Part shown: piece after piece, positions 1 through 64,000 of the stretch
Position numbering within the stretch: position 1 is the stretch's first letter
Layout: the number at the start of each line of letters is the position of its first letter
Source: an uncultured virus (IMG/VR IMGVR_UViG_3300050020_000041)
Taxonomy: Duplodnaviria > Heunggongvirae > Uroviricota > Caudoviricetes
Length of the DNA: 64,000 bases
IMG/VR virus record: IMGVR_UViG_3300050020_000041
Coordinates: 1 to 64,000 of that record
Direction: 5' to 3' (one strand)
Made by a program: the position numbers and the translations under genes
Notes under the pieces: generated by a model
The model's database searches: none
Told to the model about the DNA's origin: nothing
What the model saw: the letters and a program-made list of their open reading frames with translations, nothing else

Positions 1-1
1 A

Positions 2-175
2 ATAATTGTAATGATGGATGGCGATAAGGCTGGAAGGAAAGTAACCGATAGTATCATGGATAAGCTGAAGGACAAGGCTCCGCTGATTAACCGGAAGCTT
101 AAAGATAAAGAAGATCCAGGCGATTTGAATACACGGCAGATTAAAGATCTGATAATGACAAATGAATATAAATGA
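2..175 (+). CDS. DNA primase, TOPRIM domain C-terminal end (partial, 5' truncated)
   Basis: Frame-2 translation IIVMMDGDKAGRKVTDSIMDKL...KEDPGDL carries the TOPRIM DxD-xAG motif and the DnaG-like 'DP.D' motif. Stop TGA at 173-175 overlaps the next ATG. Confidence 0.75.
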   Translation: MIVMMDGDKAGRKVTDSIMDKLKDKAPLINRKLKDKEDPGDLNTRQIKDLIMTNEYK

Positions 176-759
176 TAACGTTAAAAGTTAGGACCGAGGT
201 TGCGGAAGTCGTGGCAGAACCCAAAAAGGAAACTGCTAATCAGCGATATTATAAAGCAAACAAAGAAGCTCTGAATAAAGCTAAGAAATTAAGGTATGAG
301 AATGATCCCGATTATAAAAAGTCGGTATTAGAGAGATCTCAGGCTCGATGGCTGGAGAAGATCAAGAAAGATCCTGCTGCCAAGATGCTGACTCTGGACG
401 AGATCCCGTATAGTCGGAATTATATGCGCTTGGTTTTTGTGGACGGCAAACAGATCAGATTTTACAGCCTGGGCGGATGCGCAAAGGCGCTCGGAATATC
501 CGGAGCCACGATAGGCGGATGGCACTCGATGGAAATTCTCCCGATACCGGCTTATGCCGGGACGGATGGGAGACGTTGGTACAGTGAAGTTTACATAGAA
601 AATGTTAGAGAAGTTTTAATAGATAGACGGTACGCTGATCTGGAAGCGCTGAAAGCAAACATGATGAATAAGTTTTCGGCAAATCCGGATGTAATGTTCA
701 CGGGAAGAATGGAAATGAAGGATGAAGATATGGAGTCTATTAGGAAGATGTTCGCATGA
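172..759 (+). CDS. Putative DNA-binding protein with MerR-like HTH
   Basis: YSLGGCAKALGISGATIGGWHSMEILP...GRRWYS resembles a MerR-type winged HTH; basic N-terminal helix. Confidence 0.5.
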   Translation: MITLKVRTEVAEVVAEPKKETANQRYYKANKEALNKAKKLRYENDPDYKKSVLERSQARWLEKIKKDPAAKMLTLDEIPYSRNYMRLVFVDGKQIRFYSLGGCAKALGISGATIGGWHSMEILPIPAYAGTDGRRWYSEVYIENVREVLIDRRYADLEALKANMMNKFSANPDVMFTGRMEMKDEDMESIRKMFA

Positions 760-774
760 GAATAAATAGAAGGT

Positions 775-1497
775 ATGACAATGGCGCTAAAATATGTGGA
801 GTTAGGCACTCCCTTGACAGCGATAGAAGTAGGGATTCTGAAGAAGATTGGACTGAATGTAATTAACGAAAGGCTGTTCATCGATGAAAGAGCAATCCAT
901 GCTGACCGTCCCTCGGTGGGAAGGAAGTCGAAAAATAAAGGTGGCACATTTGAGAGAAAGGTCGCAGTAGCGCTCTCAATCTGGTGGTCCAAAGGTGAAT
1001 CGAAAGAAATGTTCACAAAGACTCCGAGAAGTGGTGCATGGAAATTTCCACAGGACATAGTGCCTCCGCAGAAATGCCCATTTCTGATTTCATGCAAGAA
1101 TGAAGAAGCATGGAAGGGTGTGGAGAAAGTATTGCTGACTGATAAGCATCGGCTCGCAGCATATTGGGAGGAGTTGATGGAGTCTTATTTCAAGTTGGGA
1201 AGAGAATCAGCAAGTTTATTTGAATCAGCGACGAAGGTATTATTCAATAAGGTGATACCTATGGTGATATTCACGAGAAACCATGATTCGAATTACGTTA
1301 TGATAAGAACAAGTGACTTTATCAGGCTGGAAAAGAGTTGTGGTTCGTTCCCGATAGATAAGAAACTGATACAGTTCAGCATGAACAATTTTGAAGAAGG
1401 CTCGACAAGGTTATTAAGCGGATATGCGCTATTGCTTTTTGCGGATATGATGGAATGGCTGGAACCGAAAGCTGTCCAGGATTTCGTGGATCTGTAA
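775..1497 (+). CDS. Holliday-junction resolvase-like (Hjc/PD-(D/E)xK) protein
   Basis: SKNKGGTFERKVA...TPRSGA...QDIV...ISCKN follows the phage Hjc-like pattern, with Ser in place of the ExK glutamate. Confidence 0.6.
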   Translation: MTMALKYVELGTPLTAIEVGILKKIGLNVINERLFIDERAIHADRPSVGRKSKNKGGTFERKVAVALSIWWSKGESKEMFTKTPRSGAWKFPQDIVPPQKCPFLISCKNEEAWKGVEKVLLTDKHRLAAYWEELMESYFKLGRESASLFESATKVLFNKVIPMVIFTRNHDSNYVMIRTSDFIRLEKSCGSFPIDKKLIQFSMNNFEEGSTRLLSGYALLLFADMMEWLEPKAVQDFVDL

Positions 1498-1709
1498 TGA
1501 AGAAGTTTGTAGAGCTTGATGACAGAGCAAAAGAAAACGGGTACAAGAATCTGGAAGATTTTTTTGATCAGAACGTCTCTTTGAATTTCAAAGAGATGAG
1601 CAAAATTTTGAATGTAAGTACGTATACGATAGCTGGTGCATACGAAAGTTATGGACTCGATTTGTTCATAGCACCGGCAGATGATATTGGGACAGAAAAG
1701 AAAACTTAG
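1497..1709 (+). CDS. Small hypothetical protein, possible HTH
   Basis: ATG overlaps the upstream TAA (TAATG); NFKEMSKILNVSTYTI is HTH-like. Confidence 0.45.
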   Translation: MKKFVELDDRAKENGYKNLEDFFDQNVSLNFKEMSKILNVSTYTIAGAYESYGLDLFIAPADDIGTEKKT

Positions 1710-1877
1710 GTTTATGCGATCCTCATTTTAAGCCCTATTCAAGCTATTAGAAGTGGCATCGCAGAATTATGTCCAAAGAAATTATCGGGCGGATTAAAAA
1801 AATCTTAGCACGGTATTTGAATGTTCTAAACTCAATACATTTTATAACAACCATAAACTGATAAAGGAGAAAACGTT

Positions 1878-2519
1878 ATGAGCGGTTGGTATCAACAAGG
1901 CTTCGATGCAGTCGACAAATTGCCGGACGTATCGAAACAAAACCGATTCTGGTTGAAGGTCGGTGAAGAAAGACAGATAGTTTTTCTTGACAAAGATCCT
2001 TTTACGTTTTGGGAGCATCAGGTGCGCCTAAACGGAGAATGGAGATATTACTTCACCTGTCTGAAAAACCTGAACAAACCCTGTCCTCTTTGCGATGCAA
2101 AGGTAAAAAGATACTTCGTCGGGCTGTTCTCGATAATCGATGTATCCTCTTACATAGCCAAAGACGGCAAGGAAGTCAAAAACCCGGTTAAGCTCATGGC
2201 GATAAAACAGAAGGCTCTGAAACTTCTGAAACGTCATGACGACAAAGGAAGAATCCTCCACGGATTGTTCAATGTTGTCCGCACGGACGATAAAGCAGGC
2301 ACGTCAGGAGACATGTTTGAATTTGAACAGAAGGTCAATCCGCTGGAATACAATCCGAAGGCTACAGTATTCGATTACGAAAAAGAATGCAAGCCATTGG
2401 AACATGAAGCCCTTGCAACCATTGCGAGCATGGCTGAACCTGATCCGTATGCAAATGCGGGCAAGGAAGTTCCTGTCGCTGCTGCAGTAGCTGATGACTC
2501 GGATAATGTTCCGTTTTAG
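1878..2519 (+). CDS. Single-stranded DNA-binding protein (T4 gp32-like)
   Basis: AGGAGA RBS; RFWLK, H...C...CPLC zinc ligands, acidic DDSDNVPF tail; replication context. Confidence 0.7.
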   Translation: MSGWYQQGFDAVDKLPDVSKQNRFWLKVGEERQIVFLDKDPFTFWEHQVRLNGEWRYYFTCLKNLNKPCPLCDAKVKRYFVGLFSIIDVSSYIAKDGKEVKNPVKLMAIKQKALKLLKRHDDKGRILHGLFNVVRTDDKAGTSGDMFEFEQKVNPLEYNPKATVFDYEKECKPLEHEALATIASMAEPDPYANAGKEVPVAAAVADDSDNVPF

Positions 2520-2535
2520 TTAGAGTCCTTTTCAA

Positions 2536-2567
2536 GAAGGCTCCCGCAGGGGAGTCTTTGTATTCTT
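2536..2567 (+). terminator. Probable intrinsic terminator
   Basis: Stem aaggctccc / gggagtctt with GCAG loop, then a T-rich tract after the SSB stop. Confidence 0.55.
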
Positions 2568-2591
2568 CAAACAAATGATGTTGCGGATAGT

Positions 2592-3998
2592 ATGATGTTT
2601 GGAAGTCAGTTGGCAATCGATATACCGGTTGCTGAGAAAACAAAAATAATAATCGGCGCGGAAGCAATAGTTCCCAAGCACCTTGTTAATATGGACAAGC
2701 TTCGTAAGCTACTTACGGTTGTCAGTATCGACATGGGATATGGAAACTTCAAGGTAGAGCTATGGCACGAGGACATGTACGGGAACGTGGTTATACCGCG
2801 CTACTATGCAATGAAGGTGTTTTCTGGAAGACCAGACGTTGAATTTGAATATAGGGTTTCAGAGGGCACAAGAGTTGATTTTCCTTCGTTTGCTGGTACG
2901 TTACGACCGGTACAGGCACAGTTTGCACCCGATGTCCTCTCGGCTATGAAAAACGAGATGAACCTCGGCGGACTGGTAAACTTTGCGGTCGGAGGGGGCA
3001 AAACAATATTCGCGTTGTATCTGGCAAGTATGCTCGGGCTCAAGACTCTGGTAATAGTACATAAGGAATTTTTGATGGATCAGTGGACAGAGAAGATCCT
3101 CGGAAATCCTGCTAAAGGGATACCAGCATTTCTTCCGGGCGCGAGGGTTGGGAGGATTCAGCAGAACGTTTGCGATGTGAAAGATAAGCATGTTGTATTA
3201 GGAATGGTGCATTCGCTGGCCATGAAAGATAGTTATCCTGTTTCGATTTACGATGAATTTGGTCTTGTCATAACTGACGAGAGCCATCGTATGTCCGCTG
3301 CAACATTTTCTTTGGCAGGTCCAAAGTTCAGCGCAAAGTACAGACTAGCCCTGACGGCTACTCCTGATAGAAAAGATGGCACTAAGAATGTATTCATGTA
3401 CCATATCGGTCCGATGCTGGCTCAATACAACGTTGAGAATCTGGCGCCGATAATAAAAAGAGTTTTCCTCGATGAAGTGAAGTTCAGAGAGGGTTTCAAT
3501 CCCGACGTAATCCCTATGGGACGTTTAATGACGATGCTTGGGAAACATCAGAGAAGAAATCAAGTGATTGCGAATCAGATAGTAGACGCGGCGGTGGCGG
3601 GCAGAAAGTCCATCACGATGTCGCACAGATTAGAACAGCTTGACATCTTGAAAGATTATATCACTGCGATATTGAAGTCTCGAGGAATGGATTTGAGAAT
3701 TACGATGGGCAAATATGTCGGCGGAATGACTCAGACAGCCCTCGATAATTCAGCCACAAAAGACATTATACTTTCGACGTACACGATGGCGTCCGAAGGT
3801 TTAGATATCCCTGACCTCGATACGATATTCTTGGCAACGCCCATGAGTAGCGTACTGCAATCAATAGGAAGAATTTTAAGAGCCTGCGATGAGAAGAAGA
3901 AACCGATAGTGGTTGACTTCATCGATAAGAGCATAGGTCTGTGCGTAAAAATGTATAAAAAGAGAATGAAATTGTATCAATCAAAAGGATGGAAATAA
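2592..3998 (+). CDS. Superfamily 2 DExH helicase (UvsW/ResIII-like)
   Basis: LRPVQ Q-motif, GGGKT Walker A, DESH, TATP, SEGLDIPDL, QSIGRILR. Confidence 0.9.
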   Translation: MMFGSQLAIDIPVAEKTKIIIGAEAIVPKHLVNMDKLRKLLTVVSIDMGYGNFKVELWHEDMYGNVVIPRYYAMKVFSGRPDVEFEYRVSEGTRVDFPSFAGTLRPVQAQFAPDVLSAMKNEMNLGGLVNFAVGGGKTIFALYLASMLGLKTLVIVHKEFLMDQWTEKILGNPAKGIPAFLPGARVGRIQQNVCDVKDKHVVLGMVHSLAMKDSYPVSIYDEFGLVITDESHRMSAATFSLAGPKFSAKYRLALTATPDRKDGTKNVFMYHIGPMLAQYNVENLAPIIKRVFLDEVKFREGFNPDVIPMGRLMTMLGKHQRRNQVIANQIVDAAVAGRKSITMSHRLEQLDILKDYITAILKSRGMDLRITMGKYVGGMTQTALDNSATKDIILSTYTMASEGLDIPDLDTIFLATPMSSVLQSIGRILRACDEKKKPIVVDFIDKSIGLCVKMYKKRMKLYQSKGWK

Positions 3999-3999
3999 G

Positions 4000-4698
4000 A
4001 TGGCAAAAGTAACACCGAAAGAAGGTGCTGAAAAAAAACGTTCCGCAGCGGACATACTTGAGGACGTGGGAATATTCGAGCCGAAAGCTGGTCATGTAGA
4101 AGAACCTGCTGATCCGAAAGAATTTGATCCGGAAAATCCGGATAGTGAGAAACCTTGGGGCAAGACGTTCGGAAGTCCAGGAGAAAAGCTGAAGGAGGCT
4201 ATGACGGCTGTGAAAGAAGATCCAAAACCTGCAATAGTTCCTGTCGTAGAGGCGGAAAAACATATTACGCCTCCAGTGGGAAAGGAAGTAGTTACTGCGG
4301 CTGGCAAAATAATCGAGACAGTGGGTAAAGTACCTGAACCCGAGATAGTGCCGGTACAGATGAAAGGGCAGATAACTATTGAACGTAGTTACCACATCGC
4401 GAAACAGGAAGAACCAACTAAGTTTTCTACCAAGACGCTAGATACTCCGATCATGAGGTTCCTGACTCAGCCAGCAAAGGTTGCCGTGAAATACGGAGCT
4501 ACTCTGAACATGGGAAATTTCGAATCGGTAAGAGTTGATATCATGGTAGAAATGCCATGCTATAAAGAAGATGTCGATGAACTCTACAAGGTCATTGCGG
4601 ATTACACTGAATCGCTAATCACCGAGCATGTAGCTGAAATAAAAGATACGGCAAGCGGTGGTAAGAAAAAGGTCGAAGAAGAAGAAAAGCCTTGGTAA
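4000..4698 (+). CDS. Hypothetical protein
   Basis: 232-aa ORF tightly packed between genes; low-complexity N-half, C-terminal TLNMGNFESVRVD motif. Confidence 0.6.
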   Translation: MAKVTPKEGAEKKRSAADILEDVGIFEPKAGHVEEPADPKEFDPENPDSEKPWGKTFGSPGEKLKEAMTAVKEDPKPAIVPVVEAEKHITPPVGKEVVTAAGKIIETVGKVPEPEIVPVQMKGQITIERSYHIAKQEEPTKFSTKTLDTPIMRFLTQPAKVAVKYGATLNMGNFESVRVDIMVEMPCYKEDVDELYKVIADYTESLITEHVAEIKDTASGGKKKVEEEEKPW

Positions 4699-4706
4699 TT
4701 GAGAGA

Positions 4707-4731
4707 GGGCGCAACCGAGTGCGTTGCGCTC
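4707..4731 (+). other. Intergenic stem-loop upstream of recA
   Basis: gggcgcaac-N7-gttgcgctc inverted repeat. Confidence 0.4.
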
Positions 4732-4762
4732 AGAAATCATTTTGTAAGACATTGGGAGAAGT

Positions 4763-6082
4763 ATGGCAAAGGTAGAAAAGGTTAAAGAACCAACGAAAGT
4801 GGTGATTAAGTCTGAGAAGACTAAGGTTATGGAAGTGGCAGTGGACGTGGCTGAAAAAGCTATCGGGGAAGTTATTGAGGAATTAGTCGGACCGAGATCT
4901 ATCGAACCGACAGGTGTAGTCGCTGAGGAAATGGTTAAGAAGGGAGTAATTGAAGAGACCGGCGAAATAATACGCAGGGAGCCGATCATTGATAAAAAGA
5001 CCAAGGCTGAGATAGCCAAAAAGATTTTAGGTCTGAAAGATGTAATGAAGGCTCTTGATAAAAAATTTGTTGCGGAAGGCGACAAATCAGAAAGAAAAAT
5101 AGTGGCGGTGGCTTCATCCGATACATGGTATCAGGTGGAAAGGATTCCTTCGGGAGTAATGGCATTTGACATAGCTACGTTTGGCGGAATACCAAAAGGA
5201 AGGTTGACCGAATTCGTGGGAGATGAATCAAGTTCGAAAACATCGATGGCTTTAAGAGTAATAGGACAGGCTCAGAAACAGGGACTATTATGCGCGTATG
5301 TCGACGTGGAAGGTACCATAGACAAGAAGTGGGCAGCTAATTTCTGCGACGTAGATAGCTTGCTGCTCTCGCAGCCTGTCAGCGGAGAGGAAGCTATGGA
5401 GATTGTAGACGCCCTGATAAGATCCGGTAGTGTCGATTTAATCATCGTTGATTCCATTGCAGCCATGACACCGATGACAGAAATTAAAAAGGGATTTGAT
5501 GAAGCGACGATGGGAGTGCTTGCCAAATTAGTCAACTTGGCTATGAGGAAGTGGGTATCCAGTCAGACATACGCTCTGAGAACGTTCAACAATCCTGTAA
5601 CGATTTTGTATATACAGCAGTATAGGCAAAAAGTGGGCTTTGTAATGGGAGATCCAAATATTGTTCCCGGAGGAATGGCTCAGCGTTTCGCTAAGTCATT
5701 ATCTGTCAAGATGTGGCATGGTAAAACACTCATGGAAAAGGAAACCGATAAACCGATATCCATTGATATGAACTTTAGAGTGGTGAAGTCCAAGGTATGT
5801 CCATCGAATATGTCCGGCACTTATTCCATGATGATTCGGGACGACGCACATTTCAGATCAGGTGATGTCAATGAGGTTGAAGCATTAAGAAAGCTATGCG
5901 TCAAGTACAATTTCATTGCTAAGACTGGAAAGAATTACGAGATCCTTAAAGAGGTTCCTGGAAAAGAAGACACGTTCCTGCACTGCCCCACACTTGAGGG
6001 CATCGACAAGATTTTCTTAGAGAATCCGGACGTGTTTGAATTATACAAAACAGAAATGATGGAATTTTTAATAGCATTATAA
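4763..6082 (+). CDS. recA: RecA/UvsX recombinase with N-terminal extension
   Basis: GGIPKGRLTEFVGDESSSKT, YVDVE, IIVDSIAAMTP, QYRQKVG, PGGMAQRF, VVKSKV motifs. Confidence 0.9.
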   Translation: MAKVEKVKEPTKVVIKSEKTKVMEVAVDVAEKAIGEVIEELVGPRSIEPTGVVAEEMVKKGVIEETGEIIRREPIIDKKTKAEIAKKILGLKDVMKALDKKFVAEGDKSERKIVAVASSDTWYQVERIPSGVMAFDIATFGGIPKGRLTEFVGDESSSKTSMALRVIGQAQKQGLLCAYVDVEGTIDKKWAANFCDVDSLLLSQPVSGEEAMEIVDALIRSGSVDLIIVDSIAAMTPMTEIKKGFDEATMGVLAKLVNLAMRKWVSSQTYALRTFNNPVTILYIQQYRQKVGFVMGDPNIVPGGMAQRFAKSLSVKMWHGKTLMEKETDKPISIDMNFRVVKSKVCPSNMSGTYSMMIRDDAHFRSGDVNEVEALRKLCVKYNFIAKTGKNYEILKEVPGKEDTFLHCPTLEGIDKIFLENPDVFELYKTEMMEFLIAL

Positions 6083-6094
6083 AGTCAATTAAGT

Positions 6095-6120
6095 GCGGGC
6101 GGTTATTAAGGACCGTTCGC
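6095..6120 (+). other. Stem-loop downstream of recA
   Basis: gcgggcggtt pairs with gaccgttcgc (with G-U pairs); no U-tract. Confidence 0.35.
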
Positions 6121-6150
6121 GAAATCATAAGATAAAAAAGGAAGGATACG

Positions 6151-6468
6151 ATGAAAGTTCTAACGGAAGGTCATTTTTACGAGTTGGATTCGATGGACGG
6201 AAGTTTCCCACAAAGAATCCAGTTTATCGAAAAGGTTCTCGGAGTAGATGGTAAAAGTTTTGTCACTTTGAACGATGGGACAACAAACGAGGAAGTCCTC
6301 GATGTTCTGATTGACAGGATGGAAATAATGTATGCGAAACTGCCGAATCAGGAAACTGAACTTGCTCTGGGCAACCTTAGAACGGCTTCTGAGTTGCTGA
6401 AGATGCGAACAAGGAAAAGAGTCCAGCAGGGAGTGGAGAATACTCCGCTCGATCATGTCAGTAATTAA
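6151..6468 (+). CDS. Tad1-like (anti-Thoeris/CBASS sponge family) protein
   Basis: H.YEL...IQF...GTTNEEVLDVLIDRM...P..E...AL..L..A...L..R...R...GV resembles the Tad1 helical-hairpin pattern; canonical RENA is QETE here. Confidence 0.5.
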   Translation: MKVLTEGHFYELDSMDGSFPQRIQFIEKVLGVDGKSFVTLNDGTTNEEVLDVLIDRMEIMYAKLPNQETELALGNLRTASELLKMRTRKRVQQGVENTPLDHVSN

Positions 6469-6484
6469 CTAAGTAAGGATACGT

Positions 6485-6685
6485 ATGGAAACGAAAGAAG
6501 ATTTCAAGTATTGCGAGATACATGGGTTGGGAGACCGATGGTTATACAAGCAGTACGGTGACGGACGGATTGAGTTCAGAGATGAACTTGAGCCAGGTGC
6601 GGGTTACGAAAGATTTTTAACCGCTCAAATAAAAGAGCAAATCAGAAACAATGTAAAAGAGAGTTATCTCACGGAGGATATGTAA
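6485..6685 (+). CDS. Hypothetical protein
   Basis: 66-aa ORF with AAGGA RBS, abutting groES. Confidence 0.5.
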   Translation: METKEDFKYCEIHGLGDRWLYKQYGDGRIEFRDELEPGAGYERFLTAQIKEQIRNNVKESYLTEDM

Positions 6686-6973
6686 ATGGTACTAATGACA
6701 CCTATGAACAATCGCGTTCAGATTGAAAAAATCGCTGCTGAAGAAGTGAAGCAGGGAATTATCATCCATGTAACCCAGCAGGAAGAGGCAAAAGCTAAAG
6801 TTGTCTCAGTTGGCGAGGATGGCGATGTAAAAACTTTTGTGAAGGTCGGCGATACAATCGTCTATCGTCCCAACAGCGTTGAAGAATTTTTGGTAAATGG
6901 AGAAACACTGTATTTCGTCCCAAGACATAATATCGTGGGTGTACTAACGGCAGCGGAAGTAGCTCCAGTTTAA
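6686..6973 (+). CDS. groES: Co-chaperonin GroES
   Basis: PMNNRVQI, GIII, AKVVSVG, VKVGDTIVY, NIVGV; 95 aa. Confidence 0.85.
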   Translation: MVLMTPMNNRVQIEKIAAEEVKQGIIIHVTQQEEAKAKVVSVGEDGDVKTFVKVGDTIVYRPNSVEEFLVNGETLYFVPRHNIVGVLTAAEVAPV

Positions 6974-6998
6974 TAAATGATATAGCAGGGAGAATGAT

Positions 6999-7472
6999 AT
7001 GGGATATAGTAGCATGATGACGTCATCGGAATTTGTTTCGGATAAGTCCGAAGCGGAGATTCAGATGATTTTTACGGAGTTCAAGGACATCGCGGAGGAT
7101 TACGTTGTCGTGATAACTCCTGATGGTCCGAGTGGAAATGTTTGCAGTTTCGAACCGTCTGATGGCGAATGGGAGGGCAGACACTACCATGATACGAAAA
7201 TGGCGGAGTTTATTTCGCAGATAATAGCGCCAGGTGAAGTCACCGACCTGACCTTCCGTGGTCAGGAGGATGAGATCTGGGGCTTCCGCATCGAAAGGGA
7301 CAGAGTTAGAAACCTTGGGGCGGAGATTAAGCTTTATGTCAGCGATATGACGGAAAATGAGTTGGAGGCTGAAATCAAAGTGTTTCAGGACGCCCTCAGA
7401 GTGGTACGAGAACGAACTACGAAGACGATGTCTGAAATGGTTGATGAAGTTCTGTCGGAGGAGATTCTATGA
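6999..7472 (+). CDS. Hypothetical protein
   Basis: 157-aa acidic ORF with GGGAG RBS. Confidence 0.55.
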   Translation: MGYSSMMTSSEFVSDKSEAEIQMIFTEFKDIAEDYVVVITPDGPSGNVCSFEPSDGEWEGRHYHDTKMAEFISQIIAPGEVTDLTFRGQEDEIWGFRIERDRVRNLGAEIKLYVSDMTENELEAEIKVFQDALRVVRERTTKTMSEMVDEVLSEEIL

Positions 7473-7816
7473 TAGAATCCAATCACAGAACGGTGAAGAA
7501 ACAGGAAAGTAAGCTCGCGAAGATTATTCAGGGCAACAGACAGCCTATGTCCGGAGCCAATGATAAAGCTAAGAGCGATGCTACGTCCAAACGTTTTCAC
7601 TGCGAAGCTAAGCAGACTCAGAATAGCAGCATCAGCATGAAATTGGCATGGTTATCGAAAATAGATAAAGAGGCGGACGCTGTCAATAAGTATCCGCTTC
7701 TTGATATTCTGTTTTTGAATACTCCCCCACGGGTTCCGAGCGAATGGGTGGCAATACCGATGTATGTATTTGACCTTCTGTTCGAGGCTTGGAGAGAGAA
7801 AGAGGAGACTAAATGA
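7469..7816 (+). CDS. Small PD-(D/E)xK nuclease / resolvase-like protein
   Basis: KQESKLAK...PMSGA...KSD...CEAKQT pattern. Confidence 0.6.
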   Translation: MIESNHRTVKKQESKLAKIIQGNRQPMSGANDKAKSDATSKRFHCEAKQTQNSSISMKLAWLSKIDKEADAVNKYPLLDILFLNTPPRVPSEWVAIPMYVFDLLFEAWREKEETK

Positions 7817-8817
7817 AAAATTTCTTATCGGTGATGAGACCGACTGGTCCGCCGCCGCCGCGCGAAATTGTATATCTGGCTCCGACTCCGAAACCGTCTC
7901 TGGTGATAATAGATCCGTTTCCAGGAAGGGTTTATGCCAAGAGTCTGATAGTCCCCACACGGATCAGCGGTGTGGCGCCCACAGCAAGCACTACTCGGTT
8001 CGATATGAAGAAGCATCTGAAAGAATATTTCGGTGAAGAAAAAATCTCGACTCCGATGACGGCAGGTTCGATTTATATGAGGGCAAGTCACTTGTATAAA
8101 CTATGTCCGAGAGAAGAACTGATGGTTCACATGCAGGGCAAGATCAGGACGGAAACGGTCAGCTGGACAACTGGTGCGGTCTTCGGATATGGTCATTTGG
8201 CGCATCATTGGATGCAGAATAAAATATTCCAGAAGATATTGCAGGGATGTTGGAAATGCGATGACTGTGGGCGTGTCCATGGGGATAAGTTAAGTCTGAT
8301 ACATCATCCAGGGGCATGCAAGGGCTGCGGCTCTAACAGACTGACATACGAAGAGCTTTACTACTATGAAGATCAGCTTCATTTCGGTGGGCATCCGGAC
8401 GGATTTGTTTTCGACGCTGGCGAGATGCAGTTAATCGATTTCAAAACGGCAAGGATGGAAGGCTACGACGGTGTTGAAAGATGGGGAATAAGTGCCGGTT
8501 ATGTATGGCAGGCGAATGCCTATATGTATATGACAGGGCTGGGCGTCCTCAGAATGATTTACATGAATAAGAATGAACCGGCTTGGAAGGAAAAGATTAT
8601 CAGGCGGGATGAAGCAATCATCGATCAGATCAAGGTAAGATGCCTCGATACGATATATGCGGTGGAGTCGTCAGTAAAATCGACGACTCAGGTGTTTCTC
8701 CCCCAGAGAACTTGTCCGGATAAATCGGAAAAAAGAGCTAAAGATTGTTCAATGTGTGGCCTCTGCTTCAAATTGCAAGAGCAGGAAGGCTTCGTAGATA
8801 AGACTACGGTAATATAA
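7813..8817 (+). CDS. Cas4/RecB-like PD-(D/E)xK exonuclease with Cys clusters
   Basis: RASHL..CPR, GHLAHHW, GHPDG, IDFKT, WQANAYM, C-terminal C..C..C; inserted CxxC...CxxC ribbon. Confidence 0.7.
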   Translation: MKNFLSVMRPTGPPPPREIVYLAPTPKPSLVIIDPFPGRVYAKSLIVPTRISGVAPTASTTRFDMKKHLKEYFGEEKISTPMTAGSIYMRASHLYKLCPREELMVHMQGKIRTETVSWTTGAVFGYGHLAHHWMQNKIFQKILQGCWKCDDCGRVHGDKLSLIHHPGACKGCGSNRLTYEELYYYEDQLHFGGHPDGFVFDAGEMQLIDFKTARMEGYDGVERWGISAGYVWQANAYMYMTGLGVLRMIYMNKNEPAWKEKIIRRDEAIIDQIKVRCLDTIYAVESSVKSTTQVFLPQRTCPDKSEKRAKDCSMCGLCFKLQEQEGFVDKTTVI

Positions 8818-8836
8818 TAAAAGGAGTAGATGAGGT

Positions 8837-9208
8837 ATGGTTAGTTTGAACTTTGTGATGATGTCGGGAAATGTTGGTTCTGTCAATATCGGAAAAACGG
8901 GAGTAGGTGTTTCTGCTTTCTCGATGATGTTGGCTATCGATCAGCGTAATAACGAGACTATCTGGGTTAGAGTAAATGTTTATGGTTCACTTGCGAAAAA
9001 ATGTGCTGACAAGGTCGCCAAAAGCGATTATGTCGTAGTCACCGGTGAACTCATGGACAGGAAAAAATCAAATGATGATTCGGTATTCCTTGAGGTAAGA
9101 GCTAAAGAAGTGATATTCGGTTCAACATTGATGGGCAAGGAATTGCTGGCGTTTGCAGCTGATACCAAAGCGGTGGAAGTTGAAGAAGAAATTTTAGAAA
9201 CAAAATAA
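8837..9208 (+). CDS. ssb: OB-fold single-stranded DNA-binding protein
   Basis: LNFVMMSGNVG, WVRVNVYG.LA, VVVTGEL typical of bacterial-type SSB. Confidence 0.75.
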   Translation: MVSLNFVMMSGNVGSVNIGKTGVGVSAFSMMLAIDQRNNETIWVRVNVYGSLAKKCADKVAKSDYVVVTGELMDRKKSNDDSVFLEVRAKEVIFGSTLMGKELLAFAADTKAVEVEEEILETK

Positions 9209-10027
9209 ATGATGGAGAAAGTCATGGCTAAAAAAGGTGCCGCCACAGAAGCGGTTAGAGTGGCCGGAGAAAGTATTTCCTTCGGTCTGATAAAAAGAGT
9301 TGAAGATAGTTGTAGCGCTTCCAGCGAGCAAATGCTGGAAAGATTGCTCGATTTGAGAAACTCGATTGATGAAACATATTTCGAGATGGGTGGCCTGTTC
9401 AGAAAGATTCTTGACAACAAGATTTATCTGGAATTCGGTTTCACGGACTGGAGAAGTTTCGTTGAGGAAAAGCTCGGGTACGGAATAAGGAAAACCCAGT
9501 ACCTTATGCAGATTTATCACTATTTCGCAGTCGAAGTAGCTGATGAAGAAACAATCAGGAAGATATCACCACTTGGTTGGAGCAAATGTAAGGAACTGGT
9601 CGGCGTAGTGGATCCGAAGAATGTTGATGACTGGGTTAAACAGTGTATTAACTTGACTGTCACAGAGGTTTCTCAGAAGGCTGCTGAATTCTTCGCAGAG
9701 AAGAAAGGACTCCCGGCTGAAGCAGCGGAAAAAGCGGCAAGAATGGTTTCGTTTAAGTTGTATGAGGCTCAGGCAGACAACGTTGAAGATGCAATCAAAC
9801 TGGCTGGTGAAGTTTCTGGCTCTGATGTAAGGAGTAACAACCTTTCGTTGGTGGCTCTCGACTATCTCTCGCATAATGCAGGACTGGTAGCGACAGATCC
9901 TGTAATAAAAGCTGGTATGGTCAAGAACTCACTGAAAGCGCTTGAACTCAGTCTCGGCATGAAACTGATTGCAATAGATAAGTCAACAGATCAGGTAGTG
10001 TTCGGTCAGGAGTATGTTACTGCATAA
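9209..10027 (+). CDS. Hypothetical helical (probable DNA-binding) protein
   Basis: YFEMGGLF...GFTDWRSFVEEKLGYGIRKTQYLMQIY resembles phage HTH-containing hypotheticals. Confidence 0.5.
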   Translation: MMEKVMAKKGAATEAVRVAGESISFGLIKRVEDSCSASSEQMLERLLDLRNSIDETYFEMGGLFRKILDNKIYLEFGFTDWRSFVEEKLGYGIRKTQYLMQIYHYFAVEVADEETIRKISPLGWSKCKELVGVVDPKNVDDWVKQCINLTVTEVSQKAAEFFAEKKGLPAEAAEKAARMVSFKLYEAQADNVEDAIKLAGEVSGSDVRSNNLSLVALDYLSHNAGLVATDPVIKAGMVKNSLKALELSLGMKLIAIDKSTDQVVFGQEYVTA

Positions 10028-10041
10028 TTAAAATATGGGAC

Positions 10042-10062
10042 GGGCATGCATTTTGCATGTCC
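10042..10062 (+). terminator. Stem-loop, possible terminator ending the recombination block
   Basis: gggcatgca-ttt-tgcatgtcc. Confidence 0.35.
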
Positions 10063-10106
10063 TAACCATAACACTCTATTTAACATAAAGTTGGACAACT
10101 GATAAT

Positions 10107-11261
10107 ATGGTGATGAATTTATTCAATGATGAAGCTTTGAAAACAAAGGCAGAGATTAAGAGCGATAAACTGAAAGAACTTGAAATAAAGGAAGCTGAAA
10201 AGCTCATCCATGAGAACGAGAAAAAAAGAATGAAAGATTTAGCGGACTCAATTAACGATTCAGCATTCTGGATGTCTTATTGCGGTATGCAGAAGGCGGT
10301 CAGGCAATGCGATGTTGAGAGATCCACAAGATTAGCATTCGTAGCATGGATAAAAAACCCGTGGTTCATGTATAGACGCCTCCACACGATTTTAGTAGAG
10401 GATATTGGCGGAGCAAATCCGGAATTGATTCTGGAGTTCGCTGATTTCCGTAAGAATGGAAGGTCGTATAAGAACTGGTCTGACATGGCTTGGATGATTG
10501 GCGAATTAGCCACGTCCAAGAAATGCAGGGACGGAGATCTCACGAACAATGCATGGAAGGCATTTACAAGATACGCTGAAAGAGATCCGTACATAAAAGC
10601 TATGAAAGAACGGCATCCGCATATTCAGATGTTCAATAAGCCGGTATTCTCGAATTATTCACGTCCTGAGTTCCCTGAATTTCAGACAGATGAAAACTTG
10701 AAGAGGATTCTGACATACTGCGAATATCAGCAGGATTCATTAGCGGGTGAAGGTCAGGCTTTAAGCGTTCCTTATAATTGTCTCGATAGGCAGAGAAGGG
10801 AAGCGGCTGGATTCACGGTTGAAATAGAAAATAATCTGACATCCCCGTCTCACGGAGAATGGTTCAAGGACATAGTGCCTTATACCGTGCTCGATACCCA
10901 TGCTGCACATGGAAAAAAGACGATGGATATCTGGAAGAAAAAAGTAAAAGAAAGAGAGCCCGAGTTTAAGGACTACTTCGGAATCGATGAGGAGAACCTG
11001 CCGATATTGCTATTCTTTATGGAGGGAGCGAAATGCAGTCAGGATTTTAATTTTGGCGGATTTAGAGATCCTATCATGCGCTTCATAGCTTATGCCAGAG
11101 GATTGAAACCAGAGATTCCGTTCGAGGAATTTGAAATAGCATTCCACGAAAGGATGCTGGTCCCGTTGAAAGGGCTGAGAACATGGGTGTTCAATAAGTT
11201 TTATGGTAAGGTAGTTGACAATATTTGGGAAACGATAGGAAAAATGAAGGACTTTGAATGA
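10107..11261 (+). CDS. Hypothetical protein with RarA/MgsA C-terminal-like helical domain
   Basis: MQKAVRQCD...YRRLHTILVEDIG...LD.H resembles the MgsA/RarA C-terminal SxLQKxIR...RRL..I..EDIG pattern; no P-loop. Confidence 0.45.
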   Translation: MVMNLFNDEALKTKAEIKSDKLKELEIKEAEKLIHENEKKRMKDLADSINDSAFWMSYCGMQKAVRQCDVERSTRLAFVAWIKNPWFMYRRLHTILVEDIGGANPELILEFADFRKNGRSYKNWSDMAWMIGELATSKKCRDGDLTNNAWKAFTRYAERDPYIKAMKERHPHIQMFNKPVFSNYSRPEFPEFQTDENLKRILTYCEYQQDSLAGEGQALSVPYNCLDRQRREAAGFTVEIENNLTSPSHGEWFKDIVPYTVLDTHAAHGKKTMDIWKKKVKEREPEFKDYFGIDEENLPILLFFMEGAKCSQDFNFGGFRDPIMRFIAYARGLKPEIPFEEFEIAFHERMLVPLKGLRTWVFNKFYGKVVDNIWETIGKMKDFE

Positions 11262-12739
11262 GAATTCTGTTCGTACCGGTGTTCAATTATCCGAATAATC
11301 TGAATGCCGACAGTATATATCTGATCAGCGGTGATTGGTGCAGGGCGTTATGCGAGGCAGATGAAAATATTTCGATATACAGACTGCTTCCTGAGCCTAA
11401 TAATCTTGAAGACAAATTCAAGAAGTTCATTTACAGATATGAACCAGTGCATCCAAGAGTGCATGACATTTTTGTACCCATGTATAGTCGATATGACATG
11501 GAAGAAGTAAACTGCCCGATTGATACCTTCAAGAGATTTCATCCGGTGCTGGGAGAATTCCCGGTGGACGCGGTGATAACCACATCAGCAATCAAGACCG
11601 TATTCGTAAAAAGAATCCTTTTAGTAGGCGGCGGCGAAACATACCCACCTGCGTTCTTTAATTTCGAACTGCTCATGCGAAGCAATTATTCGAATGAAGT
11701 CTCGAAAGTATCCGATGATGAGCTTATGCTTCAGAGTGCGGGAGAAACGATGGGATATAATTTATTGGAAAGCCCGATGTGTAGAAGGATGGCCATTACA
11801 ACAGCGAAGTCATTCGTGGCTCCCTCGCTGATAAAAGGAATCATAAAGAACTCAGCACTCGTTTTCTCCGGATATAATGAAACCTTCGATCCAGCGACAA
11901 TCGTGAAAAATGAAAGGTTCACGTTAATGCTAAGAGGAAGGCTCACCGGCAGTAAGCATGTCGATCAGATCCTTGATTTGTATAATAAGTTTTATGCGGC
12001 TGGACGCAAAATCGATATTCAGATTACGACGGGTGATGTTATGATGAGAAGCATCGTCACCGAAGAGTTAATTAAGAATGATGCAATCCAGGTTCTGCGG
12101 CTGGAGTCGAGAGAAGAAGCGTTGAGAGTAATGGAAAAGGCTCACGCCTTCCTTTTCTGGAGTTCACATGAACTCTTTGCTGTCTCCGTATGGGAAATGC
12201 TCGCAGCGGGGCTTATCGGAGTTTTTAAGAGGGAAGATTGGCATAAAGGGTTACTGCCTGACGATTATCCTTATCAGTTTGATACTTTCTTGGAAGCGTA
12301 TCAGATGCTCAGCCACATTTACGAGAACTACGATAAGGTAAAAGAGGAATTGACTTGGGTGCCGGGATGGGTGAAAGAAAGATACCATTACGAGAATACC
12401 ACGAGGACAGCAGCTAAAATAATCAGGGACAATGTCCCGACTAGGAAACCAAGAGGTTGGCTACCTGAAATGATGATTAAGCATGGTAAAGATGAAATGA
12501 CATTGATTGATGCAATGAAAGTGATTGAAGAAAATTCAGAAATGGGTAAGAGTATTCTGGCTGGATATAATCCGTCCAGAGTACACAGAAGCGTTGGAAT
12601 AAGTGAGATAGCGAATGCGTTAGAACAGAATGGATATTATGATGTATTGACGGATAGACAACCGATGTATAAAAAAAGAGCTACGAATGAAAATACCACA
12701 GCGGTATCTGGTGAACTTTCTACTGGCGAAAGCCAATGA
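11258..12739 (+). CDS. GT-B fold glycosyltransferase
   Basis: MRILFVP start; RGRL...K, AHAFLFWSSHELFAVSVWEMLAAG (EX7E motif), LPDDYPY. Confidence 0.75.
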   Translation: MRILFVPVFNYPNNLNADSIYLISGDWCRALCEADENISIYRLLPEPNNLEDKFKKFIYRYEPVHPRVHDIFVPMYSRYDMEEVNCPIDTFKRFHPVLGEFPVDAVITTSAIKTVFVKRILLVGGGETYPPAFFNFELLMRSNYSNEVSKVSDDELMLQSAGETMGYNLLESPMCRRMAITTAKSFVAPSLIKGIIKNSALVFSGYNETFDPATIVKNERFTLMLRGRLTGSKHVDQILDLYNKFYAAGRKIDIQITTGDVMMRSIVTEELIKNDAIQVLRLESREEALRVMEKAHAFLFWSSHELFAVSVWEMLAAGLIGVFKREDWHKGLLPDDYPYQFDTFLEAYQMLSHIYENYDKVKEELTWVPGWVKERYHYENTTRTAAKIIRDNVPTRKPRGWLPEMMIKHGKDEMTLIDAMKVIEENSEMGKSILAGYNPSRVHRSVGISEIANALEQNGYYDVLTDRQPMYKKRATNENTTAVSGELSTGESQ

Positions 12740-14204
12740 CGATATTAAGGTTATCGAAGAAGCGGGGACAAAGCCCGGAATAATAGAGGTTGCATGGTTA
12801 AGGGGAACTCAGTCACTACTGACGGTTCTTGTAGGCTTGAATCAGGCTGATCAGGACTCGTATTTCTACGTGATACTTGGGTACAAACCGAAAGACCATG
12901 ACATTAAACCCGGATTATATGTCGATAACAAGCGCTCACGATGGTCATGGATTCTTATCCCTGACGAAGGCGGTTCGTTCGACTATAATCTGGTGACCTC
13001 CGTATGGAACAAGCAGAATGTTGCCATGTTCGGGGACATTCAGGGAAAGGGCAAGCTATCGCTTCCGATAGATGCCGTTATAGGGGTGAGTCCGCAGTAC
13101 GCACAAGACCTTTCAATGATTTTTTCCAGTACAATCAGAACAATGCCCGGAATATCCAGACATGATACCGGTGTTGTCGAAGAGTGGGGCAGGGCGGGAA
13201 AGAGTCTGATCAAAACCGAATCCATTGTAGCCGTCAATCTGGGTACGTGGCATGTCTTCCTGTCCAATGGGCAGATGAAGGATTATGTCACTACGTTGGT
13301 AAGACCGTTCCTTAGTCCAGCGACATACCGGAAATGGATCGAAAGATGTTATGTAAGGCAGAACGGACTAAGCATTTCAGATATCGATAGCATCGTTGGT
13401 CCTTTAAGCACCGACCGAGGCAGAAGCGTCGGACATTTCTACCGAATAGGAGAACTCAAAAAGTCAGCACCGGTCTTCGAGCTTTACGAAAAGTTATATA
13501 TGCTTCGTAAGGTGAACAAGATTATCGTAACAACCCAGTCGGAATATGAAGTGAAAGATGTATTCCCGAGTGGCGTTCCTCATATCCTTGATTTCACAGC
13601 CGAATGCAGGAGAGATGTTTATCTGAAGAAGATGAGCCAGACTGCAGTGGCTATTTTTAATTCCCGCGTTGAATCAGCCCCGACCGCTCCGATAGAAGCG
13701 GCGGCTGTAGGATGCATCCCGTTATTGGCTAATTGTACTTGGGTTAATGATACCTTCGGCGCTCATGGATGGAAGTTCATTTACAATTCGATGGATGAAG
13801 CTGCCAAGATGATTGAGGATATTTTCCAGCATTACGAAGAGTACGCCAAGTACGCCAGGGAATTTGTAATCCAGTATTACAATGCTAATGTCAAGGGCGC
13901 GGAGTTCATGTCTTTAATAAGAGGCATCTCGGAAGGGGAGAACACAATCCTGAGAATGTCGGACGATCAGTTCGAACACTTCTGCGATGAATCCAAGCTG
14001 GTAGACTCACTGAAATTTGTAGAGGGACATGAAGGAGTTTCCTGGGACGAAGTAAATACGAAGTTATATATGCCTCGCAACCGCTTAGGGAAGCCAGTAG
14101 TGCTCACAAAATATGATGTACCGGCAATTCTGATTAGGAAATTCAATCTGTGGGACGATCTGAAAAGTCCGTATCCGTTTTATGAATCATGGTCGGAGGC
14201 GTAA
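12687..14204 (+). CDS. GT-B fold glycosyltransferase
   Basis: AVAIFNSRVESAPTAPIEAAAVGCIPL EX7E motif; paralogous to neighbours. Confidence 0.7.
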   Translation: MKIPQRYLVNFLLAKANDDIKVIEEAGTKPGIIEVAWLRGTQSLLTVLVGLNQADQDSYFYVILGYKPKDHDIKPGLYVDNKRSRWSWILIPDEGGSFDYNLVTSVWNKQNVAMFGDIQGKGKLSLPIDAVIGVSPQYAQDLSMIFSSTIRTMPGISRHDTGVVEEWGRAGKSLIKTESIVAVNLGTWHVFLSNGQMKDYVTTLVRPFLSPATYRKWIERCYVRQNGLSISDIDSIVGPLSTDRGRSVGHFYRIGELKKSAPVFELYEKLYMLRKVNKIIVTTQSEYEVKDVFPSGVPHILDFTAECRRDVYLKKMSQTAVAIFNSRVESAPTAPIEAAAVGCIPLLANCTWVNDTFGAHGWKFIYNSMDEAAKMIEDIFQHYEEYAKYAREFVIQYYNANVKGAEFMSLIRGISEGENTILRMSDDQFEHFCDESKLVDSLKFVEGHEGVSWDEVNTKLYMPRNRLGKPVVLTKYDVPAILIRKFNLWDDLKSPYPFYESWSEA

Positions 14205-14920
14205 TGAAAGTATTATTGTTAGCGCCTCATGCAGATGATGAATTGCTGGGGGCTGGCGGGATGTTGCTCCGGATGAAGAATGAAGGTCACGAAGTATTAT
14301 GTGTCCTGGTGGCTTTATCTGATATTCAAATGAACGGTGTCGGTCTGGTTACAAGGGGGACGAGAGGAACTGAGTTTATAAATTCCTGCAAAGTGCTTTG
14401 TACCGAGAAACCCGTCCTGTTGAACTACATCGACTCGAAGCTGGATACAGTTCCCATCAGTGGCATCATTAAAGATCTGGAAGGTGTAATTGAGTTCTTC
14501 CATCCCGACATAGTGCTTATCCCCGAGCCATCGTTTCATCAGGACCATCAGGTCGTGCATAGAGCCGGTATTGCGGCATTAAGACCAATGGGAATCTGGC
14601 AACCAAGTCAGATACTGCTTTATGAAGTACCAAATTCAAGATGGCATAATGCTGAGACAGCGTTCACTCCGAACTATTATGTGGACATACATGATACTAT
14701 CGAGGAGAAGAAGCGTCTGTTCAAGGATGCGTATGCCTCACAGCTAAGATTTATCGTTAGAAATGAAACCGGTATAGAAACTCAGGCTCGATACAGAGGC
14801 TATGAAGCTGGATGTGAATATGCGGAGGCATTTTATTTGCTGAAGGAAGTCAGAAGATGCGCAACAAGTAGAAAAGATTTAATAGATCAGATAATAAAAC
14901 CAAGGGTGGAGAAATGTTAA
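14204..14920 (+). CDS. PIG-L/LmbE family N-acetylhexosamine deacetylase
   Basis: LAPHADDE, HQDH, YEVP, PNYYVDI, YASQ, AEAF motifs; TAATG coupling. Confidence 0.9.
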   Translation: MKVLLLAPHADDELLGAGGMLLRMKNEGHEVLCVLVALSDIQMNGVGLVTRGTRGTEFINSCKVLCTEKPVLLNYIDSKLDTVPISGIIKDLEGVIEFFHPDIVLIPEPSFHQDHQVVHRAGIAALRPMGIWQPSQILLYEVPNSRWHNAETAFTPNYYVDIHDTIEEKKRLFKDAYASQLRFIVRNETGIETQARYRGYEAGCEYAEAFYLLKEVRRCATSRKDLIDQIIKPRVEKC

Positions 14921-16032
14921 AGGAAATAGTATTTGTACCGATCAGACAGAAAGATCAGCTCGTAACAAGCATATCGAAATTTGCTCAGCTGGAAGCCAAC
15001 ATCCTGAAGACTAAGTATAAGCTGATAATAGCGGGCACTTATGAGGACTGGCAGGTAGAAGGAGTCGAATATACCAACACGGTGTTCACCACGAAAGATT
15101 ATGCATTAGGCGGATGGTCGGAGAGATGGAACCAGTTGGCAAAATATGTCAACAATGATAGACTGTTTTATTTCCATTCGCCGTTCCCCTGTCTGGAGTT
15201 TTACAACCATACGTTTGTGAAGGGTTTCGTATTTCCGAAGATCATGCTGAGATTACATGGTGGTCCGGGTGAAGTAGCGGGCATGGCGGCATTGTATTCG
15301 GCTCTGTTACCCTCGATGTTATTTCCGACTCTGATGGGGAGTAAGGCGGCAGTTGCTAATCAGAAGAAATATTTGCTCAAGGCAGGCATAGTGCCAGCTA
15401 AGTTTGGCAAGGACTGGTATGTTCATCACCCAGCGCCGATATATCTGGACGAAATTGACAAAGCTGAAGCAGTCCCAGAAGAATTTCCCACGATACAGTT
15501 GGCAACGATTCATATGTATCCGGTTATAGTAAGACCTGATAGGCTGCTGCCCGTTATGCAGAAGTTGTATGAATCGGGTGTGAACTTCAAGGGCGTATTG
15601 AATATCGTAGACGAATACGGAGCTGATGATTTCAAGAACCTTCCGTACCTGTTGTATAACAACAAGCCAGAAAGAGAAAAATATTATAGCGAGATAAAAA
15701 GCCGGCATATCTTCCTGTGCTTCTACGCTTACCATACGGGCGGAGTTACGTTCCTTGAAATGATTTATGCGGGCATGGTGGGAGTATTCTGGGAAGCTGA
15801 GTACGTTCATGAGAAACTGCCCGGATATCCGTTCATAGTAAAGACAGAGAATGAAGCAGTCGCAATGATTAAATGGATTATCGACAATTTCGATGAAGCT
15901 AAAGCGAAAATGGAGCCGTTTAAGAAATACATAAAAGATCAGTACAACCCGGATGCCTGGGGGAACAGATTGTTAGAAGTTGTGAAAGATGTGGAAACCA
16001 AATTATTCAAGAGAGGAAACGATGAAGTGTAA
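14914..16032 (+). CDS. GT-B fold glycosyltransferase (divergent)
   Basis: HIFLCFYAYHTGGVTFLEMIYAGMVGVF and LPGYPFIV parallel the 11258 protein. Confidence 0.6.
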   Translation: MLKEIVFVPIRQKDQLVTSISKFAQLEANILKTKYKLIIAGTYEDWQVEGVEYTNTVFTTKDYALGGWSERWNQLAKYVNNDRLFYFHSPFPCLEFYNHTFVKGFVFPKIMLRLHGGPGEVAGMAALYSALLPSMLFPTLMGSKAAVANQKKYLLKAGIVPAKFGKDWYVHHPAPIYLDEIDKAEAVPEEFPTIQLATIHMYPVIVRPDRLLPVMQKLYESGVNFKGVLNIVDEYGADDFKNLPYLLYNNKPEREKYYSEIKSRHIFLCFYAYHTGGVTFLEMIYAGMVGVFWEAEYVHEKLPGYPFIVKTENEAVAMIKWIIDNFDEAKAKMEPFKKYIKDQYNPDAWGNRLLEVVKDVETKLFKRGNDEV

Positions 16033-17377
16033 AAGATTTGTACTATGGAGTGGCGGAGCGGATTCGACGTATCTGATTTATAAGAGCCTTCAGGATGGCT
16101 ATGAGGTAACGGCGGGCTATGCGGAGATTATGAACAATACTGATAAAACCAAAATGGAACTTGCAGCAATCGAACTGATGCTTCCATTTTTCAATGCTTT
16201 CCCGGATTTTCGTTATGTCGGTCCGGCGGCAAAGACATCCTTGGAGCATCATCCGAGTTCCGGAGTGGTATTCTGGCAGTTACCGACGTGGTTATTCACC
16301 CTTCAGTTTATGAGGGGAGACTACGATGAGCTGGCAATCGGATATGTTATGAATGATGATGCTATATCGTACTTGAACGAGATAGAGGCGTGGTACAAGG
16401 CTGGCAGACCATTTTCGAAATGCGAGGAAGAAAGGGATGCAAAATTAGTATTCCCGCTGTCGAAGTTTAAGAAGGATGAAGGTCTAAGAGGACTGCCGGA
16501 GAATATCAAGTCTCTAACGGTCTGGTGCGAAAGTCCGGAGTTTGATGAAGGAACTCAGAAATGGCTGGCATGCAGAAGATGTCACACTTGCACAGCCCAA
16601 AAAGATTACAGACCGGATGAAACCTTTGTGAAGTCGAAAGCTTTGAAAGACTATAAACTGGGAGATCCGGTGTTAGAGGAACCAGTAATTGATGTTTCAG
16701 AAAAGGTGGACGAAAGAGAGGATAAACAGCTCGACCTTAGAAAAATGCGGGCGAAGTTGATCCTAACGGAGAAGGAAGCCTTCAAGTTCAATCCGCACGT
16801 TGAAGAAGTCCCCCCAGTTCAGCCATACGTCGAGGAGGAAGATTTTATCGAGACGTTACATACAGCAAAGCTGAAATCAAAGTTCACGCATGAAGAGTCG
16901 GCAGATCTGGTCGATATACTCGGGACGCCGGAAGAGAAAGAGTGGATAGTTAACAAGAACGTAATCGAAACAGCCAGGGACATTGTGGAGTATGAACTGA
17001 TTACCAGAACGACTCCGACTAGTCCCCAGCTTGTTGAGATTTACGAGAGAATCGACAAAGCGTTAAAGAATATGAAGTTCCCCAAGGTACCGACTTTTGC
17101 AAGGACAAATTTCTTCAAGGGAAGTCCGGAGGACGGAGAATTACCAAAGATGACTCTGGTAGCGAAGGGCGGCAAAATATCGGTAGTGGAAACAGATAAG
17201 TTACACGAGGCGTTCGATGCCAAGGATGATATAAAATTCATAGAGCCGGTGCTGGCAGAAGAATTCAAACTGAAGGGAGACTATAAATTAGATGATGCTG
17301 TTAATCTGGCAATCGACGGCGAGAACATAGAAGAAATAGTAACGCAAGTACCATTATTGGAGGTCCAATGTCATTAG
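16022..17377 (+). CDS. QueC-like PP-loop ATPase with long acidic C-terminal extension
   Basis: VLWSGGADS PP-loop; FPL...K; TVWC...CRRCHTC zinc motif; about 250 extra C-terminal residues. Confidence 0.7.
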   Translation: MKCKRFVLWSGGADSTYLIYKSLQDGYEVTAGYAEIMNNTDKTKMELAAIELMLPFFNAFPDFRYVGPAAKTSLEHHPSSGVVFWQLPTWLFTLQFMRGDYDELAIGYVMNDDAISYLNEIEAWYKAGRPFSKCEEERDAKLVFPLSKFKKDEGLRGLPENIKSLTVWCESPEFDEGTQKWLACRRCHTCTAQKDYRPDETFVKSKALKDYKLGDPVLEEPVIDVSEKVDEREDKQLDLRKMRAKLILTEKEAFKFNPHVEEVPPVQPYVEEEDFIETLHTAKLKSKFTHEESADLVDILGTPEEKEWIVNKNVIETARDIVEYELITRTTPTSPQLVEIYERIDKALKNMKFPKVPTFARTNFFKGSPEDGELPKMTLVAKGGKISVVETDKLHEAFDAKDDIKFIEPVLAEEFKLKGDYKLDDAVNLAIDGENIEEIVTQVPLLEVQCH

Positions 17378-17802
17378 AACCGATTGAAATGATGCAAAGT
17401 ATAGCCCTGAGAGATGCGTTCTTCCATTATCTGAAAGAACATGGCAAGGAAGTTAAATGGCAATGGCTATGTGAATGGGAATTTACAGACGAATATAAGT
17501 TCGGCAGATTATGTCACGCTGAAGACCGCTCTAAAATAATGGGAGTCAAGTTGGAAACAGACAGAATGCTGGCTATGCTCGATTTGCATCGTGAGGACGG
17601 CTTCCTTCATTGCATAAGGGAAGTATGCGAGGCATTACTGGATGAATTAAATGAAATCTTCGAAGGGCAATCGATAAGAATATTGGATATCAAGTTATCA
17701 GAGCCGGTTATAACGACGCCGCTATTCGTAGATAATGATCTGCCCGAGCACCAAGTAAGAACAAAACAGTTTATTTTTATAAAATATAGGACAAGAATAT
17801 GA
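17368..17802 (+). CDS. Hypothetical protein
   Basis: 144-aa ORF with GGAGG RBS. Confidence 0.55.
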   Translation: MSLEPIEMMQSIALRDAFFHYLKEHGKEVKWQWLCEWEFTDEYKFGRLCHAEDRSKIMGVKLETDRMLAMLDLHREDGFLHCIREVCEALLDELNEIFEGQSIRILDIKLSEPVITTPLFVDNDLPEHQVRTKQFIFIKYRTRI

Positions 17803-18542
17803 GCGAGAACATAGTTGACGGCATGACTAAAATAGTTCAGCTGGACGTAGATCTGATAGATGAGAACGAATGGAATCCAAATTTGATGAGTGATGCCAAG
17901 TTTAACAAGTTAACAGAAGAAATTGAAACCATGGGAATGATGGATCCGATTCAGGTAGTTCCTTTGGAAAATGGCAGATACCGAATACTCGGTGGAGCGC
18001 ATAGGTTCAACGCCTGTTTAATATTAGGCTTTGAGAAAATACCAGCGATTATACTGGATGATCCGAAATTCCAGGATCTTGACTACCAGAAACTTTTGAC
18101 AACCCGATTAAATTTGATCCATGGTAAAATGACTCGGGATAAATTCAGTGCGTTATATGAAGACCTAGCCAAACGGCATTCCGACGAAGTTATCCGGGAC
18201 TCGATGGCTCTTATCGATAAAAACGAATGGGATCAGATGAAGAAAGAATTACTGATTAACATGAAGGAGCTTCTACCGCCAGGTTCACCGTTACTTGATA
18301 ACTTCGAGGACACAGTGAAGGAACTTAGAACCCTTGATGATATGACAAAATTATTGGAAAGCATATTCCATAAAAAAGAGAAAGGGGAGAAGTTCAATAA
18401 GATCCTCGCATTCGGAACTGGTGGCGGTAAGGTCGTATACTTCTCCATAGATGATGAAATATGGGGAGCTTTACAGAAGTTAAAGTCTATAGCTGACACT
18501 ACCGACATCAAGATGGATGAAATTCTTGATAAAGCTATGTAA
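17799..18542 (+). CDS. ParB/Srx-like N-terminal domain protein
   Basis: NEWNPN, GMMDPIQV, YRILGGAHRF. Confidence 0.85.
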   Translation: MSENIVDGMTKIVQLDVDLIDENEWNPNLMSDAKFNKLTEEIETMGMMDPIQVVPLENGRYRILGGAHRFNACLILGFEKIPAIILDDPKFQDLDYQKLLTTRLNLIHGKMTRDKFSALYEDLAKRHSDEVIRDSMALIDKNEWDQMKKELLINMKELLPPGSPLLDNFEDTVKELRTLDDMTKLLESIFHKKEKGEKFNKILAFGTGGGKVVYFSIDDEIWGALQKLKSIADTTDIKMDEILDKAM

Positions 18543-18654
18543 TGCACTTAGATTCGAAAGACGCATATTCCCGTGGATTGCGTCTTCTTGATTTAGCCAG
18601 CCCTTCCCGGTGTTCTTACCGGTCTGATACCTGCAAGCCTCAATGATAATACTG

Positions 18655-18690
18655 ACAAATAGATTTATTCACACGACGAAATTGATTGCA
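18655..18690 (-). repeat. Bipartite intergenic element, copy 1
   Basis: Minus strand reads TGCAATCAATTTC-gtcgtgtga-ATAAATCTATTTGT. Confidence 0.65.
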
Positions 18691-18697
18691 GGATAAT

Positions 18698-19435
18698 ATG
18701 ATTGACCACGATATACGATTTGTAGCGATAACACAGATAGAGGAGAACGAATTTAATCCGAATTCCATGGATGGCAAGGCATTCGAGAGATTACTTAAAG
18801 AAATACAGACATCCGGATTTATTGCAGCCATACAGGTCGTACCGTTGGATAATGGGAAATTCAGGATTATAGGCGGAGCACACCGATATAAAGCCGCCCT
18901 GAAACTGGGTTTTCATGAACTTCCCTGCGTGGTGCTGGCAGATGCTCAGTTCAAGTCAGAGGACGTACAAAAATTCTTGACAGTGAAACTTAACATGCTG
19001 TCGGGAGAATTAGATCCTGACAAATTCCGAATCTTATATGAGGAAATGGCTGAGAAGTACGGAGAAGAATCGTTACAGGACCTCTTCGGATTCACTGATG
19101 AGACTGAATGGGAGGCGGTAACCAAGGCTATTAAGAGAGAATTAAAAGATAACGGCTTCACGGAAGAGCAAATTGACAAGGCATGGGAAGAAGCTGGCGA
19201 AGATAAGTCCATAGAGAATTTAAGTCGCATCCTGAATGGGATATTTTCAGAGAACGGGGAAACCCTGAATAGCCGTGGCTACATGATATTCGATTTCGAG
19301 GGGAGCAAGATGTTTTTCATGGATGTGGACAAGAAAGTATTCAAGTTTTTTGATGAGATGCAGATCAACGAAGATCCAGCGCAGTTGAACGGAAAATTAT
19401 TAGAAGTATTGCAGAAGGCAGCCGGCAATAGCTAG
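18698..19435 (+). CDS. ParB/Srx-like N-terminal domain protein (paralog)
   Basis: NEFNPN, IQVVPLDNGKFRIIGGAHRY; alignable over its full length with the 17799 ORF. Confidence 0.85.
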   Translation: MIDHDIRFVAITQIEENEFNPNSMDGKAFERLLKEIQTSGFIAAIQVVPLDNGKFRIIGGAHRYKAALKLGFHELPCVVLADAQFKSEDVQKFLTVKLNMLSGELDPDKFRILYEEMAEKYGEESLQDLFGFTDETEWEAVTKAIKRELKDNGFTEEQIDKAWEEAGEDKSIENLSRILNGIFSENGETLNSRGYMIFDFEGSKMFFMDVDKKVFKFFDEMQINEDPAQLNGKLLEVLQKAAGNS

Positions 19436-19480
19436 GCCGAAACGATGGGCAGATTTTTGAACTAACGATGGGATTGGGCT

Positions 19481-22066
19481 ATGTATAGAGGGTTGAAGTG
19501 GGCTATAGGCATTATTACGTGGAGCAGACCGGCAGTATTTAAGGAATTCATGGATACGCTGGCGGCATGCGCGGATGTCAACAGTTGCGACAAAATCATA
19601 GTGGTGGAAGATGCTTCCGGTAACAAAGAGAAATATGCTCTCCTTGAGGAGTTCAAGAAAAGATTCCCGAATGCCGTAGTGCAATTCGCGGAGAAAAACG
19701 GTGGCGTATCAGCCAATTCAAATCGAGTCCTGAATGTATTAAAGTTGTATGACTTCGGATTCCTGCTAAATGATGATTATATAAAGATTAAGAGTCCTGT
19801 CTTCAAGAAGTACATGGACGCATTCCTGGCAACGGGAATTCATTGTTTTACCCAGAACGTCAATGTCAGGGGCAAAGTTATCGAGATGAATGGAGTCCAG
19901 TTGAGGGTTTCAGGCAAGAGCTACGGCACGTGGATAACGACCACCAAGCAAATGCTCCGGACAGTGGGCGGCCTGGATAGAAGAATGGGGAGATTTGGCT
20001 TCGAACACAGATTATTCGTACTGAAAGCTAAGAAAAAGGGGTTTATAGGAGATCCGAATACGTTCACGTTCTACGATATTGCCAATTCGTCAGCTTACCT
20101 CGCGATTAACAATGCCTCAGATGAATCCACACAGGGTACGAGCCGGTATACTGGGTTCAAAGACAAGTGGGAGCAACTAAGGAAGGACGTTTACAAGCCA
20201 TATTTCGGCGATGTTATCGATACGGCTCTGGACATAGTGGATCCGAAAGATGAAGTTCCGGTGACACCAGGTAAAAATGTAATGTCACGGGGAATATCTG
20301 ACAAAACGCTGGCAGACCAGATTAACTCCTTATGGAGCGCAGAGGACGTACCACTGTATTTCAAGGGGGATAAGAATACTTATTTCGCATTGTCCAAGAA
20401 AAACAAAGAGATGACAGCTTTGGATCTAGTCAGCGACAATGCCCATGCCGAGAAGGTAATAGCAGCGCATCAGGAGAAGTTTGAAAAATTCGATTTCTCA
20501 GGTCTGAAGGGAGATAAAAATAGGGGTGTTTTGTTTTATGCAATAGCTCTGTACTGGGGAAAGATGTTCCCAAGAGTTATCCAGGACAAGATGATTAACT
20601 ACCTGAAGGAAACATCCTTCAACCAGTCCAGATATGGGTGGCTGGCGTTCCTTGAGATCCCGTTAGGTTCAGCGACCAGATACTTCACTGAGTTACTCGC
20701 AGATAATCCTGCTCTCTACAATACGTGGGTTACGAAGACAGTCGAACTGCTTTATCCGGTAAAACAGCTTACGGATTTCCTGAAGAATTACAATCTCCCT
20801 TTGAGAGTCACGCCGACAGTAATGCCGATCCAGAAAATCAAATTTATGAAGATACTTTATTCAGCCAAGTTGAAGGAGATGAATCCCACTCTGGCTGAAA
20901 ACAGTGTGCAGCGCATATTAAATGAAGCCATCAAGGTCTCTCCGTTCAAAACAGAGGACTTGTTCACACAGTTCCTAACAGACCAGATGCAGAAGGAGGA
21001 AGAAGCGGACGCTAAGGGAGATATCAACGGAAAAGAATTCAAGGTGAATTTCCTCGGGCTGATTTCCTCTGTAAAAGATGGTTCGGTGGATGCTGATAAA
21101 ATAGTTACTGCGGCGACTCTGGATGTCATGAAGGCTGGCGTCAAGATGGATATTCCCCTGGATGAACAATTAAAATTTGCAAAAGCGGCCGAACTGGTTT
21201 GTACCGATGGAGCCGGCAGCTTTGAAAAAATCAAGATCGTCAACGGTGGCGCCAATACAACGTTCAAGGCTGAAGTAGGCGGAACAGATTTCTTTTTTAA
21301 GATAAGACATCACAGTCAGACCGAAACTGGTCCGATCAGCCAAAGCACAGCTGATTTCTTTAATAGAGTCGGCGTAGGTACTCCGATGGTTAAGCAGATC
21401 AAGCTTAGCGGAGGGGAGTTAAATGTAAAGGGTGTAGAAGTTAGAAACGAAAAGAAACAGAATCAGATATTCGATGCCGAGATGGCTGAATTCTTACCGA
21501 GTTTCATCGTATGTCAGGATTTGGCTAAACCAAAGGCTAAGGGGCAGGATGCAGCAATGGCGATAATCCAGAAGATCTCCGGCGATGACATAAAAAGATT
21601 GGTAGTAGCGGACTTCATGTCCTATCAGCAGGACAGGTTTACCGACAACGTGGGAATAATTAAAGATAGCGGTAAACTGATTGCCCTCGATAACGACTTG
21701 GCTTTCGGATTCATGGACCGCAAACCGATCCTGTCATTTATGATAAGGGAGCTGGCGCTTGATCCCCCCAAGAAGTATGCAAAAGATGAACGCTGTTATA
21801 GCTGGGTTGAAAGAGTATTCATGCCTGCGTTCGATTACAGAACCTATGGTGAAGTCGGCGTCAACTACGAACCCGAGATAATCGGGATGCTGACAGAGTT
21901 CAGCGACAACGAAGATGGGATGCTGGATTCCTTCTGTCCGACCGGCACAAGACCGAATATCAAAGAAGCCATCAGGCTGAATTTGAGGAACATGATGGAC
22001 GTGGGTTTTGAGGGTGCGATTATGAAATACAAATCCGAGATAATGAATAACGTATTGAAAAAATAA
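19481..22066 (+). CDS. Fusion: N-terminal GT2 (GT-A) glycosyltransferase plus C-terminal PI3K/HipA-like kinase domain
   Basis: N: IGIITWSRP, VVEDAS, NGGVSANSN, LLNDD, VGGLD, FGFEH. C: GGANTTF, FFKIR, DFMSYQQDRFTDN, LIALDNDLAF. Confidence 0.6.
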   Translation: MYRGLKWAIGIITWSRPAVFKEFMDTLAACADVNSCDKIIVVEDASGNKEKYALLEEFKKRFPNAVVQFAEKNGGVSANSNRVLNVLKLYDFGFLLNDDYIKIKSPVFKKYMDAFLATGIHCFTQNVNVRGKVIEMNGVQLRVSGKSYGTWITTTKQMLRTVGGLDRRMGRFGFEHRLFVLKAKKKGFIGDPNTFTFYDIANSSAYLAINNASDESTQGTSRYTGFKDKWEQLRKDVYKPYFGDVIDTALDIVDPKDEVPVTPGKNVMSRGISDKTLADQINSLWSAEDVPLYFKGDKNTYFALSKKNKEMTALDLVSDNAHAEKVIAAHQEKFEKFDFSGLKGDKNRGVLFYAIALYWGKMFPRVIQDKMINYLKETSFNQSRYGWLAFLEIPLGSATRYFTELLADNPALYNTWVTKTVELLYPVKQLTDFLKNYNLPLRVTPTVMPIQKIKFMKILYSAKLKEMNPTLAENSVQRILNEAIKVSPFKTEDLFTQFLTDQMQKEEEADAKGDINGKEFKVNFLGLISSVKDGSVDADKIVTAATLDVMKAGVKMDIPLDEQLKFAKAAELVCTDGAGSFEKIKIVNGGANTTFKAEVGGTDFFFKIRHHSQTETGPISQSTADFFNRVGVGTPMVKQIKLSGGELNVKGVEVRNEKKQNQIFDAEMAEFLPSFIVCQDLAKPKAKGQDAAMAIIQKISGDDIKRLVVADFMSYQQDRFTDNVGIIKDSGKLIALDNDLAFGFMDRKPILSFMIRELALDPPKKYAKDERCYSWVERVFMPAFDYRTYGEVGVNYEPEIIGMLTEFSDNEDGMLDSFCPTGTRPNIKEAIRLNLRNMMDVGFEGAIMKYKSEIMNNVLKK

Positions 22067-22075
22067 GGTTGGTTT

Positions 22076-22426
22076 ATGGAAAAAATAGCTTTCTTGTATT
22101 TTAATAGCGATAACGAAGTGGTGTGCAGTGAATATTTCAGACTGCAGGACGGCGTCGTCGTGAACTACATCGACACCGATGAAGGGGTTAAGCCGATGAA
22201 TACCGAATATACAAGTTTTGAGGATTTGGCTGCTTACTATGATACGAGGAGCCAGGCTATGCTCATATTCAACGTAGTAGATCCCGAAAAAGCACAGGAT
22301 GTATTAGGTACTTCCCTCGCCGACTTCAAAAGAAGACAGGGGCATGATGCCGATGAACAGAAGTTAGCAGATGACCTGGAAAAAAGTGGAGTGTTCGAGG
22401 AAGATGAACCCGGCGGAGACGAATAA
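22076..22426 (+). CDS. Hypothetical acidic protein
   Basis: 116-aa ORF directly after the kinase-like fusion. Confidence 0.55.
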   Translation: MEKIAFLYFNSDNEVVCSEYFRLQDGVVVNYIDTDEGVKPMNTEYTSFEDLAAYYDTRSQAMLIFNVVDPEKAQDVLGTSLADFKRRQGHDADEQKLADDLEKSGVFEEDEPGGDE

Positions 22427-22434
22427 CCAAGCCA

Positions 22435-23214
22435 ATGGTAAAGATCAACCCGGAAGGCGCAGGGACGCCAAGTTTTAATGGAGTGTTTAGGAGACCGTCT
22501 GCCAAGAAACCGGAGAGCCATCAGGCATCCCTGGAGACTTTAACATGTTTTCCTGAATTGAAAGCCAGGGTACAGGCGGGCTGGCCGTCCCAGAGAGTAG
22601 CGGATTACATCGAGACCACTTATCCAGCAGAATATGCAGGTCTGGGCATGGTCAAGGGAGAGTTAATCGATCACCTGAATTCGTTCAGAAAAGCATTGAC
22701 GCCACTGGAGACGGTGGCTATTCGTATGCCGGCTGAAGTAATCAAGGCAAAAGAGAAGATTGATGCAGGTCTGGATATCATGGCCGAGATGCAGGAGCTT
22801 TATGCGATCCAGAAGGGGCGTATCAATATTGATGTCGGTACAGAAAAGAAATTAAACAAGTTGTTTAAGACAACAGGAAATGAAATTGCGATAGCCGCAG
22901 CTCTGTTAAGAGATCTTGCTGCGATAATGGGAGATCTGGGAGTGAACAAGGGTAATCCGGGTGAAGAAGCGGCAGTAAGAAAACAGTTAATAACCGATTT
23001 CGGTTTGAAGTATGGGAAAGACTCGGTAGCCAAAGTGCTTAACGATCCAAGAGCAGTTTCCAAGGTATTAGGAGTGGCTGAGAGTTTATTCAAGTCCATA
23101 AGGGCTGGGGATGTGGCAGGTCTTCTTGCGGAAGTCCAGGCAGAAGAAAAGCCGGCGATGATAGAATTGCAAGTAATAGAAAAGAATGAAAAAGTATTAG
23201 AGGATGTGGTATGA
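22435..23214 (+). CDS. Hypothetical helical protein, candidate terminase small subunit
   Basis: N-terminal HTH-like GWPSQRVADYI, helical body, lies shortly upstream of terL; positional inference only. Confidence 0.35.
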   Translation: MVKINPEGAGTPSFNGVFRRPSAKKPESHQASLETLTCFPELKARVQAGWPSQRVADYIETTYPAEYAGLGMVKGELIDHLNSFRKALTPLETVAIRMPAEVIKAKEKIDAGLDIMAEMQELYAIQKGRINIDVGTEKKLNKLFKTTGNEIAIAAALLRDLAAIMGDLGVNKGNPGEEAAVRKQLITDFGLKYGKDSVAKVLNDPRAVSKVLGVAESLFKSIRAGDVAGLLAEVQAEEKPAMIELQVIEKNEKVLEDVV

Positions 23215-23978
23215 AATGGTCAATATGGTTTATAGTGCTTTTGTCATATCAGGTATGCGCTCAGGATCTTTCGCTTCGGAAAAATAGCCCATGTAGAGGT
23301 GCTGGCGATACCGTAAAGGTAAATGGACAACGGATTAAGACGGATATACTGGGAAATCCAGTGCCTTATAATCATCCGGATCTTGGAGCTTATCAGTATC
23401 AGGAGCCGCTACCAGTGCAACTGATCTCTTTTAAGGGGAAAACTTTAAGAGACAATTACGTTGAGCTTGTGTGGGTGACAGCGACGGAAGTAAATTTTCA
23501 TGGATTTGAGATAGAAAGAAAACTTTGGATGGGCAGTCCCTGGGAGAAGATCGGCTTCGTGGCGGCCCAAGGGAATAGCAATAAGGGTAAAGAGTATATG
23601 TTCTCAGATAAGCTCTCCATGGCAGGGGTTATTGCTTATCGCCTGAATCAGGTGGACAACGATGGTGGCTCGGTACATTCGAATATTATCGTGGTGTCAA
23701 TGTTACCCAAGGAATTTACCGTCTCGAACTACCCGAATCCATTTAATCAAGAGACGACGATCAGATATTCGCTCCCCTATGACTGTAAGGTAAGACTGAC
23801 GGTCTATAATGTCATCGGGAGTAAGATAGAGTCATTCCCAGATGAAATGCGCACACAGGGCAGTTACGAGGTCAAATGGCGCGGTCGGTACGCCGGCGTG
23901 TATATCCTCGCAATGACGACCAAGCGGGCAAACGGAAATCAGCATACGGCAGCAATCAAAATGGTGTTACTGAAATGA
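23211..23978 (+). CDS. Secreted protein with T9SS type-A C-terminal sorting domain
   Basis: Signal peptide (..VCA/Q); PDLGAYQY; PLPVQLISF Ig-like module (WVTATEVN..GFEIER, YRLNQVDNDG); NYPNPFNQETTIRYSLP...LTVYNVIG...AGVY...KMVLLK. Confidence 0.85.
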   Translation: MKWSIWFIVLLSYQVCAQDLSLRKNSPCRGAGDTVKVNGQRIKTDILGNPVPYNHPDLGAYQYQEPLPVQLISFKGKTLRDNYVELVWVTATEVNFHGFEIERKLWMGSPWEKIGFVAAQGNSNKGKEYMFSDKLSMAGVIAYRLNQVDNDGGSVHSNIIVVSMLPKEFTVSNYPNPFNQETTIRYSLPYDCKVRLTVYNVIGSKIESFPDEMRTQGSYEVKWRGRYAGVYILAMTTKRANGNQHTAAIKMVLLK

Positions 23979-24103
23979 ACAAGTCTTTACGGGTTATAGG
24001 GTTTGGGCTAACAACGATTGGGGCTGTCGGTTTGTTTTCGACGGTTCTAATTCTGATAGCTATTGCAACGCATTATTCGACATTAAATGAACTAATAAAA
24101 TAA
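23975..24103 (+). CDS. Small single-pass membrane protein
   Basis: ATGA overlap; MNKSLRVIGFGLTTIGAVGLFSTVLILIAIATHYSTLNELIK. Confidence 0.5.
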   Translation: MNKSLRVIGFGLTTIGAVGLFSTVLILIAIATHYSTLNELIK

Positions 24104-24112
24104 GGAAGTACT

Positions 24113-24187
24113 ATGAAAGACCTAATAAAAGAAATGACTGAGATTATTCAAAGTCTTGAAAGAATCGCGACTAATAAAAAGAAATAG
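24113..24187 (+). CDS. 24-aa micro-protein (amphipathic helix)
   Basis: AAGGAAG RBS; MKDLIKEMTEIIQSLERIATNKKK; fills the gap before terL-N. Confidence 0.5.
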   Translation: MKDLIKEMTEIIQSLERIATNKKK

Positions 24188-24192
24188 TCCCA

Positions 24193-25380
24193 ATGATAGA
24201 ACTCATTGATGGTCGTAATATAAGTAAACAGACTCCGGAGGAGGTACAGAAACTTCTAAAGAGGGATGTAAGGTCACTTTCACCTGAAGAGATGGAAGTG
24301 ATGCAGCTTATTATGGCTGAAATGACCGGCGGTAAAACTGGGTTACTTGAGCTAATGAACGAACTAGAGTTCCAAGAACCCATGGTAGATATCGAAACAT
24401 GGCTGACAGATCCGTACCACTTCGGAAAAGTGCATAACCTCTGGCCCAAGTTAATCGATGACATGATAGAGATGTTCAATGGAGAGTATTATGAGGTTAT
24501 TTTAACTGGTTCACTCGGCTGGGGCAAGACCTACATGGCTAAAATAGCAGCCTGCAGAGTGTTCTATGAGATGAGCTGTTTACGCAATCCGCAGAAGTCT
24601 TTTGGATTGGCTCCTGATTCCCTGATAGCATTCCTGGCGATTTCATTGTCAGAGCAGACTGCTCGTAAAGTAATCTTCGAAGATCTTCAGGGTATGCTCA
24701 CGATGAGTCCGTATTTCAACGAGAAGTTCAAACCGAAACTGACTCAGAAGGAAATAAGATTCCCGAATAACGTATGGGCGACTCCAGCTTCCAGTACGGC
24801 AAATGCAGGTATAGGAAGTAACGCAATCGGTGCAATCATGGATGAGTCGAACTTCTTGGGAGCTATGAGCAAGGAAATGAAGGCTTCACATGCCCGTCAT
24901 GGTCATGTAGATAATGCAGAGTTACTATATGCTCAGGTAAGTCGTAGAATCAAGTCCCGGTTTAACAAGTTTGGAAAAATGCCAGGGAAACTGTTTCTGG
25001 TTTCATCCAAAAGAACCACGACCGATTTTACTGAAAGAAGAATTGCTGAGGCAAGAGAAGATCCCAACGTATTCGTAAGAGAATATTGCTTAACTGGCGA
25101 CACTCCGATTAAGATCCCGCTGAAAGGCATAATTGCTATTAAAGATTTAGTCGGCGTGGAGAATTTTAGGACCGTATCGGTAGATCCAGCCACAGGTCAG
25201 GGCGTTCTGGGTAAAGGGCATTCAGCTCAGCGGACAGGAGTTAATGTCCCTGTTTATAAAATCACGATGGAAGATGGCTCTGTAGTGAAAGCTACGAAGG
25301 AGCATCCGTTCCTTATGAACGATTTAACTTATGTGGAACTTCAGAACTTAAAGGTGGGCGATGAATTGTTCAGCTTTTAA
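24193..25380 (+). CDS. terL: Terminase large subunit N-terminal (ATPase) half fused to split intein N-fragment
   Basis: Walker A GSLGWGKT, Walker B AIMDE, LVSS coupling motif; ends in a 97-aa intein N-fragment starting CLTGDT. Confidence 0.85.
   Translation: MIELIDGRNISKQTPEEVQKLLKRDVRSLSPEEMEVMQLIMAEMTGGKTGLLELMNELEFQEPMVDIETWLTDPYHFGKVHNLWPKLIDDMIEMFNGEYYEVILTGSLGWGKTYMAKIAACRVFYEMSCLRNPQKSFGLAPDSLIAFLAISLSEQTARKVIFEDLQGMLTMSPYFNEKFKPKLTQKEIRFPNNVWATPASSTANAGIGSNAIGAIMDESNFLGAMSKEMKASHARHGHVDNAELLYAQVSRRIKSRFNKFGKMPGKLFLVSSKRTTTDFTERRIAEAREDPNVFVREYCLTGDTPIKIPLKGIIAIKDLVGVENFRTVSVDPATGQGVLGKGHSAQRTGVNVPVYKITMEDGSVVKATKEHPFLMNDLTYVELQNLKVGDELFSF
25087..25377 (+). mobile_element. Split intein N-fragment (IntN, 97 aa)
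   Basis: Block A CLTGDTPI, VYKITMEDG, block B ATKEHPF (TxxH), ends LKVGDEL, then stop codon. Confidence 0.9.
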
Positions 25381-25852
25381 CATAGCGGAAGAGTCGCCCA
25401 AGAACCATCTGGAAATGATATCGAAACTTTATACTGGCGATTCAGATCTGTATGCATGGCAGGCGAAATTAGTGAAGGCGGTGAAGGTTGTCTCGGTAGA
25501 GAAGATCCCTGAAATAGCCAATGACGTTTATAGGCTGATCAAAATGTTCCAGGCGAAGCAGTGTTACCAGAATGCTTATCAGGTGGCTTCGCACATATCG
25601 GGAGTCGAATATGTCGAGGGCTTCGCAGATATAGTCGGAATACCGATTGACCATGCTTTCAACGTCTACAAAGGTCAGTATTTCGATGTGACGGGCGAGC
25701 TGGTATTGAAAAGAGAAGTTGAGAAGGACGTTTATTTCAAGGTTATGACGTATAGCCACAGCGAAATGAACAAGTTGGCGGTAGCGACAGGCACGTATGG
25801 TGGCTATCTGAAGGCGTATTACAAGTTATTTATTAAAAAAGAAGCAGCATAA
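25361..25852 (+). CDS. Hypothetical protein with putative Cys-His-Asp (transglutaminase/papain-like) triad
   Basis: KQCYQNA...YVEG...IDHAFNV...YFDVT. Confidence 0.5.
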   Translation: MNCSAFNIAEESPKNHLEMISKLYTGDSDLYAWQAKLVKAVKVVSVEKIPEIANDVYRLIKMFQAKQCYQNAYQVASHISGVEYVEGFADIVGIPIDHAFNVYKGQYFDVTGELVLKREVEKDVYFKVMTYSHSEMNKLAVATGTYGGYLKAYYKLFIKKEAA

Positions 25853-25861
25853 GGAGAAGTT

Positions 25862-26191
25862 ATGAAAGAGGTTAAAATAAGTTCGCTGGCAGAAGATTTT
25901 GAAATACTGGGTGGGAAAGTTCCGGAAGATTTGATCCCTTCGATTATGGAGGAAAAGAGATTGGCGGAGAAAGGAGTTTATTCGAAATTGAAACTGGGCG
26001 ATACTATTGTTGGTGATGATGGGAAACCAGTGTTGAACGCCGGCACTATAGAAGTATTGGTATTGGACAATGCCACCATGGAGAAATTAAAGGATGGTAG
26101 CATCAGATTTGTCGGGGAATTTAATGGCAAGCAATCGCAATGGATATTCTCTGCGAAAGAACTCAAGGCAATAGCGGGATTCTTGAAATAA
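25862..26191 (+). CDS. Hypothetical protein
   Basis: AGGAGA RBS; 109 aa; stop directly precedes the IntC ATG. Confidence 0.65.
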   Translation: MKEVKISSLAEDFEILGGKVPEDLIPSIMEEKRLAEKGVYSKLKLGDTIVGDDGKPVLNAGTIEVLVLDNATMEKLKDGSIRFVGEFNGKQSQWIFSAKELKAIAGFLK

Positions 26192-26192
26192 C

Positions 26193-26300
26193 ATGAAGCG
26201 CATCGCAAAAATAGAATTTGATGGTAATGAAGATGTCTATGATATCGAGGAAGATAGCTGTCATAATTTCACGCTGGCAAATGGATTAGTAGTCCATAAC
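26193..26300 (+). mobile_element. Split intein C-fragment (IntC, 36 aa)
   Basis: MKRIAKIEFDGNEDVYDIEEDSCHNFTLANGLVVHN/S: block F VYDI...HNF, block G HN, +1 Ser. Confidence 0.92.
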
Positions 26301-27356
26301 AGTCAGTGGGGAGCTAAGGATGCTAAGATATTCATGCCTGAGAGGTTTAAGGTGCTGGTCGGTAATTCAGTATTATCTTCTAAGGTATTGGAAGATGGAG
26401 AAGATGTCACTGAATACGAGGGTATGGAAGAAGTTCAGATTATCGATGTACCCATGGACTTCTATGATGATTTTATGAGAGATACCGATACAGCATTGAG
26501 AGATCTTGCCGGAGTAAGTACGGTGGCTATTACGCCGTTTATAAGGAACCGTAAGAAGATCATGGATGCAGTAGATAATACTTATCAGCATCCGTTTACT
26601 CAGGAAGTCTGGGATATGACTGACAGAGGTAAGTTCCTGACAGAAGCATTATTTAAGATTAACGAGTTTGGTGAAAGAGTACCAAGATTTCACCCGGAGG
26701 CATCCCGTCATGTCCATATTGACGCTTCATTGAGGGGAGATGCCACTGGGCTAGCTATCGGGCACATTTACGGATACAAAGAGATCCGGAAAAAGGTCGG
26801 TCCGATAGTAACGGTGGAAACACGCCCGCTGATTCAAATCGACCTGATGTTAAGGATTCATCCAAGGATGGGAGAAGACATAATTTTCCAGGATATCAGG
26901 AAGTTGATATACGCTTTGCATGAAATGGGAATGCCCATAAGATACATATCGATGGATTCGTACCAGTCTGCGGACAGCATCCAGGCGTTCAAAGCCCGCG
27001 GATACGAGTCGGAAGTAGTGTCGGTAGATAGACCGATGAAGGCTTATGATACATTGAAGCAAACTTTATATGAAGACCGTTTGAAAATGTACCCGTATCA
27101 GCCGGCTCAGGAAGAATTAAGAAGATTAGAATTTAATGCATATAAGGGAAAAGTCGACCATCCCGATGATTATTCAAAGGATGTAAGCGACGCAATCGCT
27201 GCGGTAGTATTCACGCTGGCGACGAAATACCCAGGTGAAGGCACTTCATTTTATTCGGAGTCATCGAGAAGTAAGCCGGGCGAAAGAATAAGTGCTTCGG
27301 CGGAGGCTGAGGATGCGGGCGATTCAGGTTTTGATGGGTTTGTTCAAGTAGATTAA
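26193..27356 (+). CDS. terL: Split intein C-fragment fused to terminase large subunit C-terminal (nuclease) half
   Basis: Begins with 36-aa IntC ending HN, then Ser+1; RNase-H-like HIDAS..GD, SMDSYQS, KVDHP..SKDVSDA. Confidence 0.85.
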   Translation: MKRIAKIEFDGNEDVYDIEEDSCHNFTLANGLVVHNSQWGAKDAKIFMPERFKVLVGNSVLSSKVLEDGEDVTEYEGMEEVQIIDVPMDFYDDFMRDTDTALRDLAGVSTVAITPFIRNRKKIMDAVDNTYQHPFTQEVWDMTDRGKFLTEALFKINEFGERVPRFHPEASRHVHIDASLRGDATGLAIGHIYGYKEIRKKVGPIVTVETRPLIQIDLMLRIHPRMGEDIIFQDIRKLIYALHEMGMPIRYISMDSYQSADSIQAFKARGYESEVVSVDRPMKAYDTLKQTLYEDRLKMYPYQPAQEELRRLEFNAYKGKVDHPDDYSKDVSDAIAAVVFTLATKYPGEGTSFYSESSRSKPGERISASAEAEDAGDSGFDGFVQVD

Positions 27357-27372
27357 AATAAGGAGAAATGTT

Positions 27373-27462
27373 ATGGCAACTGAACTGAAAGACCTAACTG
27401 TAGAGCTGGACGAAATCATCCAGCAGTTAGAAAAGAAACCAGAGCCGGTACCAGCGAAGTAA
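27373..27462 (+). CDS. 29-aa micro-protein (amphipathic helix)
   Basis: AGGAGA RBS; MATELKDLTVELDEIIQQLEKKPEPVPAK. Confidence 0.55.
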   Translation: MATELKDLTVELDEIIQQLEKKPEPVPAK

Positions 27463-27588
27463 ATCTTGGAACGGTTATTGGTGTTATATAACACGACACG
27501 TATTATGCAGTGATTATAAGTAAAGATTTGAATGGGATAAGGCAAGCAAGAACGGATGTCAACGATATGACTTTATGTGAAATAAAAT

Positions 27589-28704
27589 ATGTTAACGATG
27601 AGTTCAGAATTAGATCTGTTGATAGAGGTTCTTGCGAAGCCCTACAAGTATCTGGGGAATTTACTGCCCGGAGACGGTACTCGTACTCTCGCCTTCCAGC
27701 CGGACGGTAGAGAGCCATTCAAAGTCTTAACGAAAATCAGGGATAACGGTAAGTCGTTCGCAATTCATTTTGATGATGATGCGGGCTCGGCTGAAGTTAC
27801 AGGAAAGGGTGATGCATTCCGAATACTATCCACGGTAATCCAGATCGCAAAAGATTATGTGAAGAAGGTGAAGACCATTGAGGAGATCTGGATTATCGCG
27901 AAGTATGAAGAGGGCGGCAAGAACTCCAGAGCCAAGCTTTATAAAGCGTTAATCGATAAGTTCGCAGAGAACGAAGGCTTCAAGCTGGACAAAACTGAAA
28001 TGCATACCAGTAAGGGGATAGAGTATATGACTTACATTCTGAAGAAGAATGCCGTGGAGGAGGAAGTAGTCATGTATAAAGCGTTCACTAATGCAGTCCG
28101 CACTGATGAGACTCCCAACAAAGACGGTTATATCGAGACTACAGCATCTTCCGATAAGGAAGCTGTCAAGAATCTGAAATATAAGATTGCTGGGCTTATC
28201 ACGACCATTCAGAGCGAACGTCTGAAGAAACAGAAAGATATTAAGCTCAAGAATCTTCAGAAATATGCTGACGGTAAATGGGGACTGGTAGAGTCCTTGA
28301 TTCAAGCTATGATGGAAGAAAGAAGTATAGCTCAGTTAATGAAAACAACGCCCAGGCGTTTTAAGCTGCGGGCGGAAGATATTAAACCGACACTTCTGAA
28401 CATCACCCAAGCTGGCAAGTTAATTTATAAGACGGTTACAGAAAGTAACCATCACGTTCACAGACAGTATATAAAGCCTCTGCCGAATGTTAAGGGATTA
28501 ACTACGATCAGCCAGAATGTAATACTGCATTGCAACTGCGAAAATTTCACATTTGAAAATGAATACAGTTTATGGAAGACCAACGCAAGCCATATAGTAA
28601 ATTCGATCATGGAGCCACCGTTAAAGACCAACCCAGGAATGAAAAAGAAAGTTTGTAAACATTTGATAGCGGTCTTCGAAGACCTGAAAAAGAGGTTAAG
28701 CTAA
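27589..28704 (+). CDS. Multidomain hypothetical protein with C-terminal SWIM-like zinc finger
   Basis: LHCNCENF...VCKHL (CxC...CxH). Confidence 0.55.
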   Translation: MLTMSSELDLLIEVLAKPYKYLGNLLPGDGTRTLAFQPDGREPFKVLTKIRDNGKSFAIHFDDDAGSAEVTGKGDAFRILSTVIQIAKDYVKKVKTIEEIWIIAKYEEGGKNSRAKLYKALIDKFAENEGFKLDKTEMHTSKGIEYMTYILKKNAVEEEVVMYKAFTNAVRTDETPNKDGYIETTASSDKEAVKNLKYKIAGLITTIQSERLKKQKDIKLKNLQKYADGKWGLVESLIQAMMEERSIAQLMKTTPRRFKLRAEDIKPTLLNITQAGKLIYKTVTESNHHVHRQYIKPLPNVKGLTTISQNVILHCNCENFTFENEYSLWKTNASHIVNSIMEPPLKTNPGMKKKVCKHLIAVFEDLKKRLS

Positions 28705-28705
28705 T

Positions 28706-30466
28706 ATGGCAGGAATTAAGAATTTAGGCTTTATAAAGTTACTGTTCAGCGATCAGACTGACACGCCGGCAATAGATCCAAAAACAGGTCAAGCTCCAGT
28801 ACGAGTAGCAGCAGGCGGAGCAGCGTCATCGTTGTATGTCAGACACGGCTATGAAGACTTGTATGAACATTTGAAGGTAAGTCAGGATCTGATCACCCGA
28901 TATATCGATTACGAAAATATGGATGATAGCGATCCCATCATAGGAAGCGCATACGATATTTACGCTGATGATGCAACCCAGATGGATTATAAGCTGAAGA
29001 AAACCATGTGGGTGGACTCGCTTGATGATACTACGAGGACGTACCTGAATAACTTCCTTGATAATACCCTGAAGGTAGAAGAGAATATTTGGGAACAAGC
29101 CAGAACGATTGCAAAATACGGTAATGATTTTGAAGCCATCCTGTATGATGATAAGGGCGTTAATGGTCTTGACTTTATTAGTCCAGCTATTGCCAGGAGA
29201 TATGAAGTCGGTGGGAAGACAGCATTTGGTGTCGATTACCAGGGCAAGTTCAATTACAAAGATCAGGAAGTTATTGATGCGGTAGCCGGGAATGTCAGAC
29301 ATCAGGAGTCCTCGACCTTCTTCGATAACTGGGAGATGATTCATTTCAGACTCAGGACCAAGAATCGCGGAAGCAGATATGGATTCGGATTAGCCGAGAA
29401 CGCAAGATGGGCATGGAAACGGTTACAGTTGTTAGAGGACGCCACGATACTGTATAAGATTACGAGATCTCCCAACAGACTGGTTTATTATGTAAATACT
29501 GGCAACAAGTCACCGAAGGAATCCAAAGCCTTCATGAAAGAACTTCAGAGAGAGTATCGAAAGAAGAGTTATATCAATCCAAGAACGGGCAAGTTGGAGT
29601 TCTCAACGAATCCGCTCGCTCAGCAGGAAGATATCTGGGTTGGTGTACGCGACTCGAAAGATCCGACCAGAATAGAGAATCTTCCAGCACTGGATTACCA
29701 GAGCCTTGATGAATTGTCGTATTACAGGAATAAAGAATTCGCGGGATTAAAGATTCCCAAGAGATTCCTGACCTACGATGAAACGGCAGATTCCAGAACA
29801 GCTGGTTCCAACGAAGATATCCGTTTCGCAAGAACGGTATTAAGGCTTCAGAGGGAGCTGCTGGTCGGTTATAATAAGATTATCGGTGTAGATTACTCGA
29901 TAAGGGGCGTCGACTACAGAAAATTGGACTATACTCTTAAAATGGCTGTCCCATCGACGGCATTTGAGATAGCCAATCTGGAAGTAGAAAATACCAAGGT
30001 GGCTCTTGCCGCTCAATTAGATCCGTTCGTCTCTAAGGAATGGATTTTAACAAGGATACTGGGTATGGCGGAAGCAGATGCTAAGGTAGTGCTCAGACAG
30101 AAGACCAGTGAGGTAAGTGCGGATCTGAAGGCTCAAAACGCTGCATTACAGGCAAGCCCACCAGCAGAAGAATCCACATACACTCGTGGCAACATGTTAA
30201 GGGAAGCGATGTTGGTTGGTAGAGAGGATAAATTACGTAATTCCCGTGAATGGGCGGTAAGGGAGAAAAATCTCGACAAGAGATTAAATGAAATCATGGA
30301 CAGTAACTATGTCAATGGTGAAAAATTTAAGGATATGAAAAAGCTCATGTCTCAGATCCTTGAGATGCAGAAAGGTATCAAGATTTCAGGAAAGAGGTCA
30401 AGTTTCGGTGGTGGCGTGGAAGATGATTCAGAAGGTAGAGTAGATGCGTCGAAGTATTTCGAATGA
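28706..30466 (+). CDS. Portal protein (T4 gp20-like)
   Basis: YENMD, AYDIYADDAT, LLEDATILYKITRSPNRLVYYVNTG, QEDIW, GLKIP, EDIRFARTVLRLQ. Confidence 0.9.
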   Translation: MAGIKNLGFIKLLFSDQTDTPAIDPKTGQAPVRVAAGGAASSLYVRHGYEDLYEHLKVSQDLITRYIDYENMDDSDPIIGSAYDIYADDATQMDYKLKKTMWVDSLDDTTRTYLNNFLDNTLKVEENIWEQARTIAKYGNDFEAILYDDKGVNGLDFISPAIARRYEVGGKTAFGVDYQGKFNYKDQEVIDAVAGNVRHQESSTFFDNWEMIHFRLRTKNRGSRYGFGLAENARWAWKRLQLLEDATILYKITRSPNRLVYYVNTGNKSPKESKAFMKELQREYRKKSYINPRTGKLEFSTNPLAQQEDIWVGVRDSKDPTRIENLPALDYQSLDELSYYRNKEFAGLKIPKRFLTYDETADSRTAGSNEDIRFARTVLRLQRELLVGYNKIIGVDYSIRGVDYRKLDYTLKMAVPSTAFEIANLEVENTKVALAAQLDPFVSKEWILTRILGMAEADAKVVLRQKTSEVSADLKAQNAALQASPPAEESTYTRGNMLREAMLVGREDKLRNSREWAVREKNLDKRLNEIMDSNYVNGEKFKDMKKLMSQILEMQKGIKISGKRSSFGGGVEDDSEGRVDASKYFE

Positions 30467-30482
30467 TGATGATTAAGCTAAG

Positions 30483-30518
30483 TGCACACAATTTCGCAAC
30501 GATTATAAATCTATTTGT
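30483..30518 (+). repeat. Bipartite intergenic element, copy 2
   Basis: TGCACACAATTTC-gcaacgatt-ATAAATCTATTTGT. Confidence 0.65.
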
Positions 30519-30527
30519 AAGAAACGT

Positions 30528-30767
30528 ATGAAAGAATTGATAAACCAGATGAATGATATCATGACTAATTTGCAAGACTATAGACTACATGTTCACTCGG
30601 TAGCATCCAAGCTCGGATGCAGTACAAGGACTGTGTACCGTCTAATCGAAACGGGAGAACTGAAAGCTATAAGAAAGACTCCCCGTAATACACGGATAAG
30701 CGAAAGTTCGTTTGTCGAATATGCTAACAAGCGATTAACTGAAGCTACGGCAATCCCCTGCATTTAG
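30528..30767 (+). CDS. Excisionase-like HTH DNA-binding protein
   Basis: VHSVASKLGCSTRTVYRLIETGELKA...TRI. Confidence 0.75.
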   Translation: MKELINQMNDIMTNLQDYRLHVHSVASKLGCSTRTVYRLIETGELKAIRKTPRNTRISESSFVEYANKRLTEATAIPCI

Positions 30768-30798
30768 GGACACAGATGCCATAAGGACGTCCGTTCCA

Positions 30799-30828
30799 TT
30801 GACAATAGGGATTCGATGTTCGTAAACT
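30799..30828 (+). promoter_or_regulatory. Possible sigma70-type promoter upstream of the head genes
   Basis: TTGACA-18 nt-TAAACT in a ~190-nt intergenic gap. Confidence 0.4.
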
Positions 30829-30954
30829 TGTTTTAAGATTGTGCAAGGCTTATGCCTTTAATTCTGTAAGTGCTCTAACTGATGATTTAAGTAAGTGGTT
30901 CGTGTTAAGTGAGAAAGAAAATTACTATAAATCAAAAGTTAGGAGAAGATCAGA

Positions 30955-31752
30955 ATGAAAAAAACACATGTTCTAACCTCATTGGACGAAGACTTAATAG
31001 CATTAGGTCTGGTTACTCCAATCGTGGAAGCAGTTGTTCCCGCAGTAGTCCCCGCAGTTATTCCCGCAGTAGTCCCCAAAGTTATTCCCGCAGTTGAACC
31101 AGCTTCAAATCTTGATGAAATCAAGATACTCAAATTGAAGACCGGCTCGGCAGCTCGTTTAGCTAAGAAAAAAGCTAAGAGATACTACAAACAGAACAGA
31201 AGCAAACTGAAATCTAAAGCAAAGAAATTCAGACACTCTTCTGCCGGTAAAAAAAGTCTATTCAAAAGAGCGAAAGCAATCAAAAGATTAGGCATTGCTA
31301 AAATCACCGCAATTCACAAATCCGGAAAAAGAATCTCTCTTGCAGCTTCCGTCCAGGATGAAGCATTAGAAGTTTTACAAAAAATGTCCCAGATACTCGC
31401 TCTTGTTGAGGAAAATGTGACACCATTGTTTGAAAGTGAAGATGCATTGGTTCAGGAATACATTGAGTTCATAGCTGACGGCTCAGAAGAAATATCTGAA
31501 GTCATCGAAGATCTCGAAACTGAAATCGAGGAAGCTACCGAGGAACTCGACGAAGAAGCAGTTGAAGAAGTATTATACGAACTCGCAGAGGAAGTATACG
31601 AAATGCTCGATACCTATGCCGACTTAATCGCAATCAACGAGGATGCAGATCCTGAAGTTGTTCCTGCGGTTGTCCCAGCAGTAGTTCCTGCGGTCGTTCC
31701 TGCAGTAGTTCCCGCGGTTGTTCCCGCTGTAGAACCAGCAGCAGTCGTTTAA
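30955..31752 (+). CDS. Putative prohead core/scaffold-like protein with (VPAV)n repeats
   Basis: AGGAGA RBS; lies between portal and protease; VPAV repeats at both ends, central K/R-rich segment, E/D-rich segment. Confidence 0.55.
   Translation: MKKTHVLTSLDEDLIALGLVTPIVEAVVPAVVPAVIPAVVPKVIPAVEPASNLDEIKILKLKTGSAARLAKKKAKRYYKQNRSKLKSKAKKFRHSSAGKKSLFKRAKAIKRLGIAKITAIHKSGKRISLAASVQDEALEVLQKMSQILALVEENVTPLFESEDALVQEYIEFIADGSEEISEVIEDLETEIEEATEELDEEAVEEVLYELAEEVYEMLDTYADLIAINEDADPEVVPAVVPAVVPAVVPAVVPAVVPAVEPAAVV
31030..31104 (+). repeat. 12-bp tandem repeats encoding (V/I)PAV
   Basis: gttcccgcagta-like units, about 6 copies. Confidence 0.85.
31657..31749 (+). repeat. 12-bp degenerate tandem repeats encoding VPAV
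   Basis: About 7 copies with synonymous variation. Confidence 0.85.
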
Positions 31753-31758
31753 TACGCC

Positions 31759-32031
31759 ATGCTGTCAGGAGAACTAAAGGGGTTGATATTGGAAGGGAGA
31801 ACCCTTCAGAGTTTGAGAGCTGTAAAAGTACGGCACACTCTTACTCTGAAGGGGAAATCCAAAGTTCTAATTGCACGAAGAGGTAAGAAGGGGCTCTCTA
31901 TAAGGATTAAAACAGGCAAAGATATTTTAAGAAACAAAGTTAAGGCACTGAGATCTAAGCACAGTCCGTTGAAGAAAAAGCACAAGCAGAAAAGAGCGTT
32001 CAAGCTCACGGACAAGGGTATCAGAGCATAA
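31759..32031 (+). CDS. Small very basic protein (possible DNA-binding core protein)
   Basis: 90 aa, strongly K/R-rich, located in the head module. Confidence 0.5.
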   Translation: MLSGELKGLILEGRTLQSLRAVKVRHTLTLKGKSKVLIARRGKKGLSIRIKTGKDILRNKVKALRSKHSPLKKKHKQKRAFKLTDKGIRA

Positions 32032-32053
32032 GTAACGATGAGAAGGATTTGAA

Positions 32054-33514
32054 ATGAGTTATTTAAGAGAATTATTGACCGATAGCCAGACTGTTATTTT
32101 CGAACTATATGAAGATAAAGATTTTCCTGGCGTTATAAAGGGAAGAGGTCCGTTCGGTAAATGCGATAGACCTACTGCGAACGGCAGAGTTTATCCCAGA
32201 CCGATAATGGAAAGGGAAGTTGCCAAGCTTCAACCCGCCATTAAAGCAAGAAAATTAAAGGGCGAATTAGACCATCCTGGCGACGGCAAAACAAAATTGA
32301 CAAGAGTATCGCATATCATCACGGAGCTAAGTATCGGGGAAGATGGCATAATCACTGGCGGGCTGGAAGTATTGCCTACCCATAATGGTCAGGATTTGTC
32401 GGCTTTAATCGGCGCAAGAGTACCGGTGGATGTCTCTAGCCGAGGATTTGGCTCAGTAAAGTTATCGGAAGAGAAATTACCTGATGGTCGTCCTCTCCAG
32501 ATAGTGCAGAGCGATTACAGTTTGAAAACATGGGACTGCGTAGATGAAGGCGCTGCCGGAGAATTTGCAGAACCAGTATACACCAAGGAAGGTGTTGACG
32601 AAACGGGCAATCCGATCATATTGCCTGATGTAGAGACCGCTGAAGATCCTGATTTGGAACTCAACGGTATGAAAGAAGCTCAGCAGGTCCTCATTACAAG
32701 AAACGAGTTCTTAGAGTCCGAGATAACAAGATTGAATTTAGAAATCGGACAGCATGTTGAGGAAGATACAGCATTAACGCTGAAGATGTTGACTTTCGCT
32801 GGTGCAGCTAAAAGAGCTGGCTACGAGTTGTTTACTGAAAAAACATTAAGGGGCGTAACTTCGGAAGTAAGGGAAGAAGTTCTCGGACTCATTGGGGACG
32901 TATCTCTGTTCGAGGATCTCGCATCGTTATCCACGAAACTAAAAGAAGTAATTGAAAAAATTAAAGCCAAAATAGTAATGGCTCCTGTACCTGCGGTAAA
33001 ACCGAAGGTCGTTGAAAATATTGTATCAACTAAGAGAGATCTTCTGGCTAGCAAAATAGCTGAGAGGAAATCTGGCAGAACTGAAAGAGCACCAGTACCT
33101 GCCCTCACGGTAGAGAATGAAGATCCGCTACCTTATGGGGAGAACAGTGCTTTACAAAACTACGCTGGTAGTCTGGCGATGAAATCAGGCATAACTGCTG
33201 GGGAGCTTGAGCTTCTCGAAGTAGCCATGATTGAAGAGCTGGTCGATAGCGAAGAGGAAGTCTATGGTACGTTAGACAATTTCCTCAAGGATAGAGGGCG
33301 TCAAGCGCAAATTAAAAAGGATGTATCCCACAAGAATGGGCTGTTTGAAGATGTTCAGAGGAGGTTGAAGGCGAATAAGAATTTGTCTTTGACAGAAGAA
33401 GTCGTCGGCAATGTAGGTGAGAATAACAGAGTTCCAAGCAAGAAAGGCACAGATGTGTGCGGAGTATCGATGGAAGAACTGATTAGAATCAGCGACGAAA
33501 GCCGAAAAAAATAA
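32054..33514 (+). CDS. Prohead protease (T4 gp21-like) fused to a scaffold-like C-terminal region
   Basis: NGRVYP, GELDHP, RVSH, VSSRGFGS, TWDCV; long helical tail. Confidence 0.85.
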   Translation: MSYLRELLTDSQTVIFELYEDKDFPGVIKGRGPFGKCDRPTANGRVYPRPIMEREVAKLQPAIKARKLKGELDHPGDGKTKLTRVSHIITELSIGEDGIITGGLEVLPTHNGQDLSALIGARVPVDVSSRGFGSVKLSEEKLPDGRPLQIVQSDYSLKTWDCVDEGAAGEFAEPVYTKEGVDETGNPIILPDVETAEDPDLELNGMKEAQQVLITRNEFLESEITRLNLEIGQHVEEDTALTLKMLTFAGAAKRAGYELFTEKTLRGVTSEVREEVLGLIGDVSLFEDLASLSTKLKEVIEKIKAKIVMAPVPAVKPKVVENIVSTKRDLLASKIAERKSGRTERAPVPALTVENEDPLPYGENSALQNYAGSLAMKSGITAGELELLEVAMIEELVDSEEEVYGTLDNFLKDRGRQAQIKKDVSHKNGLFEDVQRRLKANKNLSLTEEVVGNVGENNRVPSKKGTDVCGVSMEELIRISDESRKK

Positions 33515-33548
33515 CAGAATTCATTAACTAAGTAGGAGATGCATCCAA

Positions 33549-34946
33549 ATGGAAGCTCGCGAAATGTTCCTTGAGGGTAACCTTGCACCCGGTTTAAGAG
33601 CACAGCTTTTAGACAAATGGAAAGGTATGGTAAAAGATGTTAACGGTAAAAGAAATGCCGAGAACACTGCCATGATTCTTGAGAACCAAATGGTTCACAT
33701 GAAAGGTATGATGAACGAAGCAATGTCTACTACAGCAGTAGCTGAGTATACCAAGTTCATTTTCCCTCTCATCCGCAACGTATGGCCGAATTTGATAGCA
33801 AATAACGTTGCCTCTGTTCAACCAATGGACGGACCAATCGGCGCAATCGCTTTTTATAAGAATATTTATGGTACCACAAAAGGCACCATCACAAAAGGCG
33901 ACGTGTTCCCTAAAGTCGATCATTTTGATCCGACTTACTCCAAAGCCGAAACATTTGTAGAAAACGAATTGCTCGGAACCGGAGACACCAGTGCAAGAGT
34001 CACCACATTCTTCAAACAGTTAAGCCGTGGTAAAATCAATCCAGGAACCCTGTCAGTTACAGCTGGCTCAGTTACTGCTATTGATGATGGAAATGGCGGA
34101 CTTGTTGGAGAGGGTGTTGTTGCCGGTGTTGTGAACTATGAAACTGGCGTTATGACAGTAGTGTTCGTGACTGGTCCTTCAGTTGGAACTCCTGTTACCG
34201 CAAGTTATTCCTACCCAGTTGAGAATACCGACCAAGGTATTTCCTCTGTTGAAGGCGATCTTGACATCATACCTGTAAGAGCTGGTTCAAGGAAACTTGT
34301 CAGTTTATACTCGGTTGAGACAGCTGAAGACATGAAAGCTCTCTGGGGAACTGATGCTGAAGCTGATTTAGTTTCTGCTTCCGGTTCACAGGTTGCTCTT
34401 GAAGTCGATAGAGAACTTGTTGGTATGATCTATGCCAACGTTAAAGCAGCTCATTCGACCACTTGGGATTACGTCTACGATCCGACCACAAGTCAGATCA
34501 CATTGCAAGATCACATCAGAACTCTGATTGCCCGTATTAGCTCTATGTCTCAGAAAGTCTACAAAGCTACTCTGAAACAGCAGGCGAACTGGATAATCAC
34601 CAGTCCTGAAATCATAGCATTCTTGGATCAGCTTCCTGAATTCGTTTCCACCCTTGGAAATCTTGAATTTCAGTTAGGCATCCAGAAAGCTGGAACTTTG
34701 AATGGTAAATGGTTAGTGTACTCAGATCCGTTCTTGACCTCTAACGTAATCCTCGTTGGTTACAAAGGTCCTGGATTTGCTGATTCTGGTATCTGCTATG
34801 CGCCATACATTCCAATCCAGTTGACACCGACATTCTTCAATCCTTCTTCGTTCCAAATGAGCAAGGGTATAAGAACAAGGTATGCTGCTAAGATTCTTAG
34901 CAACAACTATTTCGGAAAAGTAACTGTTACGAATATGCCGTTCTAA
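33549..34946 (+). CDS. Major capsid protein (T4 gp23-like)
   Basis: AMILENQ, PNLIA..VASVQPM.GP, EVDRE, ANWIITSP, GTLNGKW.VY.DP, VGYKG, YAPYIP, GIRTRYA. Confidence 0.92.
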   Translation: MEAREMFLEGNLAPGLRAQLLDKWKGMVKDVNGKRNAENTAMILENQMVHMKGMMNEAMSTTAVAEYTKFIFPLIRNVWPNLIANNVASVQPMDGPIGAIAFYKNIYGTTKGTITKGDVFPKVDHFDPTYSKAETFVENELLGTGDTSARVTTFFKQLSRGKINPGTLSVTAGSVTAIDDGNGGLVGEGVVAGVVNYETGVMTVVFVTGPSVGTPVTASYSYPVENTDQGISSVEGDLDIIPVRAGSRKLVSLYSVETAEDMKALWGTDAEADLVSASGSQVALEVDRELVGMIYANVKAAHSTTWDYVYDPTTSQITLQDHIRTLIARISSMSQKVYKATLKQQANWIITSPEIIAFLDQLPEFVSTLGNLEFQLGIQKAGTLNGKWLVYSDPFLTSNVILVGYKGPGFADSGICYAPYIPIQLTPTFFNPSSFQMSKGIRTRYAAKILSNNYFGKVTVTNMPF

Positions 34947-34966
34947 TCGTTACTTCGTTCGTGCAG

Positions 34967-34999
34967 ATGGGCGGAGCTAAACCTCCGTCCATTTTTTTT
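34967..34999 (+). terminator. Rho-independent terminator after the capsid gene
   Basis: atgggcggag-ctaaac-ctccgtccat followed by a T run. Confidence 0.85.
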
Positions 35000-35038
35000 A
35001 TCGGAAATAATGTGATAATAAATTGAAGGAAAAGAATA

Positions 35039-35491
35039 ATGAGCAATCAATATAGAAAAAGAAGAGATCTAGCTGGAATAGTGTATCTGCCTGATGGCTC
35101 AACACTAACCGATCCGAATAGAGTTTTAACCGGAGCAAGGTTCGCAAGATATTGCCCGGAGTTCCTTGAAGAAGTGAAAGATGAAGATCAGAGCAAGTTG
35201 CTCACAGAAGATCTTCCTGAAACAGGTACTGGGCTTGTCATTACTGAAGAACCCGAAGTGGTCGAAGTAGTCGAATCGCCTATTGAAATTCCAGTGGAAG
35301 TTCCTTTAGTCGTTCCAGCCGACGTGATTGTCCCAGCTGATGAAGCACCTGAAACAAGTATTCAGAGTATACTTGAAGAAGAAGATGAAAGAATTCTGAA
35401 AGAAGTTCTGGATTCCCCTGAAGTGATTGCCGATCCGGCAGTAACTGAAGTAATCAAGACAAAGATTACCAAAGCCAAAAGAAACAGATAA
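35039..35491 (+). CDS. Hypothetical acidic protein
   Basis: 150-aa ORF after the capsid gene. Confidence 0.55.
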   Translation: MSNQYRKRRDLAGIVYLPDGSTLTDPNRVLTGARFARYCPEFLEEVKDEDQSKLLTEDLPETGTGLVITEEPEVVEVVESPIEIPVEVPLVVPADVIVPADEAPETSIQSILEEEDERILKEVLDSPEVIADPAVTEVIKTKITKAKRNR

Positions 35492-35496
35492 TTAAA

Positions 35497-35525
35497 GTGG
35501 CTCGCTGGACGAGCCATTTCATTTT
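35497..35525 (+). terminator. Possible terminator
   Basis: gtggctcg-ctgga-cgagccat followed by ttcatttt. Confidence 0.45.
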
Positions 35526-35536
35526 ACGGAGAAATC

Positions 35537-36280
35537 ATGGCAGATGAAGAAGTTCCTACCACAGAAGCGTGGATTAAAACCAAGGTTTTAAGGAGACTGG
35601 GAAATCAGTTAGTTAAGGTGGAGATAGATGATGATGACTGGACTGAGATCCTCGATGATACGTATCGTTGGTGGATTGCCAGAAAGGGAGTCACCAAGAC
35701 CGCCCATGTATTAGTCATGGTGGGAGTGACTAATTATAAGTTGCCAGCAGACTTCAAAACTATGGAAGACTGGATCCCCCCGAAACTCGGACTCGACCTA
35801 AACCCGATTACCATGCCTTTTGCTCTTATGAGTGACTATGATATGCTACCAGGAAATGCATCTGATATGATTTTATTCAGTCAGGCATCGAGGATCAGAC
35901 AAATCGCTTACGGCTGCGATCCGGAAATTAAGATTGACCTGACAAGAAGAAGTGAAAACTCCCCAGGAGAGATGATACTGCATCCGGTTCCGACAGTACA
36001 GGGTTTAGCTGAATTGAAATACGTCTCCAACAGCTTCACTGCCAATGATAACTGGGATGTGCTTCAGGCAAGAGATCAGGAGATCCTGCTTGATGTGGTG
36101 GAAGCATTTGGAAAACAAATTGTGGGAAGGAAAAGAAGCAAGTTCGGGGACATGGCTCTTCCCGGTGGCGGAACGAGTATGGACGGACAGGCATTACTGG
36201 ATGAAGCACGCGCTTCACTTGAACAGTTAGAGCAGGATGTCTTCAATACGCAAGATCCAATGCCAATAATGATAGGTTAA
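35537..36280 (+). CDS. Neck/head-completion protein (T4 gp13-like)
   Basis: LRRLG..VKVEID, GRKRSKF..MALPGG..SMDGQALLDEA, PMPIMIG. Confidence 0.8.
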   Translation: MADEEVPTTEAWIKTKVLRRLGNQLVKVEIDDDDWTEILDDTYRWWIARKGVTKTAHVLVMVGVTNYKLPADFKTMEDWIPPKLGLDLNPITMPFALMSDYDMLPGNASDMILFSQASRIRQIAYGCDPEIKIDLTRRSENSPGEMILHPVPTVQGLAELKYVSNSFTANDNWDVLQARDQEILLDVVEAFGKQIVGRKRSKFGDMALPGGGTSMDGQALLDEARASLEQLEQDVFNTQDPMPIMIG

Positions 36281-36281
36281 T

Positions 36282-36434
36282 ATGAAAACGACAGAAGATA
36301 TAAGCATGACAATCGCTCCTGGTGTAGTTATGCCAATTAAAGGACCAGGATTGAGAAGAAAAAAGATACGCAAGCTATCTAAAGAATTAACGAGAATAAT
36401 CCAGAGCATGAACAATGGGCAGGCTAGTAACTGA
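36282..36434 (+). CDS. Small basic hypothetical protein (50 aa)
   Basis: MKTTEDISMTIAPGVVMPIKGPGLRRKKIRKLSKEL...; fills the gap between neck genes. Confidence 0.4.
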   Translation: MKTTEDISMTIAPGVVMPIKGPGLRRKKIRKLSKELTRIIQSMNNGQASN

Positions 36435-36903
36435 CTTCGAAAGAGCGTATAGAAATGACCTGGCAGATGAGATAATCAGACTGTCCGGAGATTTCTGCAC
36501 TCTTCACTCGGTTAATATTCAGGAGAGTATCGGCGTAGACGAGGTTTCCATTTTGTATGGAGAGTCATCGAGGAGCGCGGACTGGAAGACGACACCGTAT
36601 GAAGGCATCCCGGCACTGTTTCAGAATCCGTCAAGCGATCAGATGCCCGATGAGAATGGTGCTCAGTTTTCCAAGAGTTTATCAGTACAAATAGCAAGAA
36701 AGTTCCTGCTGGCTGATCCCGAGAATATAATACCAGCGCCGAAACGAGGGGATATAATTTCCAATGCAACTTTCGGTTATTGGGATATAGATGATGTGTC
36801 AAGAAGTGGATTTTACGCTGATGATGATGATTGTTTCACGTTTTATGACATCAGTTTAGTATTCAACGGCAAGTTTGTACCTGCACTTAGAGTAAATCCA
36901 TAG
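36415..36903 (+). CDS. Neck protein (T4 gp14-like)
   Basis: EIIRLSG, ILYGE, PKRGDII; follows the gp13-like gene. Confidence 0.6.
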   Translation: MGRLVTDFERAYRNDLADEIIRLSGDFCTLHSVNIQESIGVDEVSILYGESSRSADWKTTPYEGIPALFQNPSSDQMPDENGAQFSKSLSVQIARKFLLADPENIIPAPKRGDIISNATFGYWDIDDVSRSGFYADDDDCFTFYDISLVFNGKFVPALRVNP

Positions 36904-36939
36904 TGCAATCAATTTCGGACTGAACATTTTCCTTTTTGT
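36904..36939 (+). repeat. Bipartite intergenic element, copy 3
   Basis: TGCAATCAATTTC-ggactgaac-ATTTTCCTTTTTGT. Confidence 0.6.
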
Positions 36940-37089
36940 CATGGATGACCGATTATGGTCAATGTTAAGAGACATAGTGGCAACATCAGTCATGGTTTCG
37001 TTGCGTAAGCAATAGCATTTAATCAATTTTGTTTTAGCGAAGAACGAATATATGCGAACGATAAGTTAACGATTTACAGGGACAGCGCG

Positions 37090-37599
37090 ATGTTAGAAGA
37101 ATTGAACAAGAAGCTCGGAGATGCCATAGCATTAGTTGAATGCGATATGGCTAAAGCCGTTTCAAGTATGGACTCTTCGGGGGTCGAATCCTACCGGGAC
37201 TTTGAGGCATTCATAGTCAGAAGCATGTATGCGGATTTCTGTTACAGCATGAAAAAAGACGGCTATGATTTCACCGGCACGGGCTTCGTTAAGCCAATCA
37301 AAATAGGCGGACAGTTGTATATCAAGGGAGCTGCCGACACACCTTACAGTACGCAAGCTAACCAAGCGTTTCAATATGCGGATCTAAGAGCAGTAGATGG
37401 AATATCCGGTCCAAGCAATCCCAAGATGAGTTCCCCGTCCTATGGCGGCAGAAGCATAAATATTCTTGAGAGAATAGATCTGGATTTTGAGGGAGACTTG
37501 AAGAAAGCACTTCTGAAAGCGAAAAAGCAAATAACAAAAGTAATTACAAAAGCCGTCTCGGCATACGGAAAAACCAAAATAGATAATATTTCTTGGTAA
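37090..37599 (+). CDS. Hypothetical protein
   Basis: 169-aa ORF. Confidence 0.55.
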   Translation: MLEELNKKLGDAIALVECDMAKAVSSMDSSGVESYRDFEAFIVRSMYADFCYSMKKDGYDFTGTGFVKPIKIGGQLYIKGAADTPYSTQANQAFQYADLRAVDGISGPSNPKMSSPSYGGRSINILERIDLDFEGDLKKALLKAKKQITKVITKAVSAYGKTKIDNISW

Positions 37600-37615
37600 C
37601 AAGGAGAGTAATGGT

Positions 37616-38173
37616 ATGATAGGAACGGTAGTTCATCACGGTAAATATGGGTATGGAGTCGTCTGCAGGTCAGACAAGTTCAACCGATTGGCTGCAAAGT
37701 TTGAATCCGGCAAGGAAGTAGGCGGTTTCTCAGAGTTTGAAATCAGGCCAGTAGAAAAAGAAGAATTCGAAAGCAAGCATATTCTCGACACGTTCAAGGC
37801 GGTCGGAATAGATCAGTTTATTAAAATGGATGCGAATAGCTTCATTGCTAAAGTCGAAGTAGAAAGTCTGCAAACCCATTTGAATGCTTTTGAGAGCCTT
37901 TGGAAGATCAGTTCTCAGTTGGCTAAGGAAGGAGCTGCCCCACAAGCGATTGTTTCGGCGTCTATGATTGTTTTACAGGAGAGCAAGGTAGATAACTTCA
38001 CAAAGAATAAAGCCCTCAAGAGAATCTCCAGAATGGAGAGCTCAGAAAGACTGTTAACGTACTTACAGAATTCCCTGATGAGATTAAGAAAAATTGATGA
38101 GGACCGTTCGATACTGAAATTGAATATTGCGCTTACCGAGGTCATTGAAAACATATCGGAGAAATTGAGATGA
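37616..38173 (+). CDS. Hypothetical protein with N-terminal KOW/Tudor-like motif
   Basis: IGTVVHHGKYGYGVV; AGGAG RBS. Confidence 0.5.
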   Translation: MIGTVVHHGKYGYGVVCRSDKFNRLAAKFESGKEVGGFSEFEIRPVEKEEFESKHILDTFKAVGIDQFIKMDANSFIAKVEVESLQTHLNAFESLWKISSQLAKEGAAPQAIVSASMIVLQESKVDNFTKNKALKRISRMESSERLLTYLQNSLMRLRKIDEDRSILKLNIALTEVIENISEKLR

Positions 38174-38676
38174 AGGAATTCGAAGCATTGAGTGCGACGG
38201 CTGGGCTAAACGTAATACTTGAAGATACCATAGCAGGTATCAAACTACGCAAGTCCTTAGCGGAAGAAATTAAAAGTGAAATAAAGCCTCCATCATGGGT
38301 AAAGGGCTATGAAGCTATATGGTGGGCAGCAGTTGCAAGATATGTCGGTGATAAAGATCCCGATACAATCAAGGGCGACGGCAAAGCATACGGCGGAGTT
38401 ACCCAGGTATTCAAAGCGTATTTGAAAAGGGCAACCGGCTACAGTGTCGATGACATTAAAGCAGCCAACGGTAAAGATGCCAAGGCTGGCGATGTTGTTA
38501 AGGATGCCAAGAAAGAAATGTCCATGGGGATGAAAAGCGGTAGTTCCTCGGCAGCTGGTCAGCTATCAAAGATAAGCGGACTTAATAAAGCTCTGGCCCC
38601 GTTGATGCAGTTGCAGGGAGCGGAGTTCATTAAAGCGATCAGAGATAAAGTTTACGCAAAATATCTGGCGAAATAG
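38170..38676 (+). CDS. Hypothetical protein
   Basis: 168-aa ORF with ATGA overlap. Confidence 0.55.
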   Translation: MKEFEALSATAGLNVILEDTIAGIKLRKSLAEEIKSEIKPPSWVKGYEAIWWAAVARYVGDKDPDTIKGDGKAYGGVTQVFKAYLKRATGYSVDDIKAANGKDAKAGDVVKDAKKEMSMGMKSGSSSAAGQLSKISGLNKALAPLMQLQGAEFIKAIRDKVYAKYLAK

Positions 38677-38678
38677 CA

Positions 38679-39419
38679 TTGAAATTTGAAATGAAACTTG
38701 ACCAGAAAGAGGTCAGGCGGTTTAAGGACTTCGCTAAGAAGTTCGATAAAAGGATGGATCAGTTCTTACAATTAGTGACACAAGACGTTGCCGAAATGGC
38801 GATGGAAGAGGTATTCAGATCAGTGCCAGATCCAGAGTTCAAGCATTACTTGGAAACATTGGAAGTGGTAAGTGTGGAAGGAACGAATGACTCAGCTCTG
38901 ATCTCGAATGAGCTGATAATGAGTTCCGGAGACTTGAATAAAGAGATAGATGTTCTCGTATTCGTTCAGAAAGATCCGAACAAAGTTTCACCATACGGTG
39001 ATTTCCTGATAGTCAACAGTCCCTTTGTAATTGGATTTGTAACGGAGATCCCAGAAGGCATTGAGCCGGTTATGAGAAGAGCTACCAAGTTCGAAAGAGA
39101 AGAGGTACTCGAAGATAACCTGACAACCAGGGAGACGCTGAACGAATTAAGAATCAAGCATGACGGTCAGCTGAATAGAATCAAGGAAGTGCATGTAGAT
39201 GTACTGTTCTCTCTGCTAAGGCTCGAATACGGCTTGCCTGGGTATCCTCACAGACCTCATTGGGCGAAGGTGGCAAAAGAGATTAAGCGGTTTGCGGATA
39301 AGGCGGTCACGAACAACGAATTATTTGGTGAAGGTAAGTTAAATAGAGCCAAGATGCTCAACACCATCGACGAGAAGAAGGTGGAAGAATTAAAAGACTT
39401 TGAAAAGAAAATTATTTAG
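38679..39419 (+). CDS. Putative virion morphogenesis (HK97 gp10-like) protein
   Basis: LEYG...PHRPHW pattern near the C-terminus; neck-region position. Confidence 0.4.
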   Translation: MKFEMKLDQKEVRRFKDFAKKFDKRMDQFLQLVTQDVAEMAMEEVFRSVPDPEFKHYLETLEVVSVEGTNDSALISNELIMSSGDLNKEIDVLVFVQKDPNKVSPYGDFLIVNSPFVIGFVTEIPEGIEPVMRRATKFEREEVLEDNLTTRETLNELRIKHDGQLNRIKEVHVDVLFSLLRLEYGLPGYPHRPHWAKVAKEIKRFADKAVTNNELFGEGKLNRAKMLNTIDEKKVEELKDFEKKII

Positions 39420-39429
39420 GAGAAATGAG

Positions 39430-40164
39430 ATGAACTTTGCAGAACTCAAAAACAGAAAAGCGTTGGACGAATTAACCATGTCGATCCCGGCAGAAGATTT
39501 TGAACAGTTAGGAGTGGGCGACGGCGTTGAACTGGACGACGGAACGATTCTCACAGTAAAGAAAGTCGAGGATGACACTATTACTGCGGAAGACGAGGAC
39601 GGGGATGAGGTCCAGATTGTTTCAGACGTAGATCCTAACGATGATGAGGTCGATGAAGAAACACTGCAGATCAGTCAGGAAGACTATCTGACACTTCAGG
39701 TCGGCGATGAAATTGAACTGGATGATGACACTATGCTGACTGTCTGCTCATGCAAAGCAACCTTTTGTATCGCTACAGATGAGGATGGCAATGAATATAA
39801 CATCGTTCCTGAAGGCGTGGCTGAATGCAAAATTGATAAAAAAAAAGTCAAAGAAAAATTAGCAAAAAATAAGCTGGGTGAAGATAATCCATGGCACGGA
39901 GCTAATGGAAGATTCCCCGTTCTAGGCAAGCCTAATGCGACAGTATGGTCATTGTATGGAAAACGTAGATGGATAAAGAAGCATCCTAAGACCGGCAAGC
40001 TTTATTTGAAGAGCATCAATGCGAACCATAAGAAATGGGGCTCACCGAATAGGGCACAGCAGAGAGTAAAGGGAAAGTTTGCTAAGACAGTTACAGCAGC
40101 AGCTTCAAATTTTGAAAATGTACTGGAAAATTTTGGAAAAATAATTGAGAAACTGAACGGATAA
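39430..40164 (+). CDS. Hypothetical protein with duplicated acidic domain and basic C-terminus
   Basis: Two ~48-aa repeats (EDF..L.VGD.VELDD.T.LTV...A.DEDG.E..IV); NPWHGANGRF motif; K-rich tail. Confidence 0.6.
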   Translation: MNFAELKNRKALDELTMSIPAEDFEQLGVGDGVELDDGTILTVKKVEDDTITAEDEDGDEVQIVSDVDPNDDEVDEETLQISQEDYLTLQVGDEIELDDDTMLTVCSCKATFCIATDEDGNEYNIVPEGVAECKIDKKKVKEKLAKNKLGEDNPWHGANGRFPVLGKPNATVWSLYGKRRWIKKHPKTGKLYLKSINANHKKWGSPNRAQQRVKGKFAKTVTAAASNFENVLENFGKIIEKLNG

Positions 40165-41126
40165 TGAGCACTGTATTTGGAAATAGAATCGGTTATGTGG
40201 GACTTGAGACCTTCGATGTCGGTTTGGTGAAATCTCTGGGGGCAACGGTCCTCGGGAAATCCTTCGTGCTGAACATTGACGGTCTCACGCCGAATATACC
40301 CGTTTCGTTTGAGAATCCAGAGCAGATGTTGAAGGCTGGAATAATTCCATGCATGACCATATCCAGAGATGATCCTGATTTCAGTCCTGCGAGATCTAAT
40401 CGCGGGAAACTTGAATACAGGGTTCCGGCTCCAGGAGCTGAGGCAATAGCTATAGGCGGTCAGATAGGATATACGTCTTATCTATCGAAGAAGGCAGCAT
40501 CAGCCTGCGACATTACGTATACGATCAATGTGTACGACCGTTATAGGGATCTGGCGCAGAAGTTTTATAGTTCAGTAATGAAACCGATACTGAGGGACGT
40601 TAGCATATCGGTTGTTGACAGTTTGGGAATAGGCAGAACTTATTCAGCGTTCTATACTGGAAGCAGTAAACTGGATGAAGTAGCAAGCCTTACGAACAGA
40701 GTCATCGGATGGGGCATTACAGTTATGGTGCAGGCAGAAGTTGATATATGGGACGAAGAAGTCGAGGGTAAGATTATCAGACAGGTTGCTTTAAGAGGCG
40801 GTCTGATGGATCCAGCTCAGCCAGGAGTAACCCCGCCACGTTTACCCTATGTAGTCAAAGCTAATCGGGGAGTAATAGGAGGTTCGGGAAGCAGAGCCAG
40901 GATAGAAGTTCTGGAACCGATCAGACAAGATACCTTAGTTACTGTCCCAATGGACTACCAGCTATCGGCTGGTCTGAAAACGTCACTGCTTGTATTTGTG
41001 GACAATGAATACCTGAGACCAGATAGTGCTGGCAAGCTCGGCGATTATAAAGAAGAAGATACCTCGCATGTTTCGTTCCACATGGACATTCCGGCGGGTA
41101 CAGAAATAGACTTCGTGATTATATAA
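40164..41126 (+). CDS. Putative tail terminator/completion protein
   Basis: IPCMTISR, DITYTINVY pattern; lies shortly upstream of the sheath gene. Confidence 0.45.
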   Translation: MSTVFGNRIGYVGLETFDVGLVKSLGATVLGKSFVLNIDGLTPNIPVSFENPEQMLKAGIIPCMTISRDDPDFSPARSNRGKLEYRVPAPGAEAIAIGGQIGYTSYLSKKAASACDITYTINVYDRYRDLAQKFYSSVMKPILRDVSISVVDSLGIGRTYSAFYTGSSKLDEVASLTNRVIGWGITVMVQAEVDIWDEEVEGKIIRQVALRGGLMDPAQPGVTPPRLPYVVKANRGVIGGSGSRARIEVLEPIRQDTLVTVPMDYQLSAGLKTSLLVFVDNEYLRPDSAGKLGDYKEEDTSHVSFHMDIPAGTEIDFVII

Positions 41127-41135
41127 GGATATGCA

Positions 41136-41675
41136 ATGAAGATAATGAATATAAGTGATTCCGCGCTGTTCGTAAATACTATGGACAAGAAGGGGATTCC
41201 GGTTGGACTGAATGGAGTGATCCATGTTAAAACGAATCAGGTGTCATTCGAGGAATTGAATCCGGACTACAGCAACGGAAAACATTACGTAGTAATCTCG
41301 GGTGAGTTTGACGCGAATGCGATAACAATCGAACCCGTGCCGCAGCCAGTTGAAATCAAGGACAATCCGCCAAGGTTGATAATCGTCCCTAAAGCTGAAG
41401 AGATCCTGATTGATGAGACATTCGAAGCAGCAGAAGCACTGAATGAAGTTGTGAATGCAGAAGAAAAAGAAATTAAAGAGCCAGAAGTGTTTCTGGCAAA
41501 GACTCAGGAAGAGTGGGAACAGTTCTTCGTGAGAGAGACAAAAAATACTCTGAAAGAATTTGCAGAATTGAAGGGAATTACTTTTCAGCCCGGCGCCAAT
41601 AAGGCGGGGATGGTAGAGGTCCTGACGAAATGGCTAAAAGAGAATAATCTAATAAATAATGGAGAAACAACATGA
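41136..41675 (+). CDS. Hypothetical protein with C-terminal HeH/Rho-N-like motif
   Basis: TKNTLKEFAELKGI....ANKAGMVEVL. Confidence 0.5.
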   Translation: MKIMNISDSALFVNTMDKKGIPVGLNGVIHVKTNQVSFEELNPDYSNGKHYVVISGEFDANAITIEPVPQPVEIKDNPPRLIIVPKAEEILIDETFEAAEALNEVVNAEEKEIKEPEVFLAKTQEEWEQFFVRETKNTLKEFAELKGITFQPGANKAGMVEVLTKWLKENNLINNGETT

Positions 41676-43132
41676 GTAAGTATCTTGGCGCAGGTCAATA
41701 TTTCGAAAGGCTTCCTGGTGGCTCAACACCTGTCCAGGGAGTAGCGACTGCAACCTTAATGGTTCCCGGCTATTTTACTGACGGTCCGGACAGTGGTGTC
41801 CCCGTAGCAGTAAACAGTTGGGCCGAATTCGACAGAAATTACGGCGGTCTTAACACTACATCTGAAAATGGTTATACCATTAAAGGATTTTTTGATAACG
41901 GCGGTCAGACAGTTCTGCCCCTCAGAATAACATCTGTTGGCGCCAGACAGGCTGATTCAACAGCCATGACAGGCTGGACAATTAAAGCCGTTAATAAAGG
42001 TACTAAGTATAATGGCTACACCGTTACGCTTGTTGCCAATGCCGACACATCCGCACATTTTGATGTCACTATCAAGGATGCTTCCGGAAATGTCGCAGAC
42101 AAGTATGAGAACGTAACATTTGAGTCCGGTGAAACCACTGCGGCAAATTATGTAGCGAATCTCCTGAATCCAGCTTGCCAGATAGTAAATATAACCGGTA
42201 CAGGCTCAGCAGTAGCGGCAGTATATACCTTGGCGAACGGAAACGATGGTGCAGCAATCGGCTTAACCGAAATCCAGGCTGCTTTGGTAGTCGGCGCAAG
42301 CAGATTTGATGCTTGTGTAGATTCGAATTATTTACTGATCGCTCCTGACGCAACCGATGCAGCTACTACAAGTGCATTGATTACATACGCAGAAGGAAGA
42401 CGGGATGTATTTGTTCCTTATTCTCCGACATTGGTCACTTCTACAGTTGCAGCAGCTGTGGCTTTCAGGAAAACAGTAACCAATTCTCAGAAATCAGCTT
42501 GTTACTGGCCGTTCGTAAAGGTTTACGATTTACTCCAGGGAAGAACAAAGACCATGAGTCCAATCGGACATATAGCCGGTATTTATGCAAGGACTGACGC
42601 TAACAAGAACGTTGGCAAGAACCCTGCAGGAATCATCGATGGTGCTATAAGAGGTATAACTGGTCTCAGCTTCACACCGACTATGGCAACCAATACGACT
42701 CCAGGAGACGTTGGTACATTGTACGTCAACAGAGTTAATCCACTTGTTTCTGATAGTGCTCACGGCACATGCGTATGGGGTTGCAGAACTACATCGCTTG
42801 ATCCTCAGTGGATCTACGTGAACCACGAAAGACTTTTCCAATTCGTTGAGAAAAAGGTCGGAAACGGTTCTATGTGGGTAAACTTTGAGAACAACACAGC
42901 TGACCTTCAGTTGCAAGTGTTCACTCAGATGTACTCATTGTTTCTTGGATGGCATAATGAGAAATATTTTGCAGGCAAAACGCCAGCAGAGTCTTTCTTC
43001 ATAGTATGCGACGGTAGCAATAACACTGAAGATTCAGAAGGCGACGGCGAGCTTATCATCGACTATGGTATCGCTCCATCGAAACCCGCTGAATTCATCA
43101 GACACAGGTTAAGACAGAAAACATTGAAATAA
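41672..43132 (+). CDS. Contractile tail sheath protein
   Basis: YLGAGQYFE, SWAEFDR.YG, GFFDNGG, YWPFVKV, GHIAGIYARTD, VNPL, VWGCRT, FENN, APSKPAEFI. Confidence 0.93.
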   Translation: MSKYLGAGQYFERLPGGSTPVQGVATATLMVPGYFTDGPDSGVPVAVNSWAEFDRNYGGLNTTSENGYTIKGFFDNGGQTVLPLRITSVGARQADSTAMTGWTIKAVNKGTKYNGYTVTLVANADTSAHFDVTIKDASGNVADKYENVTFESGETTAANYVANLLNPACQIVNITGTGSAVAAVYTLANGNDGAAIGLTEIQAALVVGASRFDACVDSNYLLIAPDATDAATTSALITYAEGRRDVFVPYSPTLVTSTVAAAVAFRKTVTNSQKSACYWPFVKVYDLLQGRTKTMSPIGHIAGIYARTDANKNVGKNPAGIIDGAIRGITGLSFTPTMATNTTPGDVGTLYVNRVNPLVSDSAHGTCVWGCRTTSLDPQWIYVNHERLFQFVEKKVGNGSMWVNFENNTADLQLQVFTQMYSLFLGWHNEKYFAGKTPAESFFIVCDGSNNTEDSEGDGELIIDYGIAPSKPAEFIRHRLRQKTLK

Positions 43133-43161
43133 TTTTTTAATTAGTAGAAGGAGATAAAATA

Positions 43162-43650
43162 GTGGCTAGAGCATTGGCAACAGATCCCTACCAGACCTTC
43201 AAGTTTTCGGTAAGCATACCGAACCCTGACGGAAGTGGAGAAATGATAAGCGCGGGTTTCATGACCTGCGCGCTCCCCGAGCTTACGGTAGAAGCTGCGG
43301 AGTACAAAACCGGTTTAATGAAAATTAAACAGAAATATCCTGGTAATCCGGGCGTTAACGACTGTACCCTGACAAGAGGGCTGATGAAGAAAGATTCAGC
43401 TTTATTTGATTTGGTCCAGAAGTCAATCCTTGGACAAGCTTACAGGACTGATGTAACAATCACGTTGACTCACAGAGATGGAACGAAAATGCCGTACATA
43501 CTGCATGAAGCGTTTGGACTCCGCGCTAAGATGGGCGCAGATCTCGATGCGAATGGTAATGACGTCTCAGTTGAAGAAATGGATATTCAGTATGAAGATT
43601 TTAGCTTCAGCAATGATGGTGGCGCAACCTTCATCAGAGCAACAGGATAA
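43162..43650 (+). CDS. Tail tube protein (T4 gp19/Afp1-like)
   Basis: GTG start with AGGAG RBS; DPYQTFKF, AGF, EYKTG, KYPG, TLTRG, DLDA.GNDVSVEE. Confidence 0.85.
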   Translation: MARALATDPYQTFKFSVSIPNPDGSGEMISAGFMTCALPELTVEAAEYKTGLMKIKQKYPGNPGVNDCTLTRGLMKKDSALFDLVQKSILGQAYRTDVTITLTHRDGTKMPYILHEAFGLRAKMGADLDANGNDVSVEEMDIQYEDFSFSNDGGATFIRATG

Positions 43651-43652
43651 CA

Positions 43653-44255
43653 ATGGCAAGGGCTAACCTGACAGATCCTGCTCAGTCGAGCAAGTTTATG
43701 ATCTTCGATGTCCCGTCATTTGGAAATGGTTATGATGCTTCAGAGGCGTTACTGCCTCTGAGGCTTCCTTATTCGGCGGTGCTCGGTGCGCAGTCGATAA
43801 CCATGCCCGAATATACGTTGACGTTAGATGAGATAAACGAAGGAACGCTGGATACGGCGATCAGGGTGGTCATTGGCGCAGCAGTTAATAACATAACGCT
43901 CACTAGAGCAGTTTATGTGGTGGACAAAGAGTTCTTTAATTGGATCCGAATGACGGCAAGCGGAAAAGCTAATTCAGAAGTGTTCCGCAGAGATTTGGTT
44001 CTGGTTTGGTTTCACAACGCGATAGGCGTTAGCACGGGCGCTCACACGGGCATTGGCATGGTCGATAATCCGAGAGTACCATTTAAGGCGTGGTACTTGA
44101 AAGACACGATCCCGGTAAGATACAAGCCGGGTGCAGACTTTGACGCAAACTCATCGGCGATTTCCATTCAGGAGCTTGAGTTGGCACCAAGAGATATAGA
44201 TGAATTGGGACTCCTGGATTTAGGGGCTCTCATCGGTGTAAATGTAGCATTATAA
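43653..44255 (+). CDS. Second tail tube-like protein
   Basis: MARANLTDP, EINEG, NITLTRA, PVRYK...DFDANSSAISIQELEL. Confidence 0.75.
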   Translation: MARANLTDPAQSSKFMIFDVPSFGNGYDASEALLPLRLPYSAVLGAQSITMPEYTLTLDEINEGTLDTAIRVVIGAAVNNITLTRAVYVVDKEFFNWIRMTASGKANSEVFRRDLVLVWFHNAIGVSTGAHTGIGMVDNPRVPFKAWYLKDTIPVRYKPGADFDANSSAISIQELELAPRDIDELGLLDLGALIGVNVAL

Positions 44256-44281
44256 ATTGATTATAAAACTTAGGAGTACGT

Positions 44282-45049
44282 ATGTCAGTAGATAACATAA
44301 AAAGCCCAACGGCTATGGAAGAATTATTAGCAGGAGTAATGGTTGACAAAATCCTTTACGATAAAGTGCAGCTCACAGAAATCAGTGGAAAAGAAGAAGA
44401 TATCCTGGCAGAAGAGAATGCCTCGGCTTCAGACAAAATAACAAGAGTATTGGCAAATTGTATCTTATCGCTGGAAAGTTCAGTACCAGATACCCAGCCG
44501 ATCACAGATAATAACCATTTGAAAGCGATTGTCAAGAACCTTGCGATGGGCGATAGAATATTTCTGTTCATCCGGTTGAGAGTTCTTTCACTCGATCAGA
44601 ATTTCGTAATGGACCTGCAATGTCCAAGCGATGAAAAAGTACCATTCAAAGCAACGGTGGATCTGAATACTCTTGAACTCAAGAAATTGGAAGATAAGAA
44701 TATAAGAACCATGACCGTTCCATTAACAGATGGCGGAGAAGTGGTATTGAAATTGGCGACTGGTCACGATGAAGGACTCCTTTCGACTATTAAGAATAGC
44801 AAGACAAGGCTTACTTCCGGTATGATGATCAGAATTGAATCTCTGAATGGAAAGCCAGCCTCGATTGAAGATGTTCAGAAATTATCATTGAGAAATAGGA
44901 ACACAATCCGAACTGCCACTCAGAAATGGGACGTAGGTGTGGATACCACGATTACAGCAACAGATCCGTTAGATGGAAAAGATTTCGATACAGAACTGCA
45001 GCTGATGCAGGCAAGTTTTTTCTTCCCCTCGGAGATATTGGTAGACTAG
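44282..45049 (+). CDS. Tail assembly chaperone / baseplate hub assembly protein (short form)
   Basis: GKEEDIL, LAMGDRIFLFIRLR, ATGHDE, ends FFFP; lies between tube and tape-measure genes. Confidence 0.7.
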   Translation: MSVDNIKSPTAMEELLAGVMVDKILYDKVQLTEISGKEEDILAEENASASDKITRVLANCILSLESSVPDTQPITDNNHLKAIVKNLAMGDRIFLFIRLRVLSLDQNFVMDLQCPSDEKVPFKATVDLNTLELKKLEDKNIRTMTVPLTDGGEVVLKLATGHDEGLLSTIKNSKTRLTSGMMIRIESLNGKPASIEDVQKLSLRNRNTIRTATQKWDVGVDTTITATDPLDGKDFDTELQLMQASFFFPSEILVD

Positions 45050-45168
45050 AATCAGAAGTATTAAATATAATAGGTGATGTTGGGATAGAGTACGAATCCG
45101 TGATGAAAATGCCGAGCAGTAGAAGAAAACGGCTGTTCGACCTGATAGCAAAGAAATACAAAAAATAA
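45016..45168 (+). CDS. -1 frameshift extension of the tail chaperone (G-T type)
   Basis: Slippery heptamer T TTT TTC at 45016-45022; the -1 frame stays open to TAA at 45168 (...ESVMKMPSSRRKRLFDLIAKKYKK). Confidence 0.7.
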   Translation, partial: FFLPLGDIGRLESEVLNIIGDVGIEYESVMKMPSSRRKRLFDLIAKKYKK

Positions 45169-45178
45169 GGATTCGTCA

Positions 45179-48100
45179 ATGGCGTTCAATTTCAACGGGT
45201 TTGGGTTCAGCTTCAAGGCTAAGGATGTTAATACCGTCTCTACTGTCGACACGATTCAGAAATCTGTCGATAAGATGGGCAATACTATGGAAAAGGTCGC
45301 CAAGAGGCCGACCAACAGTCTGATCCATGGGCTGAACCTTGTCGCCAATGCATTTCAGAACGTCAAGATCGAAAGAATGACGACTCACCTTACCGCACTT
45401 ACCGATAAAGCGGAGGGACTCGCTGGCAATACCTTCAAGATTGAGGGTATGGCAGATATGGTAAAGGGTATCAATAATGCGCAAACCAAAATAGTTGCAT
45501 TCACAAGCTTCTCAGCAAGTTCTATATCCGGAATAATGTCCGGTCTATCCGTGAAATATGGTATCGCCCAGGAAGATGTAGCCGATATCTATACGAAGCT
45601 CTCCCAGACCGTTAAGAATCCTAAGATGTTAAAAGATATGACTGATTTTGCCGTACAGTTAAAGGAAACGTATGGTCTGACAGCCGATGACGTCGCGGAC
45701 TCCATAGGAAACCTGTCTTCAGCTTCGTACAAGTTCTCCGAAAAAGAAATCAAACAGTTATATGACAAGCAGGCTGCGGTCGGTAAGCTGAACAATGCTG
45801 GTCAGGAGTATGTTGCCCAGTTTGGTGCGCAGACTAAGTTCGTAGAAGATCAACTGGTTGGTATGTGGGGGGCGAATAACGTTTCCAAGGAAATGGTAAG
45901 CGATCTGATGGATCAGTCCTTAAAGGCTCAGAGTGTTTTCCAGCAAGCTGGACAAATGAGCGCGGCTGAATCATTAACGGCGGTTCAGGGCATGATGAAT
46001 GCTACGAAAGATGCCAACCAGTTCTTTGCGCAGATGACTAACAGTTACAATTCGTTGACCGGGATGAAGAACGGGGATGCGATGATGATAAGCATGTTCG
46101 GCTCTGTGGATGACTATAAGAAGATCATTCAGAAAGGTCCGGAGGCTATGATTGAGAAGTTAGCTCAAATCCGGGAAAATCTGAACGGAGATGCTAATAA
46201 GACCAAGATGTATAACACTGTGCTAGCAGAATACTTCGGAGATAATGCAAAAGGTGTCGGCTTTACTTTAGAGAAGGGAGTGAAGGGAATCGCAGATATA
46301 GTCGTCCAGACTAATAAAGCGATGGTAAATTCAGGTGGGATGGTTCAGAAGACCTCGGATATGGTTCAGCAGTCCACAGATAAAATGGAAAAACATCTGG
46401 AATCAGCTCGTAATAACATGATGTTAGCGATGGGATCGGATGGGGCGGACTCATACAGAAAATCTCTTGGAATCAGAGAGGCTGCAGTAATATCGCTCAC
46501 CAAAAGTATTGAAACTCTGAAGGGGAAGACCGATTGGGCTTCAAAAGCCGAAAAAGGATTCCTTGAAGTATTCTCAGCATTCAAGATGGGCGGAATGGGG
46601 GCGGGCTTGATTAAGCTGGGTGAGATATTTCCACCGCTTGCGAAAATATTAAAGCCATTGGGCACCATGATGGATGGTCTGGGAATAACTTTTAGCGATG
46701 CATTCATGGCATTGGCTGGAATAGTAGTGGCGGGTAAGCCTGTTATCAATATTCTGGGTAAGATCGGCGATAAGTTATCCCCATTCCTCAAGAATGCATT
46801 TGCAGGTGGATTTCTGAAAGGGCTTGGCAAGATATTTTTTTGGGTGTCCTTGGTCTATTATGGAATTAGGAATATAATCGGCTCAGTAGGAGATCTTACG
46901 AAAATATGGAACGATTCTTCCAAGAGTCTGGAACAGAAAGTAACTGCTTCGATGGAACGAGTTGGCAAGGTCGTATGGGATACGTTCAATGATATGTTCT
47001 TCGGAATCCCCCAGCTGCTCGCAGATGCCTTCAAGAGCAAGGATATAGACAAGTCCTTATCCGGACTATGGGATGCATTCGGTGATTGGAGAAAAAGCGT
47101 TGATTGGGATGGCATCGGGAAGCAGGTACTTGCAGCTATGACGGGAGTGGCTGTCTGGGTTAGCACCAAGTTATCGGATTTCTGGAATTTCTTGAAGCCA
47201 GATAAAGCCTTGGCGGATCTTGCAAAGGTAGACTGGAAAACTTTCTTTACGAAAGCATTTGCCTCGCTTGGCGGGAATAATGGTGTATTTAAAGATATAT
47301 GGAAGATGTTCTCTCCTACAGTTGACGCAGCAATAGGCTGGTTCAAGTCGATAGATTGGAAGAAAGTAGGGAACACTCTTGTTGAGATGATCTCTGATGG
47401 GCTAGCGGGAGCGGCAAATGCAGCCATAGGGTTCGCAGGAGCGATTGCCACATGGATCTCCGGTGTGGACTGGAGTAATGTAGGTAAACTTCTGGTGGAT
47501 GGTCTATTCCTTGCGCTCAAGTTGATTGTCATCGGAGCTGGCTTACTAACAGAAATAGTAATTAAATGGTTTGAAAAGGTTAATTGGGGAGCGGCAGCTA
47601 CAGCTATTTGGAATCTACTGATAGCAGCAGTTAATGCTGGATTCCAGACGATAACCGGCATGTTCACTGAGATCGACAAGAAATTATCGGAAATGTTTGG
47701 TGGATGGTGGACAGCGGCAAAAGTGTTGGCTGGATTCATCACGTTGGTGCTAACGCCGGCGATTATCGCTTACACGGCGTCAGTTGTATCGGCAGGAATC
47801 GCAAGTACAGTGGCATTCGCTGAGAAAGCTTCAGGTGCGGTGGTTCAGTTAGCCGGAAGTATCGTGGATAATTTAGGCGGAGCAGTTCTCAAGGGTATGG
47901 GAGCGTTGAATAGATTCTCGGGTGCGATTGGAGATGCATGGTCTGCAGTAGGAAAGTTCGGTGGAATGATATTAGACAATGCAAAGAAAATAATTGCCTG
48001 GGGAATTTCGATGGCAACGACTGCATGGGAAGGCATTACGACCTTCGTAGGGGGCGTATGGGCGTCGGTAACAGCATTGTGGGCGCAGACCACAGCATTC

Positions 48101-49522
48101 TTAGCAAGTCCGATGGGATGGGTAGCAATAGCGATAGCTGCAGTAATAGCGGCGGTCGTGGCTCTTGGAGTAGGAGCATACGAGCTAATAAAACATTGGG
48201 ACGTAGTCTCGAAGTTCTTCTCCGATATATGGGACGGAATTAAGATAGGTCTCGACACGTTATGGAATTGGATTAAGGTTGGTTGCGGCATATTTTATGA
48301 TTTCTACATACAGCCGTGGGTAGACATTTTCAATTTCTTGTTCGGTGACAAAGGTATGTTTACCTGGACTAAGATATCTACGTTCTTCAATGGCATTTGG
48401 GAGGGCATAAAGTCAATAGGCTCAGTGATAGCGAATGCGATAGCATCTCCTTTCCAGACAGCATGGGATACGATTACGGGAATATTCAGCTGGTCGAACA
48501 TAAAGGGAATGTTTGTAAAAGCATTTCAGTGGGTGGTCGATGTTATGCCAGAGTGGGTAAAGAAGATGCTAGGAATTTCGACCGGTCCGAGCGGAACCAC
48601 GAATGTGAATATAGCTGACACTTCAGCTATGATTTCCAGGATGGAAGGCGGTCTTAACTCGGTGAACCCGAATGATAATGGCTCTGTATCTCTTGGAAAA
48701 ATGCAATGGCATGGTACAAATGCTCAGGCGATGCTCAGTCAAATGCGCCAGCAAGATCCCACGTACTTCGATAACAAGATGGGAAAGGGCATGCTCAATG
48801 GAGACTGGAGTAAGAAGACATTCTCCGATCAGGACACAGCTAATTATAAGTCTTTGTTTGACGATAAAGGCATGGCATCAAAGTACGCCGGTGTCCAGGA
48901 AGATCTGCAAACGAAATTTGTTAATCAATATGTGGAGGCAGGCAAGAGTTTAGGACTCAGGGATGAGAAGGCGATAATGTTTTTCGCAGATCTAGCCAAC
49001 CAGTATGGACTTGGTAAGAAAGGTGGATATGATGGAGCTATCCCGATGATTGAAAGAATAGCTTCCGGTATGAATAAGGGTATAGGAGATCTGACCGAAG
49101 GAGATATTTTCAGAGGAATACAGAATCGTCCAGATTACAAAGATGGTTCGACCACTGCGAGACGTAATGCGTTTGACCAGTCCCTTGCGAATTACACCAT
49201 GGGAACACCGCCCCCGCCGACCATCAATGCGGCTGTAGCGGATAACACCAAGACGGTGGGTTCTGGAACTGTCACGACTACGAGCACTGCTCCGCCTCCG
49301 GATGGTTCCCCAGCGATTGTGGGAGTGCAAGGTAATGCGTTCCATCAGCAAGAGACCGATCCACAGACCAAGCAGATGATGTTGGATTTAACGAACACGT
49401 TGAAAGGACTTCAGAATGGAATGTCCCTCTCGATTACGATAGATGAAAAAGGATTACTAAAGGCAATCAGAACTGATGCCAAGAATCAGAAACAAGATGC
49501 TATCATGAATGGAGTAAAATAA
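45179..49522 (+). CDS. Tape measure protein with C-terminal lysozyme-like domain
   Basis: 1447 aa; W/F-periodic repeats, hydrophobic segments; MISRMEGG...NDNGSVSLGKMQW...ANQYG. Confidence 0.85.
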   Translation: MAFNFNGFGFSFKAKDVNTVSTVDTIQKSVDKMGNTMEKVAKRPTNSLIHGLNLVANAFQNVKIERMTTHLTALTDKAEGLAGNTFKIEGMADMVKGINNAQTKIVAFTSFSASSISGIMSGLSVKYGIAQEDVADIYTKLSQTVKNPKMLKDMTDFAVQLKETYGLTADDVADSIGNLSSASYKFSEKEIKQLYDKQAAVGKLNNAGQEYVAQFGAQTKFVEDQLVGMWGANNVSKEMVSDLMDQSLKAQSVFQQAGQMSAAESLTAVQGMMNATKDANQFFAQMTNSYNSLTGMKNGDAMMISMFGSVDDYKKIIQKGPEAMIEKLAQIRENLNGDANKTKMYNTVLAEYFGDNAKGVGFTLEKGVKGIADIVVQTNKAMVNSGGMVQKTSDMVQQSTDKMEKHLESARNNMMLAMGSDGADSYRKSLGIREAAVISLTKSIETLKGKTDWASKAEKGFLEVFSAFKMGGMGAGLIKLGEIFPPLAKILKPLGTMMDGLGITFSDAFMALAGIVVAGKPVINILGKIGDKLSPFLKNAFAGGFLKGLGKIFFWVSLVYYGIRNIIGSVGDLTKIWNDSSKSLEQKVTASMERVGKVVWDTFNDMFFGIPQLLADAFKSKDIDKSLSGLWDAFGDWRKSVDWDGIGKQVLAAMTGVAVWVSTKLSDFWNFLKPDKALADLAKVDWKTFFTKAFASLGGNNGVFKDIWKMFSPTVDAAIGWFKSIDWKKVGNTLVEMISDGLAGAANAAIGFAGAIATWISGVDWSNVGKLLVDGLFLALKLIVIGAGLLTEIVIKWFEKVNWGAAATAIWNLLIAAVNAGFQTITGMFTEIDKKLSEMFGGWWTAAKVLAGFITLVLTPAIIAYTASVVSAGIASTVAFAEKASGAVVQLAGSIVDNLGGAVLKGMGALNRFSGAIGDAWSAVGKFGGMILDNAKKIIAWGISMATTAWEGITTFVGGVWASVTALWAQTTAFLASPMGWVAIAIAAVIAAVVALGVGAYELIKHWDVVSKFFSDIWDGIKIGLDTLWNWIKVGCGIFYDFYIQPWVDIFNFLFGDKGMFTWTKISTFFNGIWEGIKSIGSVIANAIASPFQTAWDTITGIFSWSNIKGMFVKAFQWVVDVMPEWVKKMLGISTGPSGTTNVNIADTSAMISRMEGGLNSVNPNDNGSVSLGKMQWHGTNAQAMLSQMRQQDPTYFDNKMGKGMLNGDWSKKTFSDQDTANYKSLFDDKGMASKYAGVQEDLQTKFVNQYVEAGKSLGLRDEKAIMFFADLANQYGLGKKGGYDGAIPMIERIASGMNKGIGDLTEGDIFRGIQNRPDYKDGSTTARRNAFDQSLANYTMGTPPPPTINAAVADNTKTVGSGTVTTTSTAPPPDGSPAIVGVQGNAFHQQETDPQTKQMMLDLTNTLKGLQNGMSLSITIDEKGLLKAIRTDAKNQKQDAIMNGVK

Positions 49523-49821
49523 TGAATTATACATCGCAGTTAGCATATAACGATGGAGTGCAACTGGAAGGCTATCAGTTCAGACCATTTAGAGTTTATC
49601 CAGATGTCAAGATAAACGATGCCGATACTTATTATGGCGTAGGTCCACATGATAATCTGGGAAAGATATCGCAGAAGTTTTATAACACGCCTGACTTTAA
49701 CTGGTTCATTGCGCTTGCTAATGATATCAAATTAGAAAATACAGAGCTATATGCGGGATTGAAGATCCGGATACCGGCTTTTGAAACCCTGGTCAGTTAT
49801 TTAATGGAGTTGAAACAATGA
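49522..49821 (+). CDS. LysM/gp53/tail X-like baseplate protein
   Basis: DNLGKISQKFY..PDFNWFIALANDI...GLKIRIP. Confidence 0.75.
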   Translation: MNYTSQLAYNDGVQLEGYQFRPFRVYPDVKINDADTYYGVGPHDNLGKISQKFYNTPDFNWFIALANDIKLENTELYAGLKIRIPAFETLVSYLMELKQ

Positions 49822-51077
49822 TAATGTCGATGCCGATGGTATATCTCTATGTGGCTAAGACCGCGACAGAAGTTCCGAAACTGTTGTATGAGGTTCTCAG
49901 GGACATGGATGGCTTCGATTACATGGGGCAGAAACTTAATCCCCAGACGTTTCAGGGCGCTCCCTTCGTCACGAGTATGGATATGGATTTTCAGTCTGAG
50001 AAAGTACCGGAGCTGAATTTCACGATGGAACTTCCGATGAAGGCGATCCACAGAGCGAAGAAATTGTTCGTTAATAATAATCCCGATTTTTGCCAGTATG
50101 TATATGTCCAGTTTGGCTACTACCCGGAGATCATGTCCGAGTTAATAGGATTCACGCTCACAGCTCTCCCGAAGATTACAGGAGGCTTCGAAGGCTCTAT
50201 GGCTATTCAGGCGTTCGGTGGAGTTGGTGGCTTTCTGGGCGATTTAGAGAAAAATGTAACAACGCGGGTACAGGTTCCGTTTGTAAACGAATTTGTATTT
50301 CCCAAAAGTACAACGATAGAGCAATTATTCAGATGGCAGTTCGGAGGAAGGGGTTATGACCTTACGTTCTCGCCCATGAGTCAGGACTTAGCCCAGATAA
50401 AGCCGCTTGCAGCGAGTACGCCCGTAGCGACTACATTCTCTGCGTGGTTCAAAGACATCCTGAAGAAAGCTAATATCGGATATAATGTCACGGTAAAACC
50501 GAAGGGAAAACTGGAAGTGACACTGATGGACCTTAGTCTGTCTGGAAATTACAAAGCGAATAAGGAGCTGACGTTGGTGGATAGAGAACTTATGCCCGCC
50601 AACCTGAAGTTTGGCAAGTCAGATGCGATTATTCTGCCGATTCTGAATTATTCATATGATGCTATAGCCATCAGTCAGTTAGCGGCAGACAGAAAGAAAA
50701 TAGATGCTCAGGTAAAGATTGATGAAGCCACGAGGATGCCTGAAATTCAGGACGATATGCTCGGAGGCGGCGGGACGAGAAAAAGTTATGATGAACGTTT
50801 GAACAGAGTACCCAGGGTAGCGCCCACAGTCAGCGGTCAGTCCTATGTGGCTGTAGATGAAAAGAAAACGATTCCGCTGGACACCAAAGTCGGAGCATTC
50901 GAAGTAAAGGTCACTACGCTTATATATCCTGGAATTTTCCCCTACGGATGGAATGCAAGATTTCTGTCTCCTTCGGAGGATCTGACTAACAGGCCGCATC
51001 TGGTTAGGGGAGTTAAATACTCGTTAGTAGGTAGTTACGATATGGAGCTGACGATAAATGGATTTGAAACATGTTAG
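49818..51077 (+). CDS. Putative baseplate hub protein
   Basis: VQFGY motif; located between the LysM-like and spike genes. Confidence 0.5.
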   Translation: MIMSMPMVYLYVAKTATEVPKLLYEVLRDMDGFDYMGQKLNPQTFQGAPFVTSMDMDFQSEKVPELNFTMELPMKAIHRAKKLFVNNNPDFCQYVYVQFGYYPEIMSELIGFTLTALPKITGGFEGSMAIQAFGGVGGFLGDLEKNVTTRVQVPFVNEFVFPKSTTIEQLFRWQFGGRGYDLTFSPMSQDLAQIKPLAASTPVATTFSAWFKDILKKANIGYNVTVKPKGKLEVTLMDLSLSGNYKANKELTLVDRELMPANLKFGKSDAIILPILNYSYDAIAISQLAADRKKIDAQVKIDEATRMPEIQDDMLGGGGTRKSYDERLNRVPRVAPTVSGQSYVAVDEKKTIPLDTKVGAFEVKVTTLIYPGIFPYGWNARFLSPSEDLTNRPHLVRGVKYSLVGSYDMELTINGFETC

Positions 51078-51868
51078 AACTATTAAGACAGGTTATCGGT
51101 GAGATAGGAAAATATGGCTTAGGACATGTTACGGGCAGGTACTATGGCCATTATATGTGTATAGTGACCGACAATGAAGATCCGATGAAGACCGGCTGTG
51201 TGAGGCTTTATGGAATGATTTTCCCTGGAAGCGAAAACAATGCAAGTAACCCAATGGATCTGTGGATACCGCCGAAAAGTAATTTCATAGGTAATAGTTC
51301 GGGACAGTTTTTCCCACCGGAAGTAGGGGCATACGTATTTGTTACGTTCATTGATGGCGACTATGGCAGACCATTTTACGATGGTGGCTTCTGGAATGAG
51401 GATACGGTCGTTCCCTTCAGAGATTTACAGACCAAGAAGCCCTCGGTAAGGGGAATTAGAACAACGACCGGCTATGAAATTATGTTCTCAGAAAAAAATG
51501 ATGAGAATAAGGAAAATTTTTTAAGGGTGCTTACGCCATCAGGGCATGCCCTGAAAATGGATGACAAAAAGGATGCGGAATGCGTATCGCTCACAGACAA
51601 ATTTGGCAATGCGTATATGTCGGATAAAGATGGAATTAAGATTGCAGATAACAATGGAAATACGTTTATTATGGCTAAGGACGGAGTGAAGCTGAACGGG
51701 CAGTATATCGTAAGAGAAGAGTATCTACAATGGGTAGATGATAACAAAGCGAATATCGGAGTAGGCAATATGGCAGCGCCAGTTCCAATGTTTCCAGCAG
51801 CTCTTACGGTATTTGTTCAGAAGTTCAAGTCAATGAAAGATAAGTTTTTATCGAATAAAGAAGGTTAA
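51071..51868 (+). CDS. Baseplate spike protein (gp5/gpV/VgrG OB-fold)
   Basis: YYGHY..IVTDNEDP...G.V, FFPPEVG..VFV.F.DGD..RP...GG.W, TPSGH..MDD. Confidence 0.85.
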   Translation: MLELLRQVIGEIGKYGLGHVTGRYYGHYMCIVTDNEDPMKTGCVRLYGMIFPGSENNASNPMDLWIPPKSNFIGNSSGQFFPPEVGAYVFVTFIDGDYGRPFYDGGFWNEDTVVPFRDLQTKKPSVRGIRTTTGYEIMFSEKNDENKENFLRVLTPSGHALKMDDKKDAECVSLTDKFGNAYMSDKDGIKIADNNGNTFIMAKDGVKLNGQYIVREEYLQWVDDNKANIGVGNMAAPVPMFPAALTVFVQKFKSMKDKFLSNKEG

Positions 51869-51872
51869 TGAA

Positions 51873-52196
51873 ATGGCTCTCGATGTTTCTAAGCTAACGA
51901 CGATGATTTTGGACAACAGACTTGCAGCTATGCAGAGTGAAATAGATGCTGTAGAAGATGCTGGCACTAAAGCAGCTGTCAAGGCAAGATTGAAAGCGGA
52001 TAGCAATGCGATAGCAAAAGCGGTCATTGAACATGTTACGGCGGCAATGGAGATCGAAGTAAATCCAGCGGACATATCGGTCCCAGCGGGCATAGCGGTT
52101 ACGACAACTGGTTCAGCTGCGGCACAAGCCGGAGCTACGTCAGCGCCAGGAAAAGCGACAGGTACGATAAAGGGTTCGGCGGGAAGAATTAGTTAA
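51873..52196 (+). CDS. Small baseplate-associated protein
   Basis: 107 aa, Ala/Gly/Thr-rich C-terminus, follows the spike gene. Confidence 0.5.
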   Translation: MALDVSKLTTMILDNRLAAMQSEIDAVEDAGTKAAVKARLKADSNAIAKAVIEHVTAAMEIEVNPADISVPAGIAVTTTGSAAAQAGATSAPGKATGTIKGSAGRIS

Positions 52197-52198
52197 GT

Positions 52199-52211
52199 GA
52201 AATTGATTGCA
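52199..52211 (-). repeat. Half-site copy of the intergenic element
   Basis: GAAATTGATTGCA, the exact reverse complement of TGCAATCAATTTC. Confidence 0.55.
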
Positions 52212-52239
52212 TTAAGTAAATAAACTGTTTTGTAAGGGC

Positions 52240-52617
52240 ATGGACTGTATAATAAAAGGTTTTGGAAGTACGTTCGATGCAGGCGTAAGCGGGATACCAC
52301 CGTTTTATGTTGATACCGATTTGATCGGTGAGTCCATTAGGGAAATTCTGCTCACTCAAAAAGGGGAGAGAATAATGCGCCCCGATTTTGGAACGAATAT
52401 ACTTGAACTGATTTTTGAAAATGATGGCGAATTTCTGCAATCCGAATTGAAGTCAGAAATTCTTGGTGCAATTCAGAAATATGAGCCAAGAGCGAAAGTA
52501 ATGCCAGATGATATAGTAATCGAAAGTGAGGATGGAGAGGTCGTGGTTACGATTAACTACGAGTACCTGGGCGAAAAAGGACAGACTGAAGAAACATTTA
52601 CACTACCGAGGAAATAA
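52240..52617 (+). CDS. Baseplate wedge protein gp25/GPW family
   Basis: SIREILLTQKGERIMRPDFG, IQKYEPR. Confidence 0.9.
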   Translation: MDCIIKGFGSTFDAGVSGIPPFYVDTDLIGESIREILLTQKGERIMRPDFGTNILELIFENDGEFLQSELKSEILGAIQKYEPRAKVMPDDIVIESEDGEVVVTINYEYLGEKGQTEETFTLPRK

Positions 52618-54356
52618 TGATTTTAACAATAGTAGAAGACACCACGTTTGTTCAGGCTCCGGTTGTGTATGCATTATGCGGACTTACCATGAACTTACAT
52701 AGTAACCTGAAGAACCAAGGCTTCCAGGGCGACAAGGCTTACATATGTCTCGGACTCGGTGGTGGAGTAGCCAGCGGACACGGTTACACGGGACTAACCT
52801 TCACGGATATATCGAGCGGTTCGTTTATAGTCGCCACGTATGGAGTTTCGGAGGCGGATCAATATATCGGGCAGATATTACATGTGCTCAGCGGACTTAA
52901 TAAGGGAGTGTATGTCATAGTGGGCGGTGCTTCAAATGAAGGTACGGGCAGAGGTACATTTACGATTGCTCCGACCTCAGATGATTTTGACGGCACACAT
53001 GCAGAGGCGGGCGTCCTTGATTATCAGATAGCAAACTGGCAGGTGTATGAAGACCGAAGCATAATCAGCGACTCCTCCAGAATGACAGGAGATTCGTTTC
53101 TAAGAAAGAATTTCTTAGCCAAGGATATGTGGACTTATACTGATGAGGCAATGAGTCTGATAAAGAAAAATTTCGGTGATGATTTCAACAATTTCGTTAC
53201 AAGTGATTTAGGAATGTTATTGGTAGAGGTGTTGTCATATCAGTCGGAGGGAATGACCTGGTATCTGAATTTCATTGCAAACGAACTGAGAATGAAGGAC
53301 GCAAAACTTGTTTCAAGCGCTTCAGATTTGTCACGCTATTTGAATTATAAGCCCTCCCCGATGGTGGCGTCAGGTTCTAAAATAAGAGTGACGCTCTCTG
53401 AGCAGATCGGTGATGGACACGGCACGGTGACCTTCCCAAAAGGTTTGAAATGCAAAACGGACAATGGCATTATATTCGAGACCGCAGCAGATGTCGTTAT
53501 GACCTCGCTACTCAAAGATATTTATGCTGATGTTGTGGTTATTCAGGGAGAGACCATCGTAGAAACCTTTGTAGGCTCGGGACAATCGAATCAGATAATG
53601 ATTCTTGGCGGAATTCCGAAGGGCAAGGGGATGTTAAAGGGAGTGAAGGTGTTTGTGGGCGAAACTGAATGGCCGGAGGTCGATACTCTGGAGTTCGGAA
53701 GTCTCGCACAATTCGAGGTAGACTATCTCGGTGAAAGTCCGGAAGTTATCTTCGGAAGCGGACTCACCGGTATGGTGCCTGAAGCAGGAAGTGTCATTAC
53801 AGTATATAAGAGGATCGGAGTGGGCAAGACTGGTAATGTGGCTTCTAACGTAATTACGAAAGCAGTTGATACAGTTGCAGGTCCAGGGGGAATAGGAACG
53901 GTGAAATTCACGGTAACAAACATAGTGGAAGCAGTCGGTGGCGGAGATGCAGAATCACTTGAATCGATCAAGGCTAATGCTCCGAAGTTTTTCAGTACCT
54001 CTGATAGGGCGGTTACACAGGAAGACTGGGATACTCTGGCTACGACATTCTCGGGAGCTTATGGGAGGATAGCCAAAGCCAAGGCTAAGGTTATCAGAGG
54101 ACTCGATGACGGTTCACCATTGGCGACAATAATCGGAAGTTTTATAAATGATGTGGCGACAATCTCGACTGTCATTGATGGCAGGGCAAATGAAATTATT
54201 CTGGATAATGATTTTGAAAACCAGTATGGGGAGTTAATAGATGTAATGACAGCGGCGTTGGGTGAAGTTCAGGCGACAAGGGATCAGCTGACAGCCATTG
54301 AAAATGCGCTCAAACTTGTATCTACGAACATTCAGCAATCAGAGGCAATATTATAA
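52617..54356 (+). CDS. Baseplate wedge gp6/J-like protein, N-terminal part
   Basis: SDLGMLLVEVLSY, LNYKP, IFET, FG.G..G..P, GGGDAES.ESIK.NAP, RAVTQED; ends in a helical segment. Confidence 0.8.
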   Translation: MILTIVEDTTFVQAPVVYALCGLTMNLHSNLKNQGFQGDKAYICLGLGGGVASGHGYTGLTFTDISSGSFIVATYGVSEADQYIGQILHVLSGLNKGVYVIVGGASNEGTGRGTFTIAPTSDDFDGTHAEAGVLDYQIANWQVYEDRSIISDSSRMTGDSFLRKNFLAKDMWTYTDEAMSLIKKNFGDDFNNFVTSDLGMLLVEVLSYQSEGMTWYLNFIANELRMKDAKLVSSASDLSRYLNYKPSPMVASGSKIRVTLSEQIGDGHGTVTFPKGLKCKTDNGIIFETAADVVMTSLLKDIYADVVVIQGETIVETFVGSGQSNQIMILGGIPKGKGMLKGVKVFVGETEWPEVDTLEFGSLAQFEVDYLGESPEVIFGSGLTGMVPEAGSVITVYKRIGVGKTGNVASNVITKAVDTVAGPGGIGTVKFTVTNIVEAVGGGDAESLESIKANAPKFFSTSDRAVTQEDWDTLATTFSGAYGRIAKAKAKVIRGLDDGSPLATIIGSFINDVATISTVIDGRANEIILDNDFENQYGELIDVMTAALGEVQATRDQLTAIENALKLVSTNIQQSEAIL

Positions 54357-55108
54357 TGATTACTACGACAAATATAGAACTCACGGTGAGGATAAATAAT
54401 GCGCAAGCGATGATCTCCGCTCTGAAACTTAGAGCCGCAACTTCAGTAAGTACGATGAATACAGCCATATCGACCTTAAAGAATTTCAGGGATATGTATG
54501 CGGCGAAATTAACGGTGATGCAATCTGACTTAAATGAGATCAAGACATTCCTGCAGACCGCAAGTTTTGATGTGGGAAAGATAAAATCATATGTAAGCGG
54601 AATAATTTCCGCGACTGGCAATGCTAACCATGTTGTCGTCTATGCATTGACATACGATAAGGACGGTTTTTATGTAGCCCCTGGAAATGATTTGCTTGAA
54701 GAGTTATCGGGATACCTGGATGAAAGAAGGCTTATAAATGTAACGCATGAGAGTACATCGGGAATGGGTATGATTGTGGAGTGCTGTTTAGATGCGATCA
54801 TCAGGGTAAAAAAAGGTTATGTGGCGGATGAGGTCAGGCGGAACGTTCAGCAGGTTATGATTGATCTGGTCAGGGGAAGGGACTTCAACCAGTCGCTATA
54901 TCTTTCGGAGATATATGAGGCTATACAGCTGGTAGAAGGGCCGGCAAGCGTCAACGTGAGTATTAACCTTCCAGGTGGTGAAAGTTATGTAGAGAACGTT
55001 CAAAGTGGAATCGATGAGTATGGTAATCTTTTATTGGCCAGAAGTGAGAATATAATCAGTAAGGGTGTCGGTTCGCTGGATGAAGTATTTACGGTCGAGG
55101 TACTGTAA
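54356..55108 (+). CDS. Baseplate wedge gp6/J-like protein, C-terminal part
   Basis: Helical N-terminus, then NHVVVYAL...LSGYLDERR, DFNQSLYLSEIY..IQ.VEG. Confidence 0.65.
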   Translation: MITTTNIELTVRINNAQAMISALKLRAATSVSTMNTAISTLKNFRDMYAAKLTVMQSDLNEIKTFLQTASFDVGKIKSYVSGIISATGNANHVVVYALTYDKDGFYVAPGNDLLEELSGYLDERRLINVTHESTSGMGMIVECCLDAIIRVKKGYVADEVRRNVQQVMIDLVRGRDFNQSLYLSEIYEAIQLVEGPASVNVSINLPGGESYVENVQSGIDEYGNLLLARSENIISKGVGSLDEVFTVEVL

Positions 55109-55752
55109 TGTCGACTAAAATCGAATTCATGGACAGAAGTCAGAAGGCGAATATCAAGATTAAGATGGTCAAGGGAAACATCGAGGGCGTCAATCGTATG
55201 ATCCTTCAGTTCTTTCCGGAGACGATCTCTGATGGAAACTCTACGAATTGGGACAGCAAGCAGATTCCTGGAGGTTCGCATCCCTTACAGATGTGGCAGT
55301 CAGGTGGCGGCAGGACAATAAGTTTTGCAATAACGCTTTTCAGGGAGTCTCTTGGCTCGGTGAATAATGCATTGCTTCCCCAGCCGTCTGACACAAACGC
55401 ATTCGATTACAAGGACAGTGGGGCAGACACGATAAAAAAGGTCGATAATTACAACATAGACATTGACAGAGCATTGGGCTGGCTGAGGGCATTGACTTAT
55501 CCAAAGTATTCCGATACCTCCGTAGAGCCGCCTCCGCAGGTGAGAGTAATATTTCCGGAGACCATGAATCTCATGAAGTTCTTATCGAGAGTAGGAAAGG
55601 TGAACAACGTTATTACAGGCATTGTAAAGGATGCCCAGATCGAATATCAGAAGTTCTTCATGGACGGAACGCCTAAGAAAGCAAGTCTGACAGTCACCAT
55701 TGAAGAATCGTGTCAGGATGAAACCGGCATTCATTTTACGGGGAGAATGTAA
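55108..55752 (+). CDS. Tube initiator-like baseplate protein
   Basis: LQFFPETISD, IPGGSHPL.MW.SGGGRTISF, LRALTYP, PPP, F..DGTP..A. Confidence 0.6.
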   Translation: MSTKIEFMDRSQKANIKIKMVKGNIEGVNRMILQFFPETISDGNSTNWDSKQIPGGSHPLQMWQSGGGRTISFAITLFRESLGSVNNALLPQPSDTNAFDYKDSGADTIKKVDNYNIDIDRALGWLRALTYPKYSDTSVEPPPQVRVIFPETMNLMKFLSRVGKVNNVITGIVKDAQIEYQKFFMDGTPKKASLTVTIEESCQDETGIHFTGRM

Positions 55753-56435
55753 TGGAACAGATGGATATTGTTTATAGCAAGGGTACAGAAGAAATCGCAC
55801 AGTCTATGATGTCTCAGATACCAGCTCATCATGCGGCTGATGACAACATGAAAAAGTTCATTTATGTCATGGCGGAAACACAGGCGATGTTCAAGTTGGC
55901 AGCAAATGACCTTCTGGCGTCCAAAAGAGGATCCACGGTAAGAGATAGCGAACTAGCGGATATGGCGGAGAATTTTAATATCCAGGTTGATAGAAATTTC
56001 ATGGACAAGCAAAAGGCATTTGTTCAGTTAGCTTCGAAATGGATTGATAGAAAAGGCACGCGACTCGCCTTTCAAACCCTGATAAGCAGTTACGATAAAA
56101 ATTCGGACATCTCGGAGATTTACGAATACTGGCCCAAGTGCGGCGACAATTACATGCTCGGAACGACACTGATTCAGCTTACTTGTGGAATGGATGGCGA
56201 GTCAGAAGGAGTACCCATGAAGGCTGGCTCAAATCTATTGGCGGAAAGCCATCTTCTGAGTCCGTTGTCTGAGATTAAAAGTCTTCTTAGAATAAAGGTA
56301 GAGGGATATGATTCCTCCGATACGATATTTAATAAATCGCTTGAAGAAGCAGTAAAAAGAATCACGCCGATACATATATCGATTGATAGCGTACCCTTTG
56401 AGACGCTAAGGACGACACGTCCACGGCTCTTATAA
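55752..56435 (+). CDS. Baseplate wedge (gp7/tail I-like) protein
   Basis: RKGT...F and ITPIH motifs; position in the baseplate cluster. Confidence 0.5.
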   Translation: MEQMDIVYSKGTEEIAQSMMSQIPAHHAADDNMKKFIYVMAETQAMFKLAANDLLASKRGSTVRDSELADMAENFNIQVDRNFMDKQKAFVQLASKWIDRKGTRLAFQTLISSYDKNSDISEIYEYWPKCGDNYMLGTTLIQLTCGMDGESEGVPMKAGSNLLAESHLLSPLSEIKSLLRIKVEGYDSSDTIFNKSLEEAVKRITPIHISIDSVPFETLRTTRPRLL

Positions 56436-56469
56436 TTTAACGAAATTTAATGCTAAGGAATATTGAGAG

Positions 56470-58626
56470 ATGAATACCTACACACCGAATAATACGTACC
56501 ATAATCCGTTATCCAAACTGGCTGATGGAGATCCGTTAAATGATGCCTTCATCAATTTGCTAGCGAAAGATGCGGCAGACAATGCCGAGTATGCCATTAA
56601 CGCTGGTCAAAGTCTGTTTAAGGAGATATTCCATAAAGCATTGGGAGGAATGTCCGTCGGTGTAGATCTGGCAATCCCCGGAGCCGTGACGGTTACGCAG
56701 GCGGGAAGAATCCTGTATAAGAACATGTACCTTGATGTCGTTACGCAGACACTATCTGGTACGGCGGTAAACGGAGATAAGATTTTTGCAACGTTTACTG
56801 TGAGTGGAAAGACTTATTCAGGAGTCCTTTCAAGAAATGCTACGATGCCAGCAGATACGTCCACGGTGTTTCACCTGCAAATAGCAAGTGTAATAAGCGG
56901 AGCTATTCAATGGTCGGTACCGCACACTACGAATACAAGTCTGGTCGCAGAGATCTGGAGTCAGATGCACCTTCCGAATACGGATACGTTCACTTCGGCA
57001 AAGAAGTTTTATGTAGGCGGTCCTGCGGGAACCGGAGTCGAAGTAGTACTAAAACCTACTCCGCCTGTAGACATTTTTAATTTCAGAGTTACGAGCATCA
57101 TAGGAACTAAGCTTGTGAATGTCGATGATATAAATAGACTGCTGGTAGCAAGAGATTTGGTATCGGCATATTCCAACAGATTGAAGGTGAAACTGGCGTG
57201 GGGTTATGAGGGAACTGTTCAGGGTGTCCTGACAGGTGATTTATTTCAGATAACCGGCGTGGAAGTTCTGGATGATGCCTTCATGGGCGCATGGGTTTAC
57301 TATACGGAAAGCGGTTTCACGTTATCTGCAAAAGTAACGACTAGCGGGGCAACCGAACACGGAACAACCGATTTAGTTTTGGAAGATGAGAATGGAGATC
57401 CGATAAGTCTCGGGACGAAAAGTATAACCGGAACAAAGTTTGCGACGATACATTTCAATGCAGATCATTATGAGATTGCAGCAGTCCCGGTAGTAGGCGG
57501 AGTGCCTCAGATTACTGACAGAGTGGAGAGAACCACCGACTATGCTACCGATCATACGAAAATGGAAACATGGCTTGAGCTGGAAGTAGCGACTTTGTAT
57601 GATATTTATATACGTGGTGTAAAGAACGGACTCCCTGGAAATTATATTATGCTGCCGGCGGGAAGACTTTTAGCTAAGTTTCCGGATATCGACAGCGCTG
57701 GAGCTGCGTTGACTCTGACACAGAGCAAGAATGGTTTTGATATTGCGATTACAGGATGGGATGCGGCTGAGAAATACGAAGCATGTTTCACCACTTCTGG
57801 AGTGGCTGATTTTGCGAATGCGAATCACCTGACTCAGGTGTTCTCGGGAAAAACATGTCAGATATCGACTAATGCATCTGCGACTTATAGCTGCAAGGTG
57901 CGTCCGCTAATATCAGGTCAGCAGGTCGGGGCATCGCTCGTAGGTTCAGTTACCTCTGGTTCGGCAGGAATACCGCCTAATGCAGTTCCTATCGTATCGT
58001 CTTATATTGACATCAGAAGCTACGGTTGCGTAATTACAATGATTCATGATTATGTAGGAGTGATCTCAGCTGTGACGGTTCAGATGGTGCCTGGTACAGG
58101 CGGTTATAGTGTCACGAGCTTACCCGGCGCAGTGGTCGGAGAAGTTATCAGCATTCTCGTATCAGGCACATTGATAGACTACATGATAATGTATGCGGAT
58201 GGAAATACTATTCAGCTTGGAAGTATGAACGGTGTAACGACATGGCCGTCAACAGGTGCGCATGATGCTCTGATAGCCGGTTCTAAAAGAGGGAGACAGA
58301 TCCTGAGAGTAAATAAGTTACCCATTGACTATCAGCTCATCAAAATCGACTTTGACTGCGATGCTCACATGGGAGAGGACGTTACGCTCAGGGTATATCA
58401 GGAAGGAAACGAGGCTCAGTATGATTCGATACCAACGATCAATGCAAGTGACAGCGTATTCACTAATGACGCGGACTTGATAATCTCGCAGACTCACGGA
58501 GAAAGAAATTTAATTGCAGATGTATGGGATGCAGTAGCTGGGCTTAATAGAGGCGGCATCAGTGGCCGATTAACGATATATGCGATTCCGCTAAGCACTT
58601 CAGTAAGGGAGAATAGTGCGTTATGA
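56470..58626 (+). CDS. Tail fibre/baseplate-associated structural protein
   Basis: 718 aa, G/T/V-rich beta character, precedes the long fibre gene. Confidence 0.55.
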   Translation: MNTYTPNNTYHNPLSKLADGDPLNDAFINLLAKDAADNAEYAINAGQSLFKEIFHKALGGMSVGVDLAIPGAVTVTQAGRILYKNMYLDVVTQTLSGTAVNGDKIFATFTVSGKTYSGVLSRNATMPADTSTVFHLQIASVISGAIQWSVPHTTNTSLVAEIWSQMHLPNTDTFTSAKKFYVGGPAGTGVEVVLKPTPPVDIFNFRVTSIIGTKLVNVDDINRLLVARDLVSAYSNRLKVKLAWGYEGTVQGVLTGDLFQITGVEVLDDAFMGAWVYYTESGFTLSAKVTTSGATEHGTTDLVLEDENGDPISLGTKSITGTKFATIHFNADHYEIAAVPVVGGVPQITDRVERTTDYATDHTKMETWLELEVATLYDIYIRGVKNGLPGNYIMLPAGRLLAKFPDIDSAGAALTLTQSKNGFDIAITGWDAAEKYEACFTTSGVADFANANHLTQVFSGKTCQISTNASATYSCKVRPLISGQQVGASLVGSVTSGSAGIPPNAVPIVSSYIDIRSYGCVITMIHDYVGVISAVTVQMVPGTGGYSVTSLPGAVVGEVISILVSGTLIDYMIMYADGNTIQLGSMNGVTTWPSTGAHDALIAGSKRGRQILRVNKLPIDYQLIKIDFDCDAHMGEDVTLRVYQEGNEAQYDSIPTINASDSVFTNDADLIISQTHGERNLIADVWDAVAGLNRGGISGRLTIYAIPLSTSVRENSAL

Positions 58627-61600
58627 TAGGCATTACGTATAATGACGATTCCGTTATTATCTATGGTCAGAAGTTCGGTTCCAATGGATTGCCGGACGTT
58701 GGCGTAGAGGTAGTCATATATGATCCTGCCCTCGCGAAAGTGGTCGCAAGGGACGTAACCAGACTATATGGCAAGTATTCCCTGGTGGTCCCGAAAGACG
58801 AGATACCCGACGGTAAATATGAATTAAGATTCTACGGTGGCGGGTATCTGCCTAAGTTAGTACCGGATGGAGATTGGGAATCATTCCAGGTAGGAAGCGG
58901 TACGAGTTTCGGGGCGATTGCACTGAATTCGAACTGTGGCGGCATTTTCAAGCGTTATGAAGATGGCTCGATAACACCAAGTTCCACGATTGTTACATGT
59001 TCTGTTACGAACATCTCGCCCACAAATTTTATATGGACAAAGAATGGTGTCACTCAATCGGGACACACGTCAACGCTAACTGTTCTGGCAACGGATTTCA
59101 GCAGCGATCTGATTGTAATAACTTGTACGGTAGAAGGATTGCTGGATGGAAGAGTTATGACTCCGATGATGGATGTTCTAACGCTTACGCGGTTAACGGA
59201 TGGCTCCGGAGCCTATTCAGTAATTCTCTCAAATGAAGTTCTGGTCATTGCTACTGATAAAGATGGCAATAACCCGGTACCGTCATCAGGTTACACAGAT
59301 GTTCAGCTTTTCAAGGGCATCAATGAAATAACGCCGACATTCTCAGAGGAAGATTCGTCAGCCTACGGCTGTAACGCAGCCATACCTGAAGACGGCTCCC
59401 GGATAACCATTGACATGTTTACGGCCGACACGGGCTATGCGGATATTGTCATTCTGGATGGCTCGACATATGTAACTACGAAACGATTCAGTTTTGTAAA
59501 GTCCAAACAGGGGGCGACAGGTGCGGCAGGAGCTAACGGAATTAACGGACCAGGCGTAACGTATAGGGGAACTTACGATCCGGCGAAAACATATCGCGCG
59601 ACTAATGATTTCAGAGATGTAGTTAGATACAGAGTTTTAATAACAGATCCTTGGGTTTATTATTTCTGCAAGGTTGATAACTCGACCGGAACATTCGATC
59701 TGACACACTGGACAGCCCTTGCATATTTCGAGACAGTAGCAACGGGACTGCTCTTAACAGATGATGCGGTTATAACTCATTGCCTGACATTGGGTACAGA
59801 TGGAGCTTACAGCGGAATCCTACGCTCAGCTAATGCCACAGCCGCTTTGGCTGGTAATGGTCTTTTTATGTCCGACTCGACAAATGGAATTTTCAGAGTA
59901 GGCTCGGTAGTCTCGGGCGCGCTGAGTAAAGGAATTTACTGGGATGGCTCGGACATACAGGTGCAGAGCGCCAATTTTATATTACAGCAAGGCAAGTTAT
60001 GGGCAAATTCAGGTGGATTTGGTGGCTCATTTCTGACTCCCTCGATTGCTCTGAACTCCACCGGAATAACAGTCGGCAATAAGATAGTAATTACGGACTC
60101 GACAACGATATTCGATGATCCGACAGCTCTCAGGGGTGCCAATGCTCTGCCAGTTTTCTCCCCGCTTGCTTCGTATTGGAATGTAACAGCTCTTGTTTTG
60201 GGTGGTGCGACGATTACGGGTGGCGCTTTGGACTTGAGTACAGGAAAAGAACAAGCAGCGTATGATTTGACAACGGTTGCGCTGAAGACTGGAGCCACGG
60301 TGCCTGAAGGTGTTCCGGGAACAGCGAGCACTTATGTCCTTTCATTCAGGGCGAAGTCAAATGCTATCGGTGCTCAGGCTGGCGAAGCTTATGTAAACAT
60401 AAAGGACTCGGCTACCGGAACGTTGTTAAAGAAGGTGGGATTAAACTATGGAACGCTCCATACGGTCGTTATAGATCCGTATCTAGCCGAATACGAGTAT
60501 TCGAACATAATGAGCGACTGGAATAATGTCACCATAAGTTTTCAGCACACGTCCAATGCCTTCAAGCTCGAATTTGTGGTCCGTAGCGGAGATGCGGTTT
60601 ATGGAGAGGACTGTGACTTTGACAATGAACTGTTTGTCGATCAGATATATCTGACAGCGTATGCACCGAAAGTTATTCTGAGTGGACAAGGACTTCTGGT
60701 TTATCAGACGCCGCAAAGTTATTTTAAGATGAGTGCCAGCGAATTTGTCTTTAAGGGAATGGACGTGGAAGTGGAATCCCTCACGGTAAGAGGCAATATC
60801 TACCTGGCAGGCAGCACTTACGCTGCGGCAAGCAATTTAATGGGGACTACGAGTCCGATATTTACAATAGGTGTAGGCGGTAGTTCTCTGACCAAACTGA
60901 TTTTCGATAACACCGTTCAGGGCATATTGTCTTACAACGGAACGATCTTCAGCCTGTCAAGAGGTCTTTCGGTATCAGGCGGCATAACGCTAAGCAGTCT
61001 TGTAAGTGGATTTCTGAAAACCGACGCAAGTGGTGTGCTCTCAACGTTAGCTCAGCTGAGCAACGCGGATATTGCAAGTGCTGCGGCAATAGCATGGACT
61101 AAGATAAGTAAGGCAGGCTCGAATCTGACTGATATGGCTACGAGAAATCACTCGGATTTGTCGGGAGTCGGAACAAATGCACATTCAGTAATAGATACGC
61201 ATATAGCCACAACAGGCGATGCGACGATTCATCATGTCCACAGCAATAAGACGTATCTGGACGCAATTAACCAGGCACTTGCTACAACAAGTATCGTCAC
61301 CTTTTCGTATTTAACTACCGCGCACGATGCTACGATAAATGGAATTGTAAATGTAAACCCGCCGTCTCCTGTTGCGCCCTTCGTCCTGAATTCTAATGCA
61401 CGGGGACATCTGGTAACGGGGTTGAACGCCGATCAGGTGGATGGATTTGATTTGAACCAAGCATTGCTCACCACGAGCAGTCCGACATTTTCCGCGCTGA
61501 CGATTACAAATGATTTGACCATAGGTGGCTGTTTTACTGTCAATGGTACTACGGTAACGATCAATGCTACGACCTTAACAGTTGATGACAAGAACATTGA

Positions 61601-64000
61601 GATTGGCTCAGTTAATACGCCCACGGATGCGACAGCAAATGGAGGCGGTCTGACATTAAGGGGTACGATAGACAAAACGATTATGTGGGACAGTACGAAT
61701 AATAACTGGACCGCGAGTGAGAACTGGAACTTATTAACCGGAAAAGTATTCAAGATAAATAACGTCCAGGTATTAAGCGCAACTGCTTTGGGGAATGGTG
61801 TGTTGGCATCCTATCTGACCTCAGTCGGAGTCTTGACTTCATTGGCGGTTGCGGGGGATGCTGTATTCGGCACTGGCACGCACAAGTTGACAGTTTCAAC
61901 GTTTAACGGCAATGCCATGTGGATAGATATGCCGACCACCGGCCCATCCGGCATAGGCAGTGGCGGAGCGGGTGCAGATGCATGGATTGCTTATGTGCAA
62001 ATCCCAGGACATTGGTTCGACGACTCGGAAAGCGGGGACATAGCATATCGGAACACGTCGGGAAGACTTTTATTCGGAACTAATGGCGTGTCGCCAACGC
62101 TTATCGTACAAGGCGAGTGTGTCGGTATCAATGTGATGTCGCCAGCTGTAGCCCTGGATGTGGACGGTGGCATTCGACTATCGGGATATTTAGAAGTGCA
62201 TGACCTTGGAGCTAATGGGAATGACGGGGATGTCACGATCTCGGGCTGGGGAGAAATGATCAGGTTCGGTGACTCGGAGTTACATTACGAGAGTGATACT
62301 CATTATTTTCACAATGCCGCCGGTTCGGACTATAGACTGACAATCGTCAATACTGGTGTGGGCATAGGGCGTCCAGATGCAGCGACCAGATTACATGTCG
62401 GGGATAACGACTCCCAGAATACTGTAAGGGTAATGGGGCACGGTGCAAATAAAGCGGCGGTTGTATCGTTATTCAATTATGGTAATAGGGAAGGGTTCAT
62501 TGCTCAGACAGCGGGAAGTTTATATATCGGAAATGCGAGCGGATTAGCCAACTACAATGATGCAACCATTATTGCAGGGGCGAACATTACGATTACGAAT
62601 GCTGGTAAAGTTGGAATCGGAATGACTCCGGATAACAAGCTGGATGTTAATGGTGAGATATTCATCCCGAATAACAATGGCTTGCTATCCAAGAATACAT
62701 CGGGAACCGTAGTCCCCCTGATTAAACTGACGGCTTCGAATAATTTAAGATTGTTGACAGGCTTCAACTCGAACATCGAGATCTTTAACACAGCACAGGA
62801 TACCCAGTTAGTTACGTTTACGAATGCAGGATATGTAGGTATCGGCTGTATTCCAGCGGTTACCTTGGAGGTGAATGGAACTTCTTATTTCGGAGTACCG
62901 GGTGCCACTCGGGTTAGTATAACTGGTGGCGGGTATATTGGAACGATAAGTCCCTCTGCCAATGATAATATAATAGTAAGAGCAAAAGGCACTGGTTCAG
63001 TCTTCGTCGGCTATGGAAATGGTTCGGGCGGGCTAAGAATTTATGATGGCGGCACAGCAAACATAGGTAGCTGGATAAGTGGAAGTACCGCCAATTCATA
63101 TCTGAATGCGAATGGTGGCAACGTAGGCGTTGGACTCTCCGGCCCCACCTATCATTTGGAAGTTAGGGGTGGCTCGGCAGGCGGTAATGTGGCACTTTTC
63201 GAGGGGAATAATGCATCAGATGGCTCAGGTGCGTCGTTCTGTATGAAGGCAGATAGTTATAATGGAGTCTTCTCCGCAAAGAACTACAAGGGTGCTTATG
63301 ATGCCGGAATAAATTTGATTCAGGATGGAAGTTTAGCAGCAAGAAGATATTCGTTACTTGTTCAAGCTAGTACAGGCAATTTGCTTTTCGCTACGGACAC
63401 GTCAAATAGTTTTAGTGGTCTGGCAGGGACGGTATTAGCAGCGCTTACATCGACAGGTAATTTCGGTCTGGGAATTATAGCAGCAACAGCCAAGATCCAT
63501 ATTTCCGGAAATGGTGGGTGGGCATCTGCAATCCGTATGGACAATACGTCAGGGCATAACTGGTCAATGTATCCGACCGCCTCGTATTACACGATAAATG
63601 ATGAGACAGCTGGTGTGGCAAGGATATCAATAGATAATACTGGTAATGTCGGCATTGGCAGGAACCCTGGCGCTAAGCTGGATGTCAATGGAGATCTTAG
63701 AGTATCACAAGGGACAGGCACTTCAGCGGTTCCATACATAAGACTGTATAACACCGATACAGGCGGTTGGATGTGGCGTATTGGTTTGCATAGCAGTGAT
63801 TTTTATATAGGCGCAGCAAATGATACCGACCAGTTGCTGACCATTAGTAGTGCGGGCATCGTAACGATTAAGAGTACCGCAGACTCAGCGTTAACAAATT
63901 GTGGCGGAATTAGCAAGAATGATTTCGCTTCTCAGACAACAGGTTATCGCATAACCCAGCATGGTGATGCCGATTTCAGGTCGATTTATGCTGATCAGTT
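58623..64000 (+). CDS. Very long tail fibre / receptor-binding protein (partial, 3' truncated)
   Basis: ATGA overlap at 58623 (MIGITYNDDSVIIYGQKFGSNG...); same frame still reading at the window end (...GYRITQHGDADFRSIYADQ). Its absence from the ORF track is consistent with no stop inside the window. Contains GATGAAGANG, TTLTVDDKNIEIG and repeated G(N/K/Y)VGIG...L(D/E)V.G units. Confidence 0.8.
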   Translation, partial: MIGITYNDDSVIIYGQKFGSNGLPDVGVEVVIYDPALAKVVARDVTRLYGKYSLVVPKDEIPDGKYELRFYGGGYLPKLVPDGDWESFQVGSGTSFGAIALNSNCGGIFKRYEDGSITPSSTIVTCSVTNISPTNFIWTKNGVTQSGHTSTLTVLATDFSSDLIVITCTVEGLLDGRVMTPMMDVLTLTRLTDGSGAYSVILSNEVLVIATDKDGNNPVPSSGYTDVQLFKGINEITPTFSEEDSSAYGCNAAIPEDGSRITIDMFTADTGYADIVILDGSTYVTTKRFSFVKSKQGATGAAGANGINGPGVTYRGTYDPAKTYRATNDFRDVVRYRVLITDPWVYYFCKVDNSTGTFDLTHWTALAYFETVATGLLLTDDAVITHCLTLGTDGAYSGILRSANATAALAGNGLFMSDSTNGIFRVGSVVSGALSKGIYWDGSDIQVQSANFILQQGKLWANSGGFGGSFLTPSIALNSTGITVGNKIVITDSTTIFDDPTALRGANALPVFSPLASYWNVTALVLGGATITGGALDLSTGKEQAAYDLTTVALKTGATVPEGVPGTASTYVLSFRAKSNAIGAQAGEAYVNIKDSATGTLLKKVGLNYGTLHTVVIDPYLAEYEYSNIMSDWNNVTISFQHTSNAFKLEFVVRSGDAVYGEDCDFDNELFVDQIYLTAYAPKVILSGQGLLVYQTPQSYFKMSASEFVFKGMDVEVESLTVRGNIYLAGSTYAAASNLMGTTSPIFTIGVGGSSLTKLIFDNTVQGILSYNGTIFSLSRGLSVSGGITLSSLVSGFLKTDASGVLSTLAQLSNADIASAAAIAWTKISKAGSNLTDMATRNHSDLSGVGTNAHSVIDTHIATTGDATIHHVHSNKTYLDAINQALATTSIVTFSYLTTAHDATINGIVNVNPPSPVAPFVLNSNARGHLVTGLNADQVDGFDLNQALLTTSSPTFSALTITNDLTIGGCFTVNGTTVTINATTLTVDDKNIEIGSVNTPTDATANGGGLTLRGTIDKTIMWDSTNNNWTASENWNLLTGKVFKINNVQVLSATALGNGVLASYLTSVGVLTSLAVAGDAVFGTGTHKLTVSTFNGNAMWIDMPTTGPSGIGSGGAGADAWIAYVQIPGHWFDDSESGDIAYRNTSGRLLFGTNGVSPTLIVQGECVGINVMSPAVALDVDGGIRLSGYLEVHDLGANGNDGDVTISGWGEMIRFGDSELHYESDTHYFHNAAGSDYRLTIVNTGVGIGRPDAATRLHVGDNDSQNTVRVMGHGANKAAVVSLFNYGNREGFIAQTAGSLYIGNASGLANYNDATIIAGANITITNAGKVGIGMTPDNKLDVNGEIFIPNNNGLLSKNTSGTVVPLIKLTASNNLRLLTGFNSNIEIFNTAQDTQLVTFTNAGYVGIGCIPAVTLEVNGTSYFGVPGATRVSITGGGYIGTISPSANDNIIVRAKGTGSVFVGYGNGSGGLRIYDGGTANIGSWISGSTANSYLNANGGNVGVGLSGPTYHLEVRGGSAGGNVALFEGNNASDGSGASFCMKADSYNGVFSAKNYKGAYDAGINLIQDGSLAARRYSLLVQASTGNLLFATDTSNSFSGLAGTVLAALTSTGNFGLGIIAATAKIHISGNGGWASAIRMDNTSGHNWSMYPTASYYTINDETAGVARISIDNTGNVGIGRNPGAKLDVNGDLRVSQGTGTSAVPYIRLYNTDTGGWMWRIGLHSSDFYIGAANDTDQLLTISSAGIVTIKSTADSALTNCGGISKNDFASQTTGYRITQHGDADFRSIYADQ

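Follow-up and report, generated by a model that had tools for sequence, protein, structure and literature searches.

A predicted conventionally split intein in the large terminase gene of an uncultured peat-soil phage

Natural split inteins usually combine a long N part with a short C part: in the available sections of Dassa 2009 (PMC2677866), N parts measure 88-105 aa and C parts 33-54 aa, terminase excepted. Those sections also describe fractured genes, namely gp41-1, gp41-8, NrdJ-1, IMPDH-1 and the nuclease-less gp41-7. Two further systems are known from the accessible parts of their reports: AceL NrdHF, a class 3 intein of 98/48 aa with a GIY-YIG gene between the halves (PMC7891396), and the MIJ3 PolB split intein, which is associated with an HNH gene and has a contiguous mini-intein relative (PMC6892783). 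The large terminase (TerL) is represented by GOS-TerL (37/115 aa), AceL-TerL (25/104 aa) and Cat-TerL (30/104 aa), all Cys+1 according to the tabulated data of PMC11766414. As for a conventional split in TerL, the available portions of PMC8228797, PMC10343443, PMC12707363, PMC5389665 and bioRxiv 10.1101/2025.01.02.630785 contain nothing bearing on it.

Here, we describe a terL locus lying in a 64,000-nucleotide stretch (hereafter the window) of the 77.8-kb record, about 42% complete, of an uncultured phage from peat soil. As part of the best explanation of this locus, we consider it very probable that its terL is a fractured gene made as two precursors. Like the systems of Dassa 2009 (PMC2677866, available sections), it is a gene for a phage enzyme that a split intein breaks in place, with the break point in the endonuclease insertion region. 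It differs from them in being a TerL with a conventional break, the only terminase of that study having a 122-aa C part; in having Ser rather than Cys at +1; and in having a gap occupied by two genes without nuclease match instead of a GIY-YIG/Vsr gene or nothing. AceL NrdHF and MIJ3 PolB, in the accessible parts of their reports, are likewise fractured phage genes with a typical break, in other host proteins. The terminase split is a clean further case of a type that has been known since 2009 and involves no new mechanism.

Layout and integrity of the terminase locus

Both terL ORFs were found exactly where the original prediction had placed them (Table 1). The halves are adjacent, in their original order and orientation, and 812 nt apart, close to the predicted spacing of about 810 nt; the prediction had, however, overlooked the two ORFs that fill this gap.

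Table 1. Features of the terL region, with positions in the window
Feature	Position	Strand	Description
TerL N-half ORF	24193-25380	+	395 aa; ATPase half and IntN
TerL N-extein	24193..25086	+	298 aa; ATPase core
IntN	25087..25380	+	97 aa (residues 299-395, nt 25087-25377) plus TAA
Gap ORF1	25361..25852	+	163 aa; 20-nt overlap with IntN end
Gap ORF2	25862..26191	+	109 aa; TAA one base upstream of IntC ATG
TerL C-half ORF	26193-27356	+	387 aa; IntC and remaining TerL
IntC	26193..26300	+	36 aa (C-half residues 1-36); own Met1
TerL C-extein	26301..27356	+	351 aa; first residue Ser+1
Portal, T4-like	28706-30466	+	Pfam Portal_T4
Prohead protease	32054-33514	+	Pfam Peptidase_S77
Major capsid protein	33549-34946	+	Pfam Gp23

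The interrupted protein associates a P-loop ATPase with a predicted RNase H-like nuclease, and portal, protease and capsid genes follow downstream. The N-extein ends with FVREY and contains the Walker A (GSLGWGKT) and Walker B (AIMDE) motifs as well as motif III (VSS); tblastn gave hits in 343 phage records, the top rows of which are annotated as terminase (large subunit) or hypothetical. From known TerL anatomy, the C-extein probably comprises the lid/linker region and the nuclease domain. On the intact homolog P0003, the N-extein aligns with residues 1-298 (63% identity) and residues 1-321 of the C-extein align with residues 299-619 (62%), gap-free. The junction is also gap-free on P0007, P0015, P0016, P0059 and P0061, so the continuous REY-SQW junction that had been anticipated is confirmed by intact TerL homologs. 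The AF2 model of P0003 matches the TerL of HK97, Sf6 and T4 in Foldseek and places the intein site at the end of strand 293-298, the last strand of the ATPase.

The misassembly envisaged as a possible refutation is contradicted by the recurrence of the split. L005, a separate assembly, is 98% identical over the locus without any indel and keeps the stop and both gap ORFs. The protein clusters of the N-half and C-half contain 23 and 18 members, including several full-length copies of 395 aa and 387 aa from different sources, and full-length halves are found on contigs of up to 185 kb. In the contigs of four runs from three studies (X17-X24, with small word shares, were left out of the run comparison), there was neither a joint skipping the gap nor an indel near the stop. 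The intein is therefore naturally split, IntN and IntC lying in separate ORFs in L005, in the clusters and in the contigs. An alternative genetic code at the IntN stop was rejected: TAA is the commonest stop of the record (33 of 56 long ORFs) and more stops follow soon after in frame.

The locus could also be dead or dying, as a pseudogene or an assembly artefact, with packaging ensured by another copy or by a helper phage. The incompleteness of the record would leave room for this, as would the short contig L010, whose IntN, IntC and C-extein, like both gap ORFs, contain frameshifts; L010 was treated as error-rich and for this reason left out of the counts. We judge such decay highly improbable, because L005 and runs from several studies repeat the layout, full-length halves occur on the long contigs mentioned above, and synonymous changes outnumber non-synonymous ones in the exteins (18:1 and 8:2) and in IntC (7:0 codon changes versus L005). 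IntC is identical in all nine full-length C-half variants compared, and IntN, with 0 synonymous and 1 non-synonymous change versus L005, gives no selection signal. Within the 77.8-kb record, we found no second IntN, second IntC or further TerL copy; since the record is only partly complete, a second terL may lie elsewhere.

Intein fragments and predicted trans-splicing

The two fragments proposed by the original prediction, with their canonical residues, stood up to closer analysis. IntN has the class 1 nucleophile Cys1 and, in block B, Thr70-x-x-His73, while IntC has Asp17 and His24 in block F and His35 and Asn36 in block G, followed by Ser+1. Both exceed the cut-offs of TIGRFAM intein models, IntN matching TIGR01445 at 37.4 bits (cut-off 24.5) and IntC TIGR01443 at 22 bits (cut-off 15.6); Pfam Intein_splicing matches both parts below its whole-domain cut-off. 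A class 3 assignment was rejected since Cys1 is present, Asp17 occupies the block F position and Cys23 of IntC is replaced by Phe in the sister allele L011. Cys1 and the block F Asp also distinguish this intein from AceL NrdHF, described as class 3 in the accessible part of its report.

When aligned with 13 contiguous alleles, the end of IntN and the start of IntC flank the insert of these alleles, which places the split point in the endonuclease insertion region. The resulting 97/36 aa fall within the conventional ranges (roughly 88-105 aa for N and 33-54 aa for C) and outside the short-IntN/long-IntC format (25-37/104-115 aa) of the atypically split TerL inteins. Like GOS-, AceL- and Cat-TerL, this is a naturally split class 1 intein of a phage large terminase; it is set apart from them by the tabulated lengths and the +1 residue (Cys1/Ser+1 here; PMC11766414, available part), in agreement with the contrast initially drawn with the short-N AceL- and GOS-TerL. 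The long-N/short-C geometry and the 36-aa IntC are shared with cyanobacterial DnaE, of which PDB chains 7qil, 4lx3 and 4qfq are weakly matched (E about 1e-5 to 1e-3); IntN has only two PDB matches, with E up to 0.01. DnaE differs by its host protein and site, and also, in the available sections of PMC2677866, by its genomically unlinked halves and its N-negative/C-positive charges. The DnaE-like geometry thus holds but not its novelty, since it is usual for the natural split inteins of Dassa 2009 (PMC2677866, same sections) and long-N splits also appear at two other sites of the TerL family.

Complementarity between IntN and IntC was judged by sequence alone. The local charges of the long strands, whose limits we set ourselves, are opposite (N +3, C -5), as in the N-positive/C-negative gp41-1 and gp41-8 (PMC2677866, available sections), whereas the charges of the whole fragments (-1 and -5) reveal no complementarity.

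Protein trans-splicing is predicted, with high confidence, to yield a TerL of 649 aa. Two precursors, ATPase(1-298)-IntN(97) and IntC(36)-lid/nuclease(351), would be produced, probably from one transcript. IntN and IntC would assemble to form the fold of a class 1 intein; after an N-S shift at Cys1, Ser+1 would take the N-extein and Asn36 would cyclise, releasing TerL with its REY-SQW junction. A covalent join should be needed, since T4 gp17 cut at the linker loses DNA translocation (PMC3012670, available part). Alternatively, the halves might pair non-covalently and function in this state, held together by intein parts whose main role is that of a dimerisation clamp, with splicing slow, partial or dispensable. 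The genes-in-pieces ribonucleotide reductase of Aeh1, whose split NrdA stays functional, provides a precedent (PMC10448857, PMC2677866, available parts), and separate TerL halves may be tolerated, given that the distant TerL of L017/L018 lies in two intein-free ORFs (break near P0003 residues 309-344) separated by four unrelated genes. Nevertheless, such a pair is unlikely in view of the gp17 result and of the conservation of all catalytic residues, including Ser+1 at a position where Ala is commonest in intein-free homologs (83/137); moreover, an unspliced intein would, in the P0003 model, lie where the last ATPase strand ends.

Genes between the halves

Gap ORF1 has its own ATG, preceded by AAGGTG, and belongs to a common, unnamed phage family marked by a C..H..D pattern (CYQNA, HAF, DVT), which presumably resembles that of transglutaminase/papain-like proteins. 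It falls into ESM Atlas viral clusters at 0.96-0.97, the nearest named family being YunG-like (0.86-0.87), a similarity that is a lead only, and over residues 35-161 it shares 30% identity with a protein of an Alistipes phage. An AF2 model computed from the single sequence (pLDDT 35) was discarded. Gap ORF2 is preceded by an AAGGAG ribosome site, and Pfam, NCBIfam, PHROG and Atlas gave no match for it; in these resources, no nuclease family was hit by gap ORF1 or gap ORF2. The spacing between the stop of gap ORF2 and the IntC ATG makes translational coupling likely, as for the downstream halves described in the available sections of Dassa 2009 (PMC2677866). A promoter/terminator scan gave 11 (8.1 expected) and 3 (2.3 expected), respectively.

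The stop of IntN stands in a TTT TAA C context that we take to resemble the shifty stop of prfB, and gap ORF1, in the +1 frame, includes an IntC-like stretch (VKVVSVEK..DVY). A +1 frameshift could fuse IntN to gap ORF1, this stretch acting as a second IntC and letting the N-half splice onto an alternative partner. We regard this as extremely improbable: the stretch lacks the block G His-Asn, matches no intein model and aligns with the intein-free Alistipes phage homolog, and the ORF has its own start signals. Both the second IntC and the fusion were rejected, this stretch being native to the phage family.

Another scenario is that the 812-nt gap is removed from the RNA as a group I/II intron, leaving one mRNA with a contiguous mini-intein that would splice in cis; the spliced terL introns of ICP1 and Jug phages offer a precedent, according to the available parts of the sources. 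It appears very unlikely: apart from two chance snoRNA matches under the gathering score, with no intron among them, Rfam gave no match here, nor any in L005 or L011, the gap is almost wholly coding and, in either allele, IntC begins with a start codon of its own. In addition, RNA-library contigs, which may derive from DNA, span 25314-25594 (IntN stop to ORF1), 25655-26225 (ORF1, ORF2 and IntC) and 26095-26419 (ORF2, IntC and extein) without any joint.

Other alleles and evolution of the split

Inteins regularly occupy this insertion site in the TerL family, contiguous alleles being present at REY/S in 13 of 150 representatives, a list of the best 150 that favours full-length proteins and is not suited to counting split alleles. 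The 12 alleles that were parsed measure 140-363 aa, the long ones carrying an HNH-like insert (motif recognised by eye). In the close relative P0002, the identical site holds a contiguous allele of 137 aa, which shares 42/96 residues (44%) with IntN and 18/28 with IntC. In L011 (1091 bp, without the N-half), a T5orf172/MUG113 (GIY-YIG) gene lies upstream of IntC, which is preceded by a gap ORF2 homolog truncated to 53 aa. Its IntC starts with different DNA, yet the start codon is at the same position, and the basic N-terminal strand and every block F/G residue are kept. L011 could be recombinant or chimeric, since it shows 0 amino-acid changes in the C-extein versus 8 in IntC. Word-based searches for further split alleles at this site recovered nothing beyond the same phage lineage (2 proteins out of 11 candidates, one contig and 0 in genome contigs), which, given their insensitivity, does not amount to absence.

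With contiguous alleles at the site and a GIY-YIG gene in the sister L011, the layout agrees with the fractured-gene model put forward by Dassa 2009. No free-standing endonuclease gene separates the halves at this locus; this lowers the fit to the strict layout but not membership in the evolutionary series, since gp41-7 is nuclease-less too (PMC2677866, available sections). The intein would have homed into an R[DE]Y/S site and then lost its internal HNH-like nuclease, giving a mini-intein, the state of P0002. Insertion of a free-standing nuclease cassette at the intein linker would have split it, a state suggested by L011, and in the present lineage the two passenger genes may be either a replacement or a remnant of the nuclease gene. 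P0002 and L011 make the gene-breaking model directly testable on one locus.

In relatives, long-N splits also appear after Walker B and near the nuclease end. A broader reading can be put forward, tentatively and with more doubt than confidence: long-N/short-C splits arose independently at three TerL sites (these two and REY/S), the gap is a lasting cargo slot, the inteins form a natural split-intein set and splicing is obligatory. If so, the REY/S series would be near-complete (empty, nuclease-bearing cis, mini cis, split with GIY-YIG, split with passengers), the gap would be an exchangeable cargo slot within an essential gene, and trans-splicing would be an obligatory post-translational step ahead of DNA packaging. 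This large, intein-rich TerL family would then be an unmined set of distinct, possibly orthogonal and cold-active split inteins.

Independently of this, the locus contributes a well-supported split intein of natural origin, whose IntC measures 36 aa and which combines Cys1/Ser+1 chemistry with low similarity to characterised inteins. Its use as a trans-splicing tool would be plausible, and its occurrence in peat and permafrost samples makes it a reasonable candidate for orthogonal, cold-tolerant ligation. The locus is relevant to annotation as well, since gene callers give two hypothetical proteins and the terminase is missed.

In a tree of 37 IntN-like segments, selected from 61 for their similarity to IntN, a starred clade unites 12 contiguous REY/S alleles, with P0002 and the IntN of the window outside it; the latter has a long branch (0.97) and the tree gives no support for it as sister to P0002. 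More generally, 90 of the 150 TerL-family representatives carry a long insertion.

The divided terL locus and its recurrence

Both terL ORFs lie exactly where the original prediction had placed them, and the intein parts that it had recognized exceed the TIGRFAM cut-offs: IntN matches TIGR01445 with 37.4 bits (cut-off 24.5) and IntC matches TIGR01443 with 22 bits (cut-off 15.6). No other intein N or C match occurs in the 77.8-kb record (42% complete by CheckV), within which tblastn found no second terL. T4-like portal, prohead protease and capsid genes are located downstream of terL.

Features of the terL locus (window coordinates)
Feature	Position	Characteristics
TerL N-half ORF	24193-25380	298 TerL residues, then 97-residue IntN and TAA
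IntN	25087-25377	97 residues; Cys1, Thr70-x-x-His73
Gap ORF1	25361-25852	163 aa
Gap ORF2	25862-26191	109 aa; stop one base before IntC start
TerL C-half ORF	26193-27356	36-residue IntC, then Ser+1 and 351 TerL residues
IntC	first 36 residues of 26193-27356	Asp17, His24, His35, Asn36

The split of terL is real and not an assembly error. The separately assembled locus L005 is 98% identical, with zero indels, and keeps the IntN stop and both gap genes. Furthermore, among contigs from four runs of three studies, none marked as a source, not one contains a joint that bypasses the gap, and indels close to the stop are absent as well; the misassembly evoked in the original prediction is not found across the gap in these contigs. 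DNA contigs from runs X11 (24544-25857) and X8 (24593-25461) bridge the stop. RNA-library contigs, which cannot prove transcription, span stop-ORF1, ORF1-ORF2-IntC and ORF2-IntC-extein. RNA splicing is known for terL of ICP1 and Jug phages; here, no joint of this kind appears in the contigs of the four runs and Rfam found no intron in the gap, and removal of the gap at the RNA level is highly improbable. A frameshift fusion is the least probable of the readings considered.

Part of the window is present in 20 of the 24 listed runs, and half or more of it in 14 (five being possible sources); these 14 are from peat, permafrost or soil. The N-half and C-half clusters have 23 and 18 members; among the 15 listed for each, seven N-halves have 395 aa and nine C-halves 387 aa, and some full-length halves sit on contigs of 179-185 kb. 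Relative to L005, codon changes are 18 synonymous and one non-synonymous in the N-extein, seven and zero in IntC, and zero and one in IntN, the last giving no signal. The 2.3-kb contig L010 was set aside as error-rich, with frameshifts in every gene. Judging from these sequences, the fractured terL is real and conserved and almost certainly functional, a dead gene being scarcely credible.

Probable joining of the two halves

The N-extein matches 343 phage records, the best being labelled terminase or hypothetical. Residues 1-298 of the N-extein align with 1-298 of P0003, an intact 652-aa homolog (63%), and residues 1-321 of the C-extein with 299-619 (62%). As the original prediction expected, the joined exteins thus align continuously, with zero gap and zero overlap at the junction. 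The AlphaFold structure predicted for P0003 from 19 sequences (pLDDT 79.7) matches HK97, Sf6, D6E and T4 terminases; in it, strand 293-298 ends at the intein site. Judging by known TerL anatomy, we take this strand to be the last of the ATPase core; the lid/linker would then belong to the C-half, together with the nuclease. The review PMC3012670 reports that T4 gp17 split at the linker keeps ATPase and nuclease activities and loses translocation. Hence, the two halves probably have to be joined covalently.

Very likely, this joining would occur by ordinary class 1 protein trans-splicing, IntN and IntC splicing in trans to release a TerL of 649 aa. As whole fragments, IntN has a charge of -1 and IntC of -5; the long strands, within limits that we set, carry +3 (IntN 38-61) and -5 (IntC 1-21). 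This N-positive/C-negative polarity is the one reported for gp41-1 and gp41-8 (PMC2677866, seen in part). That the halves work as a non-covalent pair is quite unlikely, even though L017 and L018 show a distant TerL broken nearby without an intein. In L017 (1476-5933), as in L018, this TerL consists of two intein-free ORFs broken near the ATPase/nuclease border and separated by four unrelated genes (~2.5 kb), and Rfam matched no intron. It is possibly an intein-less genes-in-pieces terminase.

Gap genes and known split inteins

The gap measures 812 nt, close to the predicted ~810 nt, and is filled by two ORFs that the original prediction did not mention. ORF1 belongs to a common viral family without a name (Atlas 0.96-0.97) and shares 30% identity with a protein of an Alistipes phage; the nearest named family, YunG-like, is a lead only. 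Its Cys-His-Asp pattern is, we presume, that of transglutaminase-like proteins. An IntC-looking stretch of ORF1 was rejected as an intein remnant because it aligns with the intein-free Alistipes phage homolog. ORF2 gave zero matches in database scans, and neither ORF matched a nuclease family. ORF2 begins (25862-25915) with S-L-x-E-D-F; a similar motif opens both the scaffold-like ORF at 30955 (30955-31010) and a head-region ORF of the related contig L003 (5260-6507). This motif may be a head-targeting signal, in which case ORF2 would be a head-associated protein.

Fractured genes joined by a split intein are already known. Dassa et al. 2009 (PMC2677866) report 26 fractured loci in which the halves flank a nuclease gene, and one gp41 locus that lacks it; the N parts measure 88-105 aa and the C parts 33-54 aa, and a single terminase is broken in an unusual way. 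The contrast drawn in the original prediction holds for the published TerL inteins GOS-TerL (37/115), AceL-TerL (25/104) and Cat (30/104), which are short-N (review table, PMC11766414, seen in part), whereas the 97/36 intein is long-N; however, long-N/short-C is the default geometry (PMC2677866). A conventionally split TerL intein was not found in the papers searched on the topic, which is weak evidence of absence since most subscription journals and InBase lie outside the coverage. What sets the locus apart is its conventional break in a TerL host, its non-nuclease gap genes and the unusual completeness of the allelic series at a single site.

Alleles, other splits and neighbourhood

The close relative P0002 (60% over the C-extein) has a contiguous mini-intein of 137 aa at exactly the site of the split intein (REY/C...N/S), with 42/96 residues identical to IntN and 18/28 to IntC. 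Of the 150 top-ranking representatives from a profile search, 90 contain one or more long insertions, and 13 carry a contiguous intein at REY/S; 12 of these 13, once parsed, measure 140-363 aa, the long ones with an HNH-like insert (read by eye). In the 137 without an intein there, position +1 is occupied by Ala in 83, Ser in 31, Thr in 11 and another residue in 12. The 1091-bp contig L011 has the same C-extein (over 170 codons, 15 synonymous changes and no non-synonymous ones) and a 78% identical IntC starting at TTG in the same position, preceded by a shortened ORF2 homolog and a T5orf172/MUG113 gene. PMC10448857 describes T5orf172 as a subfamily of GIY-YIG homing endonucleases of phages. 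From L011, it seems that the content of the gap is exchanged over time and formerly included a nuclease, but this contig lacks the N-half and might be a recombinant. Since the tree leaves a sister placement of the window's IntN and P0002 without support, we infer the order of allelic events.

The conventional configuration is not unique in sequence space. One of 52 loci, L052 (327-3168), has another conventionally split TerL intein, with a 94-aa IntN, near the nuclease end; its IntN and IntC are separated by a free-standing ORF that looks HNH-like by eye but has no Pfam match, and L058/L060 carry a contiguous intein at this site. Among 258 collected proteins, P0055 and P0057, known as protein sequences alone, terminate with an IntN at a comparable position. 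These 650-aa TerL proteins enter IntN just past the nuclease D-H motif, and their absent C-extein would be a short piece with the last catalytic aspartates. The P0057 cluster has 126 members, on contigs to 150 kb. P0002 and P0004, also protein sequences alone, open with a basic IntC of 35 aa, initiated by Met, at a site after Walker B; P0002, which also carries the cis mini-intein at REY/S, would have to splice once in trans and once in cis. A bolder reading, less likely than not, is that splitting has occurred repeatedly and independently and that the gap forms a slot for cargo within an essential gene. Several contiguous inteins per TerL, in ORFs to 1500 aa, occur in L057, L064-L066, L003 and L019, and inteins are also found in genes downstream of TerL in relatives, including the L003 portal.

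Directly upstream of terL, a 255-aa ORF (23211-23978), which differs between strains (L006), matches the type IX secretion C-terminal sorting domain with 26.5 bits, just below the Pfam cut-off of 27, which hints at a Bacteroidota/Chlorobi/Ignavibacteria-type host. Just after terL, 100 nt (27357-27460) are exchanged for 353 other letters in one X11 contig; this is a second variable slot, adjoining terL. Upstream of the packaging genes, 10107-19435 resembles, by eye, a DNA-modification module, with ORFs whose motifs suggest glycosyltransferase-, deacetylase- and QueC-like proteins and two that seem ParB-like.
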